Virus record (IMG/VR): IMGVR_UViG_3300036670_000256
Span: 1 to 64,000 of that record
From: a virus
Length of the DNA: 64,000 bases
Strand: one strand, 5' to 3'
The position numbers were made by a program, and so were the translations under genes. Positions 1 through 64,000 of the stretch are shown in pieces. The stretch's first letter is position 1; every line of letters begins with the position of its first letter. Below the pieces are notes generated by a model. The model searched no databases. It was given only the letters and a program-made list of their open reading frames with translations, and was not told the DNA's origin.

Positions 1-1
1 T

Positions 2-145
2 CCAATAAACGATTTGGAAGAACACGAGGAATTTTCAACTTGCAAATGCTGTCCAAGTTTAATAATTGAAAACGGAGAAATGATAATACTTCACAATTCA
101 TTTGATAAGCGTGAGATAATAGAACTTCTTTTTGAAAACGATTAG
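2..145 (+). CDS. partial small protein (3' end) with His/Cys motif PINDLEEH..CKCCP..HNSFDKRE
   Basis: Hand translation of frame 2 is open from the window edge to TAG at 143-145; not in ORF track. Confidence 0.6.
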   Translation, partial: PINDLEEHEEFSTCKCCPSLIIENGEMIILHNSFDKREIIELLFEND

Positions 146-215
146 TAACAATGTTTGCTAACTTGTATATATACGCAACAGTATTTATAAAACACTAATT
201 TTTAAACAAAAAACA

Positions 216-755
216 ATGCAAAAATTATATTTCATTAAAAATAAAGAAGGTAAATATGTTTCTCAAGACCAAAAAAAAGAATTGGTAAAAACTGAAAATA
301 TTTTAAACGCAAAAGCTTTTAGCGATTTTTTAAAAGCAGATTTTTTATGTGCTACTTTGGAAGATAAAACTTTTGAGGTAGTTCAACTTGAAGAAGAAGA
401 TTTTATGAATTTGATAGCTGTATTTACAGCCCAGGCAATTATATCTTGTGACGTAAACAGACAATTTTTTGAACAAGTAAATTATAATTTACCTACAATA
501 AGCAAGGCAAATAAAGAACTTAAAAAACGTCTTGATGCTGCGTCTTCTCAATTAAAAAGTATCAACCCATTCTTTAATCAAATTGAAGAAATTGCTGAAG
601 ATGCTTTGTACGATAATCTTTCAAATTATGAATCTGTTATTCGAAGATTGTCAATAATAGGAATGGCATCGTTTGCAGAAATCGATGCTATTTTAGAAGT
701 GTATGAAAAATCTCCAAAAGCAATTTTAGGAATAGTAAAAAAGTATAAGTCTTAA
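216..755 (+). CDS. hypothetical protein (179 aa)
   Basis: ATG after A-rich leader; converges on the gene ending at 757. Confidence 0.8.
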   Translation: MQKLYFIKNKEGKYVSQDQKKELVKTENILNAKAFSDFLKADFLCATLEDKTFEVVQLEEEDFMNLIAVFTAQAIISCDVNRQFFEQVNYNLPTISKANKELKKRLDAASSQLKSINPFFNQIEEIAEDALYDNLSNYESVIRRLSIIGMASFAEIDAILEVYEKSPKAILGIVKKYKS

Positions 756-756
756 T

Positions 757-1032
757 TTATTCTTTAAAACCTTGTCCATGTTGAGATAATAATTCAATTT
801 CTTTTATTTCAAAGTATTGATCTTTACCTAGCTTTGTTTCATAAAGCGCTTTTCTAAAAATTTCTTTTTCACAAATTTTTGCAATTTGCTTTTTTGTAAA
901 TCCTTTTACTAAAATATTTTTTAGCAAAATTTCTCCTATCAATTTTTGATTTACACCGATTTTTTCTTTTTTTAAAAGAACTATGTTAGCTAAATAGATA
1001 GGAACTGTAATATTTATTTTAATTGTTTCCAT
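757..1032 (-). CDS. hypothetical basic protein (probable start METIK at 1032, near-leaderless)
   Basis: ORF track; TATATTTG box 4 nt upstream of the ATG at 1032. Confidence 0.7.
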   Translation of the reverse strand: METIKINITVPIYLANIVLLKKEKIGVNQKLIGEILLKNILVKGFTKKQIAKICEKEIFRKALYETKLGKDQYFEIKEIELLSQHGQGFKE

Positions 1033-1036
1033 GGTA

Positions 1037-1063
1037 CAAATATACAAACATGAAATAATTTCT
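1037..1063 (-). promoter_or_regulatory. Bacteroidota -7 box TATATTTG (1037-1044) with adjacent TGAA-N5-TTCW operator-like site (1051-1063)
   Basis: Matches TAnnTTTG consensus; same motif pair recurs elsewhere. Confidence 0.6.
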
Positions 1064-1066
1064 ATT

Positions 1067-1100
1067 AAAAAAGCCTAACAAATTTAATTGTTAGGCTTTT
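1067..1100 (-). terminator. intrinsic terminator after the virion RNAP gene (potentially bidirectional)
   Basis: AAAAGCCTAACAA-atttaa-TTGTTAGGCTTTT inverted repeat with A/T tracts. Confidence 0.8.
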
Positions 1101-1148
1101 AATTAATTAATCATGGCAGATTAATAGTAGAAAATTCAAAGATACAAT

Positions 1149-4100
1149 TTATCTTACAACAGTATCAATCATTTTTAAAGAAGCTGGAGTAAATTTATTT
1201 AGTAATTTTTCTAGACTAAAAGGATTAGAATCTGTAACAAATTTATCTACTTGTCTAACATCTGCAAATTGATTTACTGCAATTAAACCAGATATTAAAC
1301 CAAACCCAGAAAGAGCTTTATCTAATTGTCTACGCTTGTAGTCAGGCAAGTCTTTTCTGTACTTCATAAAAGTTTTAGGACTCCATTCTCCGTTCATACC
1401 TTTTTGAATGGTTTGTATTAAAGATGTGTAAGTTCCGATTGTTTCTTTTCCATAAATATCAATATCGTCTTTTCCAAAATTACGATAAATCATTGTTGGA
1501 ATATATCGACTAAACTGCATCATCATTCTACCCCAACTGTACATCTGTATCATTCTTTGGTCAGTAGCGGAATAACCTTTTCCATGTGAAAGTTTAATTT
1601 CATTTTCCATTTCTGTTAGTTTTGCTTTGTTTATAGTTTTATCAATTCTAGCATCTTCCCATTGTTCTTCATTTAGCATACCTAAAAAATGGACACCTTG
1701 AATCCATTTCTCACTCCAGGTCATAGGAAACAAAGCAAGACTGGTAAACATTTTTTCCATGCTGCTTTTGTCTTCAATTTTTACATCATCAAAAACATTG
1801 ATGTCCATGTATCCTGCTTTTTTCATTATGGCTATAGATTCTTTTACTCCTTTAAAAGGATCGGTAATATCAAATTTACCATCTTTCCCTAGCCAAAATC
1901 TTTTTTCTCCTTTAGCCCAATTTTTTCCTCCTTGGTTTAGCACGTTATTGTATTTACCTACAAGAACATTCCCAATGGCATATACTCCGCCTCCTATTGC
2001 TAAACCTTTATAACCAAGCCAATATATTAAACTTCCCTTGGTTATATAATCAACAACGTTATCGCTTGATACTCCTACAGCTTCTAAGCTTTTTAAATTA
2101 GGAATTGTTTGTTGTTTTTTTCCCGCCAAAAAATATTGTTTCCAAATTTTATCTACATAAGCTGCAGCGTTTGGATTACTATCGCGTTCTGCTTGCGCCA
2201 TTATTCCATCTACTACAGGAACCATTGATTTGAAACCTTCAAATATTCCGTTACCATTATTAAAAATAGTTCCAGATGCATAGTCAATAAACGCTTTGTT
2301 TAAATCCATTGAAGGCATATCTGACGAACTTACAGATCTACTTTTACTAAATCTGTCCACAAATATATCTCCAATCGCAGAACCTATTTCTACGTTACTT
2401 GCTCTTAATGGAGAACCATCTTCATTTACACCTTTACGCTGTAACGAAATAGCTTTCTTTTTTAATTTATAAAATTCTGCAGCTTTAGATTTGTTTGTTT
2501 TAGAATAAGTATTGTACCAATCTTTTACTTCTTTAAACAAAACTCCTTCTGCTTTTTCTCCAGTTATTGGATTAGTAGCGTTTATATAAACATCGTTGAT
2601 TTTTTCGTTTAAAGTTTTTGAATTTAATAAAAGTCCTAGCATACCTCTACTAGAATACACTTCCATCATTTCTGGTGCTGTATGCGGTATATAATCTGTT
2701 CTAGATTTTTTACCTTCTTTTACTGAAAAAGGTTCAAGTTCCTTAGATATTTTTCTAGTTACGTCGTAAAAATCTTTTTGAGCTTTTGAAATAATACCAG
2801 ATTTAAAATCTTTTTCTATTTGTTCTTCTGATTTGTACTTCATATTTTGAATTACTGTGCCATTTGCAGTAGTAACACTTTCTTTAATAATTAATGGTCC
2901 ATACAATTTATCATAAAAAGCTGTTTTGTTTCCAAACAAACTATTTTTAATTTTTTTTAAAATATCAACTAGGTTATTACTACTGTTTGAGTAGCCAAAT
3001 TGCTCTTTGTATAAAGCATCTGTAGCTTGATTGATTTCTTTTGCTATTTTAGATTTTTCTTCGATATAGCTTTTGTATTTAGTTTCCATATTTCTAACTA
3101 AACTTTGAATAGCTGGATGATCCGAAGGAACGTTATTTGATAGCAACCATTTTTGAATCATGCTAATATCTTTTCCGTTTGCAGTTTTTCCGGTAAGTTT
3201 ACTTTGGTCGATAGCTTCTCTATTTGCTATTTCTAAAACTACATTTTTAAGAACTTTAGCGTAAGCTATTTTATCTCTCCAACCCAATCCAACACCGCCA
3301 TCGTCGTCTGAAAGTTTACCTTCTGTCATATACAGATTTAGCAAACTTTCTTTTGACATAGATTTTAGTTTTTGTTCATTGTATTTTAAAGCTAATTTAT
3401 CTGCTTTTTGCTTTTCTTCAAGATATCTATTAAATTTAGACTCTTTAGTTATTTCATCAAAATTAGCATCATAATCCATTACTTTATCAAATTGATTACG
3501 ATCCATTGTTTCTGAGAACCTCCAGTAATTGTCTTCTCTTTTTTCTAATCCAAAATCTTCTTTGTTATTGTTTTTTTTTTTTAAACTTTCTTCAAGGTCG
3601 TTAAAAAACTCAATATCTTCTTGACTATCTGTTGTAGAATCTGGACCAGGATTAGTAACATTTTGATTTTTAATTGTAATGTAATCTAATGGTTTATTAA
3701 AATTTTGAGTAATAGGCATTCCATTACTCATTCTAGACATAGCCAAATCTAAAAGGTCATTATAGCTTTTGCTGTCTTGAGCGTTTTTTAATTCTGATTT
3801 AGTAAATCCATTGAACTTGTAAATTTTACCATCTGACTTGAAAAAAACCGGTTCACCTTTTTTAATTTTATTATAGAGAATTTTATTTTCCTTATATAGA
3901 TTGTTATTCAAAACAATTTTACCAGCGCTGTTTTTTGAAAATATACCATCATGTGTTAAAAACAATTCAGGATTATTTTTTACTAAAAAAGTTTCTAAGG
4001 TTTTTAGTTGGTCTTGAGAATAAGCAATAGGAACATCTGATTTTTCAGAAACTTTGTTTTTAAATTCTGAATTGAATAAAGTAAACATTGAAAGATTTCC

Positions 4101-7100
4101 TTTCCAACCATTTTTCATTAAATCGTAAATCATCAAATCTTGCTGTAATTCTCCTGGTAATCTTGAAAATTCATTTAGTATTTGTTTTCTAGATTGAGAA
4201 TCCATCATATCATTAAAAAAAGCATTGTTTATAGAAACGTATTTATTGTTTCCAGCTAAACTATAATTTAATCCTTTTGACAATAGCATGTTTGTATTGA
4301 AATTATTATTGCCATTTTCGTCAACCATTTTAACTTGTTCTGAAATGTAATTCTGTAATCTATCAAAAATGTTTTTAGGATTTTTTTTGTTGGTATTTCC
4401 AGATATTGTAGCAGTTAATGAATCATAATATTCTCTTGATACTAAATTATTTAAATTTAATATTTGAGAAGAATGAAACAAATCCATAGCTTGTTTAATA
4501 GTATTGTGATCGGCTTTACTTAGCTTTTTGCCAGTACTATCTATAATATTGTTATACACGTTTTCTAATGCACTACTAAAAGTAGGATCGATTTTTTTCT
4601 GAACTTCTTGGTTTTTTTCTAAAACACTAACGTAGTTTTGAATTAAAGGACTGTTTTTATATGCTGCAGGAAATTTTAAAACAGAATTATCGTTTTGATT
4701 GTTTACAGTTAAATTAAATTCTTTTAGCAATCCGTTTATTTCAAATGGATTTACAGTCATTGTATTGTGAATAGATAAAATACCTTCAATAGATTTCATT
4801 TCATTATTAGTAATGTTATTTGAAACTAGCAACAGATTGTAAATCGATTGATTTGAGCCATCAATATCTTTAGTGTTTACATTTACATCACTTCCTTTTT
4901 TAAGGCCGTATTTTTTCTCTATTTCGTCAAAAATTTTAATGCTTTCTTCTCCTTTGAAAACACTTGAGTTTGTTTCTTTAGAATTTGAGAACATTTTTAC
5001 TATTGGATGATTTAAAATCAAACCAACTTTATTTAAGTCATAACCTAAATTGGTTAATAACATAGCTGTATTTATTGTGTTTTTGTTAATACCTAGCTTG
5101 TTGGCAAAACCATACTTTGAGTTATCTAAGATTATATTAAAAAGCTTTGCAGAAGCAATAGTTAAACTTTTTTCTTTTGAATCTGAAAACTTATTTACAG
5201 TTTGGTCATCAATAGTAATTGGACTATTTAGCTCTACTTCGTAATTAGAAAACAATCTTAAGTTACTATGTAGATTAGCCGCAATACCAACGTTACTTTT
5301 ACTTATCAAAGTATCATCAAATGCAATTTGCTTTCCTCTTGATGAACCTGGTAGTATTTTTTCTTGTTGTTTTTTACCGTAAATTTTTTCAATTTCTACA
5401 ATAGCTTTTTCAGCATCTTCTTTAAAATCAATAGGCTCCATTAATTCTTTTTGGGTGCTTTCAGTTAAATAGTGTTTTTCCATTTTATTCATAACACTAT
5501 TCCAGCCAAACATTCCTTTTCCTTTATGTTGGACAAAGATTTGGTCACCATCATTATCAGAACCTACAATCTCTTTAAATTTATTTGGTAACTGAATGTT
5601 GTTACCTTCTTCTTCAGCAAAATCAATTACTTCAAAGAAACCGGTTGTTTGAGGTCCGTGAGAAGGAATACGAGTTCCCATTATAGAATCTCCTTCAACA
5701 TAATATCCAATATGTTCATTATCGTTACCAAAAACTTTTCCATAACCAACGCCAAGCTCTTTAGATTTTTCTCTAGCAAACTTTTCTGTAGCTTGTAAAT
5801 TTTTGTTTACATAATACTCTCTCCTACGTAAAGATTGGTCTTTTGTTCCGTAACCAAGTATCATATCTTTTGGCAAAACAACTTCTCCTTTAGAATAAGT
5901 TCCGTCAGAATTTTTGTTGTAAAAAGCCAAATCGCTGGTACCAGAAGTTGCATTTAAATCAGAACTTGTAGCATATTGTTTTCTATAAGTAGATGGTTTT
6001 TCTCTTAAAATGTTTCCTGGTGTATTTAATTTTAAACCATTCTTTTTGATATAATTTGCAAAGGTATTTTTAACAAGTTCGCGAACTCCCGGAACAGATA
6101 ATTTTAAACCATCTTTAAAAATTAAATCTGATTGTACTTGATCTATTTGATTTAAGTCTACAAGAGATTTAAAAAATTTCATTATTTGTTCTTGATTTCC
6201 GTTATTTATAATATTAAAACCTTTTTCAATTTGCTTAGAAGAAAGATTTTTTATATCATTTAAAATATCTTCTATCGCAGCTAAGTTTCCGTTTACGGAC
6301 GCGTTGGTAGTTAATGATTTTACAAATTGCACTCCCAAGTTTGCGGTATCTTTATCAATATCCATTACTTGTTGTACGCCAAAATTAGAGCCATCTAATC
6401 CAGTAAATTGTTCGTCTTTATCGTAGTAATATGTTTTATCTAATATTGCCTCAGCTTCTGCAAAATTATTATTGTCATACATTGAATTTAAAGAATCATA
6501 ACTCATTACTTTAGAATCGTAATGCGCTGGCATATTTGCAACGTTTTTGTTTGCAGAATAAGGCACAACAATATTCATATATGTTGGCGTTCCTGAAAGT
6601 AAGTTATGATCAGCTCTTTGATTATTTTGTTCTTCCCATTTTAATTTACGCATTTTTAGTAAGTCGTAAACTCCTCTAAGATCTGGATTTTTAGCAACCT
6701 CAGCTTTATTTAAAATTGTAGCGTATCCTTTATTGTAAACATTTTGATCTTTAAAATTTTCATTGTTTTTTTCAATTCCGGTATGCAATAATTTGTAACC
6801 ATTTCTTAAAGGCATTACAGTTCCACCTGCAGACATAATACGTGCAGCATCTTCTTCTAAGATGTAGAATCCAGCATCTGTAACAGTAAATCCATCTTTT
6901 TTAATATCGTCAACGTATATAGCTTCTAGTGAAACACTAGGAAAACTAAACATTGGCGACAATCCTGATTTAGATCTTTTTAAAGACTCATTCTCATTCT
7001 TTTCATTTTTAAATAAAAACGAAGGAAAAAATACTTCTTTAAAGTTTGTGTCATTTACAATTTGATTTAATTCAAAATTAGCGACGGCCATTAAACCATC

Positions 7101-10100
7101 TTTGTTTAATGATTTAGTCATTTTGCCATTAGCGTCTGTAAAGAATTTTCTCATTTGAGGATCTCTTGCAAAAACGGCAGAGTTTGATTCTATAAAAGCT
7201 TTTTGGTCTTTAATTGATTCTTCAATTGCTTTTTTAAATTCTTCAAACTTCATTTCCATACCAAGCTGTTTGTGGGTATTGAAAATGTTGCTTAGTAATT
7301 GCTTGTCGTTAAAAACAATTTTTTTGTTTTCAAATGAAATAATTTCTTCAGTATCTATTTTTGGAACTTCCATTAAGTAAGTTCTACTAGAGTCAGAGAA
7401 ACGGCCCGTATCCATCAAATAACTTCCTTTTGATGCTGACTTATTAAACATCATAAAATCGTTCAATCTATGGTCGCCAGAATCAGAATTTTTAAGTATT
7501 ACAGATTTGTTGTTGTTTTGATTTAAAATACCATCGTATTGTACCAAATCAATATCGCCACCTTTTGAAATTTTATCATATAAAAAGTTTAGTAATTGAT
7601 TAGCGTATTTACCTTTTTTTAAATTACCAGACTTGTGAGAATACTTATTTAAAAAATCTTTTTTATCCATACGCGCAGCATCTTCTTTCATTTTCTTAGT
7701 ATTTCTAGTAAGAAAATTATCAATTATTTTCACCGGAGTTTGATTTCCTTCTGCGTTAAATACGTTATAGTCTGCAGTAAACTTTCTATTTTCGTTTACT
7801 ATAGCTTTTATAAAAGTTCGAATACCTGATTTGAATTTTTCATTTTTATTTCCTAAATCAAATACTGGTTTGTTGTCAACCAAACCATTAAATAAACCAT
7901 TTTTAGAACGAACAAAAGCAATTATAGTATTTGTTAATGGATAGCTTTTTCCGTTAATGTTTATTTTGTTTGCAGCTAACATTTCTTTTCTGTTTATTTT
8001 ACTGCCAGATAAGAAATTAAAAACATTATCAATGTCTTGTTTGGTAAATTGACCATTGTATATGTTTTCTGCAGAAGACAGCATATTTCTGTAATTTTCA
8101 TTACCATTAAATTTGTCTTTAAACATTTGGTCTACTTTGTTTTCGCTTGAAGTAAGTTCCTTTTCACTTAAATTAGTTTCTAGTTTTACTTGTCCGTTTT
8201 TGTCTACAAATGTTTTTATTGAAGTTACATCTGATTGGTTTTTAGCCAACCAGTGCAAAGATTGTAAAACAACTAATTTATCAGAATCTCTTTTTTTGTC
8301 TAAAAACAAATTGAATTTTTTAAGATCTCCATCTTTAGCTTCTTGAAGTCTTCTAATAAAATCTGCAGAACTATCACTTGTTTCAGCAAGTTTTGTCAAT
8401 TTGTATTTTAATACTTGAGCATCTAAAAACTCTATTTTATTTAAGTTTGTGTTTAGCTCTCTAGCTTTTAAAGTTTTAGCTTTATTGTAAAACTCACTAA
8501 ATGTTTTTATAATGCCAGACATTTTATTTATGTACTGTAATCTATCAGTATTAAATATTTCATCAAACATTAAATTTTCTAAATCATTTTCTCCATTTTC
8601 TTCGTCTATGATTTGTTCAAATAAAGTTTCTTTTTTGTCGTTTCTTCTTGCTTCTTTTTGACGCTTAACTTCTTCTTGAATTGTGTTTTTTTGTTTTTCA
8701 ATCAATTCATTTATAGCTTCATTTTTTTGAGTAATAGCTAAGTCTTCTGCAATACTTCTACTTTCTCTAACTACCAATGAAGTTTCTTTTCCTTTTATTT
8801 CAGTTTCAAAAGCATTTAAAATAGTGTTTAAATCAGAACTATAAATTTGTTTATCTGCATCAGATAAAGTTTGTTGAAATTCTTTTCTTGCTGCAATTCC
8901 AGTAGTATCTTCTGCAAGTTTTTTAACTTTTTGCCACCACTTTTTAGCGTAAACTTGTCTTTTACGTTCTGAACTAAGAACACCTTCGTTTGATGAATTT
9001 TCTTTTTCTTTAAAAAAGTTTGTGTATTTATCAGAAAGAGGACCTTCTAAAGTAGCTGCAAAAATTTCGTCTAATAAAATCTCTTGTTCTTCAATTGGAA
9101 TTTTTATTAAATTTCCTTTTTGAACTTGTAAATCAAACCATTTGTTTCTTACGTCTTCGCTGTAAGAATTCCATTTATTACCAAAAATTCTTTTTTTAGT
9201 CAATTTCTCTCCTGTTTCAGGATTTTGATATTGAATCATGTCAGAATAAAGATTAGTAATCTTTTCAACTAAAGCTTCATTTTTTAAAGCAAAATTTAAA
9301 AGGCTTTTTGTTTCTGGCGAATTAGGAGTTAGCGCATAAAAAATATGTGCTACTTCGTGCATCATTGTTGTTCCCTGGTTCCAAGTTTTTTCGTTAATGT
9401 ATATTTGAGAAGCCACAGTCAAACCTAAAGCTCTAGTACCTAAAGTTGCTTCCATGTCCATTATTCTATAAACGTTTGCATTGGCATCAGGAAAAATCTG
9501 TTGCAAAGCATGTGACATTTCTATAGATTGTGAAAATTGTAATAACTGATTGTCTGCAGAAGTATCTACATATTCTTCTTTAAATCTATTAAGACCAAAT
9601 TTAAAACTTTTAGCTTTGTTTTTTCCTCTAGCTAATATTTTTCCACTTTTTTTAATTAGATTTTGTTTTTCAATTTTTTCGACAATTTTATTTATAAATT
9701 CTCTTTTTTCTCTAGCATCTGAAAATTCATCTGGCGCTTGATCTTTGTCAAAAACTTGTTTAAAATCAGGAATAATTTCATCATCAGTATTATCTTCAGT
9801 ATCTAAGTTTTGATCTTCGGAAAGTTGACGAATAAGTTCTTTATCTTCATCGCTTAAGTTTTCGTTTTCTTCTTGTTTAATTTTTACTAAAGCATCAATT
9901 TCTTTTTTATTTTCTTCGTAAAAAACTTTAACGTCTCCTTTTGGTTCTACACCTGCAGCAATAGATTCAGCAGTTTCATCAATTGCTTTTTCATTTTTTG
10001 CATTTGTAGTTTTTGCTTCTGGCTTTTTATTTGATGTAAACTTGACTTTTTTACCAGTAGCTTTATCAGTAATGTTACCATCTTTTGAAACTAATACAGT

Positions 10101-12746
10101 TCCTAAAGATTTAAATGGAACTGCATTTTTTTGAAATTCTGCAACTTTAGCTAAAGCTTCATTTTTGTCTTTGGTCCAGTTAACTTGTCCGTCACTATCT
10201 ACATCAACGTATTCAGTATTGCCATCTTTATCAGTAGCAATAACTGTCATTCCTTTTGTTTTATCTTCCGCTGTACTATAAACTAATGTGCTAGGAGTTT
10301 CTATTTCGTAATCAATAGATACAGAACCATCTGTACTTGTATTTAAACTTTGACCAAAAACTTTTCTATCTATACCATCAATGTTTATTATATCATCTGT
10401 ATTAGCATTTCTAAGTTCATCTAAAGGATCTACACTAGTTTGATCTTGTTTGTTTATTCCTAAAACTTCTGAAATAGTACTACCAATTCCTTGAATTTTA
10501 TTCCATACTTGATTTCCAAGTTTACTTAAAGTTTTTGCTTTTAATTTAGCTTTTTCTAACTGATTTCTGATTTCTTCTTCCGAACGTGATTCTTGTTCTT
10601 CAGTAGTTTCAAAAGATTCTTTTTCTGTGTAAATTGGATTTCCTTGTGGATCAATAGTTACATCATAAGAAATTGGATTTGCTTTTTTTCCAATCAATAA
10701 GTTTTTTTGATTTTCTTTAGTTTTACCAATCATATTAGCTAATGGAGTAACTTTAGATTTATAAGTTTCTACCTCTTTTTTGATAGCTGTAGCTAAATCA
10801 TTTTCATCGTCAATTGTAGCTTTTAATACATCTACGTTTTTATTAAAAATTTCAGTTTCTTCATCAACTTTAGTTTGTAAATGATCTTCTTCCATAAAAT
10901 TAACTATGTAAGCTTTTTTACCATTTATTTTTAAATCTTTAATTGCATTTTGTTGAGTAGATGCTTTATCATAAATGGCACCATACTTATCAAAATCTTC
11001 TTCAGTAATTATTCCTTGATCCTTAAGTCCTTTAGCAAAATCTACAAATTGCTCTCCTTTACCTTCAAACACAAGTTCTGCCATTTGCGCTCTAATATGA
11101 TAATCTTGAGTAGCTTTTTCGTCTGTTCCTTTTTCTTGAAACTTACTTAAACTTTCTGATCTACTTTCAAATTTTTGAGCTATATCAGCTTGTTTATTTA
11201 CTAATGTTTTTAAGTTAAAAGCACCACCGGCCATTGCTCCCATTGCAGCAGAAATAACTCTAGTAGCTTCTGAATCTTTTGAAGTGTAAAAATCCATAAA
11301 CCCACCATCAAAAATTCCAAGAACTCCTTGACTAGTATCGTAATTTTCAGTTGCTGGTCCTTGATATCCTTCTAAGCTACCATGAACATCAGCATAGCCT
11401 TTCATTTTAGACCATTCTTCGTATGTTTCTTGAACGCTTTCTTCTAATCCCTCAAAAGCCATTTTACCTCCAATAGTTGCTAATTTTTTAAACACTGGAG
11501 AAATTGAATTTACAGCTAACGCAGAACCTTTTTTTGCTAAATTTTTTGCAGCTAATTTACCGCCAAGAGTTTTTAGCATACCACCACCTTTTCCGAAAGT
11601 CAATCCCCAAGATAAAATATCAGCGGCAAAATATTGTGAATTATTTAAAAAAGTTCCGGCTGCCATTTGTCCTAATTCTTCTTCCGAAAACATTGGTATT
11701 TCTTTTCCGTTTTCGTCAAGTACTACATTTCCATTTGCATCTGTTTGAGAAACTCCTTTGTAAGTGTTGTAAACTTCTCCAGCATTAGCCAAAGAAACGC
11801 GTAAATTACTTATCAAACCTCCAGCTGTTCCTTCAACCATTTCTCCAAAGGTTTTTGTTAAAGTACCTCTATCAGTCATTACTCTACCCAATAAACCTTT
11901 TGCTTTTCCAACTTCGTTAATCCCTTCTGCACCACGAAATGCTCCGGATGTAGTTGCTCTAAGTTCTCCACGCAAAGCACTAGTTGCTGCTTTTTCTCCA
12001 ACAGCTTCTCCTGCAGCAATAGCACCCGCACGTTTTGCACCAGCTTCTATAGTTCCTTTTAAAGCTCCCTTTAATCCAGACTGAACTAAGTTTTTTACAC
12101 CACCAGCGGCACCATAAGTAGCCGCAATTTCCATAAGTTGAGGTAAAAACCTACCACCATGAGTAGACCAAAATAAAGGATCGGTTAAAGTAGAAAGTTT
12201 AAACTCAGGATTTAATATTTCTTCTGGCGCCCAAGTAGTATTTTCTGCTTGCATTTGTTCGCCTTTTTCTTGTAATGCTTTAGAAACCCAGTTGCCTTCA
12301 TACATATCAAGATATCCACCTGTAAAAGCAGAACCAAGTACTTGAGCAATGTTTCCATAATCTCCAATCATTTGACCTAAACCAAACATCATATTGGTTT
12401 GAGTATTTTTAACAAAACCATCATTTACAACAGATGGCGTCCATTCTGATTTGTCTTTTTCAGCAATATTAGATTCTTGAGCGGCCATGCTTGTAAGAGG
12501 ATCAAAACGTTCTGCATTACGGTCGTTTAATTCTTCTGCTTTTTGCGTTGGATCACCGGACATTTCTCTAGATAAATCAGGAATTATTTCTTGATTTTTT
12601 CTTTTGACTTCGTTTTGTGCAAAAGTTTCATTTAACCTTTGAGCATCGTTTTTTTCTTCTTCCGGAACAACACCTATTTGTTCTGGATTTTCTCTAAGAC
12701 TTCTTTCTTGTTTAAGCTTTTGGAATAATTGATTTATATCTGGCAT
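1149..12746 (-). CDS. giant virion-packaged RNA polymerase polyprotein with zincin metalloprotease domain (~3865 aa; start MPDIN at 12746)
   Basis: GSDNDGD catalytic-loop motif (5544-5558) preceded by an RIP motif (GTRIPSHG); HEVAH motif (9345-9359); Gly/Ala-rich hydrophobic segments; position at the end of the crAss structural module. Confidence 0.85.
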   Translation of the reverse strand: MPDINQLFQKLKQERSLRENPEQIGVVPEEEKNDAQRLNETFAQNEVKRKNQEIIPDLSREMSGDPTQKAEELNDRNAERFDPLTSMAAQESNIAEKDKSEWTPSVVNDGFVKNTQTNMMFGLGQMIGDYGNIAQVLGSAFTGGYLDMYEGNWVSKALQEKGEQMQAENTTWAPEEILNPEFKLSTLTDPLFWSTHGGRFLPQLMEIAATYGAAGGVKNLVQSGLKGALKGTIEAGAKRAGAIAAGEAVGEKAATSALRGELRATTSGAFRGAEGINEVGKAKGLLGRVMTDRGTLTKTFGEMVEGTAGGLISNLRVSLANAGEVYNTYKGVSQTDANGNVVLDENGKEIPMFSEEELGQMAAGTFLNNSQYFAADILSWGLTFGKGGGMLKTLGGKLAAKNLAKKGSALAVNSISPVFKKLATIGGKMAFEGLEESVQETYEEWSKMKGYADVHGSLEGYQGPATENYDTSQGVLGIFDGGFMDFYTSKDSEATRVISAAMGAMAGGAFNLKTLVNKQADIAQKFESRSESLSKFQEKGTDEKATQDYHIRAQMAELVFEGKGEQFVDFAKGLKDQGIITEEDFDKYGAIYDKASTQQNAIKDLKINGKKAYIVNFMEEDHLQTKVDEETEIFNKNVDVLKATIDDENDLATAIKKEVETYKSKVTPLANMIGKTKENQKNLLIGKKANPISYDVTIDPQGNPIYTEKESFETTEEQESRSEEEIRNQLEKAKLKAKTLSKLGNQVWNKIQGIGSTISEVLGINKQDQTSVDPLDELRNANTDDIINIDGIDRKVFGQSLNTSTDGSVSIDYEIETPSTLVYSTAEDKTKGMTVIATDKDGNTEYVDVDSDGQVNWTKDKNEALAKVAEFQKNAVPFKSLGTVLVSKDGNITDKATGKKVKFTSNKKPEAKTTNAKNEKAIDETAESIAAGVEPKGDVKVFYEENKKEIDALVKIKQEENENLSDEDKELIRQLSEDQNLDTEDNTDDEIIPDFKQVFDKDQAPDEFSDAREKREFINKIVEKIEKQNLIKKSGKILARGKNKAKSFKFGLNRFKEEYVDTSADNQLLQFSQSIEMSHALQQIFPDANANVYRIMDMEATLGTRALGLTVASQIYINEKTWNQGTTMMHEVAHIFYALTPNSPETKSLLNFALKNEALVEKITNLYSDMIQYQNPETGEKLTKKRIFGNKWNSYSEDVRNKWFDLQVQKGNLIKIPIEEQEILLDEIFAATLEGPLSDKYTNFFKEKENSSNEGVLSSERKRQVYAKKWWQKVKKLAEDTTGIAARKEFQQTLSDADKQIYSSDLNTILNAFETEIKGKETSLVVRESRSIAEDLAITQKNEAINELIEKQKNTIQEEVKRQKEARRNDKKETLFEQIIDEENGENDLENLMFDEIFNTDRLQYINKMSGIIKTFSEFYNKAKTLKARELNTNLNKIEFLDAQVLKYKLTKLAETSDSSADFIRRLQEAKDGDLKKFNLFLDKKRDSDKLVVLQSLHWLAKNQSDVTSIKTFVDKNGQVKLETNLSEKELTSSENKVDQMFKDKFNGNENYRNMLSSAENIYNGQFTKQDIDNVFNFLSGSKINRKEMLAANKININGKSYPLTNTIIAFVRSKNGLFNGLVDNKPVFDLGNKNEKFKSGIRTFIKAIVNENRKFTADYNVFNAEGNQTPVKIIDNFLTRNTKKMKEDAARMDKKDFLNKYSHKSGNLKKGKYANQLLNFLYDKISKGGDIDLVQYDGILNQNNNKSVILKNSDSGDHRLNDFMMFNKSASKGSYLMDTGRFSDSSRTYLMEVPKIDTEEIISFENKKIVFNDKQLLSNIFNTHKQLGMEMKFEEFKKAIEESIKDQKAFIESNSAVFARDPQMRKFFTDANGKMTKSLNKDGLMAVANFELNQIVNDTNFKEVFFPSFLFKNEKNENESLKRSKSGLSPMFSFPSVSLEAIYVDDIKKDGFTVTDAGFYILEEDAARIMSAGGTVMPLRNGYKLLHTGIEKNNENFKDQNVYNKGYATILNKAEVAKNPDLRGVYDLLKMRKLKWEEQNNQRADHNLLSGTPTYMNIVVPYSANKNVANMPAHYDSKVMSYDSLNSMYDNNNFAEAEAILDKTYYYDKDEQFTGLDGSNFGVQQVMDIDKDTANLGVQFVKSLTTNASVNGNLAAIEDILNDIKNLSSKQIEKGFNIINNGNQEQIMKFFKSLVDLNQIDQVQSDLIFKDGLKLSVPGVRELVKNTFANYIKKNGLKLNTPGNILREKPSTYRKQYATSSDLNATSGTSDLAFYNKNSDGTYSKGEVVLPKDMILGYGTKDQSLRRREYYVNKNLQATEKFAREKSKELGVGYGKVFGNDNEHIGYYVEGDSIMGTRIPSHGPQTTGFFEVIDFAEEEGNNIQLPNKFKEIVGSDNDGDQIFVQHKGKGMFGWNSVMNKMEKHYLTESTQKELMEPIDFKEDAEKAIVEIEKIYGKKQQEKILPGSSRGKQIAFDDTLISKSNVGIAANLHSNLRLFSNYEVELNSPITIDDQTVNKFSDSKEKSLTIASAKLFNIILDNSKYGFANKLGINKNTINTAMLLTNLGYDLNKVGLILNHPIVKMFSNSKETNSSVFKGEESIKIFDEIEKKYGLKKGSDVNVNTKDIDGSNQSIYNLLLVSNNITNNEMKSIEGILSIHNTMTVNPFEINGLLKEFNLTVNNQNDNSVLKFPAAYKNSPLIQNYVSVLEKNQEVQKKIDPTFSSALENVYNNIIDSTGKKLSKADHNTIKQAMDLFHSSQILNLNNLVSREYYDSLTATISGNTNKKNPKNIFDRLQNYISEQVKMVDENGNNNFNTNMLLSKGLNYSLAGNNKYVSINNAFFNDMMDSQSRKQILNEFSRLPGELQQDLMIYDLMKNGWKGNLSMFTLFNSEFKNKVSEKSDVPIAYSQDQLKTLETFLVKNNPELFLTHDGIFSKNSAGKIVLNNNLYKENKILYNKIKKGEPVFFKSDGKIYKFNGFTKSELKNAQDSKSYNDLLDLAMSRMSNGMPITQNFNKPLDYITIKNQNVTNPGPDSTTDSQEDIEFFNDLEESLKKKNNNKEDFGLEKREDNYWRFSETMDRNQFDKVMDYDANFDEITKESKFNRYLEEKQKADKLALKYNEQKLKSMSKESLLNLYMTEGKLSDDDGGVGLGWRDKIAYAKVLKNVVLEIANREAIDQSKLTGKTANGKDISMIQKWLLSNNVPSDHPAIQSLVRNMETKYKSYIEEKSKIAKEINQATDALYKEQFGYSNSSNNLVDILKKIKNSLFGNKTAFYDKLYGPLIIKESVTTANGTVIQNMKYKSEEQIEKDFKSGIISKAQKDFYDVTRKISKELEPFSVKEGKKSRTDYIPHTAPEMMEVYSSRGMLGLLLNSKTLNEKINDVYINATNPITGEKAEGVLFKEVKDWYNTYSKTNKSKAAEFYKLKKKAISLQRKGVNEDGSPLRASNVEIGSAIGDIFVDRFSKSRSVSSSDMPSMDLNKAFIDYASGTIFNNGNGIFEGFKSMVPVVDGIMAQAERDSNPNAAAYVDKIWKQYFLAGKKQQTIPNLKSLEAVGVSSDNVVDYITKGSLIYWLGYKGLAIGGGVYAIGNVLVGKYNNVLNQGGKNWAKGEKRFWLGKDGKFDITDPFKGVKESIAIMKKAGYMDINVFDDVKIEDKSSMEKMFTSLALFPMTWSEKWIQGVHFLGMLNEEQWEDARIDKTINKAKLTEMENEIKLSHGKGYSATDQRMIQMYSWGRMMMQFSRYIPTMIYRNFGKDDIDIYGKETIGTYTSLIQTIQKGMNGEWSPKTFMKYRKDLPDYKRRQLDKALSGFGLISGLIAVNQFADVRQVDKFVTDSNPFSLEKLLNKFTPASLKMIDTVVR

Positions 12747-12757
12747 AATTATTTTTA

Positions 12758-14734
12758 TTAATACATTTTGCTGTAAATTGCTAACCACTTTTCAGAAAAC
12801 CCTTTTTGTTGTTCTTCTGAATTTTCTAATATTTTTTGAATAATAGAAATATCTGAATATTGTTTGTCGTCATTTCTAAGTTGTTTAGAATAATCAGTGT
12901 TTCCTTCTAATTCTGCAGAACGCATGAATTGAGTAAAAGCTTGTTCTTTAGAACCATCTTCATATATGTTTGGATCTCCTTGACTTTGAGAGGCAGCCAA
13001 ATAAAATGATTTAACAAGGTTTGCTCTATTTCCACTATCTACATATTTTGGATTAGTAATGTAACTAGAATTTATTTCAGAACGAACATGAGAAGCTGCT
13101 TTTTTGTTTCCATTAATAATTTGTTTGTATTGTTGAATTTCTTCTTGTTCAATATCAGTAATTGCTTTTGTGTCTGCAAATTCTCTTTTACGTTGGTCAC
13201 CAGTATTTAAAATATCTGTTTCATCATCTACGTTATTTGGATCATGATAAATTGCGTTACTTGCATTATCCCAACCTATATCGTGATAAAATATATGTCC
13301 TTCTGCGTCTTTTAAAACCATAACTCTTTTTGGTACAATTTGAGATTCACCTAAAAGTTCATTGTATTTTTCTTGTCTTTCATTATGAATGTTTTTGGTA
13401 GGATCTCCTTTCCAGTTTCCTTTAACATTATCCATCAATAAAAAGTCTTTGTTATTTTTATCAATACCACCACCCATCATAACAATAGAATCTACTGTTA
13501 AATCATATTTCTCTCCAAATACATCATCATCATCATTATCGGAAATTCTTTTACCAGAAGGATCAAAAAGCCTTGTTGATGCAGAAAGAGTTACACCTTT
13601 AATTACATTTCCTTCTACTGATTCTCCTAATGAAGCACCCCAGCTTTTAGCTGCTTGAGGAATGTTTAATTTAGTGTATCTAGCACCTCTAGGTTTGTAA
13701 CCATTAGCCCATAAATTACTTTTATCACCATCGTTTCCGTCAATAAAATCATCTGTAGGAACGTCGTAAACAGAACCTAAATATTGCGATGCTTGATCTC
13801 CTAATTGATCAAATACATTACTGTTCCATTCTGTAGCTTTTATTTTTTGAGGAAGTCTTGACATTATTTCTGTAAGTCCTGTAGAATGAAAAGCTTTATA
13901 GCCTTTAGAATTTGGTCCTAATTCTAATTGTTTTTCAGCAACTTCTTTTTCTTTTTTAGTAGCTGCTATTTTAGCAAGTCTATCTAAACTTTCTTGTTGA
14001 AACTTTCTGTAAGCTAAATCTCTTTGCCAATCAGAACCTCGTCCTTTGTATTGAGAATTAGTAAATGCAATTAAATCTTCTCTACTAGGATTTTGATTTT
14101 CAGGATAGGTCATTAAATAATTACCTAAAATTTTAGCGTAATTTTCTTTATTATAAAGAATATCTTCTGTTGGAATTTCTTCATCATAATCGTACTCACT
14201 AGCTGGAGGCATTTCAATTTCTGACATTTGTCCACTATATGTAACAATACCACCTTTGTTTTTTTCGTAGTCTTGTAAATTTGCTTTGTCTTTAGGATTT
14301 AGTAAATGACCAAAACCTTTCATTTGCATATCTACAATTCTGTCCATATTTTTTTTGTTGTCTAAATATTGACTAGATTCTTCTGAATTGGTGATGGCGC
14401 TTTTATAATCTGCCATTACTCTATGTCCACCATTTTCTAAAAACTTACCCATATTGCCGCCAAAAGTTTTGATATTTTCACGAATACCAACAGCCATATC
14501 TTTAGCTTTTCTATTTATTTTGTCTCGATCGGGCGCAAGTAAAGTATCAGAAAATTTAGAAACTTGTTCCATATAAGCTTGTTGCTTAAGTTGGTCTTGT
14601 TCGCTTTCTAATTTTTCTTTATCAAGTTGCTGCTGCATTACGCCAAGCATCCCAAGTTCTTCTTTTTGAGATTCTCTTTTTCTTCCGGTATCGTATAAAG
14701 CGGAATAACCCATTCCTATAGCCCAATCGTTCAT
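12758..14734 (-). CDS. probable ejected internal virion (cargo) protein, 658 aa
   Basis: Helical, Gln/Glu-rich N-terminus; lies in the cargo block next to the vRNAP gene. Confidence 0.6.
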   Translation of the reverse strand: MNDWAIGMGYSALYDTGRKRESQKEELGMLGVMQQQLDKEKLESEQDQLKQQAYMEQVSKFSDTLLAPDRDKINRKAKDMAVGIRENIKTFGGNMGKFLENGGHRVMADYKSAITNSEESSQYLDNKKNMDRIVDMQMKGFGHLLNPKDKANLQDYEKNKGGIVTYSGQMSEIEMPPASEYDYDEEIPTEDILYNKENYAKILGNYLMTYPENQNPSREDLIAFTNSQYKGRGSDWQRDLAYRKFQQESLDRLAKIAATKKEKEVAEKQLELGPNSKGYKAFHSTGLTEIMSRLPQKIKATEWNSNVFDQLGDQASQYLGSVYDVPTDDFIDGNDGDKSNLWANGYKPRGARYTKLNIPQAAKSWGASLGESVEGNVIKGVTLSASTRLFDPSGKRISDNDDDDVFGEKYDLTVDSIVMMGGGIDKNNKDFLLMDNVKGNWKGDPTKNIHNERQEKYNELLGESQIVPKRVMVLKDAEGHIFYHDIGWDNASNAIYHDPNNVDDETDILNTGDQRKREFADTKAITDIEQEEIQQYKQIINGNKKAASHVRSEINSSYITNPKYVDSGNRANLVKSFYLAASQSQGDPNIYEDGSKEQAFTQFMRSAELEGNTDYSKQLRNDDKQYSDISIIQKILENSEEQQKGFSEKWLAIYSKMY

Positions 14735-14744
14735 ATTATTTTAT

Positions 14745-17570
14745 TTAATGTATTGTGGGAAATTTATAAGCCAATTGTCTAGTGTCTTCTTGAATTTTAC
14801 CAATAGTAGATTCTAAAATTTCATTATTATATTCTGAATTTAAAATTTCTTCTTCTGCTTTAAAATTAGTGTTTTCTAAAACAGTATTTGTACTTTTCAT
14901 TCTTTGCATTTCTGCTTGACTTTCTTCATTTATTTTTAAAGTTTCTTTATTAATATTTGCAATTCTTTCTTGAGCTGCAACAATTTCTGGATCTTTAGAA
15001 TTTAATCCATTAGTATTTGTAGTTGGAAAAGCTGTTTGAACGTTTGGATTAGTATTTACTAATGGAGGAATTACAGTTTGTGGTAAACCACTTTCAGTTT
15101 TTGTACTTTCAACCTCTACAATATCTCCGTTTTCGTTGGTTTTTGGAGCTTGAGGGAACAATAAACTTAAGTCTTTACTAGAAGATGCTTCTTGAAGTTT
15201 TGATTCGTCTAACGCAGTATTTATTTTATTGTCATATACATAGTCTATCAAATTTCTAGTAATTTCAGAACGCGCACCATGCTTGGCTGAAAATTCAGAC
15301 AACATATTTAATTGTTGTGGATTTAATGCTAATGCTTTTTTCTGAGTTTCCTTGTTTTTTGTAGTAACGGCTAAAGCTTCTGATTGTACTTTTTTCTGAT
15401 AAGATAAAGTACCGTAAGTATCTCCAAGTCCATTATCTTTAATAGCTGGATCGATATTGAACATTTTTAAATACATGTGACTTTTAAAAGCATGATTTAT
15501 ACTACCAGGTTTATTGTCTTTGTAATATTGCACATTATCTAATAATGATTTTATACTTCCAGCTACAAGCTCTCCACCGGCTCTTTTAGTAAGCATAGTA
15601 TCCTGATACTTTCGTTCGTTATTTGCAATATCTCTCCTAGAGTCAAACTCATTTATGTATTGCATTATTTGACCGTACTTAGCTAAATTTTCATTTTTGG
15701 CCGCAGCATCACCTAATGCGAGATTTATTAATCCTCCTTGTTTTTGTGCATCTAATCTACCTAAATTTCCAAGTACTGTATTTCTGTTACCACCAGAAGC
15801 TTTAGTTATTTGCTCAAGTCCACTTTGGTAAACTTCGCTAATCATAGTTTTAGCTTTAGCTTCTTCTTCAGGTCGTAATCCAATTTGAGATAGCTTTGCT
15901 AATTCGGCAGCGTAATTCCTTACAGCACCCGAAACTTGTTCGTCACGTAATGGAATGTCTTTATTTGCCATTTTACTACCAATAGCAATACCAGCTGCAG
16001 AACCTAAAACATCTGCAAAAGGAAAGTCGTTTTTGTAGTTATTTGGATCGTAAGTTTTTTGGTCCGGATCAAGTATTTCCTGATTCCAATTATCAGTAAA
16101 ATTACTTTCAGTTTCTTGTTTTCTGAATTCTTCTTGTAGTAGTTTTTTTTCTCTAACATCAATTTCAGATTGCTTAACTTCTTCTTCTTTTTTTACTGGA
16201 GTTTCTTCATTTGAAGTTTCTTCGTTTTCTTTAATAACAATTTCTTCTTCTTCAATATCCCAATCAGCAATTGGAATTATTTGATTTGATTCTGATTTTT
16301 TAACTTTTATATCTTTAGGTAAATCAATTAATTTTCCACTATAATTTTTACCTCCAGTTACTTTATTTAAAAGTATATTTTCATTATTTAAATCAATTTT
16401 CATGTCTTTACCTCGGTAAACATTTCCTTTGCTATCAAATTTAACAAGTTGAAAATTTTTATCTCCGGTAACATCTCTATACATTTCTTGGGTTTCTTTT
16501 AAATAATTATTTAAACTAAACTCTTTAAAACCTATTTCTTTTTGTTTTTTGTTCCATTCAATATTTCCTAAATCTTTTTGTTTACCATTAACACCATTAA
16601 AAGTTTCTGGTCTAGGAACAAACAAGCCTTCTTTTTTTAAATCTATTTCTAATTCTTTCTCGGTATCTTTTCCGAAATCTTGAACTGTATATTTACCTAA
16701 TCCAATTAATTTGTTTGATTTTTTTCCTGTTTTAACTTTAGTAGTAGGATCTAGTTCTTCTCCTTCTATTGTGCTAACTGAATAGTTACTTAGAGTTTCA
16801 AGTCTAAAATTTAAATCATTTCTTTTTGAATTTAATTTATTGTTTTCAAATTCATTATTTTCTGTAATAAATTCATTAAACATACCAGCTGGTTCTCCTT
16901 TTGGACCAACTTCAATTAAACCTTTTTTGTAATATTTTTTATTTAATTCTTGAATTTTTAAAGCTTGTAAACTTTCAGAACTATCATTGTTTAAAATACT
17001 TTCTTTTTCTTTTTTGTAATTTTTAAATTCTCCAAAAGCTTCTCCTCGGTCCCATTCTTTTTTTAATGGAGAAAGATTGTTTTTTTTCAATCCAGAATTA
17101 AATCGATTTACATATTCCGACATAGAAGGATTTACTTTTGTAGATTCTCTGTCTTGATTATTTACTACAAATTTATAAGCTGCCTTTGGTTCAAAATGAA
17201 CCATACCAGCAATAACATCATCTGTGTATTTAGTTTTTGGATTTGCTTTTTTTATAGCTTCTACTTGAGGTTTTACAAAGTTTTTAGCATAGTGTTCAAA
17301 GTATTCTTCTTGCAAAACTTTGTCATCTAAAAAGTCTTGATATGTAAGCATTTTTTTTCCTTTACTAGCGCCAAACTCTTGAATTCCTTTTACATTACTT
17401 GGAGTGTCTTTACTTTTCCACCAGTATTTTGGAACAAACTGATATTTACCTAATGCTTGTTTTGTTTTATCAGGAATACTGTCGTTAGTTTGATCATATC
17501 TAGAATTTTCAGAACCATCTAAACCAGCTCTAAAATTTCTTAACCATTTTTCGTAATCTATTTTTGGCAT
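14745..17570 (-). CDS. cargo protein with N-terminal lysozyme/transglycosylase-like domain, 941 aa
   Basis: GSE...ALGKYQFVPKYW resembles the lambda R-type E...AAGRYQ signature; later Gly/Ala-rich hydrophobic helices. Confidence 0.6.
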   Translation of the reverse strand: MPKIDYEKWLRNFRAGLDGSENSRYDQTNDSIPDKTKQALGKYQFVPKYWWKSKDTPSNVKGIQEFGASKGKKMLTYQDFLDDKVLQEEYFEHYAKNFVKPQVEAIKKANPKTKYTDDVIAGMVHFEPKAAYKFVVNNQDRESTKVNPSMSEYVNRFNSGLKKNNLSPLKKEWDRGEAFGEFKNYKKEKESILNNDSSESLQALKIQELNKKYYKKGLIEVGPKGEPAGMFNEFITENNEFENNKLNSKRNDLNFRLETLSNYSVSTIEGEELDPTTKVKTGKKSNKLIGLGKYTVQDFGKDTEKELEIDLKKEGLFVPRPETFNGVNGKQKDLGNIEWNKKQKEIGFKEFSLNNYLKETQEMYRDVTGDKNFQLVKFDSKGNVYRGKDMKIDLNNENILLNKVTGGKNYSGKLIDLPKDIKVKKSESNQIIPIADWDIEEEEIVIKENEETSNEETPVKKEEEVKQSEIDVREKKLLQEEFRKQETESNFTDNWNQEILDPDQKTYDPNNYKNDFPFADVLGSAAGIAIGSKMANKDIPLRDEQVSGAVRNYAAELAKLSQIGLRPEEEAKAKTMISEVYQSGLEQITKASGGNRNTVLGNLGRLDAQKQGGLINLALGDAAAKNENLAKYGQIMQYINEFDSRRDIANNERKYQDTMLTKRAGGELVAGSIKSLLDNVQYYKDNKPGSINHAFKSHMYLKMFNIDPAIKDNGLGDTYGTLSYQKKVQSEALAVTTKNKETQKKALALNPQQLNMLSEFSAKHGARSEITRNLIDYVYDNKINTALDESKLQEASSSKDLSLLFPQAPKTNENGDIVEVESTKTESGLPQTVIPPLVNTNPNVQTAFPTTNTNGLNSKDPEIVAAQERIANINKETLKINEESQAEMQRMKSTNTVLENTNFKAEEEILNSEYNNEILESTIGKIQEDTRQLAYKFPTIH

Positions 17571-17581
17571 GATTTATTTTT

Positions 17582-18349
17582 TTAATTAAGATAATTTAAT
17601 TGATTTTTTCTAAGCTCGGTAAGATTAGCAATAGATTCTTCTCCATCTCTCATTCGTTGCTCTTGCTTTCTAACCGTTTCTCCTTTTAAAAGCATGTCTT
17701 CATACCTAGTTCTAACATCTCTACTGCGTTTTTTAGTATCGCCAATATAATCTACAACACCTATAGTTGCTCCAATTGCGCCTCCTACAGCTGCACCAAC
17801 TGGACCAGCAACAGACATTCCTGCTTTTGCACCGGACATTGTTAGGTTTAATCCATTCATTATTGATTCTCCTTCACTTTCAGAAGTTGACGATAAAGCG
17901 CCATAAGCACCTTTTCCAAACCCTAAAATTGATTCGGTTTCATTTTCTCCTTGAGTTCCTAAAAAATTACTTTTAGGCTCTTTTTCAATATTAGTATTAG
18001 GACCTGAACCAGCACCTTCTGAATAACCGCTATATGGATTATCTCTTTGGTCGTCAGTAAGATTAATTGTTCCATCTGAATTAGAAGTTACAGGTTCTGT
18101 ATTTGGTTTAGTTTTTTCTTTTCCGCTAAACATGTTTAAGACTTCTCCAAAAATATCTTTTTTAGGAGCTTTATCAGAAACTTTTATTTCTTCTTCTGCT
18201 TTTTGTCCTAAAGCTTTCATTTTTTCAAGTCCTTTTTGTTCCTCAATTTCTTGATCAAGGTCTGATAAAGATTTTCGACCTTTTTCTTCAAAGTTTTTGT
18301 AGTTGTTTTTAAGATCATCAAAACCACTCATAAAATCATATAAAGCCAT
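17582..18349 (-). CDS. probable ejected protein with glycine-zipper membrane segment, 255 aa
   Basis: GAKAGMSVAGPVGAAVGGAIGATIGVV segment; position between muzzle and cargo genes. Confidence 0.6.
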   Translation of the reverse strand: MALYDFMSGFDDLKNNYKNFEEKGRKSLSDLDQEIEEQKGLEKMKALGQKAEEEIKVSDKAPKKDIFGEVLNMFSGKEKTKPNTEPVTSNSDGTINLTDDQRDNPYSGYSEGAGSGPNTNIEKEPKSNFLGTQGENETESILGFGKGAYGALSSTSESEGESIMNGLNLTMSGAKAGMSVAGPVGAAVGGAIGATIGVVDYIGDTKKRSRDVRTRYEDMLLKGETVRKQEQRMRDGEESIANLTELRKNQLNYLN

Positions 18350-18360
18350 AATTTAATTTT

Positions 18361-21300
18361 TTATTGGTACGAATGTCGTACAAAGTTAATAAAAGAAAAC
18401 ACATCTACTTTTTTGTCATTTTTGCTTTCAATTTCAAATTCCATTGTAGCCCATTCTCCACGCAAATCATCCCAATCATTTCTGTTTTTATAAGGAACGT
18501 TGTGTTTGCCTTCTTGTATTTGATAACGATGGTGTAAATCGTCAATTACTCTAACTTGTCCTAAACTAGTTTTAATAGTTATTTTTTTAACAGGATAACT
18601 AATATTTATGTTTGCGGCCCAAGCTTTAAATATTTTTAGCATTTCTGGGTTTGGACTACATGTAACTAAAATTTTCATTATTTTTTGTTCTTCAAAGAAG
18701 TTCAAATAAATACCTTTATTTAATTCATGTAATTTATTGGCAAGTATTGGACTAACTAATTTTGGTGCATAAACTCCATCGTTCCATACAATATAAATAT
18801 CTTCGTTGTAATCAATAAATCCATTAAAAATCATTAGTTTTTCATTAAAAGAAATAGTGTAAGATTTTTCTTTTTCAGTTCTTAAACGAATATTTGTTTC
18901 TTTGTATTCATCGTCGTAATAACCTTCTGTATCTATAATTTTGTCGTTTTCAAAAAGTTCTCTCATTTTTAAATGAAGCTCTCTTTCAATAAAAAATGGT
19001 TGATTCATTTTTATCCATTCAATTCTTTTTTCATCAAAAAATGTAAATCCACTCATTTTACTTCCAGAAATCATTTCTATTACAGATCGTCTTATTGAAG
19101 TTCCGTAATCTGAAATAATCTGATGATTTGTAACTCCATCACCATTTCCTTGTTGCATTGATATTTCTCCTTGAGAAGTAGGTATCATTACGTTTTGATT
19201 AATTAATAATTTTGAACTTTGATGTTCTTGCATAACATATAAATCGTTTAGATGTTTTGCCAAATTATAACCAACTCCTTTATCGCGTTCTAATTCGTAA
19301 AAGTTATTTACTTTAAATTGTGACCATTTATCTACATAATCACCGTTTAATTTTGTTTCAGATACGGCAACAATATTACCCATGTTTGGATCGTCTCTAA
19401 ATTTAAAAGGTTGAGGTATGTAACTTCTAAGTGTGTTTTCTTGAAGATAAGCTTCGTTTAAAAATTCATTCCAAAGTTGTAACCAATCAAAAGGTTTTCC
19501 GTTTTTGTAAAAACTTTCATTGTGATTCCACTTTGACTCAACAGCAGTTTCTAAAACAACAGCATAACACCAGGCACCGTTTTTACGTTCTCCAACTTCT
19601 TGATTTTTTATACAATTTTCTGCATTATTTACAGAAAAACCACCTTCAACAGGATCGTTGTTATATTGGTTTTTGTTTCTAATGTACAAAGAAGAATAGG
19701 TATCTCCGTAAATTTTAAATACTTGAGTATTGTTTGTTTTTTTTAATACTGGTATTGTTTTACCTAATGGCACATATACGTTTTTAGAAAAGCTTAATTC
19801 AGTTCTCCCACCATAAACATTTTCTCTATTATTCATTACAATATTTATCAACCCATGAGTATCATAGGTTTTTAAATTAGCATTGTAAGGATCAACTATT
19901 TCAGGATTTACAGTTATAGGAATTTGACCTATAAACTCATTTGTGAAAATATTTTCGCTGCATTTTATTACAACTGTTTTAAACCCAGGAGAGTAATTTG
20001 TTGTATTAAATATTTCAGAACGCGCACCATTTTCTATACCACATTTAGAAGACCTTCTGCCAAAAGCAGAATAAAACCAAGCTTCTTTTTGCATAGTCAT
20101 AGCATTATTTGAAACTTCTTGACTTAAATTAAATTTAGATGCTGAAACTATTTCTCCGTAGTTTAATTCTTGAGCGTGATCAATTGGAATGCTATCATTT
20201 AGATATCCATTTCTTTCAAGAAAAACCGAAACGTTTATTGCGTAGCTTTTTCGATTATCTACTCCAGCATGTTCTGTTTTGTAAATTTTTCTACTAAAAG
20301 CAGGATATACTTCTCCGGTGCTTTGTCTTATTGAATTTCTAGAATGATCTGTATTTAATCTACCTACCCTACTAATTGAACCGTTGTTTAATTTTGTAGT
20401 AGAAACTTTATTATAGATTATATCTGGAGAATCAAAATAAATTAATTTTCTGCTTGTTGTAACTCGATTTTGCCACTCAACATTTTCAATACTATTTGGA
20501 TCTTCGTCAAACCTTTCTAAACCCTTTTTATCATAAGTTGGTCCACCATAATAAGGCAAACACCACTTGTTTGCAACTGGTTCTGGTATTTGAACATTTT
20601 CAGAATGTTTAAAACTATTTACTCTTTCCATTGGTGCTGAAATACCTTGACAAAGAATTGTTTTATTTTCTTCTTCTCGTTCTACATAGACTAATTGATA
20701 CATTGAAATTAGCTTTTGAACTTCACAATTTAAACGAACTTCTACTTTTAAAGTAGTTCGTTCTGCCATTAGTTTATCTCCAATTACTCTTGAGTTAGCG
20801 TATGTTTGATTAATGATTATTGCATTTCCAGCATCGTTAATATATTTTTTAGGTTCATTTAAAGCCGGAACCATAATATCACCTAATGGAATTACAAATA
20901 ATTGATATCCGTTTTTGTCAAATATTTGCAATCCTAAACGATAAATTTCTCCTTTTAAAAATCCTTTTTTTCCTGATGGAGCTTTAATATTTAATATTGG
21001 TTCTGCGGTAGGAAATTTAGCTGTAGCTTTTTGTAAAACTTCTTCTAATTCAGTTTCGTATGTCACTCTAATTCCGTTGCCTTGATTAAAACCTAAGCTT
21101 TCTGCGCCGTAAACTAAAGGACCATTAACGATTAAATTTACAAACTGAATATCTTCTTCGACAGCTTCTGTTACTTGTTCTGTAGAATACTCAAATTTAT
21201 AAAAATCCATATCTGTATTTACAGTTGAATCAATTGGCGAAAACAATAACTTGTTTTGAATTAACTCAATTTTTAAATTAGGAAAGTAGGATTGAAATAA

Positions 21301-22905
21301 AGGCGTTAGTTGAATGTTATTTAGCCAATTGTATACTTGTGTCAAATATTCATTATAAACCAAATTTGACGTTCCTATGGAGCTATTTATTATGTTTTCT
21401 CCAGTCTGAGTGTTTTTTATTTTAATTGTAAAATTTTCAAAAACTTGAATTGAAGTATATAGCTTTCTTTTTAAGAAAAACATTTTTGCATTATTGGTAA
21501 TGTCTATGTATCGATATTTCCAAGGTTTAGAATTTATTAAACAATTATGTGTTTCGCCATTTACATCCCATCCATGCAAAGTAAAAGATTTATTTAAAGT
21601 ACTTATTTCAGAAGGAATAGGTTTGTTTCTTAATCCTACAGCTACTAGCTTATTGTAAACAGAAGATATATCTGAACAATATTGCCAAGTATTTTGTCTT
21701 TCTAAAATTTTACTTAAACTTAAATCAGAATCAAATTCACTTTCATTTCCAAAGTGTTTAAAATCTACAATTAAATTTGCTTTTTTTGTACCTAAACTTC
21801 TAATTGCAGTTGGAGAACCTAAAGCTTCATACTCAATTGCAATACATTGAATTTCGCTAAAGTTTTTAAAGTTAACAACATTACATCTTATGCTAACTGA
21901 TCTATCTGTAATTTCTGATATGTCACCTCCTGAATAATTTAAACCATCAGTGTTTTCTAATATTTTTACGGTTTCTGAAAACGGACTAAATTCAGTTACT
22001 TGTCCATTGTCGGTAAATAATCTGTAAGCATAAAAAGTACTTCCGGCTTTTATTTGTCCATCATTATTTATTGATATAATTAATGGTTGAAGTAATACAG
22101 AAGACTGAAAATTACTTAGTTCTTCTGCGTTTCTGTTTAATAAATTTGTGTCTTTTAAATTAATTACTTTGAAAGAATTTAAATAATCTGTAAAATATAT
22201 TTTTTTAAAAAAATTATTTTCAAAAATTCCATGTGCGCAAATTTTTCCATTTAGCGGCCAATTAAGTAAACCACTCCAAATTAATCTATCAGTAATGTTT
22301 CCTTGATTGTCTTTTTTTAAAGAGTAAATTAAATCAATGTATACAGCGTTATTTTCAAACGATTGGTCTCCTTCTAACTGACAAACTTGAAAATTAGCAT
22401 TACTTAAAACTTCTTCGTAATATTCTGATAAATCTATTTCATCAGCCGGGTTTTCATCACACGAAAAAGGAATTTCAAATTCTAAAGGATTTTGTACTTG
22501 GCTATATATTGGCAACTCAAAAGTTGTAAATACTACATTAGGTTCTAAATCAATTGTTATACTATTTGTTGTTTCAGAAACTGAAAAAGAATTAGCTACT
22601 AAATTATTTACAGTTTGATAAGTTACTGTTGTGTTTCCTATACTTCCAATTGGTAAATTTCCTTTTACAAAAATTATAAGCTCGTCTTCAAAAGCCCAAT
22701 ATCCTAAGTATTTTACAATAGAATTATTTACGTAAACTTCTTTAGTTCCTTTTATGGATGAAAAAGAAATTGCTCCGTTGTGAGAGTAAAGTCTACCATT
22801 TTTAGAGTCTTGATAACTGTCTTTTGATTCTGCATGTTGGTCAAAATCTCCTTTTAAACCTTCGACAAAATGATGTAAATATTCGTAATTTTTATTATTT
22901 TCCAT
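18361..22905 (-). CDS. tail muzzle / stabilisation protein (P22 gp10-like, crAss type), ~1514 aa
   Basis: Size, beta-rich composition, KIYFTD, GEIYRLG and YGDTY motifs, synteny; probable start MENNK at 22905. Confidence 0.75.
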   Translation of the reverse strand: MENNKNYEYLHHFVEGLKGDFDQHAESKDSYQDSKNGRLYSHNGAISFSSIKGTKEVYVNNSIVKYLGYWAFEDELIIFVKGNLPIGSIGNTTVTYQTVNNLVANSFSVSETTNSITIDLEPNVVFTTFELPIYSQVQNPLEFEIPFSCDENPADEIDLSEYYEEVLSNANFQVCQLEGDQSFENNAVYIDLIYSLKKDNQGNITDRLIWSGLLNWPLNGKICAHGIFENNFFKKIYFTDYLNSFKVINLKDTNLLNRNAEELSNFQSSVLLQPLIISINNDGQIKAGSTFYAYRLFTDNGQVTEFSPFSETVKILENTDGLNYSGGDISEITDRSVSIRCNVVNFKNFSEIQCIAIEYEALGSPTAIRSLGTKKANLIVDFKHFGNESEFDSDLSLSKILERQNTWQYCSDISSVYNKLVAVGLRNKPIPSEISTLNKSFTLHGWDVNGETHNCLINSKPWKYRYIDITNNAKMFFLKRKLYTSIQVFENFTIKIKNTQTGENIINSSIGTSNLVYNEYLTQVYNWLNNIQLTPLFQSYFPNLKIELIQNKLLFSPIDSTVNTDMDFYKFEYSTEQVTEAVEEDIQFVNLIVNGPLVYGAESLGFNQGNGIRVTYETELEEVLQKATAKFPTAEPILNIKAPSGKKGFLKGEIYRLGLQIFDKNGYQLFVIPLGDIMVPALNEPKKYINDAGNAIIINQTYANSRVIGDKLMAERTTLKVEVRLNCEVQKLISMYQLVYVEREEENKTILCQGISAPMERVNSFKHSENVQIPEPVANKWCLPYYGGPTYDKKGLERFDEDPNSIENVEWQNRVTTSRKLIYFDSPDIIYNKVSTTKLNNGSISRVGRLNTDHSRNSIRQSTGEVYPAFSRKIYKTEHAGVDNRKSYAINVSVFLERNGYLNDSIPIDHAQELNYGEIVSASKFNLSQEVSNNAMTMQKEAWFYSAFGRRSSKCGIENGARSEIFNTTNYSPGFKTVVIKCSENIFTNEFIGQIPITVNPEIVDPYNANLKTYDTHGLINIVMNNRENVYGGRTELSFSKNVYVPLGKTIPVLKKTNNTQVFKIYGDTYSSLYIRNKNQYNNDPVEGGFSVNNAENCIKNQEVGERKNGAWCYAVVLETAVESKWNHNESFYKNGKPFDWLQLWNEFLNEAYLQENTLRSYIPQPFKFRDDPNMGNIVAVSETKLNGDYVDKWSQFKVNNFYELERDKGVGYNLAKHLNDLYVMQEHQSSKLLINQNVMIPTSQGEISMQQGNGDGVTNHQIISDYGTSIRRSVIEMISGSKMSGFTFFDEKRIEWIKMNQPFFIERELHLKMRELFENDKIIDTEGYYDDEYKETNIRLRTEKEKSYTISFNEKLMIFNGFIDYNEDIYIVWNDGVYAPKLVSPILANKLHELNKGIYLNFFEEQKIMKILVTCSPNPEMLKIFKAWAANINISYPVKKITIKTSLGQVRVIDDLHHRYQIQEGKHNVPYKNRNDWDDLRGEWATMEFEIESKNDKKVDVFSFINFVRHSYQ

Positions 22906-22923
22906 AGTGTAAAACTTATTTCT

Positions 22924-22931
22924 CAAAGATA
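22924..22931 (-). promoter_or_regulatory. -7 box TATCTTTG for the muzzle/cargo operon
   Basis: TAnnTTTG match 18 nt upstream of the ATG, just after a terminator. Confidence 0.55.
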
Positions 22932-22958
22932 ATTATTAATAAAAAAAAAGACTAAACT

Positions 22959-22989
22959 AAAAAAGCGCACTATTTGTACGCTTTTTTTT
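22959..22989 (-). terminator. intrinsic terminator after the lysis cassette
   Basis: AAAAGCGCAC-tattt-GTACGCTTTT hairpin flanked by A/T runs. Confidence 0.7.
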
Positions 22990-23654
22990 TATTTTGTTAT
23001 GTAATATATTGTTATTCCTCCAGCTATAAAGTAAGCTAACTTGGATTGGTACCAGGGAACTTTTAACTGTACTTCATAAGAAAGTACTTCGTCGGTATTA
23101 ATATATGGATTTGTAAAAGTAATATCTGAATGATACGTATTTTTACCTAGGATCCATTTTCGTTTAAACCCATCTACTCTTTTGATTTCTGTCCAAGTAT
23201 TAAAAGGTTCTATTGTCAAACTATCTTGAGTAACAACGTATCCGAATTCATACCATTTAGAAAAATAAGCTCCGTTTCTTTTAAATTCTAAAACGCCTTC
23301 TGGAGTAATATCTTCTTTAGTAATTGGTTTATCAAAAGCAACTGTAGTTTTGGGTATTGTAGTAGTTGTTTTGATTTTTTGAATAGCAGTTACTTTTGAA
23401 AATTTACTGGCCATTTCTTTAATTTCAGCATCTTTTTTTATGATCTGTTCTTTAAGAACTGACTTTTCTATTTTTGCAATTTGACTACTTGTTACTAATT
23501 GATTGTTTTTTAGCTTATAAGTAGTTATCTGTGATGTTAAAGCGTTTTGAGTTGCTTTGTTTTCTCTGTTGGATTTACATTTATGTAAACTTAATAAAAG
23601 GATTATTATAAGTAATCCAATAATAGCTCTCCAAAATATTTTTTTACTTATCAT
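22989..23654 (-). CDS. spanin-like lysis protein (N-terminal signal ending in Cys plus C-terminal TM; u-spanin-like)
   Basis: MISKKIFWRAIIGLLIIILLLSLHKC; C-terminal AYFIAGGITIYYITK; directly downstream of the endolysin. Confidence 0.55.
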   Translation of the reverse strand: MISKKIFWRAIIGLLIIILLLSLHKCKSNRENKATQNALTSQITTYKLKNNQLVTSSQIAKIEKSVLKEQIIKKDAEIKEMASKFSKVTAIQKIKTTTTIPKTTVAFDKPITKEDITPEGVLEFKRNGAYFSKWYEFGYVVTQDSLTIEPFNTWTEIKRVDGFKRKWILGKNTYHSDITFTNPYINTDEVLSYEVQLKVPWYQSKLAYFIAGGITIYYITK

Positions 23655-23655
23655 T

Positions 23656-24030
23656 TTACCAACGTGCTTTAGTTCCTCTGATATCATAATGAACAAATCC
23701 TTTATAGATACCAATTCCTCCTTGTTTCATTTTTCCTTCTGCAATTAAATTTTCAATTTCTTTTGCTAAATCTGAAGGTGTATAATTCCTTGCATTAATG
23801 TCTGCAGCTGAAGCTGTAAGATGTTGACTTAATTTTGCACCACCTACTTTTTTATTGTGAGAAATTGTTCTGTAACCACTTCCTGTAATCATTACTGATT
23901 CTTTAATGTGATCTCTAAGTATTTGCAAATTTTTTGCTACTTCTTTTACGTTTTTAATGTAAATTTCTGGAACAATAGTTCCATCATTACAATCAAATTC
24001 TTGTCTAGTAAAATTTTTAGTAAGTTTCAT
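23656..24030 (-). CDS. endolysin, peptidase M15A family (Zn peptidase)
   Basis: SGYR, GGAKLSQH, AADI and FVHYDIRG motifs. Confidence 0.9.
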   Translation of the reverse strand: MKLTKNFTRQEFDCNDGTIVPEIYIKNVKEVAKNLQILRDHIKESVMITGSGYRTISHNKKVGGAKLSQHLTASAADINARNYTPSDLAKEIENLIAEGKMKQGGIGIYKGFVHYDIRGTKARW

Positions 24031-24431
24031 TTTTGAATTTTTGTTAGTTTATATTCGGTAAATAAATAAATAATTTCAAAAAACATAAAAAGTCTTATTA
24101 CGTTTCCAAGATCCCATAAAGATTTTGATATTGGACTGTAGTTAATTTTTTTAGCATTTATAAAAAAATCAAAAACTTCATTAGATGATGCTAAAGCATA
24201 AATTGCAGAAACAATAATTACCGATTTTAATGGTAAATACTTGTAAGTGTAAATAGAAAGCATCAGAGAAACAACAAAACAAACAGCGCTAATAGCGCTC
24301 ATTATAGCAGAATTAGTATGCCTACTAATAAACCAATAGGTTGTTATTAATAAAATTATAGAAATTACAGAAAGTGCTTTTTTCATTTTCATTTTATTTT
24401 CTAGGCTAATTTTAATTGTTTTCATTTTCAT
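24027..24431 (-). CDS. multi-TM membrane protein, holin/antiholin candidate
   Basis: About four hydrophobic segments; overlaps the endolysin start; MKM starts. Confidence 0.55.
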   Translation of the reverse strand: MKMKTIKISLENKMKMKKALSVISIILLITTYWFISRHTNSAIMSAISAVCFVVSLMLSIYTYKYLPLKSVIIVSAIYALASSNEVFDFFINAKKINYSPISKSLWDLGNVIRLFMFFEIIYLFTEYKLTKIQK

Positions 24432-24822
24432 CTTTATTTTTATTTGTTGTTATATGATTATTAACTTTAGTTTTTATCACTTCCCACAAAAATACTGGTG
24501 CATTTTTGTATATAAGAACTAAAAGTATTTCGCTTATCATTGCAGAAAGTATAACAAAAACAGACCTCCAGGTTATGTAATTAAAATTAGTCATACTTTC
24601 GAATGTCAAATAACCTGCAGTAAAGGAAAAAAAGAATATGAAAAAACTTCTTTTAATATCAATTTCTTGTTTTAAAACAACTTTTCTAATTCCTATTTGT
24701 GTCATTGTTCCTATTAAAATCCAAACAAAAAAAGCAATAATTTTTACTACATTTTCTTTTGTAGTTAATTCGTCTAACGCTATTACTCCCGTTAAGACTA
24801 AAAGTATATATATTTTATTCAT
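24412..24822 (-). CDS. holin candidate (multi-TM, charged C-terminus)
   Basis: Hydrophobic segments, hydrophilic tail, first gene of the lysis cassette. Confidence 0.6.
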   Translation of the reverse strand: MNKIYILLVLTGVIALDELTTKENVVKIIAFFVWILIGTMTQIGIRKVVLKQEIDIKRSFFIFFFSFTAGYLTFESMTNFNYITWRSVFVILSAMISEILLVLIYKNAPVFLWEVIKTKVNNHITTNKNKDENENN

Positions 24823-24944
24823 CAATGTTTATATTATTTTATGTGGCTTTTACATTATTGCAAATTATATTCTAATTTTTTTTTTCAAATTTATCAAAAC
24901 AATATTGTTCAAAAAAATAATTTTTGACATTTCTATTTTAGCGG

Positions 24945-26804
24945 TTATGGTAATTTGATGTATTTTATGTCTACAATATCATAATATTGTAAATCAAATT
25001 CAATATACATGTTTTCAGTTAATACTAGCGAACTGAATTGTGGCACATTTTGTAAGGCATTGTCGTGATAAAAAACCATTGTTCCGTTAATATATCGAAA
25101 TTCATGTAAAACAGAAGTACTTATGTAGTTGACTAAAAAAGCCATAGTTACAGGTAATGCTCCGTTTACATAATACCTTCCTCCTGTTCCAGTACCATCT
25201 CTGAATATAGTAGTAAAAACTTTAGCTGCACTATCACTAAAATTTCTTAAAGTAAAAGTATCAATTCCAGGATAAGTAGTAGTTTTTACGCCTAATGGAC
25301 TTGTTTTTAATCTAAATCTTATACTAAAATTAGATGTGTAATCCACAGGAATATTATACTTGGCACCAATTCTTAAACCAAATGTTGTTAGTTTTATTTC
25401 ACCATTATCAGATAAATTAGGCGTACCTCTTATAACAGTCCAATCAAGTTGTGTTGGAATATAAACAACACCTAAATTAATAGGTAAAATCCCACTAAAA
25501 ACAACTGTTGTACCGTTACTTATAGTAATATCTACGTTTTCTTCTAATGGGCTTGTGGTAACAGATAAAATTAATTTACCTTGATTAACGAACTCAACCG
25601 AATTAATTACTTGATTTTTTATTGTTACCACTGTAGCTGGTGTAAAAAAAGAACCATTAATAGTTAATTGCGCTGTGTTACTTGGTAGCAAAGATGTTGG
25701 TACTAAATTTTGTAAACTTGGTTTTGGATAAACACTTAATGAATTTGAAATTTTCATAAAGTATAATCCATTTTTTATGAATTTAATTCTTATTTCGTTA
25801 ACGTCTGAACCTTTGTAAGTTCCTACAATATTTAAAAGCCATGCCGCTGGAAAAGTTGGTATAAAATTACCTGTTATATACAAAACAATTTCTTGTGTGT
25901 TTTTTCCGGTTGCTGGTAAGTTTCTTTCTGTAAATGTTGTATTGCTAGTCAATACTAAATTATACGTGTCTTGTAACCAATCAATCTGGTAATTTCCCGA
26001 TACAGTCGTGTCTACAAAATTTTCTAGCGCTGTATCTGGCAAACCAATATTACCTATCCACAAGCATTTTTCATTATTTGCTGAAAGATTTGGTATAATT
26101 GTATTTGCTAAAGAAGAATCAATTTGTCCATTAACCTTTATTTGACAAGAGTTTAATTGAAACAATTCTTTCTGTAAAAATACACTTGAATCAAAATTAG
26201 TTAAAATTGCACCCGTTGGTAATGATAAATTTGCATTAACAAAAAATCTATTTAAGAATGTTGTAGTAAGTCCTTTTTTAAATAAAGTTCCGGTACTTGC
26301 AAATCCAAATAGATTTGATGAAATAATTTTAAACCCATTCCAAGCGCCTTCAAAGATTAAACCATCTTGTACTCCGTAAAAACCAATATCATCTGCTGTG
26401 CCTTGTCTATATCCATCAATTTTACCTAAAGAAACATTACTTTGAAAGTTTACGCTTTTAAAACTTACTTCAAAATTATTAGTTTCATCTTTTAAGTTAA
26501 AAGTTTTAGATCCAATTCCTGTGTTAGAAATCTCAAGTCCAATTAGAGTTAAATTTCCAGAACCTCCAACTGGCGATTTAAATATAGTTGCATTGGCTTC
26601 TGTTGTTTTTATTTTTGTAATATTAAATCCTGCACCTACAAGAGTAAGTCCTCCAGCTGGAACAATAATGTCTTTAATTTCTTCAGTAGTATCGATATAA
26701 TATCTTCTATTGGAAACTAAAACTTTATTTTGAATATCGCTAGCTGATTTTACGATAATATCTATAGTTTTAGAACTTGAACTTATTGAATTTTGTAGTG
26801 GCAT
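24945..26804 (-). CDS. tail fibre/spike-like protein, 619 aa (beta-helix-like N-part, IPT/TIG-like and lectin-like C-part)
   Basis: Beta-rich, Gly/Thr/Ser-rich; PSLQNLVP..LTINGSFF IPT-like motif; tail module context. Confidence 0.6.
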   Translation of the reverse strand: MPLQNSISSSSKTIDIIVKSASDIQNKVLVSNRRYYIDTTEEIKDIIVPAGGLTLVGAGFNITKIKTTEANATIFKSPVGGSGNLTLIGLEISNTGIGSKTFNLKDETNNFEVSFKSVNFQSNVSLGKIDGYRQGTADDIGFYGVQDGLIFEGAWNGFKIISSNLFGFASTGTLFKKGLTTTFLNRFFVNANLSLPTGAILTNFDSSVFLQKELFQLNSCQIKVNGQIDSSLANTIIPNLSANNEKCLWIGNIGLPDTALENFVDTTVSGNYQIDWLQDTYNLVLTSNTTFTERNLPATGKNTQEIVLYITGNFIPTFPAAWLLNIVGTYKGSDVNEIRIKFIKNGLYFMKISNSLSVYPKPSLQNLVPTSLLPSNTAQLTINGSFFTPATVVTIKNQVINSVEFVNQGKLILSVTTSPLEENVDITISNGTTVVFSGILPINLGVVYIPTQLDWTVIRGTPNLSDNGEIKLTTFGLRIGAKYNIPVDYTSNFSIRFRLKTSPLGVKTTTYPGIDTFTLRNFSDSAAKVFTTIFRDGTGTGGRYYVNGALPVTMAFLVNYISTSVLHEFRYINGTMVFYHDNALQNVPQFSSLVLTENMYIEFDLQYYDIVDIKYIKLP

Positions 26805-26811
26805 ATTTTCT

Positions 26812-27435
26812 TTATCTTATAGTTGTTACTAAAAAAGTACCTGTTGTGCTTATTAATCTTATTGTATTTAAGATTGCTTCTGTTACTTCTACATTAAAAT
26901 TTTGGCCTTCTGCTAAAACTATTAATGTACCTCCAAAATTAAAAGTAAACGTTCCGGTTACTGACAATATAGAAATAGCATGTATTGTACCAGGATCAAA
27001 TGTTAAAGGAAAACCAGTTGTTGTATTGTAATTAGAAACAAAATTATAAGTTCTTCTTAACGCTAATAAAGCTTCGTTTTGGTCGGAAGTTAAACCTCCA
27101 ACTGCTGCATTAGGAATTGTTTGAAAATTATTTACTCCATTTGATAAATACAAATGTACTTCTCCTGAATTTACATAAATTCTTCTTATGCTTGATGGAT
27201 TGTTTTGTATTCTAGTTTTTTGAGAAAAATTAGATATTAATGTAACATTAACTTCTAAAAATTCTGAATTACCATCATCATCATATATTGTAATAGAAGT
27301 ATTTGATTTGTTTGGAACTACTGCCATAACAAGATGAACAAAATCATTTGAAATTTCTTCGTCTTGTTTTAATACAACAAAGCCTTTGTGTAAAGCTTGT
27401 GCTTCTTTAAGTTCTTCTTGTGTTGTGATATTCAT
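26812..27435 (-). CDS. tail-associated structural protein, 207 aa
   Basis: Beta-rich ORF in tail module. Confidence 0.6.
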   Translation of the reverse strand: MNITTQEELKEAQALHKGFVVLKQDEEISNDFVHLVMAVVPNKSNTSITIYDDDGNSEFLEVNVTLISNFSQKTRIQNNPSSIRRIYVNSGEVHLYLSNGVNNFQTIPNAAVGGLTSDQNEALLALRRTYNFVSNYNTTTGFPLTFDPGTIHAISILSVTGTFTFNFGGTLIVLAEGQNFNVEVTEAILNTIRLISTTGTFLVTTIR

Positions 27436-27445
27436 TTTAATTTAA

Positions 27446-28402
27446 TTAAAAGTTAATGTTAATTACATATTCATTAGTTAAAGAAACCAATAAAGAATCT
27501 CCGTTTATTTCTTGAATTGTTATTGTTGCTGTTCCGTTTATAGGCAAATCAATGTTTTTAAAACTAGCTGTAAATTCTAGCTCTGCAATGCCTTTATTAG
27601 ACAAAGGTATGTTGATTATCGTATCTCCATTTTGTTGTGTTTCTACAACTCCACCGTTATAAGATAATCTGACAATATTATTTGTATTAGTAGGAAAAGC
27701 ACTGGCATTTAAATTTACATTCATTTTTACTTTTGCTATTCCATTTACATGTCCTTCTTTTAATAAAATAGAACTTGATATACCATGAAAGCCATGTAAA
27801 GAAATGTCTGCACTAGATAATTCTCCAGTAAACAAATGTTCTAAATAAGCTAAAGAATCTTTGTTTACAGTAACAAAATAAATTGTTGTTGAATAAGTTA
27901 ATATGTTACCAACTTGGAAATATAATTTTTGATAAGGATAACCTCCTCCGGCCAAAGCTTTAAAAATTAAACTTGGCAAATCATATTGCATTATAACCTG
28001 GTTTGGAAAAACAACAGTTCCAAAAAAATTAAATTCTCCTACATTGTTGGTGTAAGAAATTATTTTTATTCTATCAACAGCTGCGTTGTAATTTATTAGT
28101 TCTTCAAAGTTTTTTAATTCATCTGTAGACATCAAAACAATTTCATTTGAACTTTCTGGATTTATTGTTTTGTCTGGAGGAAAATTTACAGTAATTAAAC
28201 CGCTATTACTATTTATAGGACCGTTTGTTACATCGTATTTTATCTGATCGTAAGGTTCACCTAAATGATTTGGATTTAATTTTTCAGTAGTTAAAACATC
28301 TGATTCGTCATACCAAATTCCAATAACGGCAAGAGCGCCATTTACTTTTGTAATCGCTCTTTGTCCAAGTTCTAAAATTCTAAAGTTTGTAAATACAGGC
28401 AT
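27446..28402 (-). CDS. tail-associated structural protein, 318 aa
   Basis: Beta-rich ORF in tail module. Confidence 0.6.
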   Translation of the reverse strand: MPVFTNFRILELGQRAITKVNGALAVIGIWYDESDVLTTEKLNPNHLGEPYDQIKYDVTNGPINSNSGLITVNFPPDKTINPESSNEIVLMSTDELKNFEELINYNAAVDRIKIISYTNNVGEFNFFGTVVFPNQVIMQYDLPSLIFKALAGGGYPYQKLYFQVGNILTYSTTIYFVTVNKDSLAYLEHLFTGELSSADISLHGFHGISSSILLKEGHVNGIAKVKMNVNLNASAFPTNTNNIVRLSYNGGVVETQQNGDTIINIPLSNKGIAELEFTASFKNIDLPINGTATITIQEINGDSLLVSLTNEYVININF

Positions 28403-28414
28403 TTTTTATTTGAT

Positions 28415-29599
28415 TTATAGTGCGCCAAGGTATGGAGCTCTATTTGCTGTATCTGTGACAGCTATTGTAAATTCAATTTCATTACTCTGAATGCCTAAGA
28501 AATTAATTGCTCGATATCTAAACGTTGCTATATAATTTCCTCCAAGTCCGCTGTTATCAATTTTGTTTATCCACAATTTAAACGCACCACTTAACATTTG
28601 ATTAAATGTAATTATTTTATTTGTTTGAAAAGCCATTGCATTTAAACCTAGTTCACCATTTTCCTGATTACTGAACTCACTATTAAACAATAATTGAGTA
28701 ATAATAATTTCAGTCATTTGGTTTGAAGTTTGATTTAAAAGACCTTCAAGTAATGTTGCTTTTGTAAATATGTAAGTCGAAACAGCAGCGCTATTTGAAG
28801 AATCATAAGTAATTTCAATACGTTTTTTAGGTACGTAAAAAGAAGTGTTTGGAGCGTCAATACTAGTAAATCTAACTATGTACAAAATAACGTCTATATC
28901 TGTAAAAGAACCTTCTAGGTTTTGAAAATTAGTTAAGATTAAACTATTTCCATTTTCTGCGTAAGAATAAGTATCAACTACATTGTTTTCAATAAGTTCT
29001 TTAGGACTTAGAGTTAACGGAAAGTTGGTGTTTCCACCAGGCTTTAAAGGATAAGAAAATGTTTCTGAAATATATCTTTTTACATTAAAGTTGTGTTGTA
29101 ATATTCCTCCGCTTGTTAGTATTTGTTGTTTTGTAAAAACAAATATTCTTTCTTGTATTGCTAAATTTGCATTTTGATCTATTAGCACTTGAGCGGTGTT
29201 GCCCGGAGGTCCAACTAAGCTTAAAAGCCATTGGTTTAAAGTTCCTGTGTAACCGTTTATTTGAGCTAGTTGAAATAGATTTAAAGGAACTCCACCAAAC
29301 TCAATAAAATTAAAACTCAATCCTGAATAATTTGTATTATCGTAAGTTGAACCAGTAGGATAAACAAAATTTGTAGGTAATAATTTTACTGTTCCAACAG
29401 GCAAAACATCTGTCCATTGATAATGTTTTTTTGTTTCATGACAAAAAACCACCATGCCTCTATAATATCTGTAAGCATTTACATTTTGCTCTCCTAAATT
29501 TATTAGTTCTGCAATTGTATTTGCCATTGATTTTGCATCTAAAGGTGCTTGTCCTTCTACCTGATAAGATTGTGCAACACTAGCGAAATTACTGTCCAT
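28415..29599 (-). CDS. tail fibre/hub-like protein (start MDSNF at 29599)
   Basis: N-terminal PLDAK motif and GYTGTLNQWLLSLVGPPG segment typical of phage fibre proteins. Confidence 0.6.
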   Translation of the reverse strand: MDSNFASVAQSYQVEGQAPLDAKSMANTIAELINLGEQNVNAYRYYRGMVVFCHETKKHYQWTDVLPVGTVKLLPTNFVYPTGSTYDNTNYSGLSFNFIEFGGVPLNLFQLAQINGYTGTLNQWLLSLVGPPGNTAQVLIDQNANLAIQERIFVFTKQQILTSGGILQHNFNVKRYISETFSYPLKPGGNTNFPLTLSPKELIENNVVDTYSYAENGNSLILTNFQNLEGSFTDIDVILYIVRFTSIDAPNTSFYVPKKRIEITYDSSNSAAVSTYIFTKATLLEGLLNQTSNQMTEIIITQLLFNSEFSNQENGELGLNAMAFQTNKIITFNQMLSGAFKLWINKIDNSGLGGNYIATFRYRAINFLGIQSNEIEFTIAVTDTANRAPYLGAL

Positions 29600-30590
29600 T
29601 ATAATTGAATTTAAAAAAGATTGAACTTGTTGTTTTGTATTCCTTTGATACAAAAATAACTTTTCTTTTTGTAACATCGTAAAAGTAAAAAAGTGAACTA
29701 TTCATTGACATATTTAAAAGATCAAATATTTCAATAGAATTTGGTCCAACATTTTCTATGCAAAAACCAATCTGACCAACGTATGGAAAAGAAAAAGTAT
29801 ATCCTCCAATTGCTTGTTGTAAAGTTATTTGTTCTTTTGTCGCCAAAAATGCATCTGTAATTTCAGAAACATCATCTATTTTCTCGTTAACATTAGGCAT
29901 TTGCCAAAACCATAATTTATTTTCCATAGTTGTTTCGTCGCTTATTGAAGTTATACAATCACAAGATTTACAATAATCTTGTGCAAAAAATTTATCATAT
30001 TCGGAAAGGTGTATACCGGCAAGTTGTCTCATTTTTACTAAACTTTCCATACTAGGAAAGAAGTCAGAACCTGATGAATATCCGCAAAGATTTTCCCACT
30101 CTGTTTTGTATTCTCTACGTAATTGTTGTGAACCTTCTCCCATAAATACTTTTGGAGAATACAATTTAAAAACAATGTATGCAACTACAGCTGCAGCGTG
30201 ATTGTATGTTGTTATTGGATTACCATCACCATCACATTGTAAACCCCAATAAGTAAAAGTAATTTTTGTTCTTTCTACTTTGTCACACATAATAATATGT
30301 GAAATATTTTCAATATAATGACCTTGACAAATACCATCATGGCAGCAACCAACTTTGTCTATCATTACAAAATCAGAAGGTTTTTTTATTTTTTTGCCAT
30401 CAAAGTTTCCGTTACCTACATGAAAAACCATTTTTTTATTTACAAAAAAACCAGCATACGGATTTATTTCTCTTTCGGCCTGAGCTATTAATAATCTAAT
30501 AGTAGGATATTGATTTCTCAAATTTTCAATACCGGTTTCTTGTTTTACATCTTCAATTATTTGAGAGAAGCTATATAATCCTGAATTCAT
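29589..30590 (-). CDS. tail ring/tubular protein, 333 aa
   Basis: Synteny with crAss ring genes; KKPSDFVMI and AVVAYIVFK motifs like adaptor proteins. Confidence 0.6.
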   Translation of the reverse strand: MNSGLYSFSQIIEDVKQETGIENLRNQYPTIRLLIAQAEREINPYAGFFVNKKMVFHVGNGNFDGKKIKKPSDFVMIDKVGCCHDGICQGHYIENISHIIMCDKVERTKITFTYWGLQCDGDGNPITTYNHAAAVVAYIVFKLYSPKVFMGEGSQQLRREYKTEWENLCGYSSGSDFFPSMESLVKMRQLAGIHLSEYDKFFAQDYCKSCDCITSISDETTMENKLWFWQMPNVNEKIDDVSEITDAFLATKEQITLQQAIGGYTFSFPYVGQIGFCIENVGPNSIEIFDLLNMSMNSSLFYFYDVTKRKVIFVSKEYKTTSSIFFKFNYNGQ

Positions 30591-30594
30591 ATTT

Positions 30595-31041
30595 TTAGTT
30601 TTTAATAGTTATACTGCAATGCTGTTGGTGTACTAAATTATTAACTGTAAGTAAATCGTCAACGTTTTTACTTTGTTTCCATTCGTTTTCTATTACAGGT
30701 AATCTGTTTGAAGAACCGGTTAGCTTTTTAATTTTCATAGCATATTCAAATCTAAACGAAGGTCGATTATACCAAAATAAACCTATAGATTGAGAGGTTT
30801 TTATTAATTCGTTTTGAGTGTTTTTTTTCCAATTTTTTTTAATCCAATTTCCACATTTGTTTAATCGAATATTACCTCCAAATAAAAAGTACAAAGGTTT
30901 ATTTAAAAAATAAACATCATAAAAATAAATGGTTAAGAATTTTAATAATATTTTCTTGTATAGACCAATGTTTATTTTATGATGTTTATTTTTTGAATAT
31001 TCTTTATAAAAATATGATATTCTTATACTTTCTCTATCCAT
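30595..31041 (-). CDS. IHF/HU-like protein of the crAss structural module, 148 aa
   Basis: Basic; LFGGNIRL HU-like turn; conserved position among ring genes. Confidence 0.5.
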   Translation of the reverse strand: MDRESIRISYFYKEYSKNKHHKINIGLYKKILLKFLTIYFYDVYFLNKPLYFLFGGNIRLNKCGNWIKKNWKKNTQNELIKTSQSIGLFWYNRPSFRFEYAMKIKKLTGSSNRLPVIENEWKQSKNVDDLLTVNNLVHQQHCSITIKN

Positions 31042-31765
31042 CTAATTCTTGTTCTGTTTTCTGATTTATACTGTCGTTTCTGCTATTCGAAATTTCATCT
31101 GATTTTGCTTGTGCCATAATTCCAAATTCTTTTCTTAAAAGCTGAGAAGTTAATTCTTCTAATTTTTCTGCAGGAAATGGATAAATATCGTTTTCCCAAT
31201 CGTATCCTGGTTGATCGCTAGGATTTACTAAAACTCCAAAAAAGTCAACTGTTATTTTTTTTGTTTTAGATTCAGAATTTTGTATTTGTTGTTCGTTAAG
31301 TTCTTCTAAAATACTATCAATTAAAATAGCATTTTCACCTTCTCCATTTAAACAAATGTCTTTTATGCCAGGATAAATACTCAAAGTGTTTTGCTCTGTT
31401 TTTGCTTGAACTAATTTTTTTCCAAAAGGATTTCTTTTACTTAAATTAAATTGTTCTGAAGTTACAATTGGTATTGAAATTCCATTTTTTTCTAAATAAA
31501 AACCATAGTCTTTTGTAAATCTTACTGTTTTTGGTATTTGATTTTTAAATCCTATTCCAACGTTTCCTAATAGTTCTAATGGTATTTTTTGAAAAACTTC
31601 ATCGTTTACAATAACTCCATCTTTATAGTATTTTCTCATGCAATCCAAACGATAAATATTAATGTAGTTTCTCATTAATCTTTCTGTCGTTGGTTCATCG
31701 TTATTGTGTTCGGCATTTCTAACCGTATTTAATAAACTATAAACTATTTCAATTTCTGTTTTCAT
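31034..31765 (-). CDS. tail ring protein, 243 aa
   Basis: MKTEIEIVY start, YPFP motif and C-terminal SDEISNS, like crAss ring proteins. Confidence 0.6.
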   Translation of the reverse strand: MKTEIEIVYSLLNTVRNAEHNNDEPTTERLMRNYINIYRLDCMRKYYKDGVIVNDEVFQKIPLELLGNVGIGFKNQIPKTVRFTKDYGFYLEKNGISIPIVTSEQFNLSKRNPFGKKLVQAKTEQNTLSIYPGIKDICLNGEGENAILIDSILEELNEQQIQNSESKTKKITVDFFGVLVNPSDQPGYDWENDIYPFPAEKLEELTSQLLRKEFGIMAQAKSDEISNSRNDSINQKTEQELDG

Positions 31766-32436
31766 TATTTATTTCTTTTACCAAATGAATCTGCAAATTG
31801 GAAATTAGCAACTGCATCTGAATCTCCTGTACTAAATCGTAAAGCGTTTGCTGTTTTTAAAAGAATTTTTTCAATAGACATATCTGGTAAATCCACTATT
31901 CTTTCAGTTAAATCATTTATGTCGCCAAAAGTTGGTTTTTTGATGTAAGCAATGAGTGCCTTTGAATAAACTACACTTGCGTCACCTACATTTACCTTAA
32001 ACACATTTGAGTGTCTAAAAACGCTTGGATAGTCGTGGTTTGATTTTCGGAAAGGATCTCTTTCGTAAGAAAACTTTTGACCTTCTTTTTGAATGTCAAC
32101 TTTTTTTGCTCTTTGCTCTAAACGATTTGTTTTGGTATCTAAAAACAATGGAACCAGACTGACTAATCTAAGATAGTCGTCTGGCTCTATGCATGTCCAT
32201 AGATACGGATAAATAGAATCTTGTACTAAGTTGAAGTTTTTTTCAACTAATAAAGGTTTTATATCATCGGAAATTTCTTGAGTAGCTTCTAAAACTATCG
32301 TGTTTTCTCTAATGAAATCTAAAGTAGTTGTAATGAATCTGTTTAGTTTTATTGGTAAAGGAAAATAATCACTTCCCATTTTATCTAAAAGTTCATCTAA
32401 ATATCTGTCGCAAAAATCTAAGTCGTATCTAGCCAT
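31765..32436 (-). CDS. head-tail adaptor / ring protein, 223 aa
   Basis: LDKMGS, PDDYL and YIKKP motifs; synteny. Confidence 0.6.
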   Translation of the reverse strand: MARYDLDFCDRYLDELLDKMGSDYFPLPIKLNRFITTTLDFIRENTIVLEATQEISDDIKPLLVEKNFNLVQDSIYPYLWTCIEPDDYLRLVSLVPLFLDTKTNRLEQRAKKVDIQKEGQKFSYERDPFRKSNHDYPSVFRHSNVFKVNVGDASVVYSKALIAYIKKPTFGDINDLTERIVDLPDMSIEKILLKTANALRFSTGDSDAVANFQFADSFGKRNK

Positions 32437-32446
32437 TGTTTTTAAT

Positions 32447-33253
32447 TTACATCATTACTTTTGTAAAATTATCTTTCACATCTTTTTGATGCTGCAGATA
32501 AAGTTCTTTGTTTTCATCATAATAATTTATGATGTGATCAATACTAGCACCAACTGGTCTATCACCAATTTTATAAATACCACCGATATCCACAATTCTT
32601 TCCATATTGATTAATTCTCTAATATAGAATTTCATTTCAGTTTCGTTGATGTTATTAATGGCATCAGTAAACAATTTAATGTTTTTAACTTCTCTTTGAA
32701 TAAACATATCAATAGACTCTTTCAAGATGATTTTATATCTTTTTTCGTCTAAAATATTGTTTCTATAAACTATGCCAAAACTAGAGCATAACCAAATAAG
32801 TTTTTCTTTTGAAATTGACTTTTCAGTAGAAAACAAAACGGCACGAGCTTCAATAAGTTTGATTTTAACATCGTAATTGTCCGTTTGAACTTTATCCATG
32901 TTAGTAATCATAAACTTTGATTTAGGACTTTTAATTCTTAGATCAACAAGTTTTTTATGGTCTGCATCACTCATTCCTCCAATTCTTACATCAGGATGTT
33001 GAATAAACACTTGAACATTGTGATGATCTAAAACGCTTTCGTCTGGTCTTAAACCTACACTTACTTTTGAAATTAATAAAGAATCTACGTCTCCGGCTTC
33101 TGTTTTGAATAGCATTTTACTTTCTGGTCCTTTACCAAAAGGTACAAATGCGTTGATGTTAGTTAAAGTAAATTTTTTAGCATCACGATTTACCGCGAAT
33201 TTAAATCTACCAATTGTACTAACACTTAAATTTCCGAGATTTACATTTTTCAT
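32447..33253 (-). CDS. conserved protein downstream of MCP, 268 aa
   Basis: Long ORF in head module; function not recognisable. Confidence 0.7.
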   Translation of the reverse strand: MKNVNLGNLSVSTIGRFKFAVNRDAKKFTLTNINAFVPFGKGPESKMLFKTEAGDVDSLLISKVSVGLRPDESVLDHHNVQVFIQHPDVRIGGMSDADHKKLVDLRIKSPKSKFMITNMDKVQTDNYDVKIKLIEARAVLFSTEKSISKEKLIWLCSSFGIVYRNNILDEKRYKIILKESIDMFIQREVKNIKLFTDAINNINETEMKFYIRELINMERIVDIGGIYKIGDRPVGASIDHIINYYDENKELYLQHQKDVKDNFTKVMM

Positions 33254-33280
33254 TTTTATATAAAATTTAATTAATATTCT

Positions 33281-33316
33281 AAAAAAAAAGCAAGCGAAAT
33301 TGTTCCGCTTGCTTTA
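33281..33316 (-). terminator. intrinsic terminator after MCP
   Basis: AAAAGCAAGCG-aaattgttc-CGCTTGCTTTT with T9 tail on the minus strand. Confidence 0.85.
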
Positions 33317-33333
33317 TTTAATCTTTATTCAAA

Positions 33334-35040
33334 TTATCGGATTGTTGGAAATCCTGAAAGCCCAGCATTACCAGCTAAAGCACCTCCAGCATATCTTCCA
33401 TCTCCGCGAATAACAGCACAAGTATCTTCTACGTAGCATATTGGGAACAATTCTGCTAAGTAGTGACAGAAACCTCCATCAAAACCTGAACTAGCAAACA
33501 TTGATCCGTCTCTTGCTGGATCAAGTGAGTGCATACCATCAACATATTTTTTCTTAAAGAAACGACCTTGACCTCTAGAGAATAACTCAAAGTTAGAAAC
33601 TCCTTCGAATGGCGTAACGTTTAAGATATACATGTTACCTGAACCAACTAATCCACCAGAACGATTATTTAAACCAGGGTGAGAGAACAATTCATCTTTC
33701 ATGAACATGTACTCATTTCCTTTGTAGTAGTATGATTCTACTTCAAATCCTAATTTAACTTTTTCACCACCGGTAATGTTTTGAACAATGTTTGTATTAT
33801 GAACTGCAGAAATAGAAGCACCGTTAGATACATTCCATCCTAATAGTTTTTTCATTGCTGTATCCCAATTGTGATAAGCTAAATCATCACCTAAGACTAC
33901 AAATTGATTTCCCGTAGAACCTGCTGGAGAATTACCCGCTAAAACGTTTCCAACTGACTCTAACAAGTGAGGACTGAAACCAGTATTTACATCGTAAGAT
34001 AAATCAATAGTATCTTTAATTTGACGTACCCAACCATCAGAAGTTCTTGGAGCAACAATACCAGCTTCTGGGTTCATGTGTGCAGATGTCAATAAATTTT
34101 TACCACTATTCTCAAACCATTGGTGAGTAGATGGATCCATTGAACTTACAGAAAAACGACAAGCCAATTCTAATGCAATTGCAAAGTTTTGATCGGCTAA
34201 CCATTCTTGTTCGTACTGCCACATGTTAGATTCATTTTTATGACCTTGCATAGCGCCTGATGCTGATGCTGGATTTGCCCAAATTACTTTTCTTTGGTCT
34301 AATGCATTTCCTGTAAATGAAAGTGTGTAACGTGAAATAAATGAATAAAAGATTTTCCAGTATGACTGGTCATATCTTTGGTAACCTCTCATAGAACCTT
34401 CTCCGTAGTAGTTACCACCTTCCATTAATACTTCATCTTCTGTTAAACCAGCTTCATCCCAATCATTAGGCTGTCCAATTACTTTGAAATCTAATATAAA
34501 ATGATCTCCGGTAATTGATTCTCTAATTCTTTGGATGTAAAGCAAAGTACCTAAACCGCCATTTAAAACAACAGAATCTTGAGGATTAAATTTATCTCCA
34601 TAAATTCCTTCTGCCGGGTTATGCTTAATAGCAAATGAACCAATCATGTCTGTTTGAACATTAGAAGAAGTTGCTGTACCACTGTAAGTAACTCCAGCTA
34701 CTAAAGTCATGTCTGGTTTTGGGTTTGTTTCGTCAAAAAATTGACCCATAACACAAGCATTCATTGAAAAAGCAGGCTTAATGTTTAATGCTCTAAATTT
34801 TACACGATACGCGTTGTCGTGGACTTCTTTGTCCGCGCTTGGTCTCTTAATCCAACCGGCTTTTGTTCCACCATCAACACGACCTGTATGAAACAGAAAC
34901 GATGTGAATTTAGTGTAACGCTCAAATCGGCTAATTACTTTGTTGTGAACCGCAAAATCTTTATTCATTTGCGATGTTAAAGACAATTCCTCAGTGTGCA
35001 TTTGAGGATTGAATGTTTCGGATGTACCTTTAAATAACAT
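33334..35040 (-). CDS. major capsid protein (crAss-type HK97 fold), 568 aa
   Basis: Position after portal and scaffold; own terminator; highly expressed codon style; EGS and SSGFDG motifs. Confidence 0.8.
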   Translation of the reverse strand: MLFKGTSETFNPQMHTEELSLTSQMNKDFAVHNKVISRFERYTKFTSFLFHTGRVDGGTKAGWIKRPSADKEVHDNAYRVKFRALNIKPAFSMNACVMGQFFDETNPKPDMTLVAGVTYSGTATSSNVQTDMIGSFAIKHNPAEGIYGDKFNPQDSVVLNGGLGTLLYIQRIRESITGDHFILDFKVIGQPNDWDEAGLTEDEVLMEGGNYYGEGSMRGYQRYDQSYWKIFYSFISRYTLSFTGNALDQRKVIWANPASASGAMQGHKNESNMWQYEQEWLADQNFAIALELACRFSVSSMDPSTHQWFENSGKNLLTSAHMNPEAGIVAPRTSDGWVRQIKDTIDLSYDVNTGFSPHLLESVGNVLAGNSPAGSTGNQFVVLGDDLAYHNWDTAMKKLLGWNVSNGASISAVHNTNIVQNITGGEKVKLGFEVESYYYKGNEYMFMKDELFSHPGLNNRSGGLVGSGNMYILNVTPFEGVSNFELFSRGQGRFFKKKYVDGMHSLDPARDGSMFASSGFDGGFCHYLAELFPICYVEDTCAVIRGDGRYAGGALAGNAGLSGFPTIR

Positions 35041-35167
35041 TACTTTTGTGTTTGTGATTAAACTTCTTTTAATTTTGTTAATACAGAAAAAATGTTTTTA
35101 GAAGAATTCTTTTGACCTGTCAAAAGACAATTACTAAATAAGTTTCCAAATACCCAACGACATGTCG

Positions 35168-36292
35168 TTATAAGTATTCTTTCACTAATCCAGCTGTTCT
35201 TCTATCTTTCATGTCTTCTTCTTTAACAACTGGCATGTTCCACGCAGATCTACCACTTTTTAATCCTCCTTGTCCTTTCGATGAATCAATATTCATTGCA
35301 TTTTGAAGAGGTGATTTTGTTGCATTTTTGTTGTCGCCAGCTATCGCGTCAACTGCAGCTTTTACTCCTTCTCCATAAGTAGGCCCACCGAATTTCCCTA
35401 TAAGTTCTTCTCGGTATTCATAATAAGTCGCGAACTCCGCAACAAGGCTTGGATCACTGTTGATAGTCTTAGAGAATTCTCCACTTCTAACTTTGTCATA
35501 AATTTTTTGAGCGCGTTCTGAATCTACCTGTAAACCCAGAATTCCGCTTTTCATAATTTCTTTTAGAGAGTCTTGAACTTTTAAACGATTGCCAGTTATT
35601 TTTTCTTTTTCAGATTTTTCTTTATCTGAAATGATTGTGTTTTTTTTGTTTTCGTTTTCAGTTACTAAATCTTTTAAATCTCTACGAACTGTATCCGCAA
35701 ATAATTTTCTTAAAGTAGAGCTGTCTTCGTATTCTGTGTATTCTACTTCTAAATCAATATCAAATTCTTCACTACCAATCATGTTTCCTTTTCCGGCAGC
35801 TTGATACGTTCTAGCTAAATCACTTTTTAATTTTTCTCTAACAATAACTTCATCGTTTTGTTTTAAAAAAGTGTTTGCTTCGCTTAGAAAACTATCAATT
35901 CTTTTTAAATCTTCTTGTTGAACTTTACTTAAATCAACTGTTTCTTTTTTTGAAACATCAAATCCTTTTTCTTTCAAACGAGCGATTAATTTTTCTTCGT
36001 CTTCGTCGTTTTCTTTTTCTTTGTTTTCAAAATTTTCTTTATCAATATCTTCATCAGAAAATCTAAATTCTTCATTTGAATTTTCTTTTTTAGCTTCGTC
36101 AATTTTTTGCTCTTGAAAGTTCTCTGTTTTTTCTACAGCCTCATTAGCGTTAAAATCATTGTTAAAACTTATGGGAATAAAATCTCCATCGTCTTCTGTT
36201 TGTAATTCAATTCCGTTTGCACCAAAGATGTCGTTTGAATTGTTGTCTTCTTGGGATATAAATGTATCTCCGGTATTTTCGTCTCCTAACAT
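35168..36292 (-). CDS. acidic scaffold-like protein, 374 aa
   Basis: Very acidic N-terminus, coiled coil, between portal and MCP. Confidence 0.65.
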   Translation of the reverse strand: MLGDENTGDTFISQEDNNSNDIFGANGIELQTEDDGDFIPISFNNDFNANEAVEKTENFQEQKIDEAKKENSNEEFRFSDEDIDKENFENKEKENDEDEEKLIARLKEKGFDVSKKETVDLSKVQQEDLKRIDSFLSEANTFLKQNDEVIVREKLKSDLARTYQAAGKGNMIGSEEFDIDLEVEYTEYEDSSTLRKLFADTVRRDLKDLVTENENKKNTIISDKEKSEKEKITGNRLKVQDSLKEIMKSGILGLQVDSERAQKIYDKVRSGEFSKTINSDPSLVAEFATYYEYREELIGKFGGPTYGEGVKAAVDAIAGDNKNATKSPLQNAMNIDSSKGQGGLKSGRSAWNMPVVKEEDMKDRRTAGLVKEYL

Positions 36293-36322
36293 AAATTTTG
36301 TTTTAAGTGATTAAATGTTTTA

Positions 36323-36330
36323 CAAAAATA
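36323..36330 (-). promoter_or_regulatory. -7 box TATTTTTG for scaffold/MCP
   Basis: TAnnTTTG match in the portal-scaffold gap. Confidence 0.5.
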
Positions 36331-36338
36331 AATTATTA

Positions 36339-38525
36339 TTATTTATTATCCGTTTTGTTCATTTCTGCGTTTTTAATTGTCATTTCTTTTTCAATATCAG
36401 CCATCTTTCTAAGATTTTGACCTCGTTCTTTTAATGCAGATTCATCTGCTTTATTGTTGGCATAAATTTTTGCAACATCAATATTATTTTGCAAACGTTC
36501 TCTGTCAAGTGCATCAACTTCTTCTTGACGTTTTACTTCTGCTTGTGCTGCTGCTTGTGCTTGTTCTTGAGCAAGTTTATTGTTTTCTTGTTTCATTTTC
36601 TCTAAAGCTTCAAGTCCTTTATCTAAAATTGATTCTGCTTCAGTAGAACTATCTGCATTGTGAATTTTAATTAAATCTCGGAAAGCTTGTTGAGAACCAA
36701 CGTTTGCAAAAGCATTATCAGCCATTGTATCAACACGTTTTTTTCTTTCGTATTCTTGTCGGTTATCTCCAATATAAACTCCCATATCGTCCATAAAGAA
36801 TTCAGGCATTACTTCTAAAAACTTTTGTTGATTGTCGCCGCCAAAATAAGAGAATACTTGATTTTCTTCGTAAACATGTTTTCCTTTTAAAACAATTCTT
36901 TCTTGTAATGTATCAACAAACGTATCGAAAATTCCATATATTTCTTCTAGTCTATCAGATGATCTACTTTCAGAAATTTCAGCTACAGTAGCTTTTTGAT
37001 AGGGATTTTCTTGTGATGCTTTTACTCCAGTAATTTTAGTTGCTAAATCTTCAATTAAACCTAAAAGTTGTAGTAGTTCCGAACTTCTACCTTTTTGAGA
37101 AACGTTTACAGAAGACGCGTAAGGCGCGCTACGTTTATCTTTAGAATTTATAATTTGCATTCTATCTCTTTTCAAAAAGAAATTTACTTTTTCTAAAGCT
37201 CTATCTGGACCAAGTGCAGCCCATTCTTTTGGTATGTTTGATAAATCGTAAACCATTACATTACCATCAACTTGTCTAGCATTCATTCTCAATTCATATA
37301 GAATTTCTGATGCAAAATCTTGTAGGTAAACTAATTTTTTAGCAATAGATCTAACCTCTCCAATACCTACGTTGTTATCGTCTATAACACCAACTACAGG
37401 TAAAAATCTTTTTTTAGGATTTCCAATTGTTTGCATTTGTTTATCTAGAGAACCCCAAGACAAAGTAACTTCTGGACCAACCATTGTAATGTGACGTACA
37501 TCATCAATTTCCAAAGTTTTAATGGTATCGTTTCCTTTTGCTTTATCGTCTTCTTTTAGAATTTTATATTCTTCTTTTCCAGTAGTTTTATTTGTGATTA
37601 CTTTAAATCTTCTTTTAATTCTAGAAACCCACATCATAGAAGTAACTCTAATTCTAAATAAATTTTCGCTGTTTTTAAACCAACTAATGTCTGATGATTG
37701 TGATGGAGTAGAGGAATAACTTTGAATTATTTTTTTGTCTTTTTCAGTAATGTTATCAAACGTATTGAAAATTTCATTTATCGTAGAATATTTATCGTAG
37801 GTAAAATACTGTAAATCTTTTTGAACTTGTTCATGTGGATTTTGGTCATAATCACAATCTAAAGTATGAGGAACAAAAAAAGAAGGATGTCCATCTTTTT
37901 CATCTAAGTAAGTGTGAACTCTACCAGCAATACAGAAAAACCGAAGCATTTCATATATTTTTTCTTTTTCTTTTTTAACTAAAAGAACCTGGTACAAAAT
38001 ATCTTCTGCAATTTCTTCCGATACTGTTCTGAAATCTTTACCAAAAAATTCGTCAATGTTTTCTTTAACTTCTATTTCAGGATTTGGAGATTCTGGAACC
38101 ATACCTAATTCCGGTTGCATTTCTTTATTTGTATCTCTAAGTAATTTTTCTAAAACCATATCGATTTTAGCATCTAGTTTTTTGATTACTGCCTTTTCAT
38201 TATTTACAAGGCATTTTCTTTTTAAAGGTCTTCTTCTGTATTGAGATACAATTTCTTCTATTTGATTTTCAATTAAAGGATAAACGTAATATTGCGGACC
38301 AAAGTTTTGGCCGCAACGTTCAGTAATCATAGCTTTTACTTTTTTCTCTCCTTCTGGAGTAAGCTTTGCAGAATAAGCATAAAACAAATCGTTTATTTCT
38401 TTTTTTCTGCTTATAAAATCTGAGGAACTAGCGTAAGATAAATAACCTAAAATATGACTTTTATGCCATTCAATATCTTTTTGTTTTTCACTTATTCTCT
38501 GGTCTGGAAAGTTATAAATACTCAT
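36339..38525 (-). CDS. portal protein, 728 aa
   Basis: FPDQRIS..QKDIEW start, YPLI motif, C-terminal coiled coil; downstream of TerL. Confidence 0.85.
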   Translation of the reverse strand: MSIYNFPDQRISEKQKDIEWHKSHILGYLSYASSSDFISRKKEINDLFYAYSAKLTPEGEKKVKAMITERCGQNFGPQYYVYPLIENQIEEIVSQYRRRPLKRKCLVNNEKAVIKKLDAKIDMVLEKLLRDTNKEMQPELGMVPESPNPEIEVKENIDEFFGKDFRTVSEEIAEDILYQVLLVKKEKEKIYEMLRFFCIAGRVHTYLDEKDGHPSFFVPHTLDCDYDQNPHEQVQKDLQYFTYDKYSTINEIFNTFDNITEKDKKIIQSYSSTPSQSSDISWFKNSENLFRIRVTSMMWVSRIKRRFKVITNKTTGKEEYKILKEDDKAKGNDTIKTLEIDDVRHITMVGPEVTLSWGSLDKQMQTIGNPKKRFLPVVGVIDDNNVGIGEVRSIAKKLVYLQDFASEILYELRMNARQVDGNVMVYDLSNIPKEWAALGPDRALEKVNFFLKRDRMQIINSKDKRSAPYASSVNVSQKGRSSELLQLLGLIEDLATKITGVKASQENPYQKATVAEISESRSSDRLEEIYGIFDTFVDTLQERIVLKGKHVYEENQVFSYFGGDNQQKFLEVMPEFFMDDMGVYIGDNRQEYERKKRVDTMADNAFANVGSQQAFRDLIKIHNADSSTEAESILDKGLEALEKMKQENNKLAQEQAQAAAQAEVKRQEEVDALDRERLQNNIDVAKIYANNKADESALKERGQNLRKMADIEKEMTIKNAEMNKTDNK

Positions 38526-38812
38526 AAGATAGTTATGTTATGTTGTTTTTTAAATTCGTTCCAAGTCATTTCTTGCATGAAGTTTGGAAATATTTTTTCG
38601 TGATTACAAGATGTAGGTTCTGCTAAAACATCATTTGGATTACATTTGCAAAAATTACATTTTTTTTGAGCAATACAGCTTTTACAAATATACGCTCTAA
38701 ATCTAATTTGTTCTATTTGTGTTTTTTTAAAAGGTCTGTTAGGATAGTCGTTTTTTACTTTTTCAAAAAAATCAACAAACTCTTTGTCTTCTAAGTTTAA
38801 TATTAAATTCAT
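38522..38812 (-). CDS. small Cys-rich (probable Zn-binding) protein, 96 aa
   Basis: CKSC..CNFCKC..C pattern; translationally coupled to terL and portal. Confidence 0.7.
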   Translation of the reverse strand: MNLILNLEDKEFVDFFEKVKNDYPNRPFKKTQIEQIRFRAYICKSCIAQKKCNFCKCNPNDVLAEPTSCNHEKIFPNFMQEMTWNEFKKQHNITIL

Positions 38813-41049
38813 CGGTCTTGCATTCTTTTTTTCTCTTGCAGAAATATGTTATAAATAGTTGGATCAACTCCTAAAAATTTTACTTCTTTTTCAAATTCGC
38901 TTTGTCTTTTTAGAATATCAGTTTTTTTATTTACTTTGACATCAATATATTCCTTGTACTCTTGAGGGTTTAAATCTCTTTCTGGATGAAATACTTGTAT
39001 TGGAGAATAATCATCATCGTAAACGTTATTCCTTAATTTACCATCTGTATCGACGTAATAACTTCCTAAAGTTTTATCGTAATTATACATGCTTATTTCA
39101 GAAGAACCAACTTCAATATCTTCTGTTATTTCGTCAAAAATATCCATTCTGTGTAATAAGCAAATACCTAAAGTCATAGCTATATCCGTATTGCCATCGC
39201 CAAATTTAATTAGATCTAGAATTACATTTTCAAAATTACATTTGAAAATGTTTTCTTTTACTTCTGATTTCAACATTTTAACTAGAACAGGTTTTACTTG
39301 TCCAGTCATTTTTACACCATCTTTGTTTTTGTGATTAGTAGTTCCGGCTTCTTCAATATCTGGTCTACCTTTAATATATTTATAAGCTTTAACATCGTAG
39401 AAGTATCTTAAAATATGAAATTTTGTATACTCAAATAATATTTCTAAATCCCAATAAACAGCAAATTTTACAGCATTTTCATAAAATACATCATCATCAA
39501 AAGAACCATCGCCGCGCTCGTGTAATACTCCTACCGGTTTATTAAATTCTCTAGTTGGTCCTGAAAAACAACGATACGCCATTACGCAACCAGAAGATAC
39601 TTGGTTTGTGTTTTTCTTGTCGTCGTCAACTTCTTCATCGTAACTATCACAACCGCCAATATCGGGTTTGTAAGATAAGTGTAGAACCGATTGATTAATT
39701 GGTGATGCATCTTTCCAAACAGTTCCGTTTTCTTTGTCTTCTACAAATTTTACTTTTACGTTATGTGCAATTCTAATTTTAGTTTTTTCTTTTGTGTTTT
39801 TACATCGTTGAAGTAATCGAATAACTTCTTCCGTATCTACCCATTCTAATCTTCCTTGCAATACTGGTTCGTCAAATTGACCTAAACTAATTTCTTTTAA
39901 TTGAAAGTTAAGTTTTGCTAAGTCTAAAATTCCACCTTTAGTTTTTAAGAAAACCTCAGCCGGTATCATTGGATAAGATTGAATATGTTTGATGTAAGTA
40001 TCTTTAGCTTTAGAGGCTCTTTTTCTTTCTTCTAAAATATATTTTTTGGCAACTTCGCGATCTGTAACTCCCGTTTCATGGTTAAAAAATGAAATTACTT
40101 TTCCTGTTTTTTCGTCAGGAATTCCATCACCAGGATAATAATAATTTGCAGGAATAAATACTGGTTTCAAATTATAAGCTTCATGGTTATCCCACATTTC
40201 TTTGAAACCTTTTGCACCTTTGTCGATTTCTCCACCGGTTCCGTATACCATTGGAACACCAAACTGATTATGTCCATCGCGAAAACATGGTTCTGTTGCT
40301 TTGTAAGATGCTGTTGAATTTTCAAACAATCCCATTTCCTCAAAATACATTTTGGAATAAGAACCTCCTTCAAAAGCGGAACTATCAGCAAACATGGTTT
40401 TGATTCTCAATAAAGATTGAATACCACATTCTTTAGTTTGCTTGTTAATTAAATTTTTATAGCCTTGTTTTAATTCCTTATCGTTTTTTAAAATATTACC
40501 ATTGTAATAAGCTGGATGCACATTTTCAAGTGAGAATTTTAATTTATCATAAAACTCCTGAGCTTTATCTTCTTTACCAGCACATAATCCAATTAAATTA
40601 TGTTGAAAAAATGTCATTTCATAATTTGCATCCAGTACATTTATTTCTGACAAACCTACACGTCGAGGTTTTGTAATAATCATTCCGTAGCCATGATTTT
40701 CAGCGCCTTCCATTTCTAAAAACAACCAATGATCTAAATCTCTATAAAATGGATTTATTGGCCTTTTTCTTTTTCCGCCTTTTGGCATACCAAGTATTTT
40801 GCAGAAGTTTAAATAATAAAAGTGCTTTCCTGTTATTCTAGGCATTCCTTTTGGTTGATATCCTTTGTAGCAATAGTAATCCATTTCATGCCAAAAATCA
40901 TCGTAAGCTAAAGTACCTGGATTAAGTTCCGTAGATAATTTTTTAATTCTTTCGTTGAATAATATTGGTTGATACAATTTAGGATTCCAGCCTGATTTTT
41001 TGCTTAGTCTAAAAATGTCTGGAATTTCTATGTTAGGGAATTGAGCCAT
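38809..41049 (-). CDS. terL: terminase large subunit, 746 aa
   Basis: Walker A KPRRVGLS, Walker B YFEEMG, coupling motif YGTGG, nuclease GGCDSY; ITGKHFYYLNF. Confidence 0.92.
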   Translation of the reverse strand: MAQFPNIEIPDIFRLSKKSGWNPKLYQPILFNERIKKLSTELNPGTLAYDDFWHEMDYYCYKGYQPKGMPRITGKHFYYLNFCKILGMPKGGKRKRPINPFYRDLDHWLFLEMEGAENHGYGMIITKPRRVGLSEINVLDANYEMTFFQHNLIGLCAGKEDKAQEFYDKLKFSLENVHPAYYNGNILKNDKELKQGYKNLINKQTKECGIQSLLRIKTMFADSSAFEGGSYSKMYFEEMGLFENSTASYKATEPCFRDGHNQFGVPMVYGTGGEIDKGAKGFKEMWDNHEAYNLKPVFIPANYYYPGDGIPDEKTGKVISFFNHETGVTDREVAKKYILEERKRASKAKDTYIKHIQSYPMIPAEVFLKTKGGILDLAKLNFQLKEISLGQFDEPVLQGRLEWVDTEEVIRLLQRCKNTKEKTKIRIAHNVKVKFVEDKENGTVWKDASPINQSVLHLSYKPDIGGCDSYDEEVDDDKKNTNQVSSGCVMAYRCFSGPTREFNKPVGVLHERGDGSFDDDVFYENAVKFAVYWDLEILFEYTKFHILRYFYDVKAYKYIKGRPDIEEAGTTNHKNKDGVKMTGQVKPVLVKMLKSEVKENIFKCNFENVILDLIKFGDGNTDIAMTLGICLLHRMDIFDEITEDIEVGSSEISMYNYDKTLGSYYVDTDGKLRNNVYDDDYSPIQVFHPERDLNPQEYKEYIDVKVNKKTDILKRQSEFEKEVKFLGVDPTIYNIFLQEKKRMQDR

Positions 41050-41060
41050 ATATAAATTTA

Positions 41061-41094
41061 AAAAGAGTATTTACAAATTTATAAATACTCTTTT
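41061..41094. promoter_or_regulatory. 13-bp perfect inverted repeat whose loop is a minus-strand -7 box (terminator and/or terL promoter)
   Basis: AAAAGAGTATTTA-caaattta-TAAATACTCTTTT. Confidence 0.6.
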
Positions 41095-41117
41095 GATTTT
41101 TGTTTTACAAGAAAAAA

Positions 41118-41522
41118 TTATTTTTCTGCAGTAATTTCAGCAAATGCTTTTGCGAAACTGTTAACCTTGTTTTTCAAAGAATTGATTTTTTGGTCTGTCA
41201 ATCTTCTCTTTACCATTTCGCTACTTAATTGTTTTTTTAAAAAAGAATTTCCTTCTTTACTTTTAAGAATGAAATCCACTTCTTTTGAAGTCAAATCTTT
41301 GGCTTCTCCCAATGGAGTAGTTTCTTTTAAAGATTGAATTTCTTTGTCTTTTGATAAAGTAATGTCTTTTAAAGATTGAATTTCTTCGTCTTTTTTGTTG
41401 CAAAATTCCAACATAGTAACGATTTGTTCTTTAGTAAGATTTGTACCATCTTCTGCTCTTTCAATAAAATCTGTTTGCGCCAATTTATCTAATAATTCGG
41501 CTTTTGGAAGTTCAATCATCAT
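41118..41522 (-). CDS. hypothetical coiled-coil protein, 134 aa
   Basis: ORF; contains an internal 14-aa duplication. Confidence 0.75.
   Translation of the reverse strand: MMIELPKAELLDKLAQTDFIERAEDGTNLTKEQIVTMLEFCNKKDEEIQSLKDITLSKDKEIQSLKETTPLGEAKDLTSKEVDFILKSKEGNSFLKKQLSSEMVKRRLTDQKINSLKNKVNSFAKAFAEITAEK
41323..41394. repeat. 30-bp direct repeat, period 42 nt (KDEEIQSLK / KDKEIQSLK)
   Basis: tcttttaaagattgaatttcttYgtctttt at 41323 and 41365. Confidence 0.8.
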
Positions 41523-41538
41523 AATGTAATTATTTTAG

Positions 41539-42138
41539 TTAAAAATTGTTTAATCCTAATTTATTAGGGTTTTCTAAGTCTTCTCCGTGGTTAACAAATT
41601 TACTATTTTTTTTGCTTAGTATTTCATTTTCAATTCTTGACAATTCGTAACCACTATTTGTAATCGCTTTTTCAACAATTTTTTTCTTTTCAAATTTACT
41701 ATTGAATTTCTGTATAGCTTCTTCGTGTTTGTTTATTTGATTTGATAATCTAGATATTTCAGTATCGTCTTCAACTTGATTTGCTTCTGATATCTTTTTT
41801 AATAATCTGGTTTTAATTTCTGCATTAATTCGTTCCAGCTGCAGATCATTATTAAATTGCAATTCTAAATATTTTTCTATTGCATTTTGAACTAAAGGTT
41901 CTGTTTCTTTTAAAGCACTTCGCTTTGTGTAAACTTCTTCTACAGCTCTAGCAAACCTATCTGCTCTATCGTAGTAAGCAAATATTGATAAATAATCGCA
42001 ACTCAAAGCTACAACAGTCATTGCATTAATTCCTTTTTTTGAGAAAAGTTCTCGAAATGCTTTTATAGCTTTCCAACCGGAATTAGATGGAGAATCATCA
42101 ATCAAACCAGTTTCTTGATTTATCTGAATTAAATACAT
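41539..42138 (-). CDS. helical protein, terminase small subunit candidate, 199 aa
   Basis: DYLSIFAY..AIEKYLELQ pattern and coiled coil, upstream of terL; assignment mainly by position. Confidence 0.45.
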   Translation of the reverse strand: MYLIQINQETGLIDDSPSNSGWKAIKAFRELFSKKGINAMTVVALSCDYLSIFAYYDRADRFARAVEEVYTKRSALKETEPLVQNAIEKYLELQFNNDLQLERINAEIKTRLLKKISEANQVEDDTEISRLSNQINKHEEAIQKFNSKFEKKKIVEKAITNSGYELSRIENEILSKKNSKFVNHGEDLENPNKLGLNNF

Positions 42139-42139
42139 T

Positions 42140-42490
42140 TTAAAGTCTTTGAGGTTCGTTTAGGTAAGACAATTTTTTAGATTGGTATTCGTCTAAAAGA
42201 TTTTTAAATTGTCTGTACGTAAACCATAAGTTATATTGTTCCGATATAATTTCGTGCTTTTCTTCTTTACCTAAATTTGGGTAAATGTCAGTTAGTAAAT
42301 CGTAAAGGAATCCAACCTTGTAATTTTTTTTATGCTTTTTAGCATCTATTAAAATTTTATTGTAATCGTTTGGAATCTTAAAAACACATAGTCCGTTTTT
42401 TAAATTTTCGTATAAATATTTTTTATGCTCCAAAGAATCTGGCGCACTAGGTAGCTTTATAGTACATTCGAATTTTTCTATTAAAATCAT
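42140..42490 (-). CDS. hypothetical protein (start MILIE at 42490)
   Basis: ATG follows the -7 box at 42508-42515. Confidence 0.65.
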   Translation of the reverse strand: MILIEKFECTIKLPSAPDSLEHKKYLYENLKNGLCVFKIPNDYNKILIDAKKHKKNYKVGFLYDLLTDIYPNLGKEEKHEIISEQYNLWFTYRQFKNLLDEYQSKKLSYLNEPQRL

Positions 42491-42507
42491 TGCTTTGTAA
42501 TTTTTAA

Positions 42508-42530
42508 CAAAGATAGTAGAAAAAATTTCA
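42508..42530 (-). promoter_or_regulatory. -7 box TATCTTTG with operator-like TGAAATTTTTTCT 2 nt upstream
   Basis: Direct sequence match. Confidence 0.6.
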
Positions 42531-42533
42531 ACT

Positions 42534-42560
42534 AAAAAAAGCACCCTTTTGAGGTGCTTT
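42534..42560 (-). terminator. intrinsic terminator
   Basis: AAAGCACC-cttttga-GGTGCTTT, T7 tail on the minus strand. Confidence 0.7.
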
Positions 42561-42624
42561 AATTAGGATAAAATGTAGAAAAAAATTGTAAAGTAAAAAA
42601 TAGTAGTCAGGCAAATATATACTT

Positions 42625-42867
42625 TTATTCTACTTCTTCATAATTTACTGTTGAATTTTTTACTAGATTTTCTGATATCCAACCGCCTTTTGATTTTGAT
42701 TTAAATATTTCGCCAAACTTTGTTTTTGAAACAGGAAAGTAATCATAAGTTTTTTTAGCAAATTCTATTCGCATTACTCCCGTTTTGTTTTCTTCATCAT
42801 ATTCCCAACCAACTTTGTTTACGTTAGATGAATGTACGTTATACATTTTTCCTTTAAATTCACTCAT
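42625..42867 (-). CDS. KTSC domain protein
   Basis: VHSSNVNKVGW..IEF..YDY..V..SKSKG pattern. Confidence 0.8.
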   Translation of the reverse strand: MSEFKGKMYNVHSSNVNKVGWEYDEENKTGVMRIEFAKKTYDYFPVSKTKFGEIFKSKSKGGWISENLVKNSTVNYEEVE

Positions 42868-43973
42868 GATTTTTCTGTTTTAGTTTCTATAAAAATTGGC
42901 ATTGACTTCATCTGTGATAATAATAATTTAATATCTTTTGTTGAAAAATCAAAATTCTTAGGTAATTGATCTATATCTAAAGTTATAACATTACCAACCA
43001 CAATTCCTTTTTTGGTAATCTGCAGCTGTTCTAATTTTAAATTAAATCTAGAGAAGTTTTTATTTCCAGTTCCTCCAAATTCTTTAGCAATTTTTAATAC
43101 ATCTACTTCCGGTTTTGTAGTGTATAAATTTATGGACCAACAACATGTTTTTGAATTGTAGAAATACATAAACACAAGGTCGTGTATGCTTTCAAAAAAG
43201 AAATTTTCGTAAGCTATAAAGTCTAGCTTATTTGAATTAATAGCTATTGCTTTTAAATCATTAAAATCAAATTCTACTGAACTTGATTTTATCAATAAAT
43301 CGTATTGCTTTTTTTGGTATTCTAACACATAACTACCAATACTTTTTATACTCTCAATATCGATGTTTTTTTCCCAATCATCTATATCAACTAATATATT
43401 ATGTATTTGTTCTGGAGTAGATTTACTACTCATAAACCAGTACATAGGCATTACTTCTTTTACCCAATCTTTATCCTTAATTATTTTGGTTTCTTCCGTA
43501 TGTCTTAAGGTAGAATATTGTCCAATACAACTTACAATATCTCTAGCATTTTTGCCAAGCTTCTGAGCGTAAAAATTAATCGCTATCTCACAAGATGATA
43601 GCGTTTCGGAATAATAATAAACCATATTCATTTTGGTAACTTCAAAGCATTTAATATAACTATTCAAGCTTTTTTCTCTCACTTCATATTCATTCAACTC
43701 ACAATATGATATTAAATCTTCAAAGTTTCCTATAAAATTATCTATCCAAATAAATTCTAAAGAACCTAATCCTAAAGTTTTCATTCTTTCCATTGGTAAA
43801 GAGGTTCCTACCATTACTGTCACTTTGCCTTTGTACTTCCTGGTATCTAAATCTTCTTCAAAACATAAAGGTTTTAGTTTTAAAGTATCCCCATATTGTT
43901 TTTGATGCGAATACAATACTGCTGCAGCTGTTATACTGTCTAAAATTTCTAAGTTGTAAATACAAAAATCCAT
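42864..43973 (-). CDS. DHH/DHHA1 phosphoesterase-fold protein with degenerate catalytic motifs, 369 aa
   Basis: DHH scaffold spacing kept, but DxDG reads ILDS, DHH reads DNF and GGGH reads GGTGN. Confidence 0.75.
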   Translation of the reverse strand: MDFCIYNLEILDSITAAAVLYSHQKQYGDTLKLKPLCFEEDLDTRKYKGKVTVMVGTSLPMERMKTLGLGSLEFIWIDNFIGNFEDLISYCELNEYEVREKSLNSYIKCFEVTKMNMVYYYSETLSSCEIAINFYAQKLGKNARDIVSCIGQYSTLRHTEETKIIKDKDWVKEVMPMYWFMSSKSTPEQIHNILVDIDDWEKNIDIESIKSIGSYVLEYQKKQYDLLIKSSSVEFDFNDLKAIAINSNKLDFIAYENFFFESIHDLVFMYFYNSKTCCWSINLYTTKPEVDVLKIAKEFGGTGNKNFSRFNLKLEQLQITKKGIVVGNVITLDIDQLPKNFDFSTKDIKLLLSQMKSMPIFIETKTEKS

Positions 43974-44195
43974 TTATTGCTTTTTATTAGTTTTGGAATC
44001 AATTATTTCTTTTATTATTAAACATTCTAAATATAATTCTTCTTCTTCATAACTAGCAAGTAAAAATTTTAAATTGATAATATCTCCCTTTGATAATTGA
44101 TCTTTAAACGAATCGTATTCTGTAAATGTTTCTGTAAATCTTTCTGCAGATAAAGTTTCTTGAAAAATTAAATCTATTTTTTCTAAAATTGCCAT
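43974..44195 (-). CDS. small acidic protein with UVR-like C-terminal helix (start MAILE at 44195)
   Basis: EEEELYLECLIIKEIID; -7 box upstream. Confidence 0.65.
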   Translation of the reverse strand: MAILEKIDLIFQETLSAERFTETFTEYDSFKDQLSKGDIINLKFLLASYEEEELYLECLIIKEIIDSKTNKKQ

Positions 44196-44210
44196 GTTAA
44201 TTGTTTTTAA

Positions 44211-44247
44211 CAAAAATACATGAAATAACTTCAACTATGCAAATTTA
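44211..44247 (-). promoter_or_regulatory. two -7 boxes (44211-44218, 44240-44247) flanking operator-like TGAAGTTATTTCA (44221-44233)
   Basis: Direct sequence match. Confidence 0.6.
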
Positions 44248-44308
44248 CCAAAAAAAATAGGAACTATTTCTAATTCCTAATTTTCCGAATAATTATTAAC
44301 CAAAATAT

Positions 44309-44599
44309 TTATCTGCATTCAAACCAATCATCCGATAACATGTCTTCCGGATTTGGTATCCAACCTTCAGTAGTTACGCCATTGCAATTACACCGAAAAT
44401 GTGGAGTTCTAGTTATTGTATTAAAATCACCTCTCTGAAATAAGTTTTCATCAATGTAGTCTAGTTTGCTTCCATTCGAAATATCAGTAGAATAATTTCC
44501 CTGAATCAAACTAATGATTTTATTGTGAGCATTTATTCTAGCCACTTCTTTGTTTTGTTTTAATAACTCTAAAGCAACACTAAAATTGAAATTTCTCAT
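44309..44599 (-). CDS. DUF2829 / Tad2-like protein (anti-Thoeris sponge family), 96 aa
   Basis: FSVALELLKQNKEVAR N-terminus and GWIPNPEDMLSDDW C-terminus. Confidence 0.8.
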   Translation of the reverse strand: MRNFNFSVALELLKQNKEVARINAHNKIISLIQGNYSTDISNGSKLDYIDENLFQRGDFNTITRTPHFRCNCNGVTTEGWIPNPEDMLSDDWFECR

Positions 44600-44613
44600 T
44601 TTATTTGTTTTTA

Positions 44614-44655
44614 CAAAGATAAAAAAAAAGCGAGAATATTAATTTCTCGCTTTTA
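44614..44655 (-). terminator. terminator after groES followed directly by a -7 box (44614-44621)
   Basis: AAAAGCGAGAA-tattaat-TTCTCGCTTTT; TATCTTTG on the minus strand. Confidence 0.75.
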
Positions 44656-44658
44656 ATT

Positions 44659-44976
44659 TTAAACTTCTTCTTCTCGTACTAATTCCAAAATTTCATCTTC
44701 TCGTAAAGAACATAAAGCTTCGGTTAGTCCTTCATTATTAAAATTTTGAGAACCAAACACCGTTCCCGCGTGAGGTATGTGAGAAATTAAATCTCCTATT
44801 TTTACCCAATCAATACTTGTTCCTACCGCCAAAACTGTACCTCTTGATAACAATTTCTTCTCGTCTTTCTTTTCGATAATTCCAGATTTGTTTTCTTCAT
44901 ACAAACCCGAATCTTTTTCAACGTAAACTCTCAAAATAATTTTATTTGGCGCGCATCCTACTGTCTTCTTTTTCAT
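44659..44976 (-). CDS. groES: co-chaperonin GroES-like protein
   Basis: NKIILRV..KSGII..GTVLAVG..VKIGD..LREDEIL pattern. Confidence 0.85.
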   Translation of the reverse strand: MKKKTVGCAPNKIILRVYVEKDSGLYEENKSGIIEKKDEKKLLSRGTVLAVGTSIDWVKIGDLISHIPHAGTVFGSQNFNNEGLTEALCSLREDEILELVREEEV

Positions 44977-44992
44977 AATCTAATATTAAATG

Positions 44993-45217
44993 TTATACAA
45001 ATAAACTCTTAACTGCATACATGCAGCTTGTTTCTAATTGGGTTTGTGCTAATGATATTTCTCTACCATTTTGACCGTTGTTCATAGTTTCTAATTTGTC
45101 AAACAAATTAGCATAGTCTTGTTTCAATTCTTCAATCTCTGGCTTTGCAGATGGATTGAAATTTCTTTGAACTCTTAATTCTCCTTTCGATACTGGTCTT
45201 TCGATTTTTCCACTCAT
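44993..45217 (-). CDS. Acb2/Tad1-like helical hairpin protein (cyclic-nucleotide sponge family), 74 aa
   Basis: GELRV..FNPS..IEELK..A.L.D..REISLAQTQLETSCMYAVKS pattern. Confidence 0.7.
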   Translation of the reverse strand: MSGKIERPVSKGELRVQRNFNPSAKPEIEELKQDYANLFDKLETMNNGQNGREISLAQTQLETSCMYAVKSLFV

Positions 45218-45220
45218 AAT

Positions 45221-46081
45221 TTATAGTTTATTTAAAAATTTATACAATTCTAAATTCCATTTTGCATCCGATAACGCATGATGCTCGTTTGATTTTTTTG
45301 GAAATAAAATATTATTTTTCTTTATTGATTCTACCGTTACTTTTGGCATCCCTTCCTTAAGATTTGTAGAATCATTTATCTTCATAATTTTCTGATCTAA
45401 CATCTGCTTTAAATCTTTACAATACATCGGAAAACCATTTGGCAAATTTATCATTTTTCCAAACAACCAACAAAACACTACCCAATCATAATCACCAAAA
45501 TATGCGTAGAAATCTATCTCTCCCTTGAAATTAGCAATTATCTTTCTAGTGGTTTCTATCTGATGCTTATTCTCATCATAACCCACAATTGCAAATTCAT
45601 AAACAAATTCCTTTACCAATTCTGAAATCTGCTTGTTGGTCTTTCCATACCGTTCAATAAACGAACTCAAACTATGAATCGTAAATAAATCATCATGCAA
45701 TCCAGAATCTAATTCTTTCTTGAATTCCTCAGCCTCTCTATTACTCAACATAATCGTATCGCAATCTGAAAATAAAAATAACTGCTTCCAAATTGGATAT
45801 AATACATTATCGCGAATCCAATAAATCTTTAATGGAGGACAACCAGCTCGAATTTTCTCAGGACTTAATTCCTCTAAATCAAATCTATTCCAAGCTTCTT
45901 TTAAATTGAAATCTTTTGATACCTCATAAAACTCTCGGCCATCCTCAGAAACAATACCAATCGATATTAAATCAATTGTAGCCTTTGGTTTACCAATAAT
46001 CCAATTGCCTAAACGACCTTTCAATATTAAACTACGCTCCGGAACTCCTTCTAAAAATTCCGTGTCTAAAAAATATTTCAT
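45221..46081 (-). CDS. DEDDh 3'-5' exonuclease (Rv2179c/DUF5051-like), 286 aa
   Basis: YFLDTEF, LISIGIV, DYDW, HHALSDAKW motifs. Confidence 0.85.
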   Translation of the reverse strand: MKYFLDTEFLEGVPERSLILKGRLGNWIIGKPKATIDLISIGIVSEDGREFYEVSKDFNLKEAWNRFDLEELSPEKIRAGCPPLKIYWIRDNVLYPIWKQLFLFSDCDTIMLSNREAEEFKKELDSGLHDDLFTIHSLSSFIERYGKTNKQISELVKEFVYEFAIVGYDENKHQIETTRKIIANFKGEIDFYAYFGDYDWVVFCWLFGKMINLPNGFPMYCKDLKQMLDQKIMKINDSTNLKEGMPKVTVESIKKNNILFPKKSNEHHALSDAKWNLELYKFLNKL

Positions 46082-46082
46082 A

Positions 46083-46436
46083 TTATTCCTCTTTTTTAAT
46101 TCCTATTGGAAAATCATTAAACGCATTCTTACCATAATTATCCCCACCAGTTCCAAATATTATCGGAATATTTTTAATTCCTAAATCCCTTTTAGGAAAA
46201 GCAGCTTCCCAAGCTTTCTTAAAATCATCACGATTTAATTCCATCGGAATTTTTAACAAAGGATTTAAACCACTAAACGAACTACCATTAACCCTTTTTT
46301 CCATATCTCTATTCATTTTTTCCGTTAACGCATCTTCATCCGTATGCTTAAACCATAAGCTTTTAAGATCGCTAAATCCCTTAACGTTTTTAAAACAATC
46401 AGAGTCTTCACCACAAGCACTAAATAAATTATCCAT
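46083..46436 (-). CDS. small protein with a TerL motif III-like C-terminal segment, 117 aa
   Basis: IPIIFGTGGD versus TerL VPMVYGTGGE; -7 box 4 nt upstream of the ATG. Confidence 0.7.
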   Translation of the reverse strand: MDNLFSACGEDSDCFKNVKGFSDLKSLWFKHTDEDALTEKMNRDMEKRVNGSSFSGLNPLLKIPMELNRDDFKKAWEAAFPKRDLGIKNIPIIFGTGGDNYGKNAFNDFPIGIKKEE

Positions 46437-46440
46437 GATA

Positions 46441-46463
46441 CAAATATAGATGAAGTTATTTCA
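46441..46463 (-). promoter_or_regulatory. -7 box TATATTTG (46441-46448) and palindromic operator TGAAATAACTTCA (46451-46463)
   Basis: ATGAA-N5-TTCAT palindrome; first promoter of the minus-strand block. Confidence 0.65.
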
Positions 46464-46560
46464 TGTACCAATTTTTGAACAAAAAAAATTCTCACACGAA
46501 GTTATTGCAACAACCAAAAAAAAATAAAAAAAATATTTGCGCGGGTGTATCCACTAAACA

Positions 46561-46594
46561 ACCCCGTCTCGGAAATGAATTTCCCCGACGGGGT
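46561..46594. other. GC-rich hairpin at the strand-switch point
   Basis: ACCCCGTC-tc-GGAAA-tgaa-TTTCC-cc-GACGGGGT. Confidence 0.8.
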
Positions 46595-46670
46595 ACTAGT
46601 GCGATAAACCACAAAAAGAGAGTCCGAATGACTCAACAACATATTTATTAATCCATTAAAACAAATCAAA

Positions 46671-46919
46671 ATGGAAAATTCTAAAGCGTTAAACGCAACC
46701 AAAAGAGTAGCAGTATCAGTATTAGCAACAGCACATTACATGGCTACACAATTCGCAGACAGCTGTATAACAGCGGAACACAAAATAGTAGGCGGCGACC
46801 TAAAAGAAGTATCAGATGCTAGACAACTAGCAACCTTCCAACGTCAATCCGACTTCGCACAAAAGATCAAGGCTATCAAAGATAGATCTCAAAACAACTT
46901 AACACCTAAAACAGTATAA
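46671..46919 (+). CDS. small early protein, 82 aa (paralogue of 47514..47882)
   Basis: ORF; shared H-x7-D-x4-AE-x2-I and R-x3-T-x3-Q motifs. Confidence 0.75.
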   Translation: MENSKALNATKRVAVSVLATAHYMATQFADSCITAEHKIVGGDLKEVSDARQLATFQRQSDFAQKIKAIKDRSQNNLTPKTV

Positions 46920-46971
46920 TAACGAAACAGAAAACAATTAAAAATGTCCAAGTAATGCTTGGCTAAAACTC

Positions 46972-47340
46972 ATGAAACAGACAGCTGTATTCGTGCTTAT
47001 ATGCGCGGTAGGAATTGGCATTGGCGGTCACTTAGCCAGTGCCTTATTCTTCGGAATCATTACGTTAGTAGGCCTTATAGCCTTAGTAGAAAACATACCA
47101 ATAATTAAATGGTTTGTCTACAAAACTAACAACTTCATTGACGTCATGCTATTCATCCTTGCGGTGATAGCTACTGTCAAAATGGGAGTAACTATAACTG
47201 CAGCATTAACTGTTGCCGGTCTTGGTTACACCATGTGCTACGCACCTTACGTTCGACGTAAGAAAAAAGAAAACCGCGAGGTCCACTCGCAAAACAAGGT
47301 AGTCAACGAAATACTATCTAAAAATAAAATTAATTATTAA
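46972..47340 (+). CDS. membrane protein (about 4 TM), 122 aa
   Basis: Hydrophobic segments and basic tail. Confidence 0.75.
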   Translation: MKQTAVFVLICAVGIGIGGHLASALFFGIITLVGLIALVENIPIIKWFVYKTNNFIDVMLFILAVIATVKMGVTITAALTVAGLGYTMCYAPYVRRKKKENREVHSQNKVVNEILSKNKINY

Positions 47341-47355
47341 ATACAATAAATAACC

Positions 47356-47502
47356 ATGGAAAAATTCATCGAACTACTAGCATTCATTACTGTATGCGTA
47401 ATCAAAATCATGACCTTCGCTATCTGCATACCTCTAGCTATCTGGATGGTTGCAAGCCAAGGTCTTAAAGAATTAACTAATTCAAATAATAATAATAAAT
47501 AA
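47356..47502 (+). CDS. 48-aa single-TM peptide (MEKFIELLAFITVCVIKIMTFAICIPLAIW...)
   Basis: Hand translation; fills the gap between neighbours; below ORF-track cutoff. Confidence 0.6.
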   Translation: MEKFIELLAFITVCVIKIMTFAICIPLAIWMVASQGLKELTNSNNNNK

Positions 47503-47513
47503 ATAACTCGATT

Positions 47514-47882
47514 ATGAAAATTAAAATGATCCTTAGAAAAGCTGGAAATGTAGTAGTAAACTCAACATGTTCCACAATTGGCGCTTTACATTTTGTAACA
47601 GACACAGCAAGTGACATCTTGCTACACGCCGAAGCGTGCATCATGCACCGCGTATATGGCGAAGACAAAGACGAATGTAAATTACGTCGATGTATTCAAA
47701 CGTCAGTTTATCAAGGCCACGTTCTTGATAAGCTTGACGCTATCAAAGATTTGAAAAATCAGGTAGCCAACAAGCTACCTTTCAAATCTAAAGAAGAATC
47801 GGAAGTTAATGAACTTCCACCTTTAGTTGTCGTAGACACAAAGTCCTACGACGAAATGATGTCTAACCTTAAACAAGCTTAA
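47514..47882 (+). CDS. small early protein, 122 aa (paralogue of 46671..46919)
   Basis: ORF; shared motifs. Confidence 0.75.
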   Translation: MKIKMILRKAGNVVVNSTCSTIGALHFVTDTASDILLHAEACIMHRVYGEDKDECKLRRCIQTSVYQGHVLDKLDAIKDLKNQVANKLPFKSKEESEVNELPPLVVVDTKSYDEMMSNLKQA

Positions 47883-47884
47883 TC

Positions 47885-48040
47885 ATGGCAAATCTTAGAA
47901 GAAGAAAACGTTTCAATAGATACGTTAAATTGTTATCAGAAATCTATAACAGAGAGTATCGCGAAGTAATGCGCTATTGGGTAAAAGCCAATGGCGACAT
48001 TGAACAAGTTCGCGTAGCTCTCAACCTAACAGCTAAATAA
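47885..48040 (+). CDS. 51-aa basic protein (MANLRRRKRFNRY...)
   Basis: Hand translation; tightly packed with neighbours. Confidence 0.6.
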   Translation: MANLRRRKRFNRYVKLLSEIYNREYREVMRYWVKANGDIEQVRVALNLTAK

Positions 48041-48042
48041 TT

Positions 48043-48177
48043 ATGAGAGAATTTTTTCGAGAAATCTTTAAAGTATTCAAAGAAAACTTTAGAGAAGATC
48101 CTATTGGATCATTAGCTGACATTGCAATATGCGTAGGCATTGCTGCAACTTTAGCATGGTTAGTAGTATATCTATAA
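48043..48177 (+). CDS. 44-aa peptide with C-terminal TM (MREFFREIFK...LAWLVVYL)
   Basis: Hand translation; tightly packed. Confidence 0.6.
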   Translation: MREFFREIFKVFKENFREDPIGSLADIAICVGIAATLAWLVVYL

Positions 48178-48248
48178 ACCACAAAAACAAATCTTAATTT
48201 AAATCCTGATCTGATTGCAAGGACTTTAAAAACGTGCTACCATTTATT

Positions 48249-48854
48249 ATGAGCACTTCAATTGTAACTTACAACACTCCAGAAGCAGTAGTTAAAATCT
48301 CAAACATTTCTCTTAATCCTAAAGACCGTAAGGCAACACTTGTGTTGGCTACTAAAGAAAAAGGAAAACGGAAATTTATTGAAGAAGAAATTATTGTATC
48401 TCTTACAGCTGAGGTATACCATTGGTTTACCCAACTTAAAGACGATGTTGTAAAAGAAGTAGCTGACAATCCACAAGGGTTTGTCTACACAAAAACCGGA
48501 ACTAAATCTACTACCTTTCAAAGATATTTGAAAAGATTAGGTATCGAATTTGCTCCTGGTGTTTTACAAACTATGTCGTTTGAATCAGATAACAAATCTG
48601 AATCTTACGCTGATAATCCGTTTAGAATTATCAGATATACTAATGGATCTAACAGTATCACATTGGTAAATGTACCTAGTAAAAAAACTGTCGAAAAGGT
48701 TGACTTATCCACCGGAGAAGTTAAATCATCATACTATCAAAAGTATGGTAAATTGAATAACGGTCAAAACGTGAAGGCTTTCATTATGCCTAAAATGTAC
48801 AGACGTCTTGTTATTCAAACAACTAGAGTCATTGTGGAATACGTTAACTCTTAA
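48249..48854 (+). CDS. hypothetical protein (start MSTSI at 48249), beta-rich and basic
   Basis: ORF track. Confidence 0.75.
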   Translation: MSTSIVTYNTPEAVVKISNISLNPKDRKATLVLATKEKGKRKFIEEEIIVSLTAEVYHWFTQLKDDVVKEVADNPQGFVYTKTGTKSTTFQRYLKRLGIEFAPGVLQTMSFESDNKSESYADNPFRIIRYTNGSNSITLVNVPSKKTVEKVDLSTGEVKSSYYQKYGKLNNGQNVKAFIMPKMYRRLVIQTTRVIVEYVNS

Positions 48855-49300
48855 TGTACTTCCGCTTGACTTTCTGCGTATTCAACCTGGTTCGTATGAA
48901 GCATTTCATTCTTGAAATCTTTGTACTGTAAATCAGTCATGTTGAGTATGTAATAATAACTTACAAGGTACGTGTGCTTACTAGTAGACGTATCTTTGTA
49001 AATTATTTCTAAATCCAAAAGCTCTTTGATTCCTTGGTAGAACTTGTTCTTACTTATAATTTTGTCCTTGACTAATTCATTCTGTATAATCTCAAGTCGT
49101 TGAGACTCCTTGTAGTCTTTACCAACTTTCAACTCCGCTAGGATGTAGTTGTAAATACATAGCCCTGAATAGGTCATTTTTGACATCATGTCTTTAGTTA
49201 AATAGACTCTTGGCATAGCTTTTAATTTTTTATTTAAGTGTAAATTATTGTACATTTGTCTATATATATTCATAAAGGTTGTCAAGTCTTTTAAGGTCAT
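48851..49300 (-). CDS. RepL-like winged-helix DNA-binding protein, 149 aa
   Basis: IYNYI..ISKNKFYQGIKELLDLEIIYK..YLV wHTH pattern; own -7 box at 49337-49344. Confidence 0.6.
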   Translation of the reverse strand: MTLKDLTTFMNIYRQMYNNLHLNKKLKAMPRVYLTKDMMSKMTYSGLCIYNYILAELKVGKDYKESQRLEIIQNELVKDKIISKNKFYQGIKELLDLEIIYKDTSTSKHTYLVSYYYILNMTDLQYKDFKNEMLHTNQVEYAESQAEVH

Positions 49301-49851
49301 ATCTACTACTAATAGATATGGCCTTTTTTATTTCTACAAACTTAATTATTTCACATATTATGTGCAAGAATTAACGTGTTTAATTTAACACAATATGGGA
49401 ATAAACTGTAATATACTAGTATTTAGTGTTTTATAATGTAACATATTATGGTAAAGAATATTTTTTAACGAATCCTTGTTAAGTACTATGTTTACTGGTG
49501 CTAACAAAGGTTTTAATTAAAAAAAAAGCAAATGCAGTTGCTATATAGAATCATATTATAATAACGTTGGTCACTTACGTGACTATAATAATAACTATAG
49601 TAGATAACCTTGCCTTGCTCACTGACCACTCCTTCGTCGTGTTCATTACAAGGCTTTGTGATAGACTTGTTGGTATTGTTATTATGGTATTATGACATGA
49701 GTAGACAATTAATATTGGTGTTGATATGGTATATAGTAGTTATTTACAGTTATTATAATTATGTAGATAATATGTTGATAGTTTATATCATTGGCATTTA
49801 TGGTTATGAAGAATTTTTTGGTATTAGGTTTTTAACAATTAAGTTTATATT
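49301..49851. other. long AT-rich non-coding region with small hairpins; candidate origin/control region
   Basis: No credible ORF; hairpins at 49570-49583 and ~49612-49656; G/C skew changes here. Confidence 0.45.
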
Positions 49852-50142
49852 ATGAAAAAAGTATTTTTATTATGGCGTTGTGATGTTAATATATCTAGGG
49901 ATAGTTATAGATTAATATACGTTGGTGAGAGTTTTGTAGAAGACATATCTTTTGGCAGAACTATGATGTTGGAGAAGATTATTGATGAGGCTAGACGTTA
50001 TAGTTTAGGTTCTATAGATGGAGAGATGGATTATTTAGATTTACTTCAATTGAGGGATTTAAAGCAAACACAGGATAGGCAGGAGAATTATGTAATAGAA
50101 ATGTTGGAAGTTGGGAAGATTTTAGAGAAAGTAATTAATTAA
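49852..50142 (+). CDS. hypothetical protein, 96 aa
   Basis: ORF track. Confidence 0.7.
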   Translation: MKKVFLLWRCDVNISRDSYRLIYVGESFVEDISFGRTMMLEKIIDEARRYSLGSIDGEMDYLDLLQLRDLKQTQDRQENYVIEMLEVGKILEKVIN

Positions 50143-50158
50143 ATAAATAAATAGTATT

Positions 50159-50467
50159 ATGTCAGAAGTAAAATTTAGTTTAGAGAATTTGCAATTGAAT
50201 AAATTGGTTAAGAGCTTAGAAGACTGTAAGAAGTCTTGTAATGTTTTAACTATAGATAATGCAATAGTGTTAGTTGTTAATCATTTTAGTGATTTGTACG
50301 GTAATGAGTTGGTGTTAAAGAAGAAAGCTTTGTCGGATTACAACAAGAAGTATAGACAAGATAATTTGGCTAAGATAAAACAGAAAGATCGTGATTATTA
50401 TCTTTCTAATTGTGGTGTCATATTGGATAAAAGACGAGAGGAATATAAATCTAAAAAGAAAAAGTAA
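50159..50467 (+). CDS. hypothetical basic protein, 102 aa
   Basis: KKYRQDN..KQKDRDYY helix of the kind seen next to HNH domains; no HNH core. Confidence 0.65.
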   Translation: MSEVKFSLENLQLNKLVKSLEDCKKSCNVLTIDNAIVLVVNHFSDLYGNELVLKKKALSDYNKKYRQDNLAKIKQKDRDYYLSNCGVILDKRREEYKSKKKK

Positions 50468-50697
50468 TGAGTATACGAATTGACAGAGAATTATTAATTA
50501 TGGCATCAGTACGTGCTTATGATTTACTTCATAAAGAAGGGATAATTAAGAAAGGTGAGATTGGTGTTATATTAATAACTACAGATTTGGATAAGAATAG
50601 TATATTAGAACATGGTGTTGTGAATTATTCTAGTACTATGCAACCTAGTGAAACGATAAAAGCTTTGAAGCAAATCATTAGACAGCTTGAAGATTAG
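50467..50697 (+). CDS. hypothetical protein, 76 aa
   Basis: ORF track; coupled to the upstream gene. Confidence 0.65.
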   Translation: MSIRIDRELLIMASVRAYDLLHKEGIIKKGEIGVILITTDLDKNSILEHGVVNYSSTMQPSETIKALKQIIRQLED

Positions 50698-50770
50698 CTA
50701 ACATATTTGTTTTATTTTTTAATGGTTATTTTTGTATTAAATAATATTAACAATTAAAAATGAAAACATT

Positions 50771-51643
50771 ATGGGTGTAATTTCTGCAAAAGGTCCTAAT
50801 CCAAGAGTAACTGATCCTTTGGATCCACGTTATACGGACCTAAGTAATTTTAACAAAAGGTTTGATATGGCAAATCTTATTGGAGAAGGTGATGTGTTTG
50901 CTGGCGCTGGTTATTCTAAAATAGAATCAGGAAGTAAGTTTGGAACAACTGTAAGAGATATCAAAATCAACGACCATGTTGTAATTGGTAACAGAACAGG
51001 TAGAATTTTAGAGGTATTTTCCGTAGGTGATCAAGTTGTTGGAGTAACTGTTTACGAAGACATGCGTTATTTGCCAAAAGATTACCGTTTAAATCCAGAA
51101 GCTTATGGTTACAATGCTGATGGTAGAGGTAGAACTATTACTTATTGTTTAAGAAACGATTTAGACATAAGTGAAACAGATTTACTTTGGAATGGTGCAA
51201 AGGTAAATTTGTATCAAGGTAGTATGATGATTCTTCCATCAACAACATCTAATCCTAAAACTTGGAGTAAAATTCAACAAGTTGTATCTGATATTAGCAA
51301 TGTAGAGAATGAAATTTACTACACTACTTTGAAATCTAGAACAGGTTCTTCTCCAGAGGAAACCAATTTTTATGGTGTTAGTACACTTCAAGCAGATATT
51401 CTTTTTTCTAACGGAGTAGAAAATTCTTTGGTTTTAATTTATGGTTCTACTAACAAGACTGTAACCAAAGTTCAAACTTTAATTAGACAGATACCAAATG
51501 GTGGTGCTTTAGTTACTGAATTTGACAACTCTGGTTACGATGGTGTAAGCGGCAGAAAGATTAAATTTGATTATTACTTAAATGACGTTTTGACTAGCTT
51601 ACCATTTGATGTTAAATTTGATCTGATAGTAGATTTTGAGTAA
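50771..51643 (+). CDS. hypothetical beta/Gly-rich protein, 290 aa, own transcription unit
   Basis: -7 box at 50727-50734 and terminator at 51664-51692. Confidence 0.8.
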   Translation: MGVISAKGPNPRVTDPLDPRYTDLSNFNKRFDMANLIGEGDVFAGAGYSKIESGSKFGTTVRDIKINDHVVIGNRTGRILEVFSVGDQVVGVTVYEDMRYLPKDYRLNPEAYGYNADGRGRTITYCLRNDLDISETDLLWNGAKVNLYQGSMMILPSTTSNPKTWSKIQQVVSDISNVENEIYYTTLKSRTGSSPEETNFYGVSTLQADILFSNGVENSLVLIYGSTNKTVTKVQTLIRQIPNGGALVTEFDNSGYDGVSGRKIKFDYYLNDVLTSLPFDVKFDLIVDFE

Positions 51644-51663
51644 ACCACAAAATCAAATTAATT

Positions 51664-51692
51664 AAAAGCGTGCCGATTGGTACGCTTTTTTT
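51664..51692 (+). terminator. intrinsic terminator
   Basis: AAAAGCGTGCC-gatt-GGTACGCTTTTTTT. Confidence 0.8.
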
Positions 51693-51817
51693 ATGCCTAG
51701 TTTTTAATAAAACACTTTTAGAAACAAAGAATACAATTAAATAATTATTAACGCTTAAAACGGCTTAAAACAAAAAAGCCAAAACAAAAGAATTTTTAAT
51801 CTTATAAAATAGAAATT

Positions 51818-52258
51818 ATGTTAAACACAAAATTAGATTTGATTACTTTAAGAAAAGAAAAGTCTGAATTTAATAGAATTAAACTTACTTCACCAGAAGT
51901 TACGGCCGAGTATATTCGTCAATTTTATTCTGATGATATTGAAATATTTGAAAGTATGTTTATTTTAATGGTAAATAACAGCAATACAACCATTGGTTAT
52001 GCTAAAATAAGTCAAGGTGGTATTACTGGAACCGTTGTAGATATTAGAATCATTTGCAAATATGCAATTGATTGTTTAGCTACCGGAATTGTGATTTGTC
52101 ACAATCATCCTTCAGGAATTATGGTTCCTAGTGCTCAAGATTTACAAATAACAAAAAGGCTAATTTTAGCATTAAAAACTTTAGATGTAATTCTTTTAGA
52201 TCATATTATTTTATGTTCAGAAGATTACTACTCTATGAAAGATAGAGGAGATATATAA
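51818..52258 (+). CDS. radC: JAB/MPN domain RadC-like protein
   Basis: E..ISQGGITGTVVD..HNHPSG..PSAQD..LLDHII. Confidence 0.9.
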   Translation: MLNTKLDLITLRKEKSEFNRIKLTSPEVTAEYIRQFYSDDIEIFESMFILMVNNSNTTIGYAKISQGGITGTVVDIRIICKYAIDCLATGIVICHNHPSGIMVPSAQDLQITKRLILALKTLDVILLDHIILCSEDYYSMKDRGDI

Positions 52259-52464
52259 TGGCTTATTCATATTGGATGTACAAAAGAAAACGTGTTGAAA
52301 TAATATCGAGATATACTCACACTTTTCTAATTCGGTTTGTAGATAATAGTTTGCCAGATGCATCTGTTTCTCGCGACTCTTTACTTCGAATTAAGGTTAA
52401 GGATAAAGAACCTCAACCACAAAAAAAAATTAATAACAATAATCAAACAAATTTAGAATTATGA
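52258..52464 (+). CDS. hypothetical protein, 68 aa
   Basis: Coupled ORF. Confidence 0.65.
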   Translation: MAYSYWMYKRKRVEIISRYTHTFLIRFVDNSLPDASVSRDSLLRIKVKDKEPQPQKKINNNNQTNLEL

Positions 52465-52934
52465 AAAATTTAAAACAAGAAGTAGATGGAATGAAATTGT
52501 ATCAAATTGTAGAAGTAATGGTAGAATCTTTAAAAAACCCGGTAATCAAAGTTGATATGAATTACTTCGGAACTGTACAAGATCAAGTTTGTTACGGTTG
52601 TGCTGCTACTAATGCAGTTTGCAAAATAGCTGATGCAAAATACGGTTTTAAAAACATTTCAAGATGTGAGTTAAGATCTAAATTTTTGAAAGTAGATTAT
52701 GATTATTTGTCTTTTTTTGAAACAGCAATAGATAATTTAAGAATAGGAAACATAATGTCTTTTTATTCCAACATTTGCAGAGCTAAGGAAATCACTGTTG
52801 AAGAAAATACTTACAAATTTTTAGCTGACATTTACTTGAACATTCATTTGAAAAAATTGAGAAATGATTATGGAGAAAAAGACTTAGATGGTTATGTATT
52901 TCTTGCAGAAGTATTAAAAAAAATGAATTATTAA
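52461..52934 (+). CDS. hypothetical protein, 157 aa (CYGCAAT motif)
   Basis: ORF track. Confidence 0.75.
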   Translation: MKNLKQEVDGMKLYQIVEVMVESLKNPVIKVDMNYFGTVQDQVCYGCAATNAVCKIADAKYGFKNISRCELRSKFLKVDYDYLSFFETAIDNLRIGNIMSFYSNICRAKEITVEENTYKFLADIYLNIHLKKLRNDYGEKDLDGYVFLAEVLKKMNY

Positions 52935-52951
52935 TAATTAAATAAACTAAA

Positions 52952-53383
52952 ATGAAAAAAACAATTCACGTTATTGTGCAAAGCACATCGAAAGAAATGA
53001 GCGTTCAAGGCTTATTACAAATTTTTACTAAAGAAGTAACAGAAAATTTTATTGAAAACTTTTCTATTCAATCTGTAGTAGATATTTATACAGATGGTTT
53101 AACAAAGGATTTTAAGAATTTAGTGTTTGACCAAAATGTAAAATACCGATTGAATCTTAATGATTTAATTAGTTACGAACCGTTCATTGGAAAAACAGTT
53201 CAAGAAATCTTGTCGGAACTTAATCCGTATTTAGATTTTATTGATAAAAAATTGAATCAGGAGTGTGATATTTATGATGGTGTTGCTATGCAACCATTAC
53301 TTGAAGTATCTGATTTACTTCAATACGAAAGCACAAAAGGATTTTATTTAGTAACAGTTAAAATAAATTACAATGGGAATTAG
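52952..53383 (+). CDS. hypothetical protein, 143 aa
   Basis: ORF track. Confidence 0.75.
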   Translation: MKKTIHVIVQSTSKEMSVQGLLQIFTKEVTENFIENFSIQSVVDIYTDGLTKDFKNLVFDQNVKYRLNLNDLISYEPFIGKTVQEILSELNPYLDFIDKKLNQECDIYDGVAMQPLLEVSDLLQYESTKGFYLVTVKINYNGN

Positions 53384-53654
53384 ATATAAAATATTCTGGT
53401 GTAAGACCAGTAGTCCTAGAGGTTATTACGATGAGATAAAAGATTTTAACGATGAGAAACATTTCGATAATTATATTGCTTACCAGGGCAGAAATGAAAT
53501 GTATAAAAAAGTGGTTAGCTACGAAAAAGTTTATTCTGAATCTTTAACTCATAGTATAAACGATGTGAAAAAAGCTTTTGAAACAACCAAAGGAAAAGAC
53601 TTCAATAATTTTGAAGAATGGTATGAAGATTATTTTAAAAAAACTTTAAATTAG
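53373..53654 (+). CDS. hypothetical protein, 93 aa
   Basis: ORF track. Confidence 0.7.
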   Translation: MGIRYKIFWCKTSSPRGYYDEIKDFNDEKHFDNYIAYQGRNEMYKKVVSYEKVYSESLTHSINDVKKAFETTKGKDFNNFEEWYEDYFKKTLN

Positions 53655-53659
53655 AAGTT

Positions 53660-53944
53660 ATGAAAAGAATTAAATTTAAACATTGGGATTGCAAAATTGT
53701 TTTAACTAAGTACAAAAACAATGGCAGAACTTGCATACAATTAGTCAACAATGGCGAACTTGTATTAGTAGCTACAACAAATTTAGAAGATATTGGTTTA
53801 AGCGTACAAGAAGTTATTATTAAAAATTATTCCGAGAATAAAGGGATATATGAAGTACTTCTTGAGAACGATATTATAGGACCTGTTAAAAGATTTGTTG
53901 AAAATGGATTTGTTAAATTTTACATTTGTGATTTAAAAATATAA
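53660..53944 (+). CDS. hypothetical protein, 94 aa (DUF4313-like)
   Basis: Y.NNGR..ATTNL..IKNYSENKG..NGFV pattern. Confidence 0.65.
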   Translation: MKRIKFKHWDCKIVLTKYKNNGRTCIQLVNNGELVLVATTNLEDIGLSVQEVIIKNYSENKGIYEVLLENDIIGPVKRFVENGFVKFYICDLKI

Positions 53945-53946
53945 AT

Positions 53947-56493
53947 ATGAAAAAAGTATTATACAATCCGTTTCAATTATTAATCAACTTTGACGTAATT
54001 GAGAAAGATTTATTTTTACTTGGAGATTTGCATAACATTAAATCGATGTTACCAAAATTATTTGAAACTCAACAAGAAGACGTTGCAGCTGCAGAGAATC
54101 GTTTTAAAGAAGGTAAAGGTTATCTTTTTACAAATGGAACTGGCACTGGCAAAACATACGTCGGTCTTGGTATTGCATTTAGGTTTTACACTAACAACAA
54201 AAAGAACATTATTATTGTTGTTCCTACAGATGAAAAATCTAAAGATTGGGTTGAAGATGGTTTGAACATTGGTTTGAGTATATACAAACTTCAAGGAATA
54301 CACGATGCTGGACATGAAATAACTGTTACTACTTATGCTAACTTTTATCAGAATGAAGCGATTAATAAGGTGAAATGGGATTTAGTTATTTATGACGAAT
54401 CACATTACTTAGGTCAAAATGCAAATGGCGTTGAAAATAGTTATTTGCAAAAACATAAGAACATTGCCAATCTTCCTTCTGCAGCAAGGTCTAAAGCGTT
54501 TGAACATAACGGAGTTTACGAAGATTATTATTGTGAAGATAGTGGTCTTGTAAAACAAAAGGTAAACAAAGAATTGTACGACAAAGTTTACAACGAATAC
54601 ATTGAAAGTACTAAAGTAGTTTTTCTTTCTGCTACGCCATTCGCGTACCATAAATCAATTAAGTATGCAGATGGAGCATTGTTTGAAATCAATGAAAAAA
54701 TAATTCCGGATAAAGACACTTTTACATCATACAATGATGGTGGTGCTTGGGAAAATTTCATGATGGATAACTTTGGTTACAGAATGAAGTACAATAAACT
54801 TACCATACCAGAAACAGGTGTGGACCAAAATTTATTAGAAAGAAGTTTCTTTGAAAGTTTTAAAGACAGAGGAGTAATGTCAACTAGACAATTAGAACTT
54901 GAGCAAGATTACTCAAGAGAATTTATAATAGTTGATTCTGAAATTGGAAAGTTTATTGATGATGGGTTAAATTTATTTCACGATACTGATTTTTCTAAAA
55001 GATATCCTAAGTTAAGTGAGTTTCATAAGAGAAAACTTAATTATTTGTTTATTAATCAATTGCTAGAATGTATTAAAGCAAAAGATATAAATGAAAGAAT
55101 TAAGCAACATCTTTATTTGAATAGAAAAGTTGTAGTGTTTCATAATTATAATAACGCAAACATTACACATCCTTTTCAATTTCAAGTAAGAGAATTAATT
55201 TCTACTGATGAAGAATTTCATAAACATTCTGATGCTTTAAGAATTGAGATTTTAAAGTTTAAAGAAGAATATTCTCATTATTGGAATTTAGATTTGTCTG
55301 GTTTGTCTAACATTAGAAAAACTATCAAACAATGTTTTCCTGAAGCTAGAGAGTTTAACGGAACTGTCAGCAAAAAACTTAGAAGTAAATTTATAAAAGA
55401 ATTTAATTCTGATTTTTCTATGATTGATATTATTTTAGTTCAAGTAAAAGCTGGACAAGAAGGTATTTCTTTACACGATAAAACAGGAATGCACCAAAGA
55501 GTTTTAATTAATTTAGGACTTCCTACAGCTCCGACTCAAGCTATTCAAACAGAAGGTAGAATTTACAGACAAGGTTTAAAAAGCAATGCAATTTACGAGT
55601 ATGCCACAGTGCAAACTAGTACAGAAAGAATTGCTTTTGCTACAAAAATTGCTGAACGTTCTAAGACTGCTGAAAATTTGGCTATGGGTAATTTGGCTAG
55701 AGATTTAGAAACAGCTTTTAAAGAAGGCTATGCAAATGCCAATGAAAACGAGCCAAACTTAGAACAAGGTGTTGGAGGTAAAGAATCTGATCGTTTCTTA
55801 TTTACAATTAATGAGTATGAAAAAACAAAAACATTTTATTGGAAAAGAAGAAAACGTAATTCTAAAACTAAAGCAAGAGAAGGTGTTGATTATTTTGCTA
55901 CTCCTGAACCTTTAGGTTTTAAAATGGTAGAATGGTTAAAGCTTGAACCTAACCATAGATGCTTAGAACCATCTGCAGGTCATGGTGCTATTGCTAGATT
56001 TTTACCAAGCGATTGTGTTAATGATTTTATAGAACCTAGTTTTGAACTTAGTTCACAAATTGCTATTAATGCAACGGGAACTGTTATTAATAGTACTTTT
56101 GAAGATCATCACATAATTAATAAATATGAAGCAATTGTGATGAATCCTCCTTTTGGTTCTGGTGGTAGACTTGCTATGGAACATATTGCAAAAGCGTGCA
56201 AACATTTATCTACAGCACAAGGTGCTAAAGTAATTGCAATAATTCCTAACGGTTCTTCAATGCAAAAAAGACTTGATGAATTTTTTGCAGACGAAAAGAA
56301 TAGAATGTTTCATTTAACTGGACAGATATACTTACCATCTGTTTTATTTGAAAGAGCCGGAACAAACGTTTCATGTAGAATTATTAGAATAGAAACAGCT
56401 AGAAGTTTACGTTCTGAATACAATGAAATTGAACTTTACGATTGTGCAACAATCGATGAATTCTTTGATAGAATAGAACATTTAGATTTTTAA
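53947..56493 (+). CDS. SF2 helicase (strawberry-notch-like) fused to N6-adenine methyltransferase, DarB-like, 848 aa
   Basis: GTGTGKT, DESH, SATP, QTEGRIYR; MTase FATP, LEPSAGHG, MNPPF. Confidence 0.85.
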   Translation: MKKVLYNPFQLLINFDVIEKDLFLLGDLHNIKSMLPKLFETQQEDVAAAENRFKEGKGYLFTNGTGTGKTYVGLGIAFRFYTNNKKNIIIVVPTDEKSKDWVEDGLNIGLSIYKLQGIHDAGHEITVTTYANFYQNEAINKVKWDLVIYDESHYLGQNANGVENSYLQKHKNIANLPSAARSKAFEHNGVYEDYYCEDSGLVKQKVNKELYDKVYNEYIESTKVVFLSATPFAYHKSIKYADGALFEINEKIIPDKDTFTSYNDGGAWENFMMDNFGYRMKYNKLTIPETGVDQNLLERSFFESFKDRGVMSTRQLELEQDYSREFIIVDSEIGKFIDDGLNLFHDTDFSKRYPKLSEFHKRKLNYLFINQLLECIKAKDINERIKQHLYLNRKVVVFHNYNNANITHPFQFQVRELISTDEEFHKHSDALRIEILKFKEEYSHYWNLDLSGLSNIRKTIKQCFPEAREFNGTVSKKLRSKFIKEFNSDFSMIDIILVQVKAGQEGISLHDKTGMHQRVLINLGLPTAPTQAIQTEGRIYRQGLKSNAIYEYATVQTSTERIAFATKIAERSKTAENLAMGNLARDLETAFKEGYANANENEPNLEQGVGGKESDRFLFTINEYEKTKTFYWKRRKRNSKTKAREGVDYFATPEPLGFKMVEWLKLEPNHRCLEPSAGHGAIARFLPSDCVNDFIEPSFELSSQIAINATGTVINSTFEDHHIINKYEAIVMNPPFGSGGRLAMEHIAKACKHLSTAQGAKVIAIIPNGSSMQKRLDEFFADEKNRMFHLTGQIYLPSVLFERAGTNVSCRIIRIETARSLRSEYNEIELYDCATIDEFFDRIEHLDF

Positions 56494-56496
56494 ATT

Positions 56497-57006
56497 ATGA
56501 AAACAAATATTGTAATAATTATGATGTTGATATCATTATCAGCAGCATCACAAAACTTTAGATTTAGCGAAAAGCAAGAGTTTAATGTTTCTTTTGCGGT
56601 AGAACCTTACTCAAGTTTTAAAGAAGAATCTTTGAATTTTACTGCAGAAGTAGAATACGAATCTGGTTCTTTTTATATTAAAGCTGGAAGTCAAGTTTTA
56701 ACGGGATTGCAAGGAGGTTATATTGATTTGGCTGGAGGTGTAGGACTTAGTTTTACTAGTGGTTATTTTGAAAGAATGAGATATACTGCTGGAATTAGAG
56801 CTGGTTTTATTAAGAGAGGATATACAAATAATGATCCTCAAACATATCCTCTTTTCGGTCAAGAAGTTTCTACTGTCTATAATTTTGATAGTGGGTTTTT
56901 TGTAGGTCTTAGATTAACAAATGATTTAAGAACTGACTTTTTGTATTCTGGTGCCGAACCAGAATACCAACTTAACGGAAGCATTAAATTTGGTAAAAGA
57001 TTTTAA
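56497..57006 (+). CDS. outer-membrane beta-barrel protein with signal peptide, 169 aa
   Basis: Sec signal (..LSAASQ), alternating beta strands, terminal Phe (GSIKFGKRF). Confidence 0.75.
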   Translation: MKTNIVIIMMLISLSAASQNFRFSEKQEFNVSFAVEPYSSFKEESLNFTAEVEYESGSFYIKAGSQVLTGLQGGYIDLAGGVGLSFTSGYFERMRYTAGIRAGFIKRGYTNNDPQTYPLFGQEVSTVYNFDSGFFVGLRLTNDLRTDFLYSGAEPEYQLNGSIKFGKRF

Positions 57007-57008
57007 TT

Positions 57009-57170
57009 ATGAATAGATACACATTTACAATAAAACATGATAACAGTTCTCAAGAATTAACTGTTTACGCAAAAAATTTACATTCTGCAATCGAGCAAAT
57101 TAAAAATGCAGAAGGTTGTCCAGAAAATGCAATTAGTAGAATTGAAACCAATAAAAAAAAACAGTTATGA
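57009..57170 (+). CDS. 53-aa protein (MNRYTFTIKHD...AEGCPENAI)
   Basis: Hand translation; ATGA overlap with the next gene. Confidence 0.65.
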   Translation: MNRYTFTIKHDNSSQELTVYAKNLHSAIEQIKNAEGCPENAISRIETNKKKQL

Positions 57171-57358
57171 GCGATTATAAAGATGCAAAAGAAGTTTTAT
57201 TAGAAACTGCAAAAAGAGTCAAGAGAAAATTTCCTGATGATTTACCAATGATTATGATGACAATAAATGATGAAGCGGATAGTTTGTGTAAATTATATAA
57301 TTTATCCGAACACTTAAGACATTTACTTGCCTTGTACGCTTGCAAGCTACATCCATAA
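57167..57358 (+). CDS. hypothetical protein, 63 aa
   Basis: ORF track. Confidence 0.65.
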   Translation: MSDYKDAKEVLLETAKRVKRKFPDDLPMIMMTINDEADSLCKLYNLSEHLRHLLALYACKLHP

Positions 57359-57389
57359 CCACAAAAACAAATTATTTTATTTACTAATC

Positions 57390-57411
57390 AACCCGCCATA
57401 GTGCGGGTTTA
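57390..57411 (+). terminator. hairpin / weak terminator
   Basis: AACCCGC-catagt-GCGGGTT followed by T-rich sequence. Confidence 0.6.
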
Positions 57412-57422
57412 ATTTTATTTAT

Positions 57423-57890
57423 ATGGATTATTGTAACATAGGTGCAATTGGATTTGCACAATTCGGAACTGATGAATATTATTTAAAAAAAACAATTGAA
57501 AAAAAAGTATTGGAAGAATTTATAAAACAAGATGAATTCAAAATACCAGAAGAATTTGAAGGCATGTGTTTTTATATTGTAAAATCATTTCCATACGAAG
57601 GAGATAGTTACAACGAATTATGTTTAGCATATCACGAAAATGTAACAGACTCTTGGTCTATTGCTCATGATGATTTGTATGAAGCTACCGATTTTGATAA
57701 CCATGAAGACGAAGATTATTTTTCTACTTCTTATTCTAGATTTTGGGAATTTGTAAACAAATCCGAAACAATAGATTTAGAAACTGACGAACTTATGATG
57801 CAATGTAAAAAACTATACAGCATGAAAGTAATTCACAAAAAAAACGACAATAACGACGAAGAAGATAATATTAATTTAAAAGCAATTTAA
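57423..57890 (+). CDS. acidic hypothetical protein, 155 aa
   Basis: ORF track. Confidence 0.75.
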   Translation: MDYCNIGAIGFAQFGTDEYYLKKTIEKKVLEEFIKQDEFKIPEEFEGMCFYIVKSFPYEGDSYNELCLAYHENVTDSWSIAHDDLYEATDFDNHEDEDYFSTSYSRFWEFVNKSETIDLETDELMMQCKKLYSMKVIHKKNDNNDEEDNINLKAI

Positions 57891-57892
57891 TT

Positions 57893-58270
57893 ATGGGCTG
57901 GACATCATTTAATTACAGAAAAGCAACACATTCGGGTTTTAATAAACTTACAGCTGCAGATTTTATTACATCAGAATTTAGCAACTATGGTTGTGCAATG
58001 GCGCAATTACATAAAGATAGAGATCAACACGAACTCTATATGATTTTGAGAAGTGCAAACGGAACTCCATTTATTTGTGTTTGTCTTGTTTCTATCAAGG
58101 ACGATGAAATTTATTTTAAAGAAATGAGTGAATCTGAAGGACCATGTTATCACAATTGTCCTAAAGAATTTTTTAAATTTGTTTCTGTTCCTGATAGCGA
58201 ATTTGCTAAAGAATGGAGAGATGAATGTATTAAACAAAATATTGTTTTAGATCAAATTAATTTCAATTAA
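57893..58270 (+). CDS. DUF6927-like protein, 125 aa
   Basis: MGW start; KEMSESEGP..CP..A.EWR..C motif. Confidence 0.7.
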   Translation: MGWTSFNYRKATHSGFNKLTAADFITSEFSNYGCAMAQLHKDRDQHELYMILRSANGTPFICVCLVSIKDDEIYFKEMSESEGPCYHNCPKEFFKFVSVPDSEFAKEWRDECIKQNIVLDQINFN

Positions 58271-58305
58271 TTTAGCAAAATTATTAATTTTAAATAGTAG
58301 AAAAA

Positions 58306-58674
58306 ATGAATTTAGAAGATGTTAATTATTTTTATCCTCAACAAGAAATTGAGGATTGGCAAAGATTAGGAACTCCATTATCACAAGAATTACTTGATGA
58401 TGATCTTTGTTTTGTTAAGCTTTCAGATGATGGTATAAGATTGATTTGTTCAAAGCAAAATGCTTTTGCAAATATATTTTATATTGTTTTGATTTACAAT
58501 AGTAATTATTCAGATGTAAAAGCATTGAATCCTGGAGAAGTTTATGAAGCTTCGGATTCTGTTGTAAATCTTTCTTTTTATAATAATGACGGAAACATTA
58601 TTTTAAAATTTGGTTGTTTGTTTGTAACCTTCACCAATATTGAATATGTGCTATCCGTTTTAAATGAAAGATAA
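58306..58674 (+). CDS. hypothetical protein, 122 aa
   Basis: ORF track. Confidence 0.7.
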   Translation: MNLEDVNYFYPQQEIEDWQRLGTPLSQELLDDDLCFVKLSDDGIRLICSKQNAFANIFYIVLIYNSNYSDVKALNPGEVYEASDSVVNLSFYNNDGNIILKFGCLFVTFTNIEYVLSVLNER

Positions 58675-60099
58675 ATGAATTATGATTTTAAGCAAAGAGA
58701 TAAAATAGAAAATTCAATTTTAGGTTGTATTATATCAGATATTAGAAATCCCGTTTTTGAGGGAAATCCAAAAGCTCTTTTCGAAAAGCATTATTTTTTA
58801 GAACCCACTTACTTTAGAACTAAATTTAATCAAGATTTGTTTGGTACATTCCTTACTTTATGGGATAAACAGATTGAGATTGATTTGACTACAGTATGTA
58901 GTTATTGTCCTCCAGAGTACAAGATTGGTAATTCGTTTAATAGTTTTCAAATGAACTGCATTACTTTAACTCAGAACATAAGTTCCGCTTATCATATTGA
59001 AAATTACATAATGCTTTTAAAGCAATATGTTTTGATGGATTTTTGGAATAAAAAATCTTCTGAAATACTTGATAACTATTGGGATGAGCGCGACGTAATT
59101 GATGTGGGTAAAAACATTGTTGATGCATATACTATGTTGTATTCTGAATTTAATAAAATAGGTAGCAATAGTACGGGTTTACAAAGTAAAAAAGAACAGC
59201 TTTTGTCTAAGCATCAGAAGGTTCAAAACGGAGAAGTGATTACGGTTCCTATACCAATTTTTGATATACAAATAGCGACTGGAGGTTGGCAACCATCAGA
59301 ACTTACTATCATTGGCGCAAGACCGGGTATGGGTAAAACAACTGTTGCTTTAATTTTAGCAAAATATGCTTCGTTTGATTATAAAGTTCCTGGTATTTTT
59401 ATTTCATTAGAAATGAGTAAATACAGTTTGATGAATAGAATCATATCAGAACAAACCGGATTAGATTACAATGACATTAAGAATTTGAAGATTACCAAAG
59501 AAGAATTAAATTTAGTTATTCAATGGTATGATTATTTTGAGAACACTTCAGATTTAAAGATTTTTGATGTCAATGATTGTAGAACTCTTACAGATATAGT
59601 TTCTAAAATCGATTTATTGAAACCTAAATTTGTTTTTATAGATTACTTACAATTGATTAAACTCGACAAAACAATTAATAAAAATGGGAACAGAGAACAA
59701 GAAGTTGGTGAAATTTCAAGAAACTTAAAACTTGCTGCACTTACTTACGATATTCCTATTATAGCTTTGTCGCAGCTTTCTAGAAAATGTGAAGATAGAC
59801 CAGGTAAAAAACCGATGCTTTCTGATTTAAGAGAATCTGGTAGTTTAGAACAAGATGCTGATAATGTTTCTTTCTTTTTTAGAGAGGCGTATTATAAAGA
59901 AAAAGAAGGCCAAACAGTACCTAGTATAGAAAAAGGTAATTTGCTTTGGATTTGGGCTAAGGGTAGAGAAACAGTTACAGACAATTATGAATGTAATGTG
60001 AATTTTACCAAGTACACAATTACTAACGGGTTTTTGTATCATGGAATTGACGATCAAGATGAAATATTAAATCTTCCGCCACCTCCTCCAAAAACATAA
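58675..60099 (+). CDS. dnaB: replicative DNA helicase DnaB
   Basis: GARPGMGKT, SLEM, IDYLQL, LSQLSR, DLRESGSLEQDAD. Confidence 0.95.
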   Translation: MNYDFKQRDKIENSILGCIISDIRNPVFEGNPKALFEKHYFLEPTYFRTKFNQDLFGTFLTLWDKQIEIDLTTVCSYCPPEYKIGNSFNSFQMNCITLTQNISSAYHIENYIMLLKQYVLMDFWNKKSSEILDNYWDERDVIDVGKNIVDAYTMLYSEFNKIGSNSTGLQSKKEQLLSKHQKVQNGEVITVPIPIFDIQIATGGWQPSELTIIGARPGMGKTTVALILAKYASFDYKVPGIFISLEMSKYSLMNRIISEQTGLDYNDIKNLKITKEELNLVIQWYDYFENTSDLKIFDVNDCRTLTDIVSKIDLLKPKFVFIDYLQLIKLDKTINKNGNREQEVGEISRNLKLAALTYDIPIIALSQLSRKCEDRPGKKPMLSDLRESGSLEQDADNVSFFFREAYYKEKEGQTVPSIEKGNLLWIWAKGRETVTDNYECNVNFTKYTITNGFLYHGIDDQDEILNLPPPPPKT

Positions 60100-60117
60100 C
60101 CACAAAAAAAAATAAAC

Positions 60118-60159
60118 AGCGCACTTGAAATTTTTTCAGGTGCGTTTTGTTTATATTTG
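60118..60159 (+). terminator. hairpin terminator after dnaB containing a TGAA-N5-TTCA site, followed by -7 box TATATTTG (60152-60159)
   Basis: GCGCACTTGAAA-ttt-TTTCAGGTGCGT-TTTG. Confidence 0.65.
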
Positions 60160-60190
60160 TACCATAATTACAAACATTTAAAATTAAAAT

Positions 60191-60472
60191 ATGGATACAA
60201 GTGATATTATAAAAGAATGTCATATTCTTTTAAAAAAAGAAAACCTTTCAGACAATCTGAAAGACAGCAAAAAAATGTTCTACATATTTCGTGATGTTAT
60301 TACTTCAAACATTGCTAATGGTAAAAAAGTAGAAATTTTAAATTTGGGAATTTTTACAAGCATTTACCGATTGTGCATTGATCCTTCAGATTTACAAAAA
60401 GAAAAAGTTCAAAGATGGATAATTAAGTTTTCATCTTCGGTTTCTTTAAGAAGAAGAATCAATGGCAAATAA
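60191..60472 (+). CDS. HU/IHF-like DNA-binding protein, 93 aa
   Basis: NGKKVEILNLGIF..IKFSSSVSLRRRIN. Confidence 0.75.
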   Translation: MDTSDIIKECHILLKKENLSDNLKDSKKMFYIFRDVITSNIANGKKVEILNLGIFTSIYRLCIDPSDLQKEKVQRWIIKFSSSVSLRRRINGK

Positions 60473-60815
60473 AGTAACTAGTAGGAATGTTGGAATAATT
60501 AGAAAAAAGGTTCTTTCAATAGCAGGTAAAAATATTTCTAAAGAGAAATACCTTGCGTTAATTGAAGACCAAGTTTTTAACGACTCAGATTTTAAAAGAC
60601 AAATTTTAGAAACTTCTATAAAGCTAAAATTAGATTATGATTTAGTAGACAATGTTATTAAAGATTTCATTTATACTGCATGTGATTTATTAGTAAAAGT
60701 CAAAAAGATTTCTAGAAGAATTAGTATAATCGGTTTTTTTTATATCGATATACTTGAAGTAAAATACAATGTAAATTCAGTTTACAATAAGAAAAATCAT
60801 AGTAAAAACAATTAA
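60462..60815 (+). CDS. second HU/IHF-like protein, 117 aa
   Basis: Helix..VIKDF..RISIIGFF pattern, divergent. Confidence 0.45.
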   Translation: MANKVTSRNVGIIRKKVLSIAGKNISKEKYLALIEDQVFNDSDFKRQILETSIKLKLDYDLVDNVIKDFIYTACDLLVKVKKISRRISIIGFFYIDILEVKYNVNSVYNKKNHSKNN

Positions 60816-60825
60816 ATTTTTAAAA

Positions 60826-61929
60826 ATGGAATCAAACAATTTCACAGCGCCTCAAGGGCAAATGCAAAGTTCTTTTACAGCTCCCGAAAGTAATGGAGGA
60901 AAAGAAAAACGTTCGGATATACAATTGTTACCTCCTGGTCCAAACTCAGGTGTAATATTTTGTGTTGTAGATTTAGGAACTCACATGGAATCTTTCGGAA
61001 ATCAAGAACCTAAAAAGACCAGAAAAATTAAAATTGGTTACGAACATCCTCAATTAAAACAATTGTTTTATGAAGAAGATACAGAAATTCGAAGTAGTTC
61101 TACATGGACAGAAGGTACTTATGCAGTAAACGAAAAGTCTAATTTAAGAAAACTTATTGAAGCTGTTTTAGGCAAAAAGATTTCTGATCAAGAAGCTTAC
61201 AATTTTGATTTAAGTAAATTAATTGGAAGTAAAGTTTTGGTAAACGTTTCACACGTTCAAGGTAAAAAAGATCCTAGTAAATCTTATGAAAAGGTTTTAG
61301 GTGTTATGCACCATGGACAAATGCCATTGCCAGCAAATTTTAATCCAATGTCGGACCAACAATTGTTTTCAATAGACAAGAATGGCGATAATTTTACAAC
61401 TCAAAATTTTGCTACTTTGTTGCCTTTTCTTAAAAAGAAAATAATGGCTTCAGAAGAAGCAATCGCACATGCTAGACGTGGAGGAAAATTTGCTCATATT
61501 GATAATAGTGCTAGTGCAACAAATGCACAACAGACTAATAATTATAATAACCAGCAACAAAGTCAACCGCAAAATTCTGGTCAAAACAACGGACAAAACT
61601 TTCCTCCTCAACAAGGTAATGGAATTAGAAAATTTGTATTAACAGATAATTCTTATACTTTGGAATCGTGGAAATCTGCGGGTTGGAATGAAGAAACTTT
61701 AGTTCAAAATGGCAAAGGACATTTTGTAGAACCTACTCCGCCAAGCGCTCCGCAAGGACCACCAAGTCCTCAAAACTTACCTCAAGGACCACCAAGTCCA
61801 CAAGGTCCACCTCAGATGCAACAACAGCAGAGTAATAACGTTGCTCAGCCTAATCAAAATTCTGGTTTCCAATCAAATAGTGGTTTTAATTCAAATTCAA
61901 ATGAAGAAGATGATGATATGCCTTTCTAA
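60826..61929 (+). CDS. single-stranded DNA-binding protein (phage type) with Pro/Gln linker and DDDMPF tail
   Basis: Acidic EEDDDMPF C-terminus; VVDLGTH N-domain. Confidence 0.75.
   Translation: MESNNFTAPQGQMQSSFTAPESNGGKEKRSDIQLLPPGPNSGVIFCVVDLGTHMESFGNQEPKKTRKIKIGYEHPQLKQLFYEEDTEIRSSSTWTEGTYAVNEKSNLRKLIEAVLGKKISDQEAYNFDLSKLIGSKVLVNVSHVQGKKDPSKSYEKVLGVMHHGQMPLPANFNPMSDQQLFSIDKNGDNFTTQNFATLLPFLKKKIMASEEAIAHARRGGKFAHIDNSASATNAQQTNNYNNQQQSQPQNSGQNNGQNFPPQQGNGIRKFVLTDNSYTLESWKSAGWNEETLVQNGKGHFVEPTPPSAPQGPPSPQNLPQGPPSPQGPPQMQQQQSNNVAQPNQNSGFQSNSGFNSNSNEEDDDMPF
61730..61815 (+). repeat. PQGPPS coding repeats in the SSB linker
   Basis: caaggaccaccaagtcc twice plus a degenerate third unit. Confidence 0.7.
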
Positions 61930-62331
61930 ATGAAAGATTATTTGATGAAATTTCAAGAAGATGGTACAGTTACTTTCTTTGATGAAAAAGACAGAGTGTC
62001 CTACGGGACACTCTTATCTTCAATAAAGAATTCAAGCGATAGATTTATTATGACAATTTCAGTTTATCAAAAAGAGGGAATTTCTCAAAAACAGAAAAAG
62101 TTATTTAAAGTCTTGATTAATTTAATCGCTAGCGAATCTGGTAACGATGTTGATACAATAGAGGAAACTTTATTAAATTCTTTTAGAAAAGGAATCCGCA
62201 GTTTGGAAGACTTTAACCATAAAGATTTTAGTGATTTTTTAGAATGGTCAGTTTTATTCTGCCAAGAATTTTTTGATGTCAATATTCAAATAAATGATAA
62301 TTATAATTTTGAAGTAAAAAAAATTAAATAA
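61930..62331 (+). CDS. NinB/Orf-like recombination protein, 133 aa
   Basis: SQKQKKLF..IASESG..DFSDFLE..F pattern. Confidence 0.55.
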   Translation: MKDYLMKFQEDGTVTFFDEKDRVSYGTLLSSIKNSSDRFIMTISVYQKEGISQKQKKLFKVLINLIASESGNDVDTIEETLLNSFRKGIRSLEDFNHKDFSDFLEWSVLFCQEFFDVNIQINDNYNFEVKKIK

Positions 62332-62485
62332 ATGTATATATACACAGTAATAATTACTTTTTGTAAAATAGGTGCTATATGGTCAAGAAACATAATAGTT
62401 AGAAAAAGTTTTCAATCAGGTTCTAGCATCTTTTTGATGTTAGCATTAATTGAAAGTAAAAACAATAAAAACACAACAGAACGAT

Positions 62486-63922
62486 ATGAACGAAAACAAA
62501 ATAGAAAAGTTCACGCCAAGTCAGATAGAAGCGTTGAAACTTCTGGAGGCTTTTCTTTTAAGTCCACGCTCGAATAAAATACAAGACAGAGTTTTTGTTT
62601 TAAAAGGAATGGCTGGAACAGGCAAAACTACAATTATCAGATATGCTTTAGAACTTCTTTTGGAAAAAGATAGAGCTAATATTGATAAATATTCTGAAAC
62701 AGATATATTTAATACTCCAAAGGTAATAGGCGTAACTATGTCACATAAGGCAAAAAACGTACTTTCCAACTCTTTACATGTTGTAAAAACTTTTGCGTCT
62801 TATTTTGGGCTAAAACAACAATATGCAGAAGATGGTTCAATTTCTTTTAAAAAAGATGATTGGCTTTCTAGAGATGCAGATTGTAATACTGCCGTTGAAG
62901 TAGTAGTTCACGATGAATGTTCCATGTACGATGAAGAAATGGATAAAATGGTAGAAACAGATACTCACCCATATTGTAAAATTATTTACATGGGTGATCC
63001 TGGTCAACTACCACCTATAAGTACAAAAGGAGATTTGGATAGTCCAATATTTTCTAAGTACAAAAACAATTTCGAATTGAAGGAACGCTGCAGACAAGAA
63101 AAAGGAAATCCAATTGTTGAATTATCGGACTTTATTTATCATGAAATATTTAGAGATTTTGACGAAAACAATGATAATAGATTAAGTACTGTTTTGTCGC
63201 ACATTAAGAAAACTAATTTGATTGATAATAAAGGTTATGAAACTATTACTTACAATGAGTTTTTAAAGCATTACAAAGAAAATACTAAAGATTATTTTCA
63301 ATCTAAAGTAATTGCTTATCGTCGAGATCGAGTAGAATTTTTTAACGAAACAATTAGAAAATTTGTGCATCAAAATCCTAACAAGAAATTTATTGATAAT
63401 GAATTGTTTTACATGAATTCTTCTTTTCAAAACAAAATTAAAGGAGACAAACATCCAAAATACATTTGTTTTAATTCAGACGAATATCAAATACTTTCTG
63501 TAAAAGAAGCTGTAATTGATGAAATTGATGTTTACCTTTTGTATATCGATACAAAAGGTCATAAGCATTTAGAATCAATACAATCACCTTACGTTCCAGT
63601 AGTTTCTGAAAAAGGAATAGTAGCTTTTAAAAAAGCTGCAAATGCTAGAAAGTATTATGCAACGAATGCTTATGGTTCCAAAAAAGGACAAGCATGGAAA
63701 TATTACTATGATTACATAGGTCAATTCGGCGACGTAGCTTATGCTTATTGTTATACCGGACACAAAGCTCAAGGTTCTGGTTTTGATTTTGTTTACATTG
63801 ATGTAAACGATATTATAACAGTTGGTCCAATTTCTAACAAAAGAAAATTACAAGCTATTTATACTGCCTTAACTAGAGCAAAAATTAGAGCAACTTTTTT
63901 AAAATCAAATAACAATGAGTAA
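62486..63922 (+). CDS. Dda/RecD-like SF1B helicase (start MNENK at 62486)
   Basis: GMAGTGKTT, DECSM, GDPGQLPP, YAYCYTGHKAQGS, YTALTRA. Confidence 0.9.
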   Translation: MNENKIEKFTPSQIEALKLLEAFLLSPRSNKIQDRVFVLKGMAGTGKTTIIRYALELLLEKDRANIDKYSETDIFNTPKVIGVTMSHKAKNVLSNSLHVVKTFASYFGLKQQYAEDGSISFKKDDWLSRDADCNTAVEVVVHDECSMYDEEMDKMVETDTHPYCKIIYMGDPGQLPPISTKGDLDSPIFSKYKNNFELKERCRQEKGNPIVELSDFIYHEIFRDFDENNDNRLSTVLSHIKKTNLIDNKGYETITYNEFLKHYKENTKDYFQSKVIAYRRDRVEFFNETIRKFVHQNPNKKFIDNELFYMNSSFQNKIKGDKHPKYICFNSDEYQILSVKEAVIDEIDVYLLYIDTKGHKHLESIQSPYVPVVSEKGIVAFKKAANARKYYATNAYGSKKGQAWKYYYDYIGQFGDVAYAYCYTGHKAQGSGFDFVYIDVNDIITVGPISNKRKLQAIYTALTRAKIRATFLKSNNNE

Positions 63923-64000
63923 ACTAGATGGTAAACCAGAGATTGCAATCGTAAAAACGATTGAGCAAGAGAAAAGATTTGAAATGACATTTAAAATGAT
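63915..64000 (+). CDS. partial CDS (5' end, MSKLDGKPEI...)
   Basis: ATG overlapping the helicase end; open to the window edge. Confidence 0.55.
   Translation, partial: MSKLDGKPEIAIVKTIEQEKRFEMTFKM

Follow-up and report, generated by a model that had tools for sequence, protein, structure and literature searches.

A phage DHH/DHHA1-fold protein with replaced catalytic motifs, encoded in a predicted unit with a Tad2-like gene

The window analysed here, a stretch of viral DNA of 64,000 nucleotides, encodes a protein that is laid out like a DHH/DHHA1 phosphodiesterase and in which most of the residues expected to make it an enzyme have been replaced. The locus therefore raises the question of whether the reading frame is real, whether the gene is decaying, and, if it is neither an artefact nor a relic, what a phage gains from keeping it. 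The gene in question is the following.

42864..43973, (-) strand: gene of a DHH/DHHA1-fold pseudoenzyme (P0001), 369 aa, with 7/9 catalytic/ligand positions replaced

Fold and catalytic positions of the DHH-like protein

The frame starts with ATG and runs over 369 codons with zero internal stops, as an earlier note made from the letters of this DNA had stated. A chance ORF was rejected, since a per-codon stop probability of 0.085 in this AT-rich DNA gives P ~5e-15 over 369 codons and places the length far beyond chance. A mis-called frame was likewise rejected, the N-terminus (MDFCIY...) matching the start of the family.

The protein matches PHROG 4771 'DHH phosphoesterase' with an E-value of 9.3e-10 over residues 2-318, and the family profile scores it at 2.3e-78. 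In Pfam neither PF01368 (DHH) nor PF02272 (DHHA1) reached its cut-off and 0 families were found at E <= 1, while NCBIfam likewise returned 0 families. Its two closest relatives, P0002 and P0003, score on both Pfam DHH and DHHA1, with the DHHA1 cut-off passed by P0002 only and the DHH score under its cut-off in both; NCBIfam RecJ models are far under their cut-offs even for these sisters. An AlphaFold2 model built from a 140-row alignment, which is dominated by active relatives, reached a pLDDT of 91.5 and a pTM of 0.86, compared to a pLDDT of 62.6 for an earlier model from a 3-row alignment. Foldseek comparison of the model with the PDB gave 92 matches at E <= 0.001, and all the top rows listed belong to the DHH superfamily; the top profile matches are bacterial stand-alone DHH/DHHA1 phosphodiesterases, as in Foldseek, while phmmer with the single sequence against the PDB gave marginal matches only. 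Against BFVD there were 46 viral matches, the top ones listed being DHH-superfamily proteins, and structural relatives were found in the jumbo phages PhiEaH1, PaBG and AR9 and in giant viruses. The independent model in the Atlas (pTM 0.71) lies nearest to clusters of viral DHH/DHHA1 proteins. As judged from profile matches and predicted models, the protein is shown to have the two-domain DHH/DHHA1 alpha/beta architecture and to share common descent with the superfamily, in agreement with the earlier note, which had seen the DHH layout kept and had proposed the structural comparison as a check.

The same two-domain architecture is found in bacterial NrnA, Rv2837c/CnpB, the GdpP catalytic domain, Borrelia DhhP, TM1595 and PggH; these are only 7-15% identical to the phage protein and differ from it in that their motifs I-IV and GGGH are intact and they hydrolyse their substrates in a Mn-dependent way. 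Cdc45 and archaeal RecJ-Cdc45-type proteins resemble it in having a DHH/RecJ-type fold without catalysis, and 7bih is among the Foldseek matches. The phage protein has no specific relationship with them and no replisome context, however, and is shorter (369 aa) than the archaeal RecJ chains among the fold matches (about 440-470 residues). Catalytic residues are missing from some archaeal RecJ homologues, too.

In the alignment with homologues, motif I reads YNLEILDS in place of YHSRDLDG, motif II VMVGTS in place of VMIDVS, motif III IDNF in place of IDHH and motif IV GQYSTL in place of GQYDTW, while the DHHA1 signature is GGTGNK..FSRF where homologues have GGGGHK..ACGF. The readings of the earlier note (YN..ILDS, VMVGTS, DNF, YS and GGTGN..FSRF) are each correct against these homologues. 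The features that mark an active enzyme, the metal ligands of motifs I-IV and GGGH (here GGTGN, then NFSRF), are missing. We scored nine canonical positions (H7, D10, D12, D56, D78, H79, H80, D154 and H304), and in the family alignment the protein retains D12 and D78 alone. Its metal-ligand positions are now N7, I10, G56, N79, F80 and S154; three of three His and three of five Asp of the canonical set are lost. Among the other rows of the family alignment, which include some near-identical members of one cluster, all nine positions are kept in 161/171, and the remainder show gaps only, in fragments (9/171), or a single D56E (1/171, P0088).

The change extends beyond the metal site. Of 72 family-conserved columns the protein retains 33, against 65 and 62 in the sisters. 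In the DHHA1 substrate-binding signature G302T, H304N, A307F and G309R are found, and four other family-invariant positions are altered (Y38F, Q178Y, S252F and S282N), which from their conservation probably sit near the cleft. Aromatic residues appear weakly enriched at the changed invariant positions (6/18 vs 8/82, p 0.018), two of the six being Y/F swaps.

Relatives and selection

The closest relatives, P0002 (50% identity, spanning 98% of the length) and P0003 (47%), have every motif intact. So does the positional orthologue at 1186-2496 of the syntenic phage contig L003, and motif-intact orthologues as a whole are 36-50% identical to the protein. In the tree the protein lies inside a viral NrnB-like clade (100/100), and the JGI name for the sister cluster is 'oligoribonuclease NrnB/cAMP/cGMP phosphodiesterase'. 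With this viral NrnB-like family (PHROG 4771, including P0002, P0003 and the L003 gene) it shares fold, length class and the start of the chain, whereas it lacks H7, D10, D56, H79, H80, D154, H304 and the G-rich DHHA1 signature. As a whole, viral DHH phosphohydrolases are abundant, with 4,008 profile matches at E <= 0.001, the best 150 of which were listed, and the Atlas clusters of DHH phosphohydrolases are mostly viral.

Among the family rows, the degenerate state is confined to one lineage of three sequences with 99% identity, and thus there is neither recurrence nor deep conservation. A profile search of a 5.8-billion-protein set returned 19 proteins with no further degenerate member; the protein had no match in 50,697 phage records searched by tblastn, and a motif-intact orthologue had two weak, unannotated matches only. 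Read from tree and alignment, the catalytic loss is independent and recent within the viral NrnB-like clade. The phage is a divergent crAss-like one with a complete genome of 73.6 kb, in which this is the sole DHH gene. A paralogue backed by an active copy was rejected, a search with PF01368 and the family profile having found no second DHH gene in the genome. In the literature we found no report of a catalytically dead phage DHH protein, the supplementary tables of PMC7824862 and PMC12709177 lying outside the search, and no experimentally characterised member of this viral NrnB-like family.

The earlier note had taken the coordinated loss of catalytic residues in an open frame as a sign of selection, and this view is borne out by simulation as well as by the motif-intact relatives. 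When neutral drift was simulated, the open frame was kept in 5/300 cases at 10% divergence, in 1/300 at 20% and in 0/300 at >=30%. The protein shows an excess divergence of ~41% of the columns where both sisters agree, and a neutral origin of this divergence without stops is ruled out because no simulated frame stayed open at >=30%. Its replacements are also conservative, with a mean BLOSUM62 score of +0.16, compared to -0.47 +/- 0.14 under stop-free neutral drift, and 0/300 simulations reached the observed score. Neutral decay cannot account for the open frame, the hydrophobic core positions and the conservative replacements.

Strain variation points the same way. In the variants P0154 and P0155 the only changes are conservative ones (V216L, V292L and T320N), P0154 having 2 amino-acid changes relative to the protein studied here, and both keep all degenerate motifs. 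Four salt-lake runs, each of a different study, contain the DNA (one of these runs may be its source), and none of the sequencing runs listed for it is an RNA run. In run X2 one contig covers 38800-46500 and shows 89 differences but no gaps (~1.1-1.2% regional divergence, at which very roughly 12 differences would be expected within the gene), and in strains from at least three studies the frame is kept without indels where the gene is covered.

The rate of change is nevertheless raised. In the tree the branch is ~3-6 times longer than the sister branches, and Tajima relative-rate tests are significant in 8/8 comparisons, or 7/8 after dropping the 18 invariant columns. Change is uneven along the chain, reaching 46-62% in residues 1-60, 181-210, 241-270 and 301-330 and 19-37% elsewhere up to residue 360. 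Taken alone, the raised rate also fits relaxed constraint. The earlier note had named homologues that keep DHH, together with relaxed selection on this copy, as grounds for giving up its reading: the homologues do keep DHH and the rate is up, but selection is not absent.

A predicted four-gene unit and its neighbours

The gene lies in an anti-defence and packaging arm of the genome, with the DnaB/Dda helicases distant at 58675-63922, and its surroundings are as follows.

42538..42560, (-) strand: terminator-like hairpin, 9-bp stem and T-run, 3' of the KTSC gene; downstream unit boundary
42625..42867, (-) strand: KTSC-domain protein, 80 aa, last gene of the unit (PF13619, E 5e-6, above cut-off)
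43974..44234, (-) strand: small ORF of no known family, 86 aa from TTG or 73 aa from ATG at 44195
44309..44599, (-) strand: Tad2-like (Thoeris anti-defence 2-like) gene, first of the unit (PF11195, E 1.9e-9, above cut-off)
44626..44654, (-) strand: terminator-like hairpin, 11-bp stem and T-run, 5' of the Tad2-like gene; upstream unit boundary
44993..45217, (-) strand: Acb2/Tad1 hairpin-domain protein, 74 aa, outside the unit (PF24729, E 4.8e-9, above cut-off)
45221..46081, (-) strand: Rv2179c-like 3'-5' exoribonuclease, 286 aa (PF16473, E 3.3e-6; PHROG 2259, E 4.8e-42)

The stop of the small ORF abuts the start codon of the DHH-like gene, whose own stop overlaps the ATG of the KTSC gene (ATGA). 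The contig L003 has the same gene order as this phage: Tad2-like, small ORF, DHH, KTSC, three small genes, TerL, a small ORF and portal. It thus holds homologues of the Tad2-like gene, of the small ORF (38% identical, in the same place) and, after its DHH gene, of the KTSC gene, and it carries equivalent hairpins at 503-530 (upstream) and 2864-2893 (downstream). The terminators are consensus matches and not mapped transcript ends; with this arrangement we predict that the Tad2-like gene, the small ORF, the DHH-like gene and the KTSC gene are co-transcribed, as a unit conserved between two phages. Matches to sigma-70-type promoters were no more frequent than chance predicts (31 vs 30.6 expected), and no promoter is therefore claimed.

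The product of the Tad2-like gene matches the SptTad2 structure 8wjd with an E-value of 2.9e-5. The earlier note had placed this gene two genes away, and it is indeed the second gene upstream; the proximity to anti-defence genes proves stronger than claimed, since the two genes share a terminator-bracketed unit that is conserved in L003. Outside the unit, the Acb2/Tad1-hairpin protein, three genes away from the DHH-like gene, has no solved relative by sequence and is a candidate anti-defence protein. The product of 45221..46081 matches Rv2179c structures with an E-value of 1e-11 and is a candidate nuclease acting on a nucleotide signal or on RNA. PADLOC run on ten proteins of the island returned nothing relevant. 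When the DHH-like protein was modelled in complex with the KTSC protein and the small-ORF product, without controls, the score was 0.00, below the mark, which speaks neither for nor against a complex.

What the retained protein may do

These data are best explained by a pseudoenzyme that lacks catalysis and is retained as part of a counter-defence operon. Put in full, the protein would be an orthologue of phage NrnB-like DHH/DHHA1 phosphodiesterases that has lost catalysis, stays folded under purifying selection and now binds instead of cutting, a proposal to which we give slightly better than even credence. The ancestral enzyme would have removed a small nucleotide, either nanoRNA or an immune signal, within a counter-defence unit. 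In the lineage studied here hydrolysis would have been given up and the protein would work by binding. Its inter-domain cleft appears remodelled, the acidic and His ligands having gone and F, Y, I and R having been gained, and it may now take a newly bound ligand or a protein partner; this idea is built on sequence columns. A counter-defence role is likewise a prediction for the active orthologues. The available text of PMC7824862 predicts that phage DHH phosphodiesterases counter CBASS and type III CRISPR signals, and in the literature that we found, that article being the source, an action of viral DHH phosphohydrolases against nucleotide-based immunity is only predicted.

What would be bound is less certain. 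The protein may be a sponge that sequesters an immune nucleotide uncut (a cyclic di- or trinucleotide, gcADPR, cOA, SAM-AMP or linear pNpN) and so complements the nearby Tad2-like and Acb2/Tad1-like proteins, which we consider unlikely as a specific assignment. The predicted co-transcription with the Tad2-like gene, an ancestor from a family acting on small nucleotides and the retention of a pseudoenzyme by selection speak for it, as does, weakly, the gain at invariant positions of F, Y and R, the kinds of residue that stack on bases and contact phosphates. With Tad1, Tad2 and Acb2 the protein would share a non-enzymatic mode of action, and Tad2-like and Acb2/Tad1-hairpin genes lie near its own. 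However, the idea is weakened because the substrate-binding residues of DHHA1 are changed too, and with them the invariant positions assumed to be near the cleft. GGGH binds substrate in NrnA, to judge from the available text of PMC5593865, and serves as an inclusion criterion for NrnB in that of PMC12709177; with this signature lost, any nucleotide binding by the phage protein must depart from the ancestral way. The protein is also unlike the known sponges: nothing in Pfam, PHROG or the PDB links it to Tad1, Tad2 or Acb2, its fold is unrelated to theirs, and at 369 aa it is much larger than the sponge-like proteins encoded nearby (74-96 aa). An evolutionary version, in which a phage phosphodiesterase that destroyed an immune signal beside a Tad2-type sponge was turned in one crAss-like lineage into a trap or decoy that no longer hydrolyses and whose cleft has a new lining, is doubtful to a similar degree.

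Equally unlikely in our estimate is that the fold is kept as a scaffold or decoy that binds a protein, be it the KTSC protein, the product of the small ORF or a host factor. At its start and stop codons the gene abuts or overlaps the small gene on either side, and in L003 this trio is likewise found together. Cdc45, described as catalytically inactive in the available text of PMC4359367, is a precedent for an inactive RecJ-type fold, which it keeps as a replisome scaffold, and RecJ-Cdc45 structures are among the Foldseek matches. The active L003 orthologue has the same neighbours, however, and any partnership therefore predates the catalytic loss and does not explain it.

Less probable still is a gene on its way out, whose catalysis was lost recently as its function became dispensable, for example through replacement by the Rv2179c-like exoribonuclease, and whose ORF is not yet broken. 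The long terminal branch, the significant relative-rate tests, the confinement of the loss to one lineage and the low number of conserved columns retained are what such a gene would show. It would not be expected to accumulate its excess divergence without stops, to make replacements more conservative than neutral ones, to concentrate change in some segments while sparing others, or to keep its frame free of indels in strains from at least three studies. We give very little credit to an enzyme that uses D12, D78 and the new N, S and T residues for a different, single-metal or metal-independent chemistry on a new substrate: two acidic ligands are kept and the cleft looks remodelled and not randomly degraded, but all three His and three of the five canonical Asp are lost, none of the other 171 rows departs from the canonical positions by more than one conservative change, and in the one tested case given in the available text of PMC10600005 NrN lost its in vivo function when its DHH motif was mutated. 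As far as the sequence goes, D12 and D78 could, formally, still form a weak single-metal site.

Should the reading of an enzyme turned binder hold, the protein would represent a new, large (369-aa) DHH/DHHA1-derived class of anti-defence binder, unrelated to the known sponges, with the corollary that the Tad2-like gene, the small ORF, the DHH gene and the KTSC gene would form a counter-defence module that had gone unrecognised, with immune signals as the target of its viral DHH enzymes. Binding of a signal or of a host protein would add a new fold to the phage anti-defence binders and a record of how binders arise from enzymes; if the protein does nothing, it is an unusually well-preserved relic. 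The conserved terminator-bracketed unit ties the DHH gene to the Tad2-like gene and is a pointer to the function of the active enzymes. The gene is a natural, selected loss-of-catalysis allele, for which the active orthologues, at 36-50% identity, are matched controls.

A DHH/DHHA1 protein that lacks the canonical catalytic set

The DHH-like gene (42864..43973, minus strand) opens with an ATG, has no internal stop and encodes an intact 369-aa protein, P0001, in which the earlier note had read a DHH/DHHA1 enzyme with its catalytic motifs replaced. A three-way alignment with the closest relatives, P0002 and P0003, bears out all of these motif readings: both relatives display YHSRDLDG, MIDVS, IDHH, GQYDTW and GGGGHK..ACGF, where P0001 reads YNLEILDS, MVGTS, IDNF, GQYSTL and GGTGNK..FSRF. 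P0002 (385 aa, 50% identity) and P0003 (484 aa, 47%) were the only two relatives found in a set of 5.8 billion proteins, and Pfam DHH and DHHA1 both score on each of them. P0001 itself gave no match in Pfam or NCBIfam, and PHROG 4771 'DHH phosphoesterase' covers its residues 2-318 (E 9.3e-10).

Searching 1.84 billion representatives with a profile gave 4,008 relatives (E <= 0.001), and the best 150 of these, together with cluster members and later matches, formed a family alignment of 171 rows besides P0001. Nine canonical positions were scored (H7, D10, D12, D56, D78, H79, H80, D154 and H304). All nine are intact in 161 of the 171 rows, which are not all independent since some are near-identical members of one cluster; nine rows show gaps only, because they are fragments, and one carries D56E. 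P0001 has seven of the nine replaced, and this motif loss is seen in one lineage only. The loss extends past the metal ligands: of the 72 columns conserved at >=70% in the family P0001 keeps 33, against 65 and 62 in the sisters, and it departs at 18 columns that are invariant at >=90% (H7N, D10I, G13S, S16A, Y38F, D56G, H79N, H80F, L150I, D154S, Q178Y, S252F, F255Y, S282N, G302T, H304N, A307F, G309R). Aromatic residues are weakly enriched at these changed positions (6/18 versus 8/82, p 0.018). Within the DHHA1 domain W279, Y284, K287, D291, K297 and F310 are kept.

The DHH fold assumed in the earlier note is borne out by structure prediction. AlphaFold2 modelled P0001 with a pLDDT of 91.5 and a pTM of 0.86 from a 140-row alignment (pLDDT only 62.6 from a 3-row alignment). 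A Foldseek search of the PDB gave 92 matches at E <= 0.001, and the top ones listed all belong to the DHH superfamily (mycobacterial NrnA homologue, Borrelia DhhP, TM1595, Rv2837c, PggH, PAP phosphatase, GdpP, RecJ and RecJ-Cdc45). In BFVD there were 46 viral matches, among them giant-virus DHH phosphohydrolases and those of jumbo phages PhiEaH1, PaBG and AR9, while the ESM Atlas's own model of P0001 (pTM 0.71) lies nearest to clusters that are mostly viral DHH/DHHA1. On these models the fold assignment is safe; the predicted shape of the remodelled cleft is not, because the AlphaFold2 model leans on active relatives. By descent and fold, P0001 belongs with the viral NrnB-like proteins, a branch of the DHH/DHHA1 superfamily.

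Accelerated change and retention of the frame

In a careful maximum-likelihood tree P0001 groups with P0002 and P0003 (support 100/100), on an end branch of 1.02 versus 0.18 and 0.37 for the sisters (0.93, 0.16 and 0.30 in a quick tree). Tajima relative-rate tests with four outgroups were significant in 8/8 comparisons (p 2e-9 to 1.2e-3), and in 7/8 after removal of the 18 invariant columns; of three P0002-versus-P0003 controls, one was marginal (p 0.02) and the other two fell short of significance (p 0.11 and 0.32). As rates are raised even without these columns, the sequence comparison indicates that constraint on P0001 is relaxed or redirected protein-wide, beyond the active site alone. The earlier note had set against its own reading the case of homologues that keep DHH beside a copy under relaxed selection; the homologues do keep DHH and the rate of P0001 is raised, but retention of the frame argues against decay.

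Neutral decay is argued against by several observations. When neutral substitutions were simulated on the gene with the phage base composition and no indels (300 runs per divergence level), the frame stayed open in 5/300 runs at 10% amino-acid divergence, in 1/300 at 20% and in 0/300 at 30-50%. P0001 and the sister consensus disagree at 100 of 245 columns, and these replacements average +0.16 in BLOSUM62 versus -0.47 +/- 0.14 in stop-free neutral drift, a value that 0/300 simulations reach. The changes are also unevenly spread, with 46-62% of sister-agreed columns changed in residues 1-60, 181-210, 241-270 and 301-330, as opposed to 19-37% in the rest of the protein as far as residue 360. The degenerate motifs all recur in two strain variants, P0154, which is full length and lies on contigs of up to 73,182 bp, and the partial P0155; their only differences are V216L, V292L and T320N. 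Moreover, one contig from sequencing run X2 covers 38800-46500 gap-free, with 89 differences, and no indel inside the gene was reported in any run where it was covered. Coordinated catalytic loss with the ORF kept under selection, as proposed earlier, thus stands: selection has retained P0001, a DHH/DHHA1-fold protein missing the canonical catalytic set. Separately, in run X4 one base is missing at 44250, in the spacer that separates the small ORF from the Tad2-like gene; the depth there is 2.9, and the deletion may be an assembly error.

Possible roles of the protein

Active DHH phosphoesterases are defined by motifs I-IV and GGGH, which PMC12709177 uses as inclusion criteria; P0001, in contrast, lacks this set and may act by binding rather than by hydrolysis. 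A role with a protein partner has a precedent by analogy in Cdc45, described as a catalytically inactive RecJ-fold scaffold (PMC4359367). The sponge suggested in the earlier note, which would bind signalling oligonucleotides without cutting them, is possible but weakened. NrnA is described as forming its substrate site from GGGH together with a neighbouring basic strand (PMC5593865), whereas in P0001 GGGH reads GTGN, with A307 changed to F and G309 to R, so that any ligand would need a new mode of binding.

A published prediction is that phages use DHH phosphodiesterases against the signals of CBASS and type III CRISPR (PMC7824862). In CorA-type III CRISPR loci, corA is described as adjoined by a DHH-family (NrN) or a DEDD-family nuclease (PMC10600005); that this island of the window has one gene of each family is suggestive only. 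We found no literature report of a catalytically dead phage DHH protein, though supplementary tables might list such cases, nor any experiments on the viral family itself. With a clean set of active orthologues as matched counterparts, and a conserved unit that links it to Tad2, the case is directly testable.

The four-gene unit, its neighbours and the phage

On the coding strand, a pair of strong terminator-like hairpins (44654-44626 and 42560-42538) encloses exactly four genes, in a region with six such hairpins versus 1.9 +/- 1.2 in shuffles.

Genes inside the hairpin pair
44309-44599, minus strand, Tad2-like gene
43974-44234, minus strand, small ORF of no known family
42864..43973, minus strand, DHH-like gene
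42625-42867, minus strand, KTSC gene

The DHH start abuts the small ORF stop and the KTSC start overlaps the DHH stop (ATGA). The Tad2-like gene lies two genes from the DHH-like gene, as first noticed, and its product matches SptTad2 (8wjd, E 2.9e-5). L003, a 19.8-kb metagenome contig, has a matching gene order (Tad2-like, small ORF, DHH, KTSC, three small genes, TerL, small ORF, portal), with equivalent hairpins (503-530 and 2864-2893, plus strand) around the same four genes. Identities to the window proteins are 60% for TerL, 54% for portal, 48% and 43% for the 199-aa and 134-aa proteins, and, within the unit, 48% for KTSC, 38% for the small ORF, 37% for Tad2-like and 36% for DHH. The unit (window 42538-44654, minus strand; L003 503-2893, plus strand) is therefore common to two phages with 60% identical TerL, and the DHH-like gene is predicted to belong to it; through the unit, viral DHH genes are linked with an anti-Thoeris gene of Tad2 type. 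The L003 DHH keeps every motif, which makes the window's DHH-like gene the positional orthologue of what looks like an active enzyme. No second DHH gene was found in the whole phage genome with the family profile and Pfam DHH, thus activity was lost without paralogue backup.

The unit is not universal in the family: on L001, a 208-kb IMG/VR jumbo-phage contig, a motif-intact 302-aa member (6001-6909, plus strand) has no adjoining Tad2-like or KTSC gene; its neighbours include one ORF of 365 aa upstream and, a few genes downstream, one of 151 aa. Upstream of the unit in the window lie GroES-like, Acb2/Tad1-hairpin and Rv2179c-like 3'-5' exoribonuclease genes. The GroES-like gene (44659-44976, minus strand) is a weak match (Pfam Cpn10 E 0.007, PHROG 3188 E 1.8e-5); L003 carries the C-terminal end of a Cpn60/GroEL gene in the matching place (1-480, plus strand), immediately before its Tad2-like gene, and the complete genome of the window's phage yielded no Cpn60 gene. 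The 74-aa Acb2/Tad1-hairpin-domain protein (44993-45217, minus strand) is encoded directly downstream of the 286-aa exoribonuclease (45221-46081, minus strand), which appears to carry a large insertion, as solved Rv2179c chains have 168 aa and match it in two stretches. The 134-aa ORF (42140-42544, minus strand) has its listed GTG start inside the 42560-42538 hairpin; its true start is probably a downstream ATG, and its L003 homologue has 121 aa.

The virus record is complete (73,637 bp, direct terminal repeats; the window covers 64 kb of it), with a GC content of 27-36%; structural and packaging genes make up a long arm on the minus strand, and the replication arm is on the plus strand. TerL (38809-41049, minus strand) is 21-25% identical to crAss-like terminases (cr273_1, Azobacteroides phage ProJPt-Bp1 and others), so we read the phage as a divergent, terminally repeated crAss-like phage of 73.6 kb from salt-lake metagenomes. 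On this assignment, the host may belong to the Bacteroidota. The DNA or close variants occur in four salt-lake metagenome runs from four studies, one possibly the source. The structural arm holds a giant 3,879-aa ORF (1149-12788, minus strand) adjoined by ORFs of 1,521, 941 and 658 aa. On the plus strand, 53947-56493 encodes an 848-aa protein that matches portions of very large PHROG families (E 7e-287 for phrog_10691, whose profile has a length of 3,925) and has segments resembling helicases and DNA methyltransferases.

Follow-up and report, generated by a model that had tools for sequence, protein, structure and literature searches.

Candidate counter-defence genes in a mixed accessory slot ahead of the packaging genes of a crAss-like phage

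Eight small genes lie in a row just upstream of the DNA-packaging genes of a virus, and their sequence had suggested a single, co-regulated island of nucleotide sponges and decoys; do they form such an island? The window (the whole stretch of DNA analysed, 64,000 nucleotides of IMGVR_UViG_3300036670_000256) belongs to a complete crAss-like phage genome of 73.6 kb with a 128-nt terminal repeat, whose TerL is approximately 25% identical to that of known crAss-like phages. The eight consecutive ORFs (g1 to g8) are indeed present, on the minus strand at 42625–46436, at the head of the arm that carries the packaging and structural genes; a divergent intergenic region (46437–46670) separates this arm from the plus-strand arm. 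Four of the predicted members, the Tad2-like, Acb2/Tad1-hairpin, DEDDh exonuclease and KTSC proteins, all score above their Pfam curated cut-offs. Our verdict is that the block is a mixed, hypervariable accessory slot with counter-defence content and not a coherent island. Part of it is probably counter-defence, because it holds two sponge-family relatives, an RNA exonuclease and an inactivated yet conserved phosphoesterase; the fuller reading, a hypervariable accessory slot of three units with host-type promoters, partly counter-defence, in which g3 is a homo-oligomeric cA3 sponge, we judge to be evenly poised between right and wrong. A host within the Flavobacteriia is probable, because the motif TAnnTTTG is enriched in intergenic DNA (6.3 per kb, vs. 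2.05 per kb in coding DNA) and homologues of g3 occur in Flavobacterium phages, to which all 78 of the 78 isolated-phage records bearing one belong.

TAnnTTTG is given as the consensus of the Bacteroidota-type -7 box in PMC7641319. It lies upstream of g1, g5, g6 and g9, and genome-wide 16 of the 84 called genes have it at most 60 nt upstream. Read together, promoters and terminators divide the block into three predicted transcription units: g1-g2-g3-g4, g5 alone and g6-g7-g8 (the -7 boxes, promoters and terminators given here are on the minus strand). The first has a -7 box at 46441–46448, 5 nt ahead of the ATG of g1, with a palindromic element at 46446–46467, and ends at an intrinsic terminator (44626–44654; an 11-bp stem and then a run of U, z −4.0). 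The Tad2-like gene g5 has its own promoter, with the TAnnTTTG-type -7 box TATCTTTG at 44614–44621, and is followed by a terminator-like hairpin (44250–44279; 9-bp hairpin and U8). In the g6 promoter (44211–44238) the palindromic element, at 44217–44238, abuts the -7 box TATTTTTG at 44211–44218, and an intrinsic terminator (42538–42560; z −3.1) closes the third unit. At 42508–42534 the promoter that serves the conserved packaging genes g9-g10-g11-TerL, 82% identical to that of g6 across 34 nt, marks the boundary of the accessory block. The original prediction of host-type promoters under one shared operator stands for the -7 boxes and for the promoters of g1 and g6, which have the palindromic element in common in opposite orientation (17–22 nt; an exact 17-mer, or 22 nt at 95%), but not for the promoter of g5, which lacks it. 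Neither element is private to the block: the -7 box occurs throughout the genome, and weaker copies of the palindrome lie at two promoters outside the block (1047–1063 and genome position 65463–65479). Copies with at most three mismatches number five, against 0.88 ± 1.0 expected. That host-type promoters stand at the head of the late arm is no sign that the block is expressed early.

The best sponge candidate of the block is g3 (44993–45217, minus strand; 74 aa), which starts 3 nt past the g2 stop codon and matches the Pfam family Acb2_Tad1_hairpin (PF24729) with 36.7 bits (cut-off 27; E 4.8e-9). Its 204 homologues are approximately 70 aa long and 59–96% identical to it, and PF24729 is present in all 120 of the 204 that were listed. 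The family was found at 30 viral loci and at none in 185,579 cellular genomes. All 31 sequences compared have R52 and T59 without variation, and these residues align with R67 and T74 of Acb2 in a "GR...T" segment, an alignment that is weak alone (E 0.74). In Acb2 these two residues bind the phosphates of cA3 (PMC10312549), and Tad1 has the same Arg/Thr spacing (10.1101/2023.11.15.567273). Neither the Pfam match nor the HMMER alignment covers residues 1–22 of g3, and the dinucleotide site of Acb2 (Y11, K26) is not mappable onto it. The structure model (pLDDT 85; helices 11–19, 26–44 and 51–71) aligns with Vs.4 at Z 5.4 (rmsd 2.4 over 52 residues) and with Acb2 at Z 4.0 (rmsd 2.7 over 53 residues); neither exceeds unrelated helical hairpins, which reach Z 5–6.7. 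A predicted four-copy complex has an ipSAE of 0.76, vs. 0.00 for the best of three controls, and three such runs have at least 97% of contacts in common with a partner pLDDT of at least 84; in calibration 20 of 30 solved pairs reached the mark, as did 1 of 23 single chains, counts that are only rough for g3. These models support self-association, with predicted inter-dimer contacts at residues 56, 59 and 63. Acb2 and Tad1 are hexamers.

The protein resembles Acb2 (of Pseudomonas phage PaMx33, and Vs.4 of T4) and the Tad1 hairpin in its domain, in the two long antiparallel helices of its model, in predicted self-association and in an Arg/Thr pair with a spacing of seven residues. It differs from them in its length of only 74 aa (approximately 69–79 aa in the family), in an N-terminal part without alignment and in a family confined to viral records and, among isolates, to Flavobacterium phages. 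In other phages a gene of this family directly adjoins Tad6 (L020 and L022) or a MoTad2-type Tad2 (L012). We know of no experimentally tested member of the family. Among Acb2, Tad1 or Tad2 homologues assayed by Hadary et al. (10.1101/2025.08.24.671296), 65 of 84 were active. We propose that g3 may be a small homo-oligomeric sponge of Acb2/Tad1 type, which would sequester cyclic trinucleotide (cA3-type) CBASS signals through Arg52 and Thr59.

Its partner g2 (45221–46081, minus strand; 286 aa) is a DEDDh 3'-5' exoribonuclease of the Rv2179c/RNase AS-like type by its Pfam (Rv2179c-like, 27.4 bits; cut-off 27) and PDB (4oke, E 1e-11) matches. D6, E8, D199, H267 and D272, which we take to be the catalytic DEDDh residues, are all present. 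With the NCBIfam RNase_AS equivalog g2 scores 84 bits, far below the cut-off of 200, and is therefore a relative and not an orthologue; unlike RNase AS/Rv2179c (168 aa) it carries two insertions, and in phages its gene forms a pair with that of the hairpin protein. L006, L017 and L018 have this pair as well, with all five residues, DxE and H-x4-D among them, retained. An active g2 might work with g3, acting on oligonucleotide signals or on linear products of these, a more tentative step than the sponge role of g3.

The second sponge-family homologue, g5 (44309–44599, minus strand; 96 aa, monocistronic), lies approximately 400 nt from g3 and is a divergent Tad2-like (DUF2829) protein, with 38.4 bits to PF11195 (cut-off 25). 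Likeness to Tad2 proteins (SptTad2, HgmTad2, SPO1 Tad2 and MoTad2) extends to a full-length match with SptTad2 (8wjd; E 2.9e-5 over residues 2–94), the N-terminal helix, a C-terminal motif (W-x-P...D-x-L-x-x-D-W) and an insertion similar in length to that of SptTad2, whereas identity to the MoTad2-type family is only 21–31%. A two-residue deletion removes the Trp of the GWNG motif, present in 36 of 36 aligned homologues. Residues W21, N22, W87, L88, S90, T92 and D93 are assigned roles in the gcADPR pocket of HgmTad2 (10.1101/2023.11.15.567273): N22, W87 and D93 are kept in g5 as N23, W80 and D86; W21 is deleted, and L88, S90 and T92 are changed to I81, N83 and E85. In the cyclic-dinucleotide pocket (HgmTad2 R31, S47, F70 and N85), g5 has no equivalent of R31, the "rp" of SptTad2 at this position being an insertion relative to g5; N85 is replaced by E78, and S47 and F70 fall within the unalignable insertion. 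As judged from these alignments, most of the residues that form the two known ligand pockets are lost in g5, and with the pockets so altered this divergent Tad2 family member would bind a different ligand, if any. Its model is poor (pLDDT 58.8; residues 35–78 below 50), and in a Foldseek search the first 15 matches listed (ranks 1–21) are all Tad2 entries, yet with E values of at least 0.16. The expected sponge families are thus recovered by profile for both g3 and g5, while the fold matches are non-specific for g3 and as weak as these for g5.

The enzyme described as a dead DHH protein has proved to be just that. The product of g7 (42864–43973, minus strand; 369 aa; PHROG 4771, E 9.3e-10) has the domain order of stand-alone NrnA-type DHH/DHHA1 phosphoesterases, and its DHHA1 region aligns with PDB 9r7o and NrnA entries. 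Eight of the 12 motif positions (DxD, D, DHH and GGGH) are changed: N7, I10, G56, N79, F80, S154, T302 and N304 replace the consensus residues H7, D10, D56, H79, H80, D154, G302 and H304 (those in at least 90% of the family, alignment A4), and the known mechanism of hydrolysis is not available to g7. The 565 relatives include 11 at E ≤1e-30; among the best 150 of the 565, 144 have no change at the covered sites among the 12 (22 being partial), four have one change, one has three and one has seven. Population variants of g7 are eight synonymous vs. two non-synonymous among the 40 strain differences listed of 65 (dN/dS approximately 0.06, P 4.5e-5). By this reading of its residues and variants, g7 is shown to have lost catalysis, yet to be retained by purifying selection. 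Active phage DHH enzymes are predicted to degrade immune nucleotide signals by Iyer et al. (PMC7824862); g7 might, speculatively, bind nucleotides without cleavage. It is quite unlikely, in our estimate, that the dead g7 is a pseudo-enzyme sponge of short adenylates (cyclic or linear oligoadenylates, or c-di-AMP-like molecules) and forms with g2 and g3 a three-part signal-clearing set of Flavobacteriia phages; if true, g7 would be a new kind of sponge.

The GroES assignment of g4 (44659–44976, minus strand; 105 aa) survives as a weak likeness: PHROG 3188 is matched with E 1.8e-5, but the Pfam GroES (Cpn10) score of 16.8 bits is under the cut-off of 21.1. A six-frame search gives 16.4 bits (E 5.5e-4), and hhalign against three genuine Cpn10 genes located beside the hairpin gene in other phages gives E 0.011 and probability 3.8. 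Most likely g4 is a capsid-folding or morphogenesis helper and not a decoy; as such it would aid capsid folding. T4 gp31-type proteins are phage substitutes for GroES, and this genome has no phage GroEL. Like phage co-chaperonins, g4 is a small GroES-like gene, and two related phages found (L017 and L018) have GroEL in that slot; Flavobacteriaceae phages encode GroEL (PMC5332604). Besides GroEL, the slot of these two relatives holds crAss001_48-like, KTSC-like, GIY-YIG and ACP-like genes. The block does not co-occur as a whole in these two relatives, since only the g2-g3 pair, plus a weak KTSC, is retained and the slot is otherwise not filled with anti-defence genes.

The hairpin gene itself has a link to chaperonins. 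Wherever it shares a record with a GroEL or GroES match, the two are 16–3,898 nt apart (12 of 12 records, forming approximately six groups of related records), five of these records have no match to the TerL of the window as query, and in the window g3 is 16 nt from g4. The sponge reading of g3 does not account for this linkage. Together with the unusual conservation of the hairpin family it speaks for the idea that the hairpin protein is a partner of a phage chaperonin (e.g., a cofactor or substrate adaptor) instead of a sponge, and the block mainly a region of morphogenesis helpers. We nevertheless think this quite unlikely: 18 of the 30 hairpin-gene records have no chaperonin match, six of them being at least 89% complete; the chaperonin genes of L012 and L019 are on the strand opposite to the hairpin gene; plastic regions are commonly shared by accessory genes of many kinds; a validated sponge family, the MoTad2 type, is equally conserved in alignment A6; and both the PF24729 match and the conserved Arg and Thr favour Acb2/Tad1.

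It is likewise quite improbable that a common operator joins all eight genes into a single co-regulated counter-immunity module in which GroES, the dead DHH protein and the TerL look-alike serve as decoys. The closeness of two sponge-family genes, the palindrome common to the g1 and g6 promoters and the lack of conservation of the accessory genes in relatives, which is usual for counter-defence genes, all fit such a module; it is contradicted because terminators split the block into three units, the palindrome covers only two of these and is found at two promoters elsewhere, and the relatives keep only two of the eight genes besides the weak KTSC. The TerL likeness amounts to 10 residues, and chaperonins fill the same slot in relatives. 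Unlikely, too, is the reading of g2, and of the DHH protein before its inactivation, as ordinary enzymes of nucleotide salvage or RNA turnover (nanoRNase type), with some other role for g3 and g5 and no immune function at all. Rv2179c/RNase AS and NrnA-type DHH proteins are families that degrade RNA or oligonucleotides, DUF2829 occurs widely and g5 has lost most of the known pocket residues, as this would have it; purifying selection on a dead enzyme is difficult to reconcile with it, and the hairpin family adjoining Tad6 and MoTad2-type genes elsewhere also counts against it. Our preferred reading stays with a mixed accessory slot.

The remaining genes, g1, g6 and g8, would be anti-defence candidates by association. 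The supposed TerL fragment, g1 (46083–46436, minus strand; 117 aa, no family), has a likeness to TerL that is confined to a 10-residue motif (E 0.018, single comparison), and the short motif IPIIFGTGG is common to g1, TerL and the C-terminal tail of the DHH relative P0125. It changes fast, with no synonymous and six non-synonymous variants among the 40 strain differences listed of 65. Read from its ATG at 44195, g6 (43974–44195, minus strand) encodes an acidic 73-aa protein, without a family and with only unnamed viral clusters in the Atlas. The last gene of the block, g8 (42625–42867, minus strand; 80 aa), encodes a KTSC-domain protein (Pfam 26.6 bits; cut-off 25).

The region 42625–46436 is filled by eight consecutive ORFs on the minus strand (g1–g8, with g1 nearest 46436), as originally predicted, and these genes belong to known kinds; what is new is the dead DHH protein and the linkage of the hairpin gene to chaperonins. 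The block contains a sponge candidate (g3), a divergent Tad2-like protein (g5), a predicted-active exonuclease linked to the sponge candidate (g2) and a pseudo-enzyme under selection (g7); the others comprise a probable morphogenesis helper and three genes without an assigned role. The original prediction was largely right in its observations and partly right in its interpretation of a single co-regulated counter-immunity module: a sponge candidate and sponge relatives are present, but the block is three transcription units in a slot that varies between relatives.

Most work on Acb2, Tad1, and Tad2 sponges concerns phages that infect Pseudomonas, Bacillus, and enterobacteria; the homologues described here belong to a very divergent crAss-like phage. 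The 74-aa g3 (44993–45217, minus strand) matches Acb2_Tad1_hairpin, which bears out the Acb2/Tad1-like hairpin protein claimed for the block, and has 204 homologues at E ≤0.01; the 120 of these that were listed are 66–79 aa long, share 59–96% identity with g3 and contain PF24729 without exception. An alignment of 31 sequences has 24 invariant columns including R52 and T59, and the profile built from it matches Acb2 (PDB "p26") weakly (E 0.74), aligning R52/T59 on the Arg/Thr of the Acb2 segment, R67/T74. These Acb2 residues are described as holding the cA3 phosphates (PMC10312549), and an Arg/Thr pair of identical spacing is described for Tad1 (10.1101/2023.11.15.567273). The AF2 model of g3 (pLDDT 85) consists of one short helix and a long hairpin. 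When four copies were predicted together, ipSAE reached 0.76, whereas the top-scoring of three controls gave 0.00, with at least 97% of contacts in common between runs and a partner pLDDT of at least 84; in the calibration, 20 of 30 solved pairs and 1 of 23 single chains reached the mark, counts that hold only roughly for g3, and the pass may be partly due to likeness to the solved Acb2 and Tad1 complexes. In the predicted assembly hairpins pair as dimers, and the dimers touch one another through residues 56, 59, and 63, which in the model coincide with the expected trinucleotide site. The g3 family was found at 30 loci in viral contigs and at none in 185,579 cellular genomes. Among 127 neighboring proteins (three genes each side of 23 loci, searched with Pfam), two belong to Tad6 and one is Tad2-like: the Tad6-family gene (229 aa; 7321–8207 in both L020 and L022) overlaps with the 5′ end of the hairpin gene, and the Tad2-like neighbor in L012 is a MoTad2-family member (E 7e-34 for the profile match to PDB 8v3e/9eib). 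We regard g3 as a good sponge candidate, the only gene of the block so rated; it belongs to a minimal clade (~70 aa) with the trinucleotide pair kept, and may rank among the smallest sponges.

The Tad2-like protein g5 (96 aa, minus strand) aligns from end to end with SptTad2 (E 2.9e-5), which upholds the predicted family, but neither known pocket is intact in its sequence. It is 21–31% identical to 36 MoTad2-type homologues and the only sequence of that alignment without the "GW" of GWNG; a word-indexed search for near relatives returned g5 itself only. Compared with HgmTad2, N22, W87, and D93 are retained, W21 is deleted, nothing in g5 corresponds to R31, and N85 is replaced by E, S90 by N and T92 by E. 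Because Tad2 specificities are reported to differ widely (Hadary et al., 10.1101/2025.08.24.671296), a ligand other than the known ones is possible, and g5 may bind a new ligand with its remodeled pockets. The structural comparison suggested in the original prediction discriminated little: Foldseek and VIA searches with the g3 model were non-specific, and fold evidence for g5 is weak because its model was poor.

The 369-aa DHH protein g7 (minus strand) is changed at 8 of 12 motif positions and is thus the dead enzyme it was taken for. A HMMER search of 1.84 billion representatives found 565 relatives (best 38% identity), and among the 150 best of these, 144 are unchanged at every motif position covered; the nearest solved relatives of the family are NrnA-type enzymes and cyclic-di-AMP phosphodiesterases. 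Since closer relatives were found neither by tblastn against isolated phages (no match) nor in viral and metagenome contigs, selection on g7 was judged from strain variants alone; TerL was likewise without closer relatives in metagenome contigs, and in viral contigs with an identical fragment (L001) only. One sequencing run possibly yielded the window itself; contigs of three further salt-lake runs represent a strain of the same phage, and a 47.5-kb contig spans 42000–46920 with 54 substitutions and no gaps. Per-gene counts, taken from 40 of 65 differences, gave eight synonymous and two non-synonymous for g7 (dN/dS ~0.06, P 4.5e-5), so the inactivated enzyme is maintained by selection. The corresponding counts are three and zero for g5, four and zero for the packaging gene g9, five and three for g2, zero and three for g3 (all at variable columns), and zero and six for g1. 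Active phage DHH enzymes are described as predicted degraders of immune signals (Iyer et al., PMC7824862). Selected yet inactive beside sponge relatives, g7 is a candidate for a sponge that arose from an enzyme degrading such signals. The strains in the three sequencing runs X2–X4 also carry 386 extra letters at 46920/46921, directly after an 82-aa gene (46671–46919).

The 286-aa g2 (minus strand) is an Rv2179c/RNase AS-like DEDDh exoribonuclease, in agreement with its first annotation: it scores 27.4 bits in Pfam (cut-off 27), E 4.8e-42 with PHROG 2259 and E 1e-11 with PDB 4oke, and D6, E8, D199, H267, and D272 are all present. Its NCBIfam match to RNase_AS, the only one obtained for the block, reached 84 bits, below the cut-off of 200. 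On the same strand, g8 is the KTSC protein expected; g4 (105 aa) resembles GroES as claimed, but the match is weak; and g6, an acidic 73-aa protein if translation begins with the ATG at 44195, has no family and matched only unnamed viral clusters in the ESM Atlas. No family was found for g1 (117 aa, 46083–46436, minus strand), for which the ESM Atlas returned nothing (pLDDT 0.39), and its reading as a TerL fragment was rejected because the match spans 10 residues. This motif, IPIIFGTGG followed by D/E, lies at residues 90–99 of g1 (window 46090–46170), 265–274 of TerL and 377–386 of the DHH relative P0125, where it falls in the C-terminal tail (E 3e-4 for this comparison); it could represent a docking motif or have arisen by chance. 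Five of the six non-synonymous strain differences of g1 fall within 34 nt, and the gene is either fast-evolving or weakly constrained. PADLOC found nothing in the eight genes, and one weak DinG match in the packaging gene g10.

Hairpin-plus-U terminators follow g4 (z −4.0), g5 (9-bp stem, U8) and g8 (z −3.1), and −7 boxes precede g1, g5, g6, and g9, which together delimit three units: g1–g4, g5, and g6–g8. With its own promoter and terminator, the g5 unit resembles a self-contained inserted cassette. A sigma-70 consensus scan was uninformative here because the 33 promoter-like sites match the 33.2 expected. An exact 17-mer (22 nt at 95%) occurs in the g6 promoter and, inverted, in the g1 promoter, so a shared motif, as originally proposed, is present at these two promoters; it is absent at g5, however, and has copies outside the block. 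Weaker copies lie at 1047–1063, upstream of a 91-aa gene (757–1032), and at genome positions 65463–65479 (3464–3480 of record L033), upstream of a 413-aa gene (genome position 65515), the latter a perfect 9+9 palindrome. The window holds five copies with up to three mismatches, against 0.88 ± 1.0 expected, and the element resembles the binding site of a dimeric regulator, a probable operator. The 413-aa gene is followed by PcfK- and PcfJ-like genes.

The phage backbone (TerL, the 728-aa gene, g9, g10, and others) is common to the viral contigs L017 and L018 only, whose TerL is 48–51% identical to that of the window. Co-occurrence in relatives holds in part: g2 and g3 are kept at the equivalent place, but the interval between g3 and g9 carries different genes, including a GroEL of 515 or 528 aa. 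In L006, g3 and g2 are adjacent in reversed order. Genes of 260–270 aa adjoining the hairpin gene in L011, L012, L013, and L019 were considered as exonuclease relatives and found to be unrelated. GIY-YIG endonuclease and acyl-carrier-like genes lie upstream of the exonuclease in the relatives (L017 6365–7165; L018 6739–6993). Genes of 148–150 aa directly before GroEL (L017 8928–9380, L018 8604–9050) have an N-terminal hydrophobic stretch, and that of L018 has a weakly Cpn10-like C-terminal half (13.5 bits).

GroEL is present in 10 of 29 records with the hairpin gene, and a GroEL or GroES match in 12 of 30, leaving 18 without a chaperonin match. The distance between hairpin and chaperonin genes is 16–3,898 nt in all 12 records with both (the window, at 44993–45217; L006–L008, L011–L013, L017–L020, and L022), which fall into roughly six sets of related records. 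The window TerL found no match in five of these 12, and GroEL is described as frequent within a single group of Flavobacteriaceae phages, being present in 36 of its 78 genomes (PMC5332604). The linkage probably reflects a plastic region in which both accessory genes reside, a functional tie between hairpin protein and chaperonin being less likely; it could alter the reading of the PF24729 family.

The record is 73,637 nt long, the window being its first 64 kb, and its first 128 nt are found again at its end; the genome is therefore complete, with a direct terminal repeat. G+C content is ~29% and TerL is ~25% identical to known crAss-like phages; the phage is a very divergent crAss-like one from salt-lake metagenomes. 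A megablast of 42000–47000 against isolated phages gave no match, and no tRNA and no Rfam family at gathering score were found in the window. The host is likely of the Flavobacteriia type, given the enrichment of a −7 box and the isolates carrying g3 homologues. According to PMC7641319, Flavobacterium and Bacteroides share the conserved box TAnnTTTG; here intergenic DNA has 6.3 copies per kb and coding DNA 2.05, and 16 of 84 called genes have a copy no more than 60 nt upstream. All 78 isolated-phage records with g3 homologues are Flavobacterium phages. Genes run leftward from 46436 to 1149 and rightward from 46671, and the divergent intergenic region between these arms contains a G+C-rich inverted repeat (46562–46600) without an Rfam match. 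Along the leftward arm, g1–g8 are followed by g9–g11, TerL (38809–41049), a 728-aa gene (36339–38525) and a 568-aa gene (33334–35040), taken from their positions as portal and capsid, respectively, and, at the far end of this structural arm, a 3,879-aa ORF (1149–12788).
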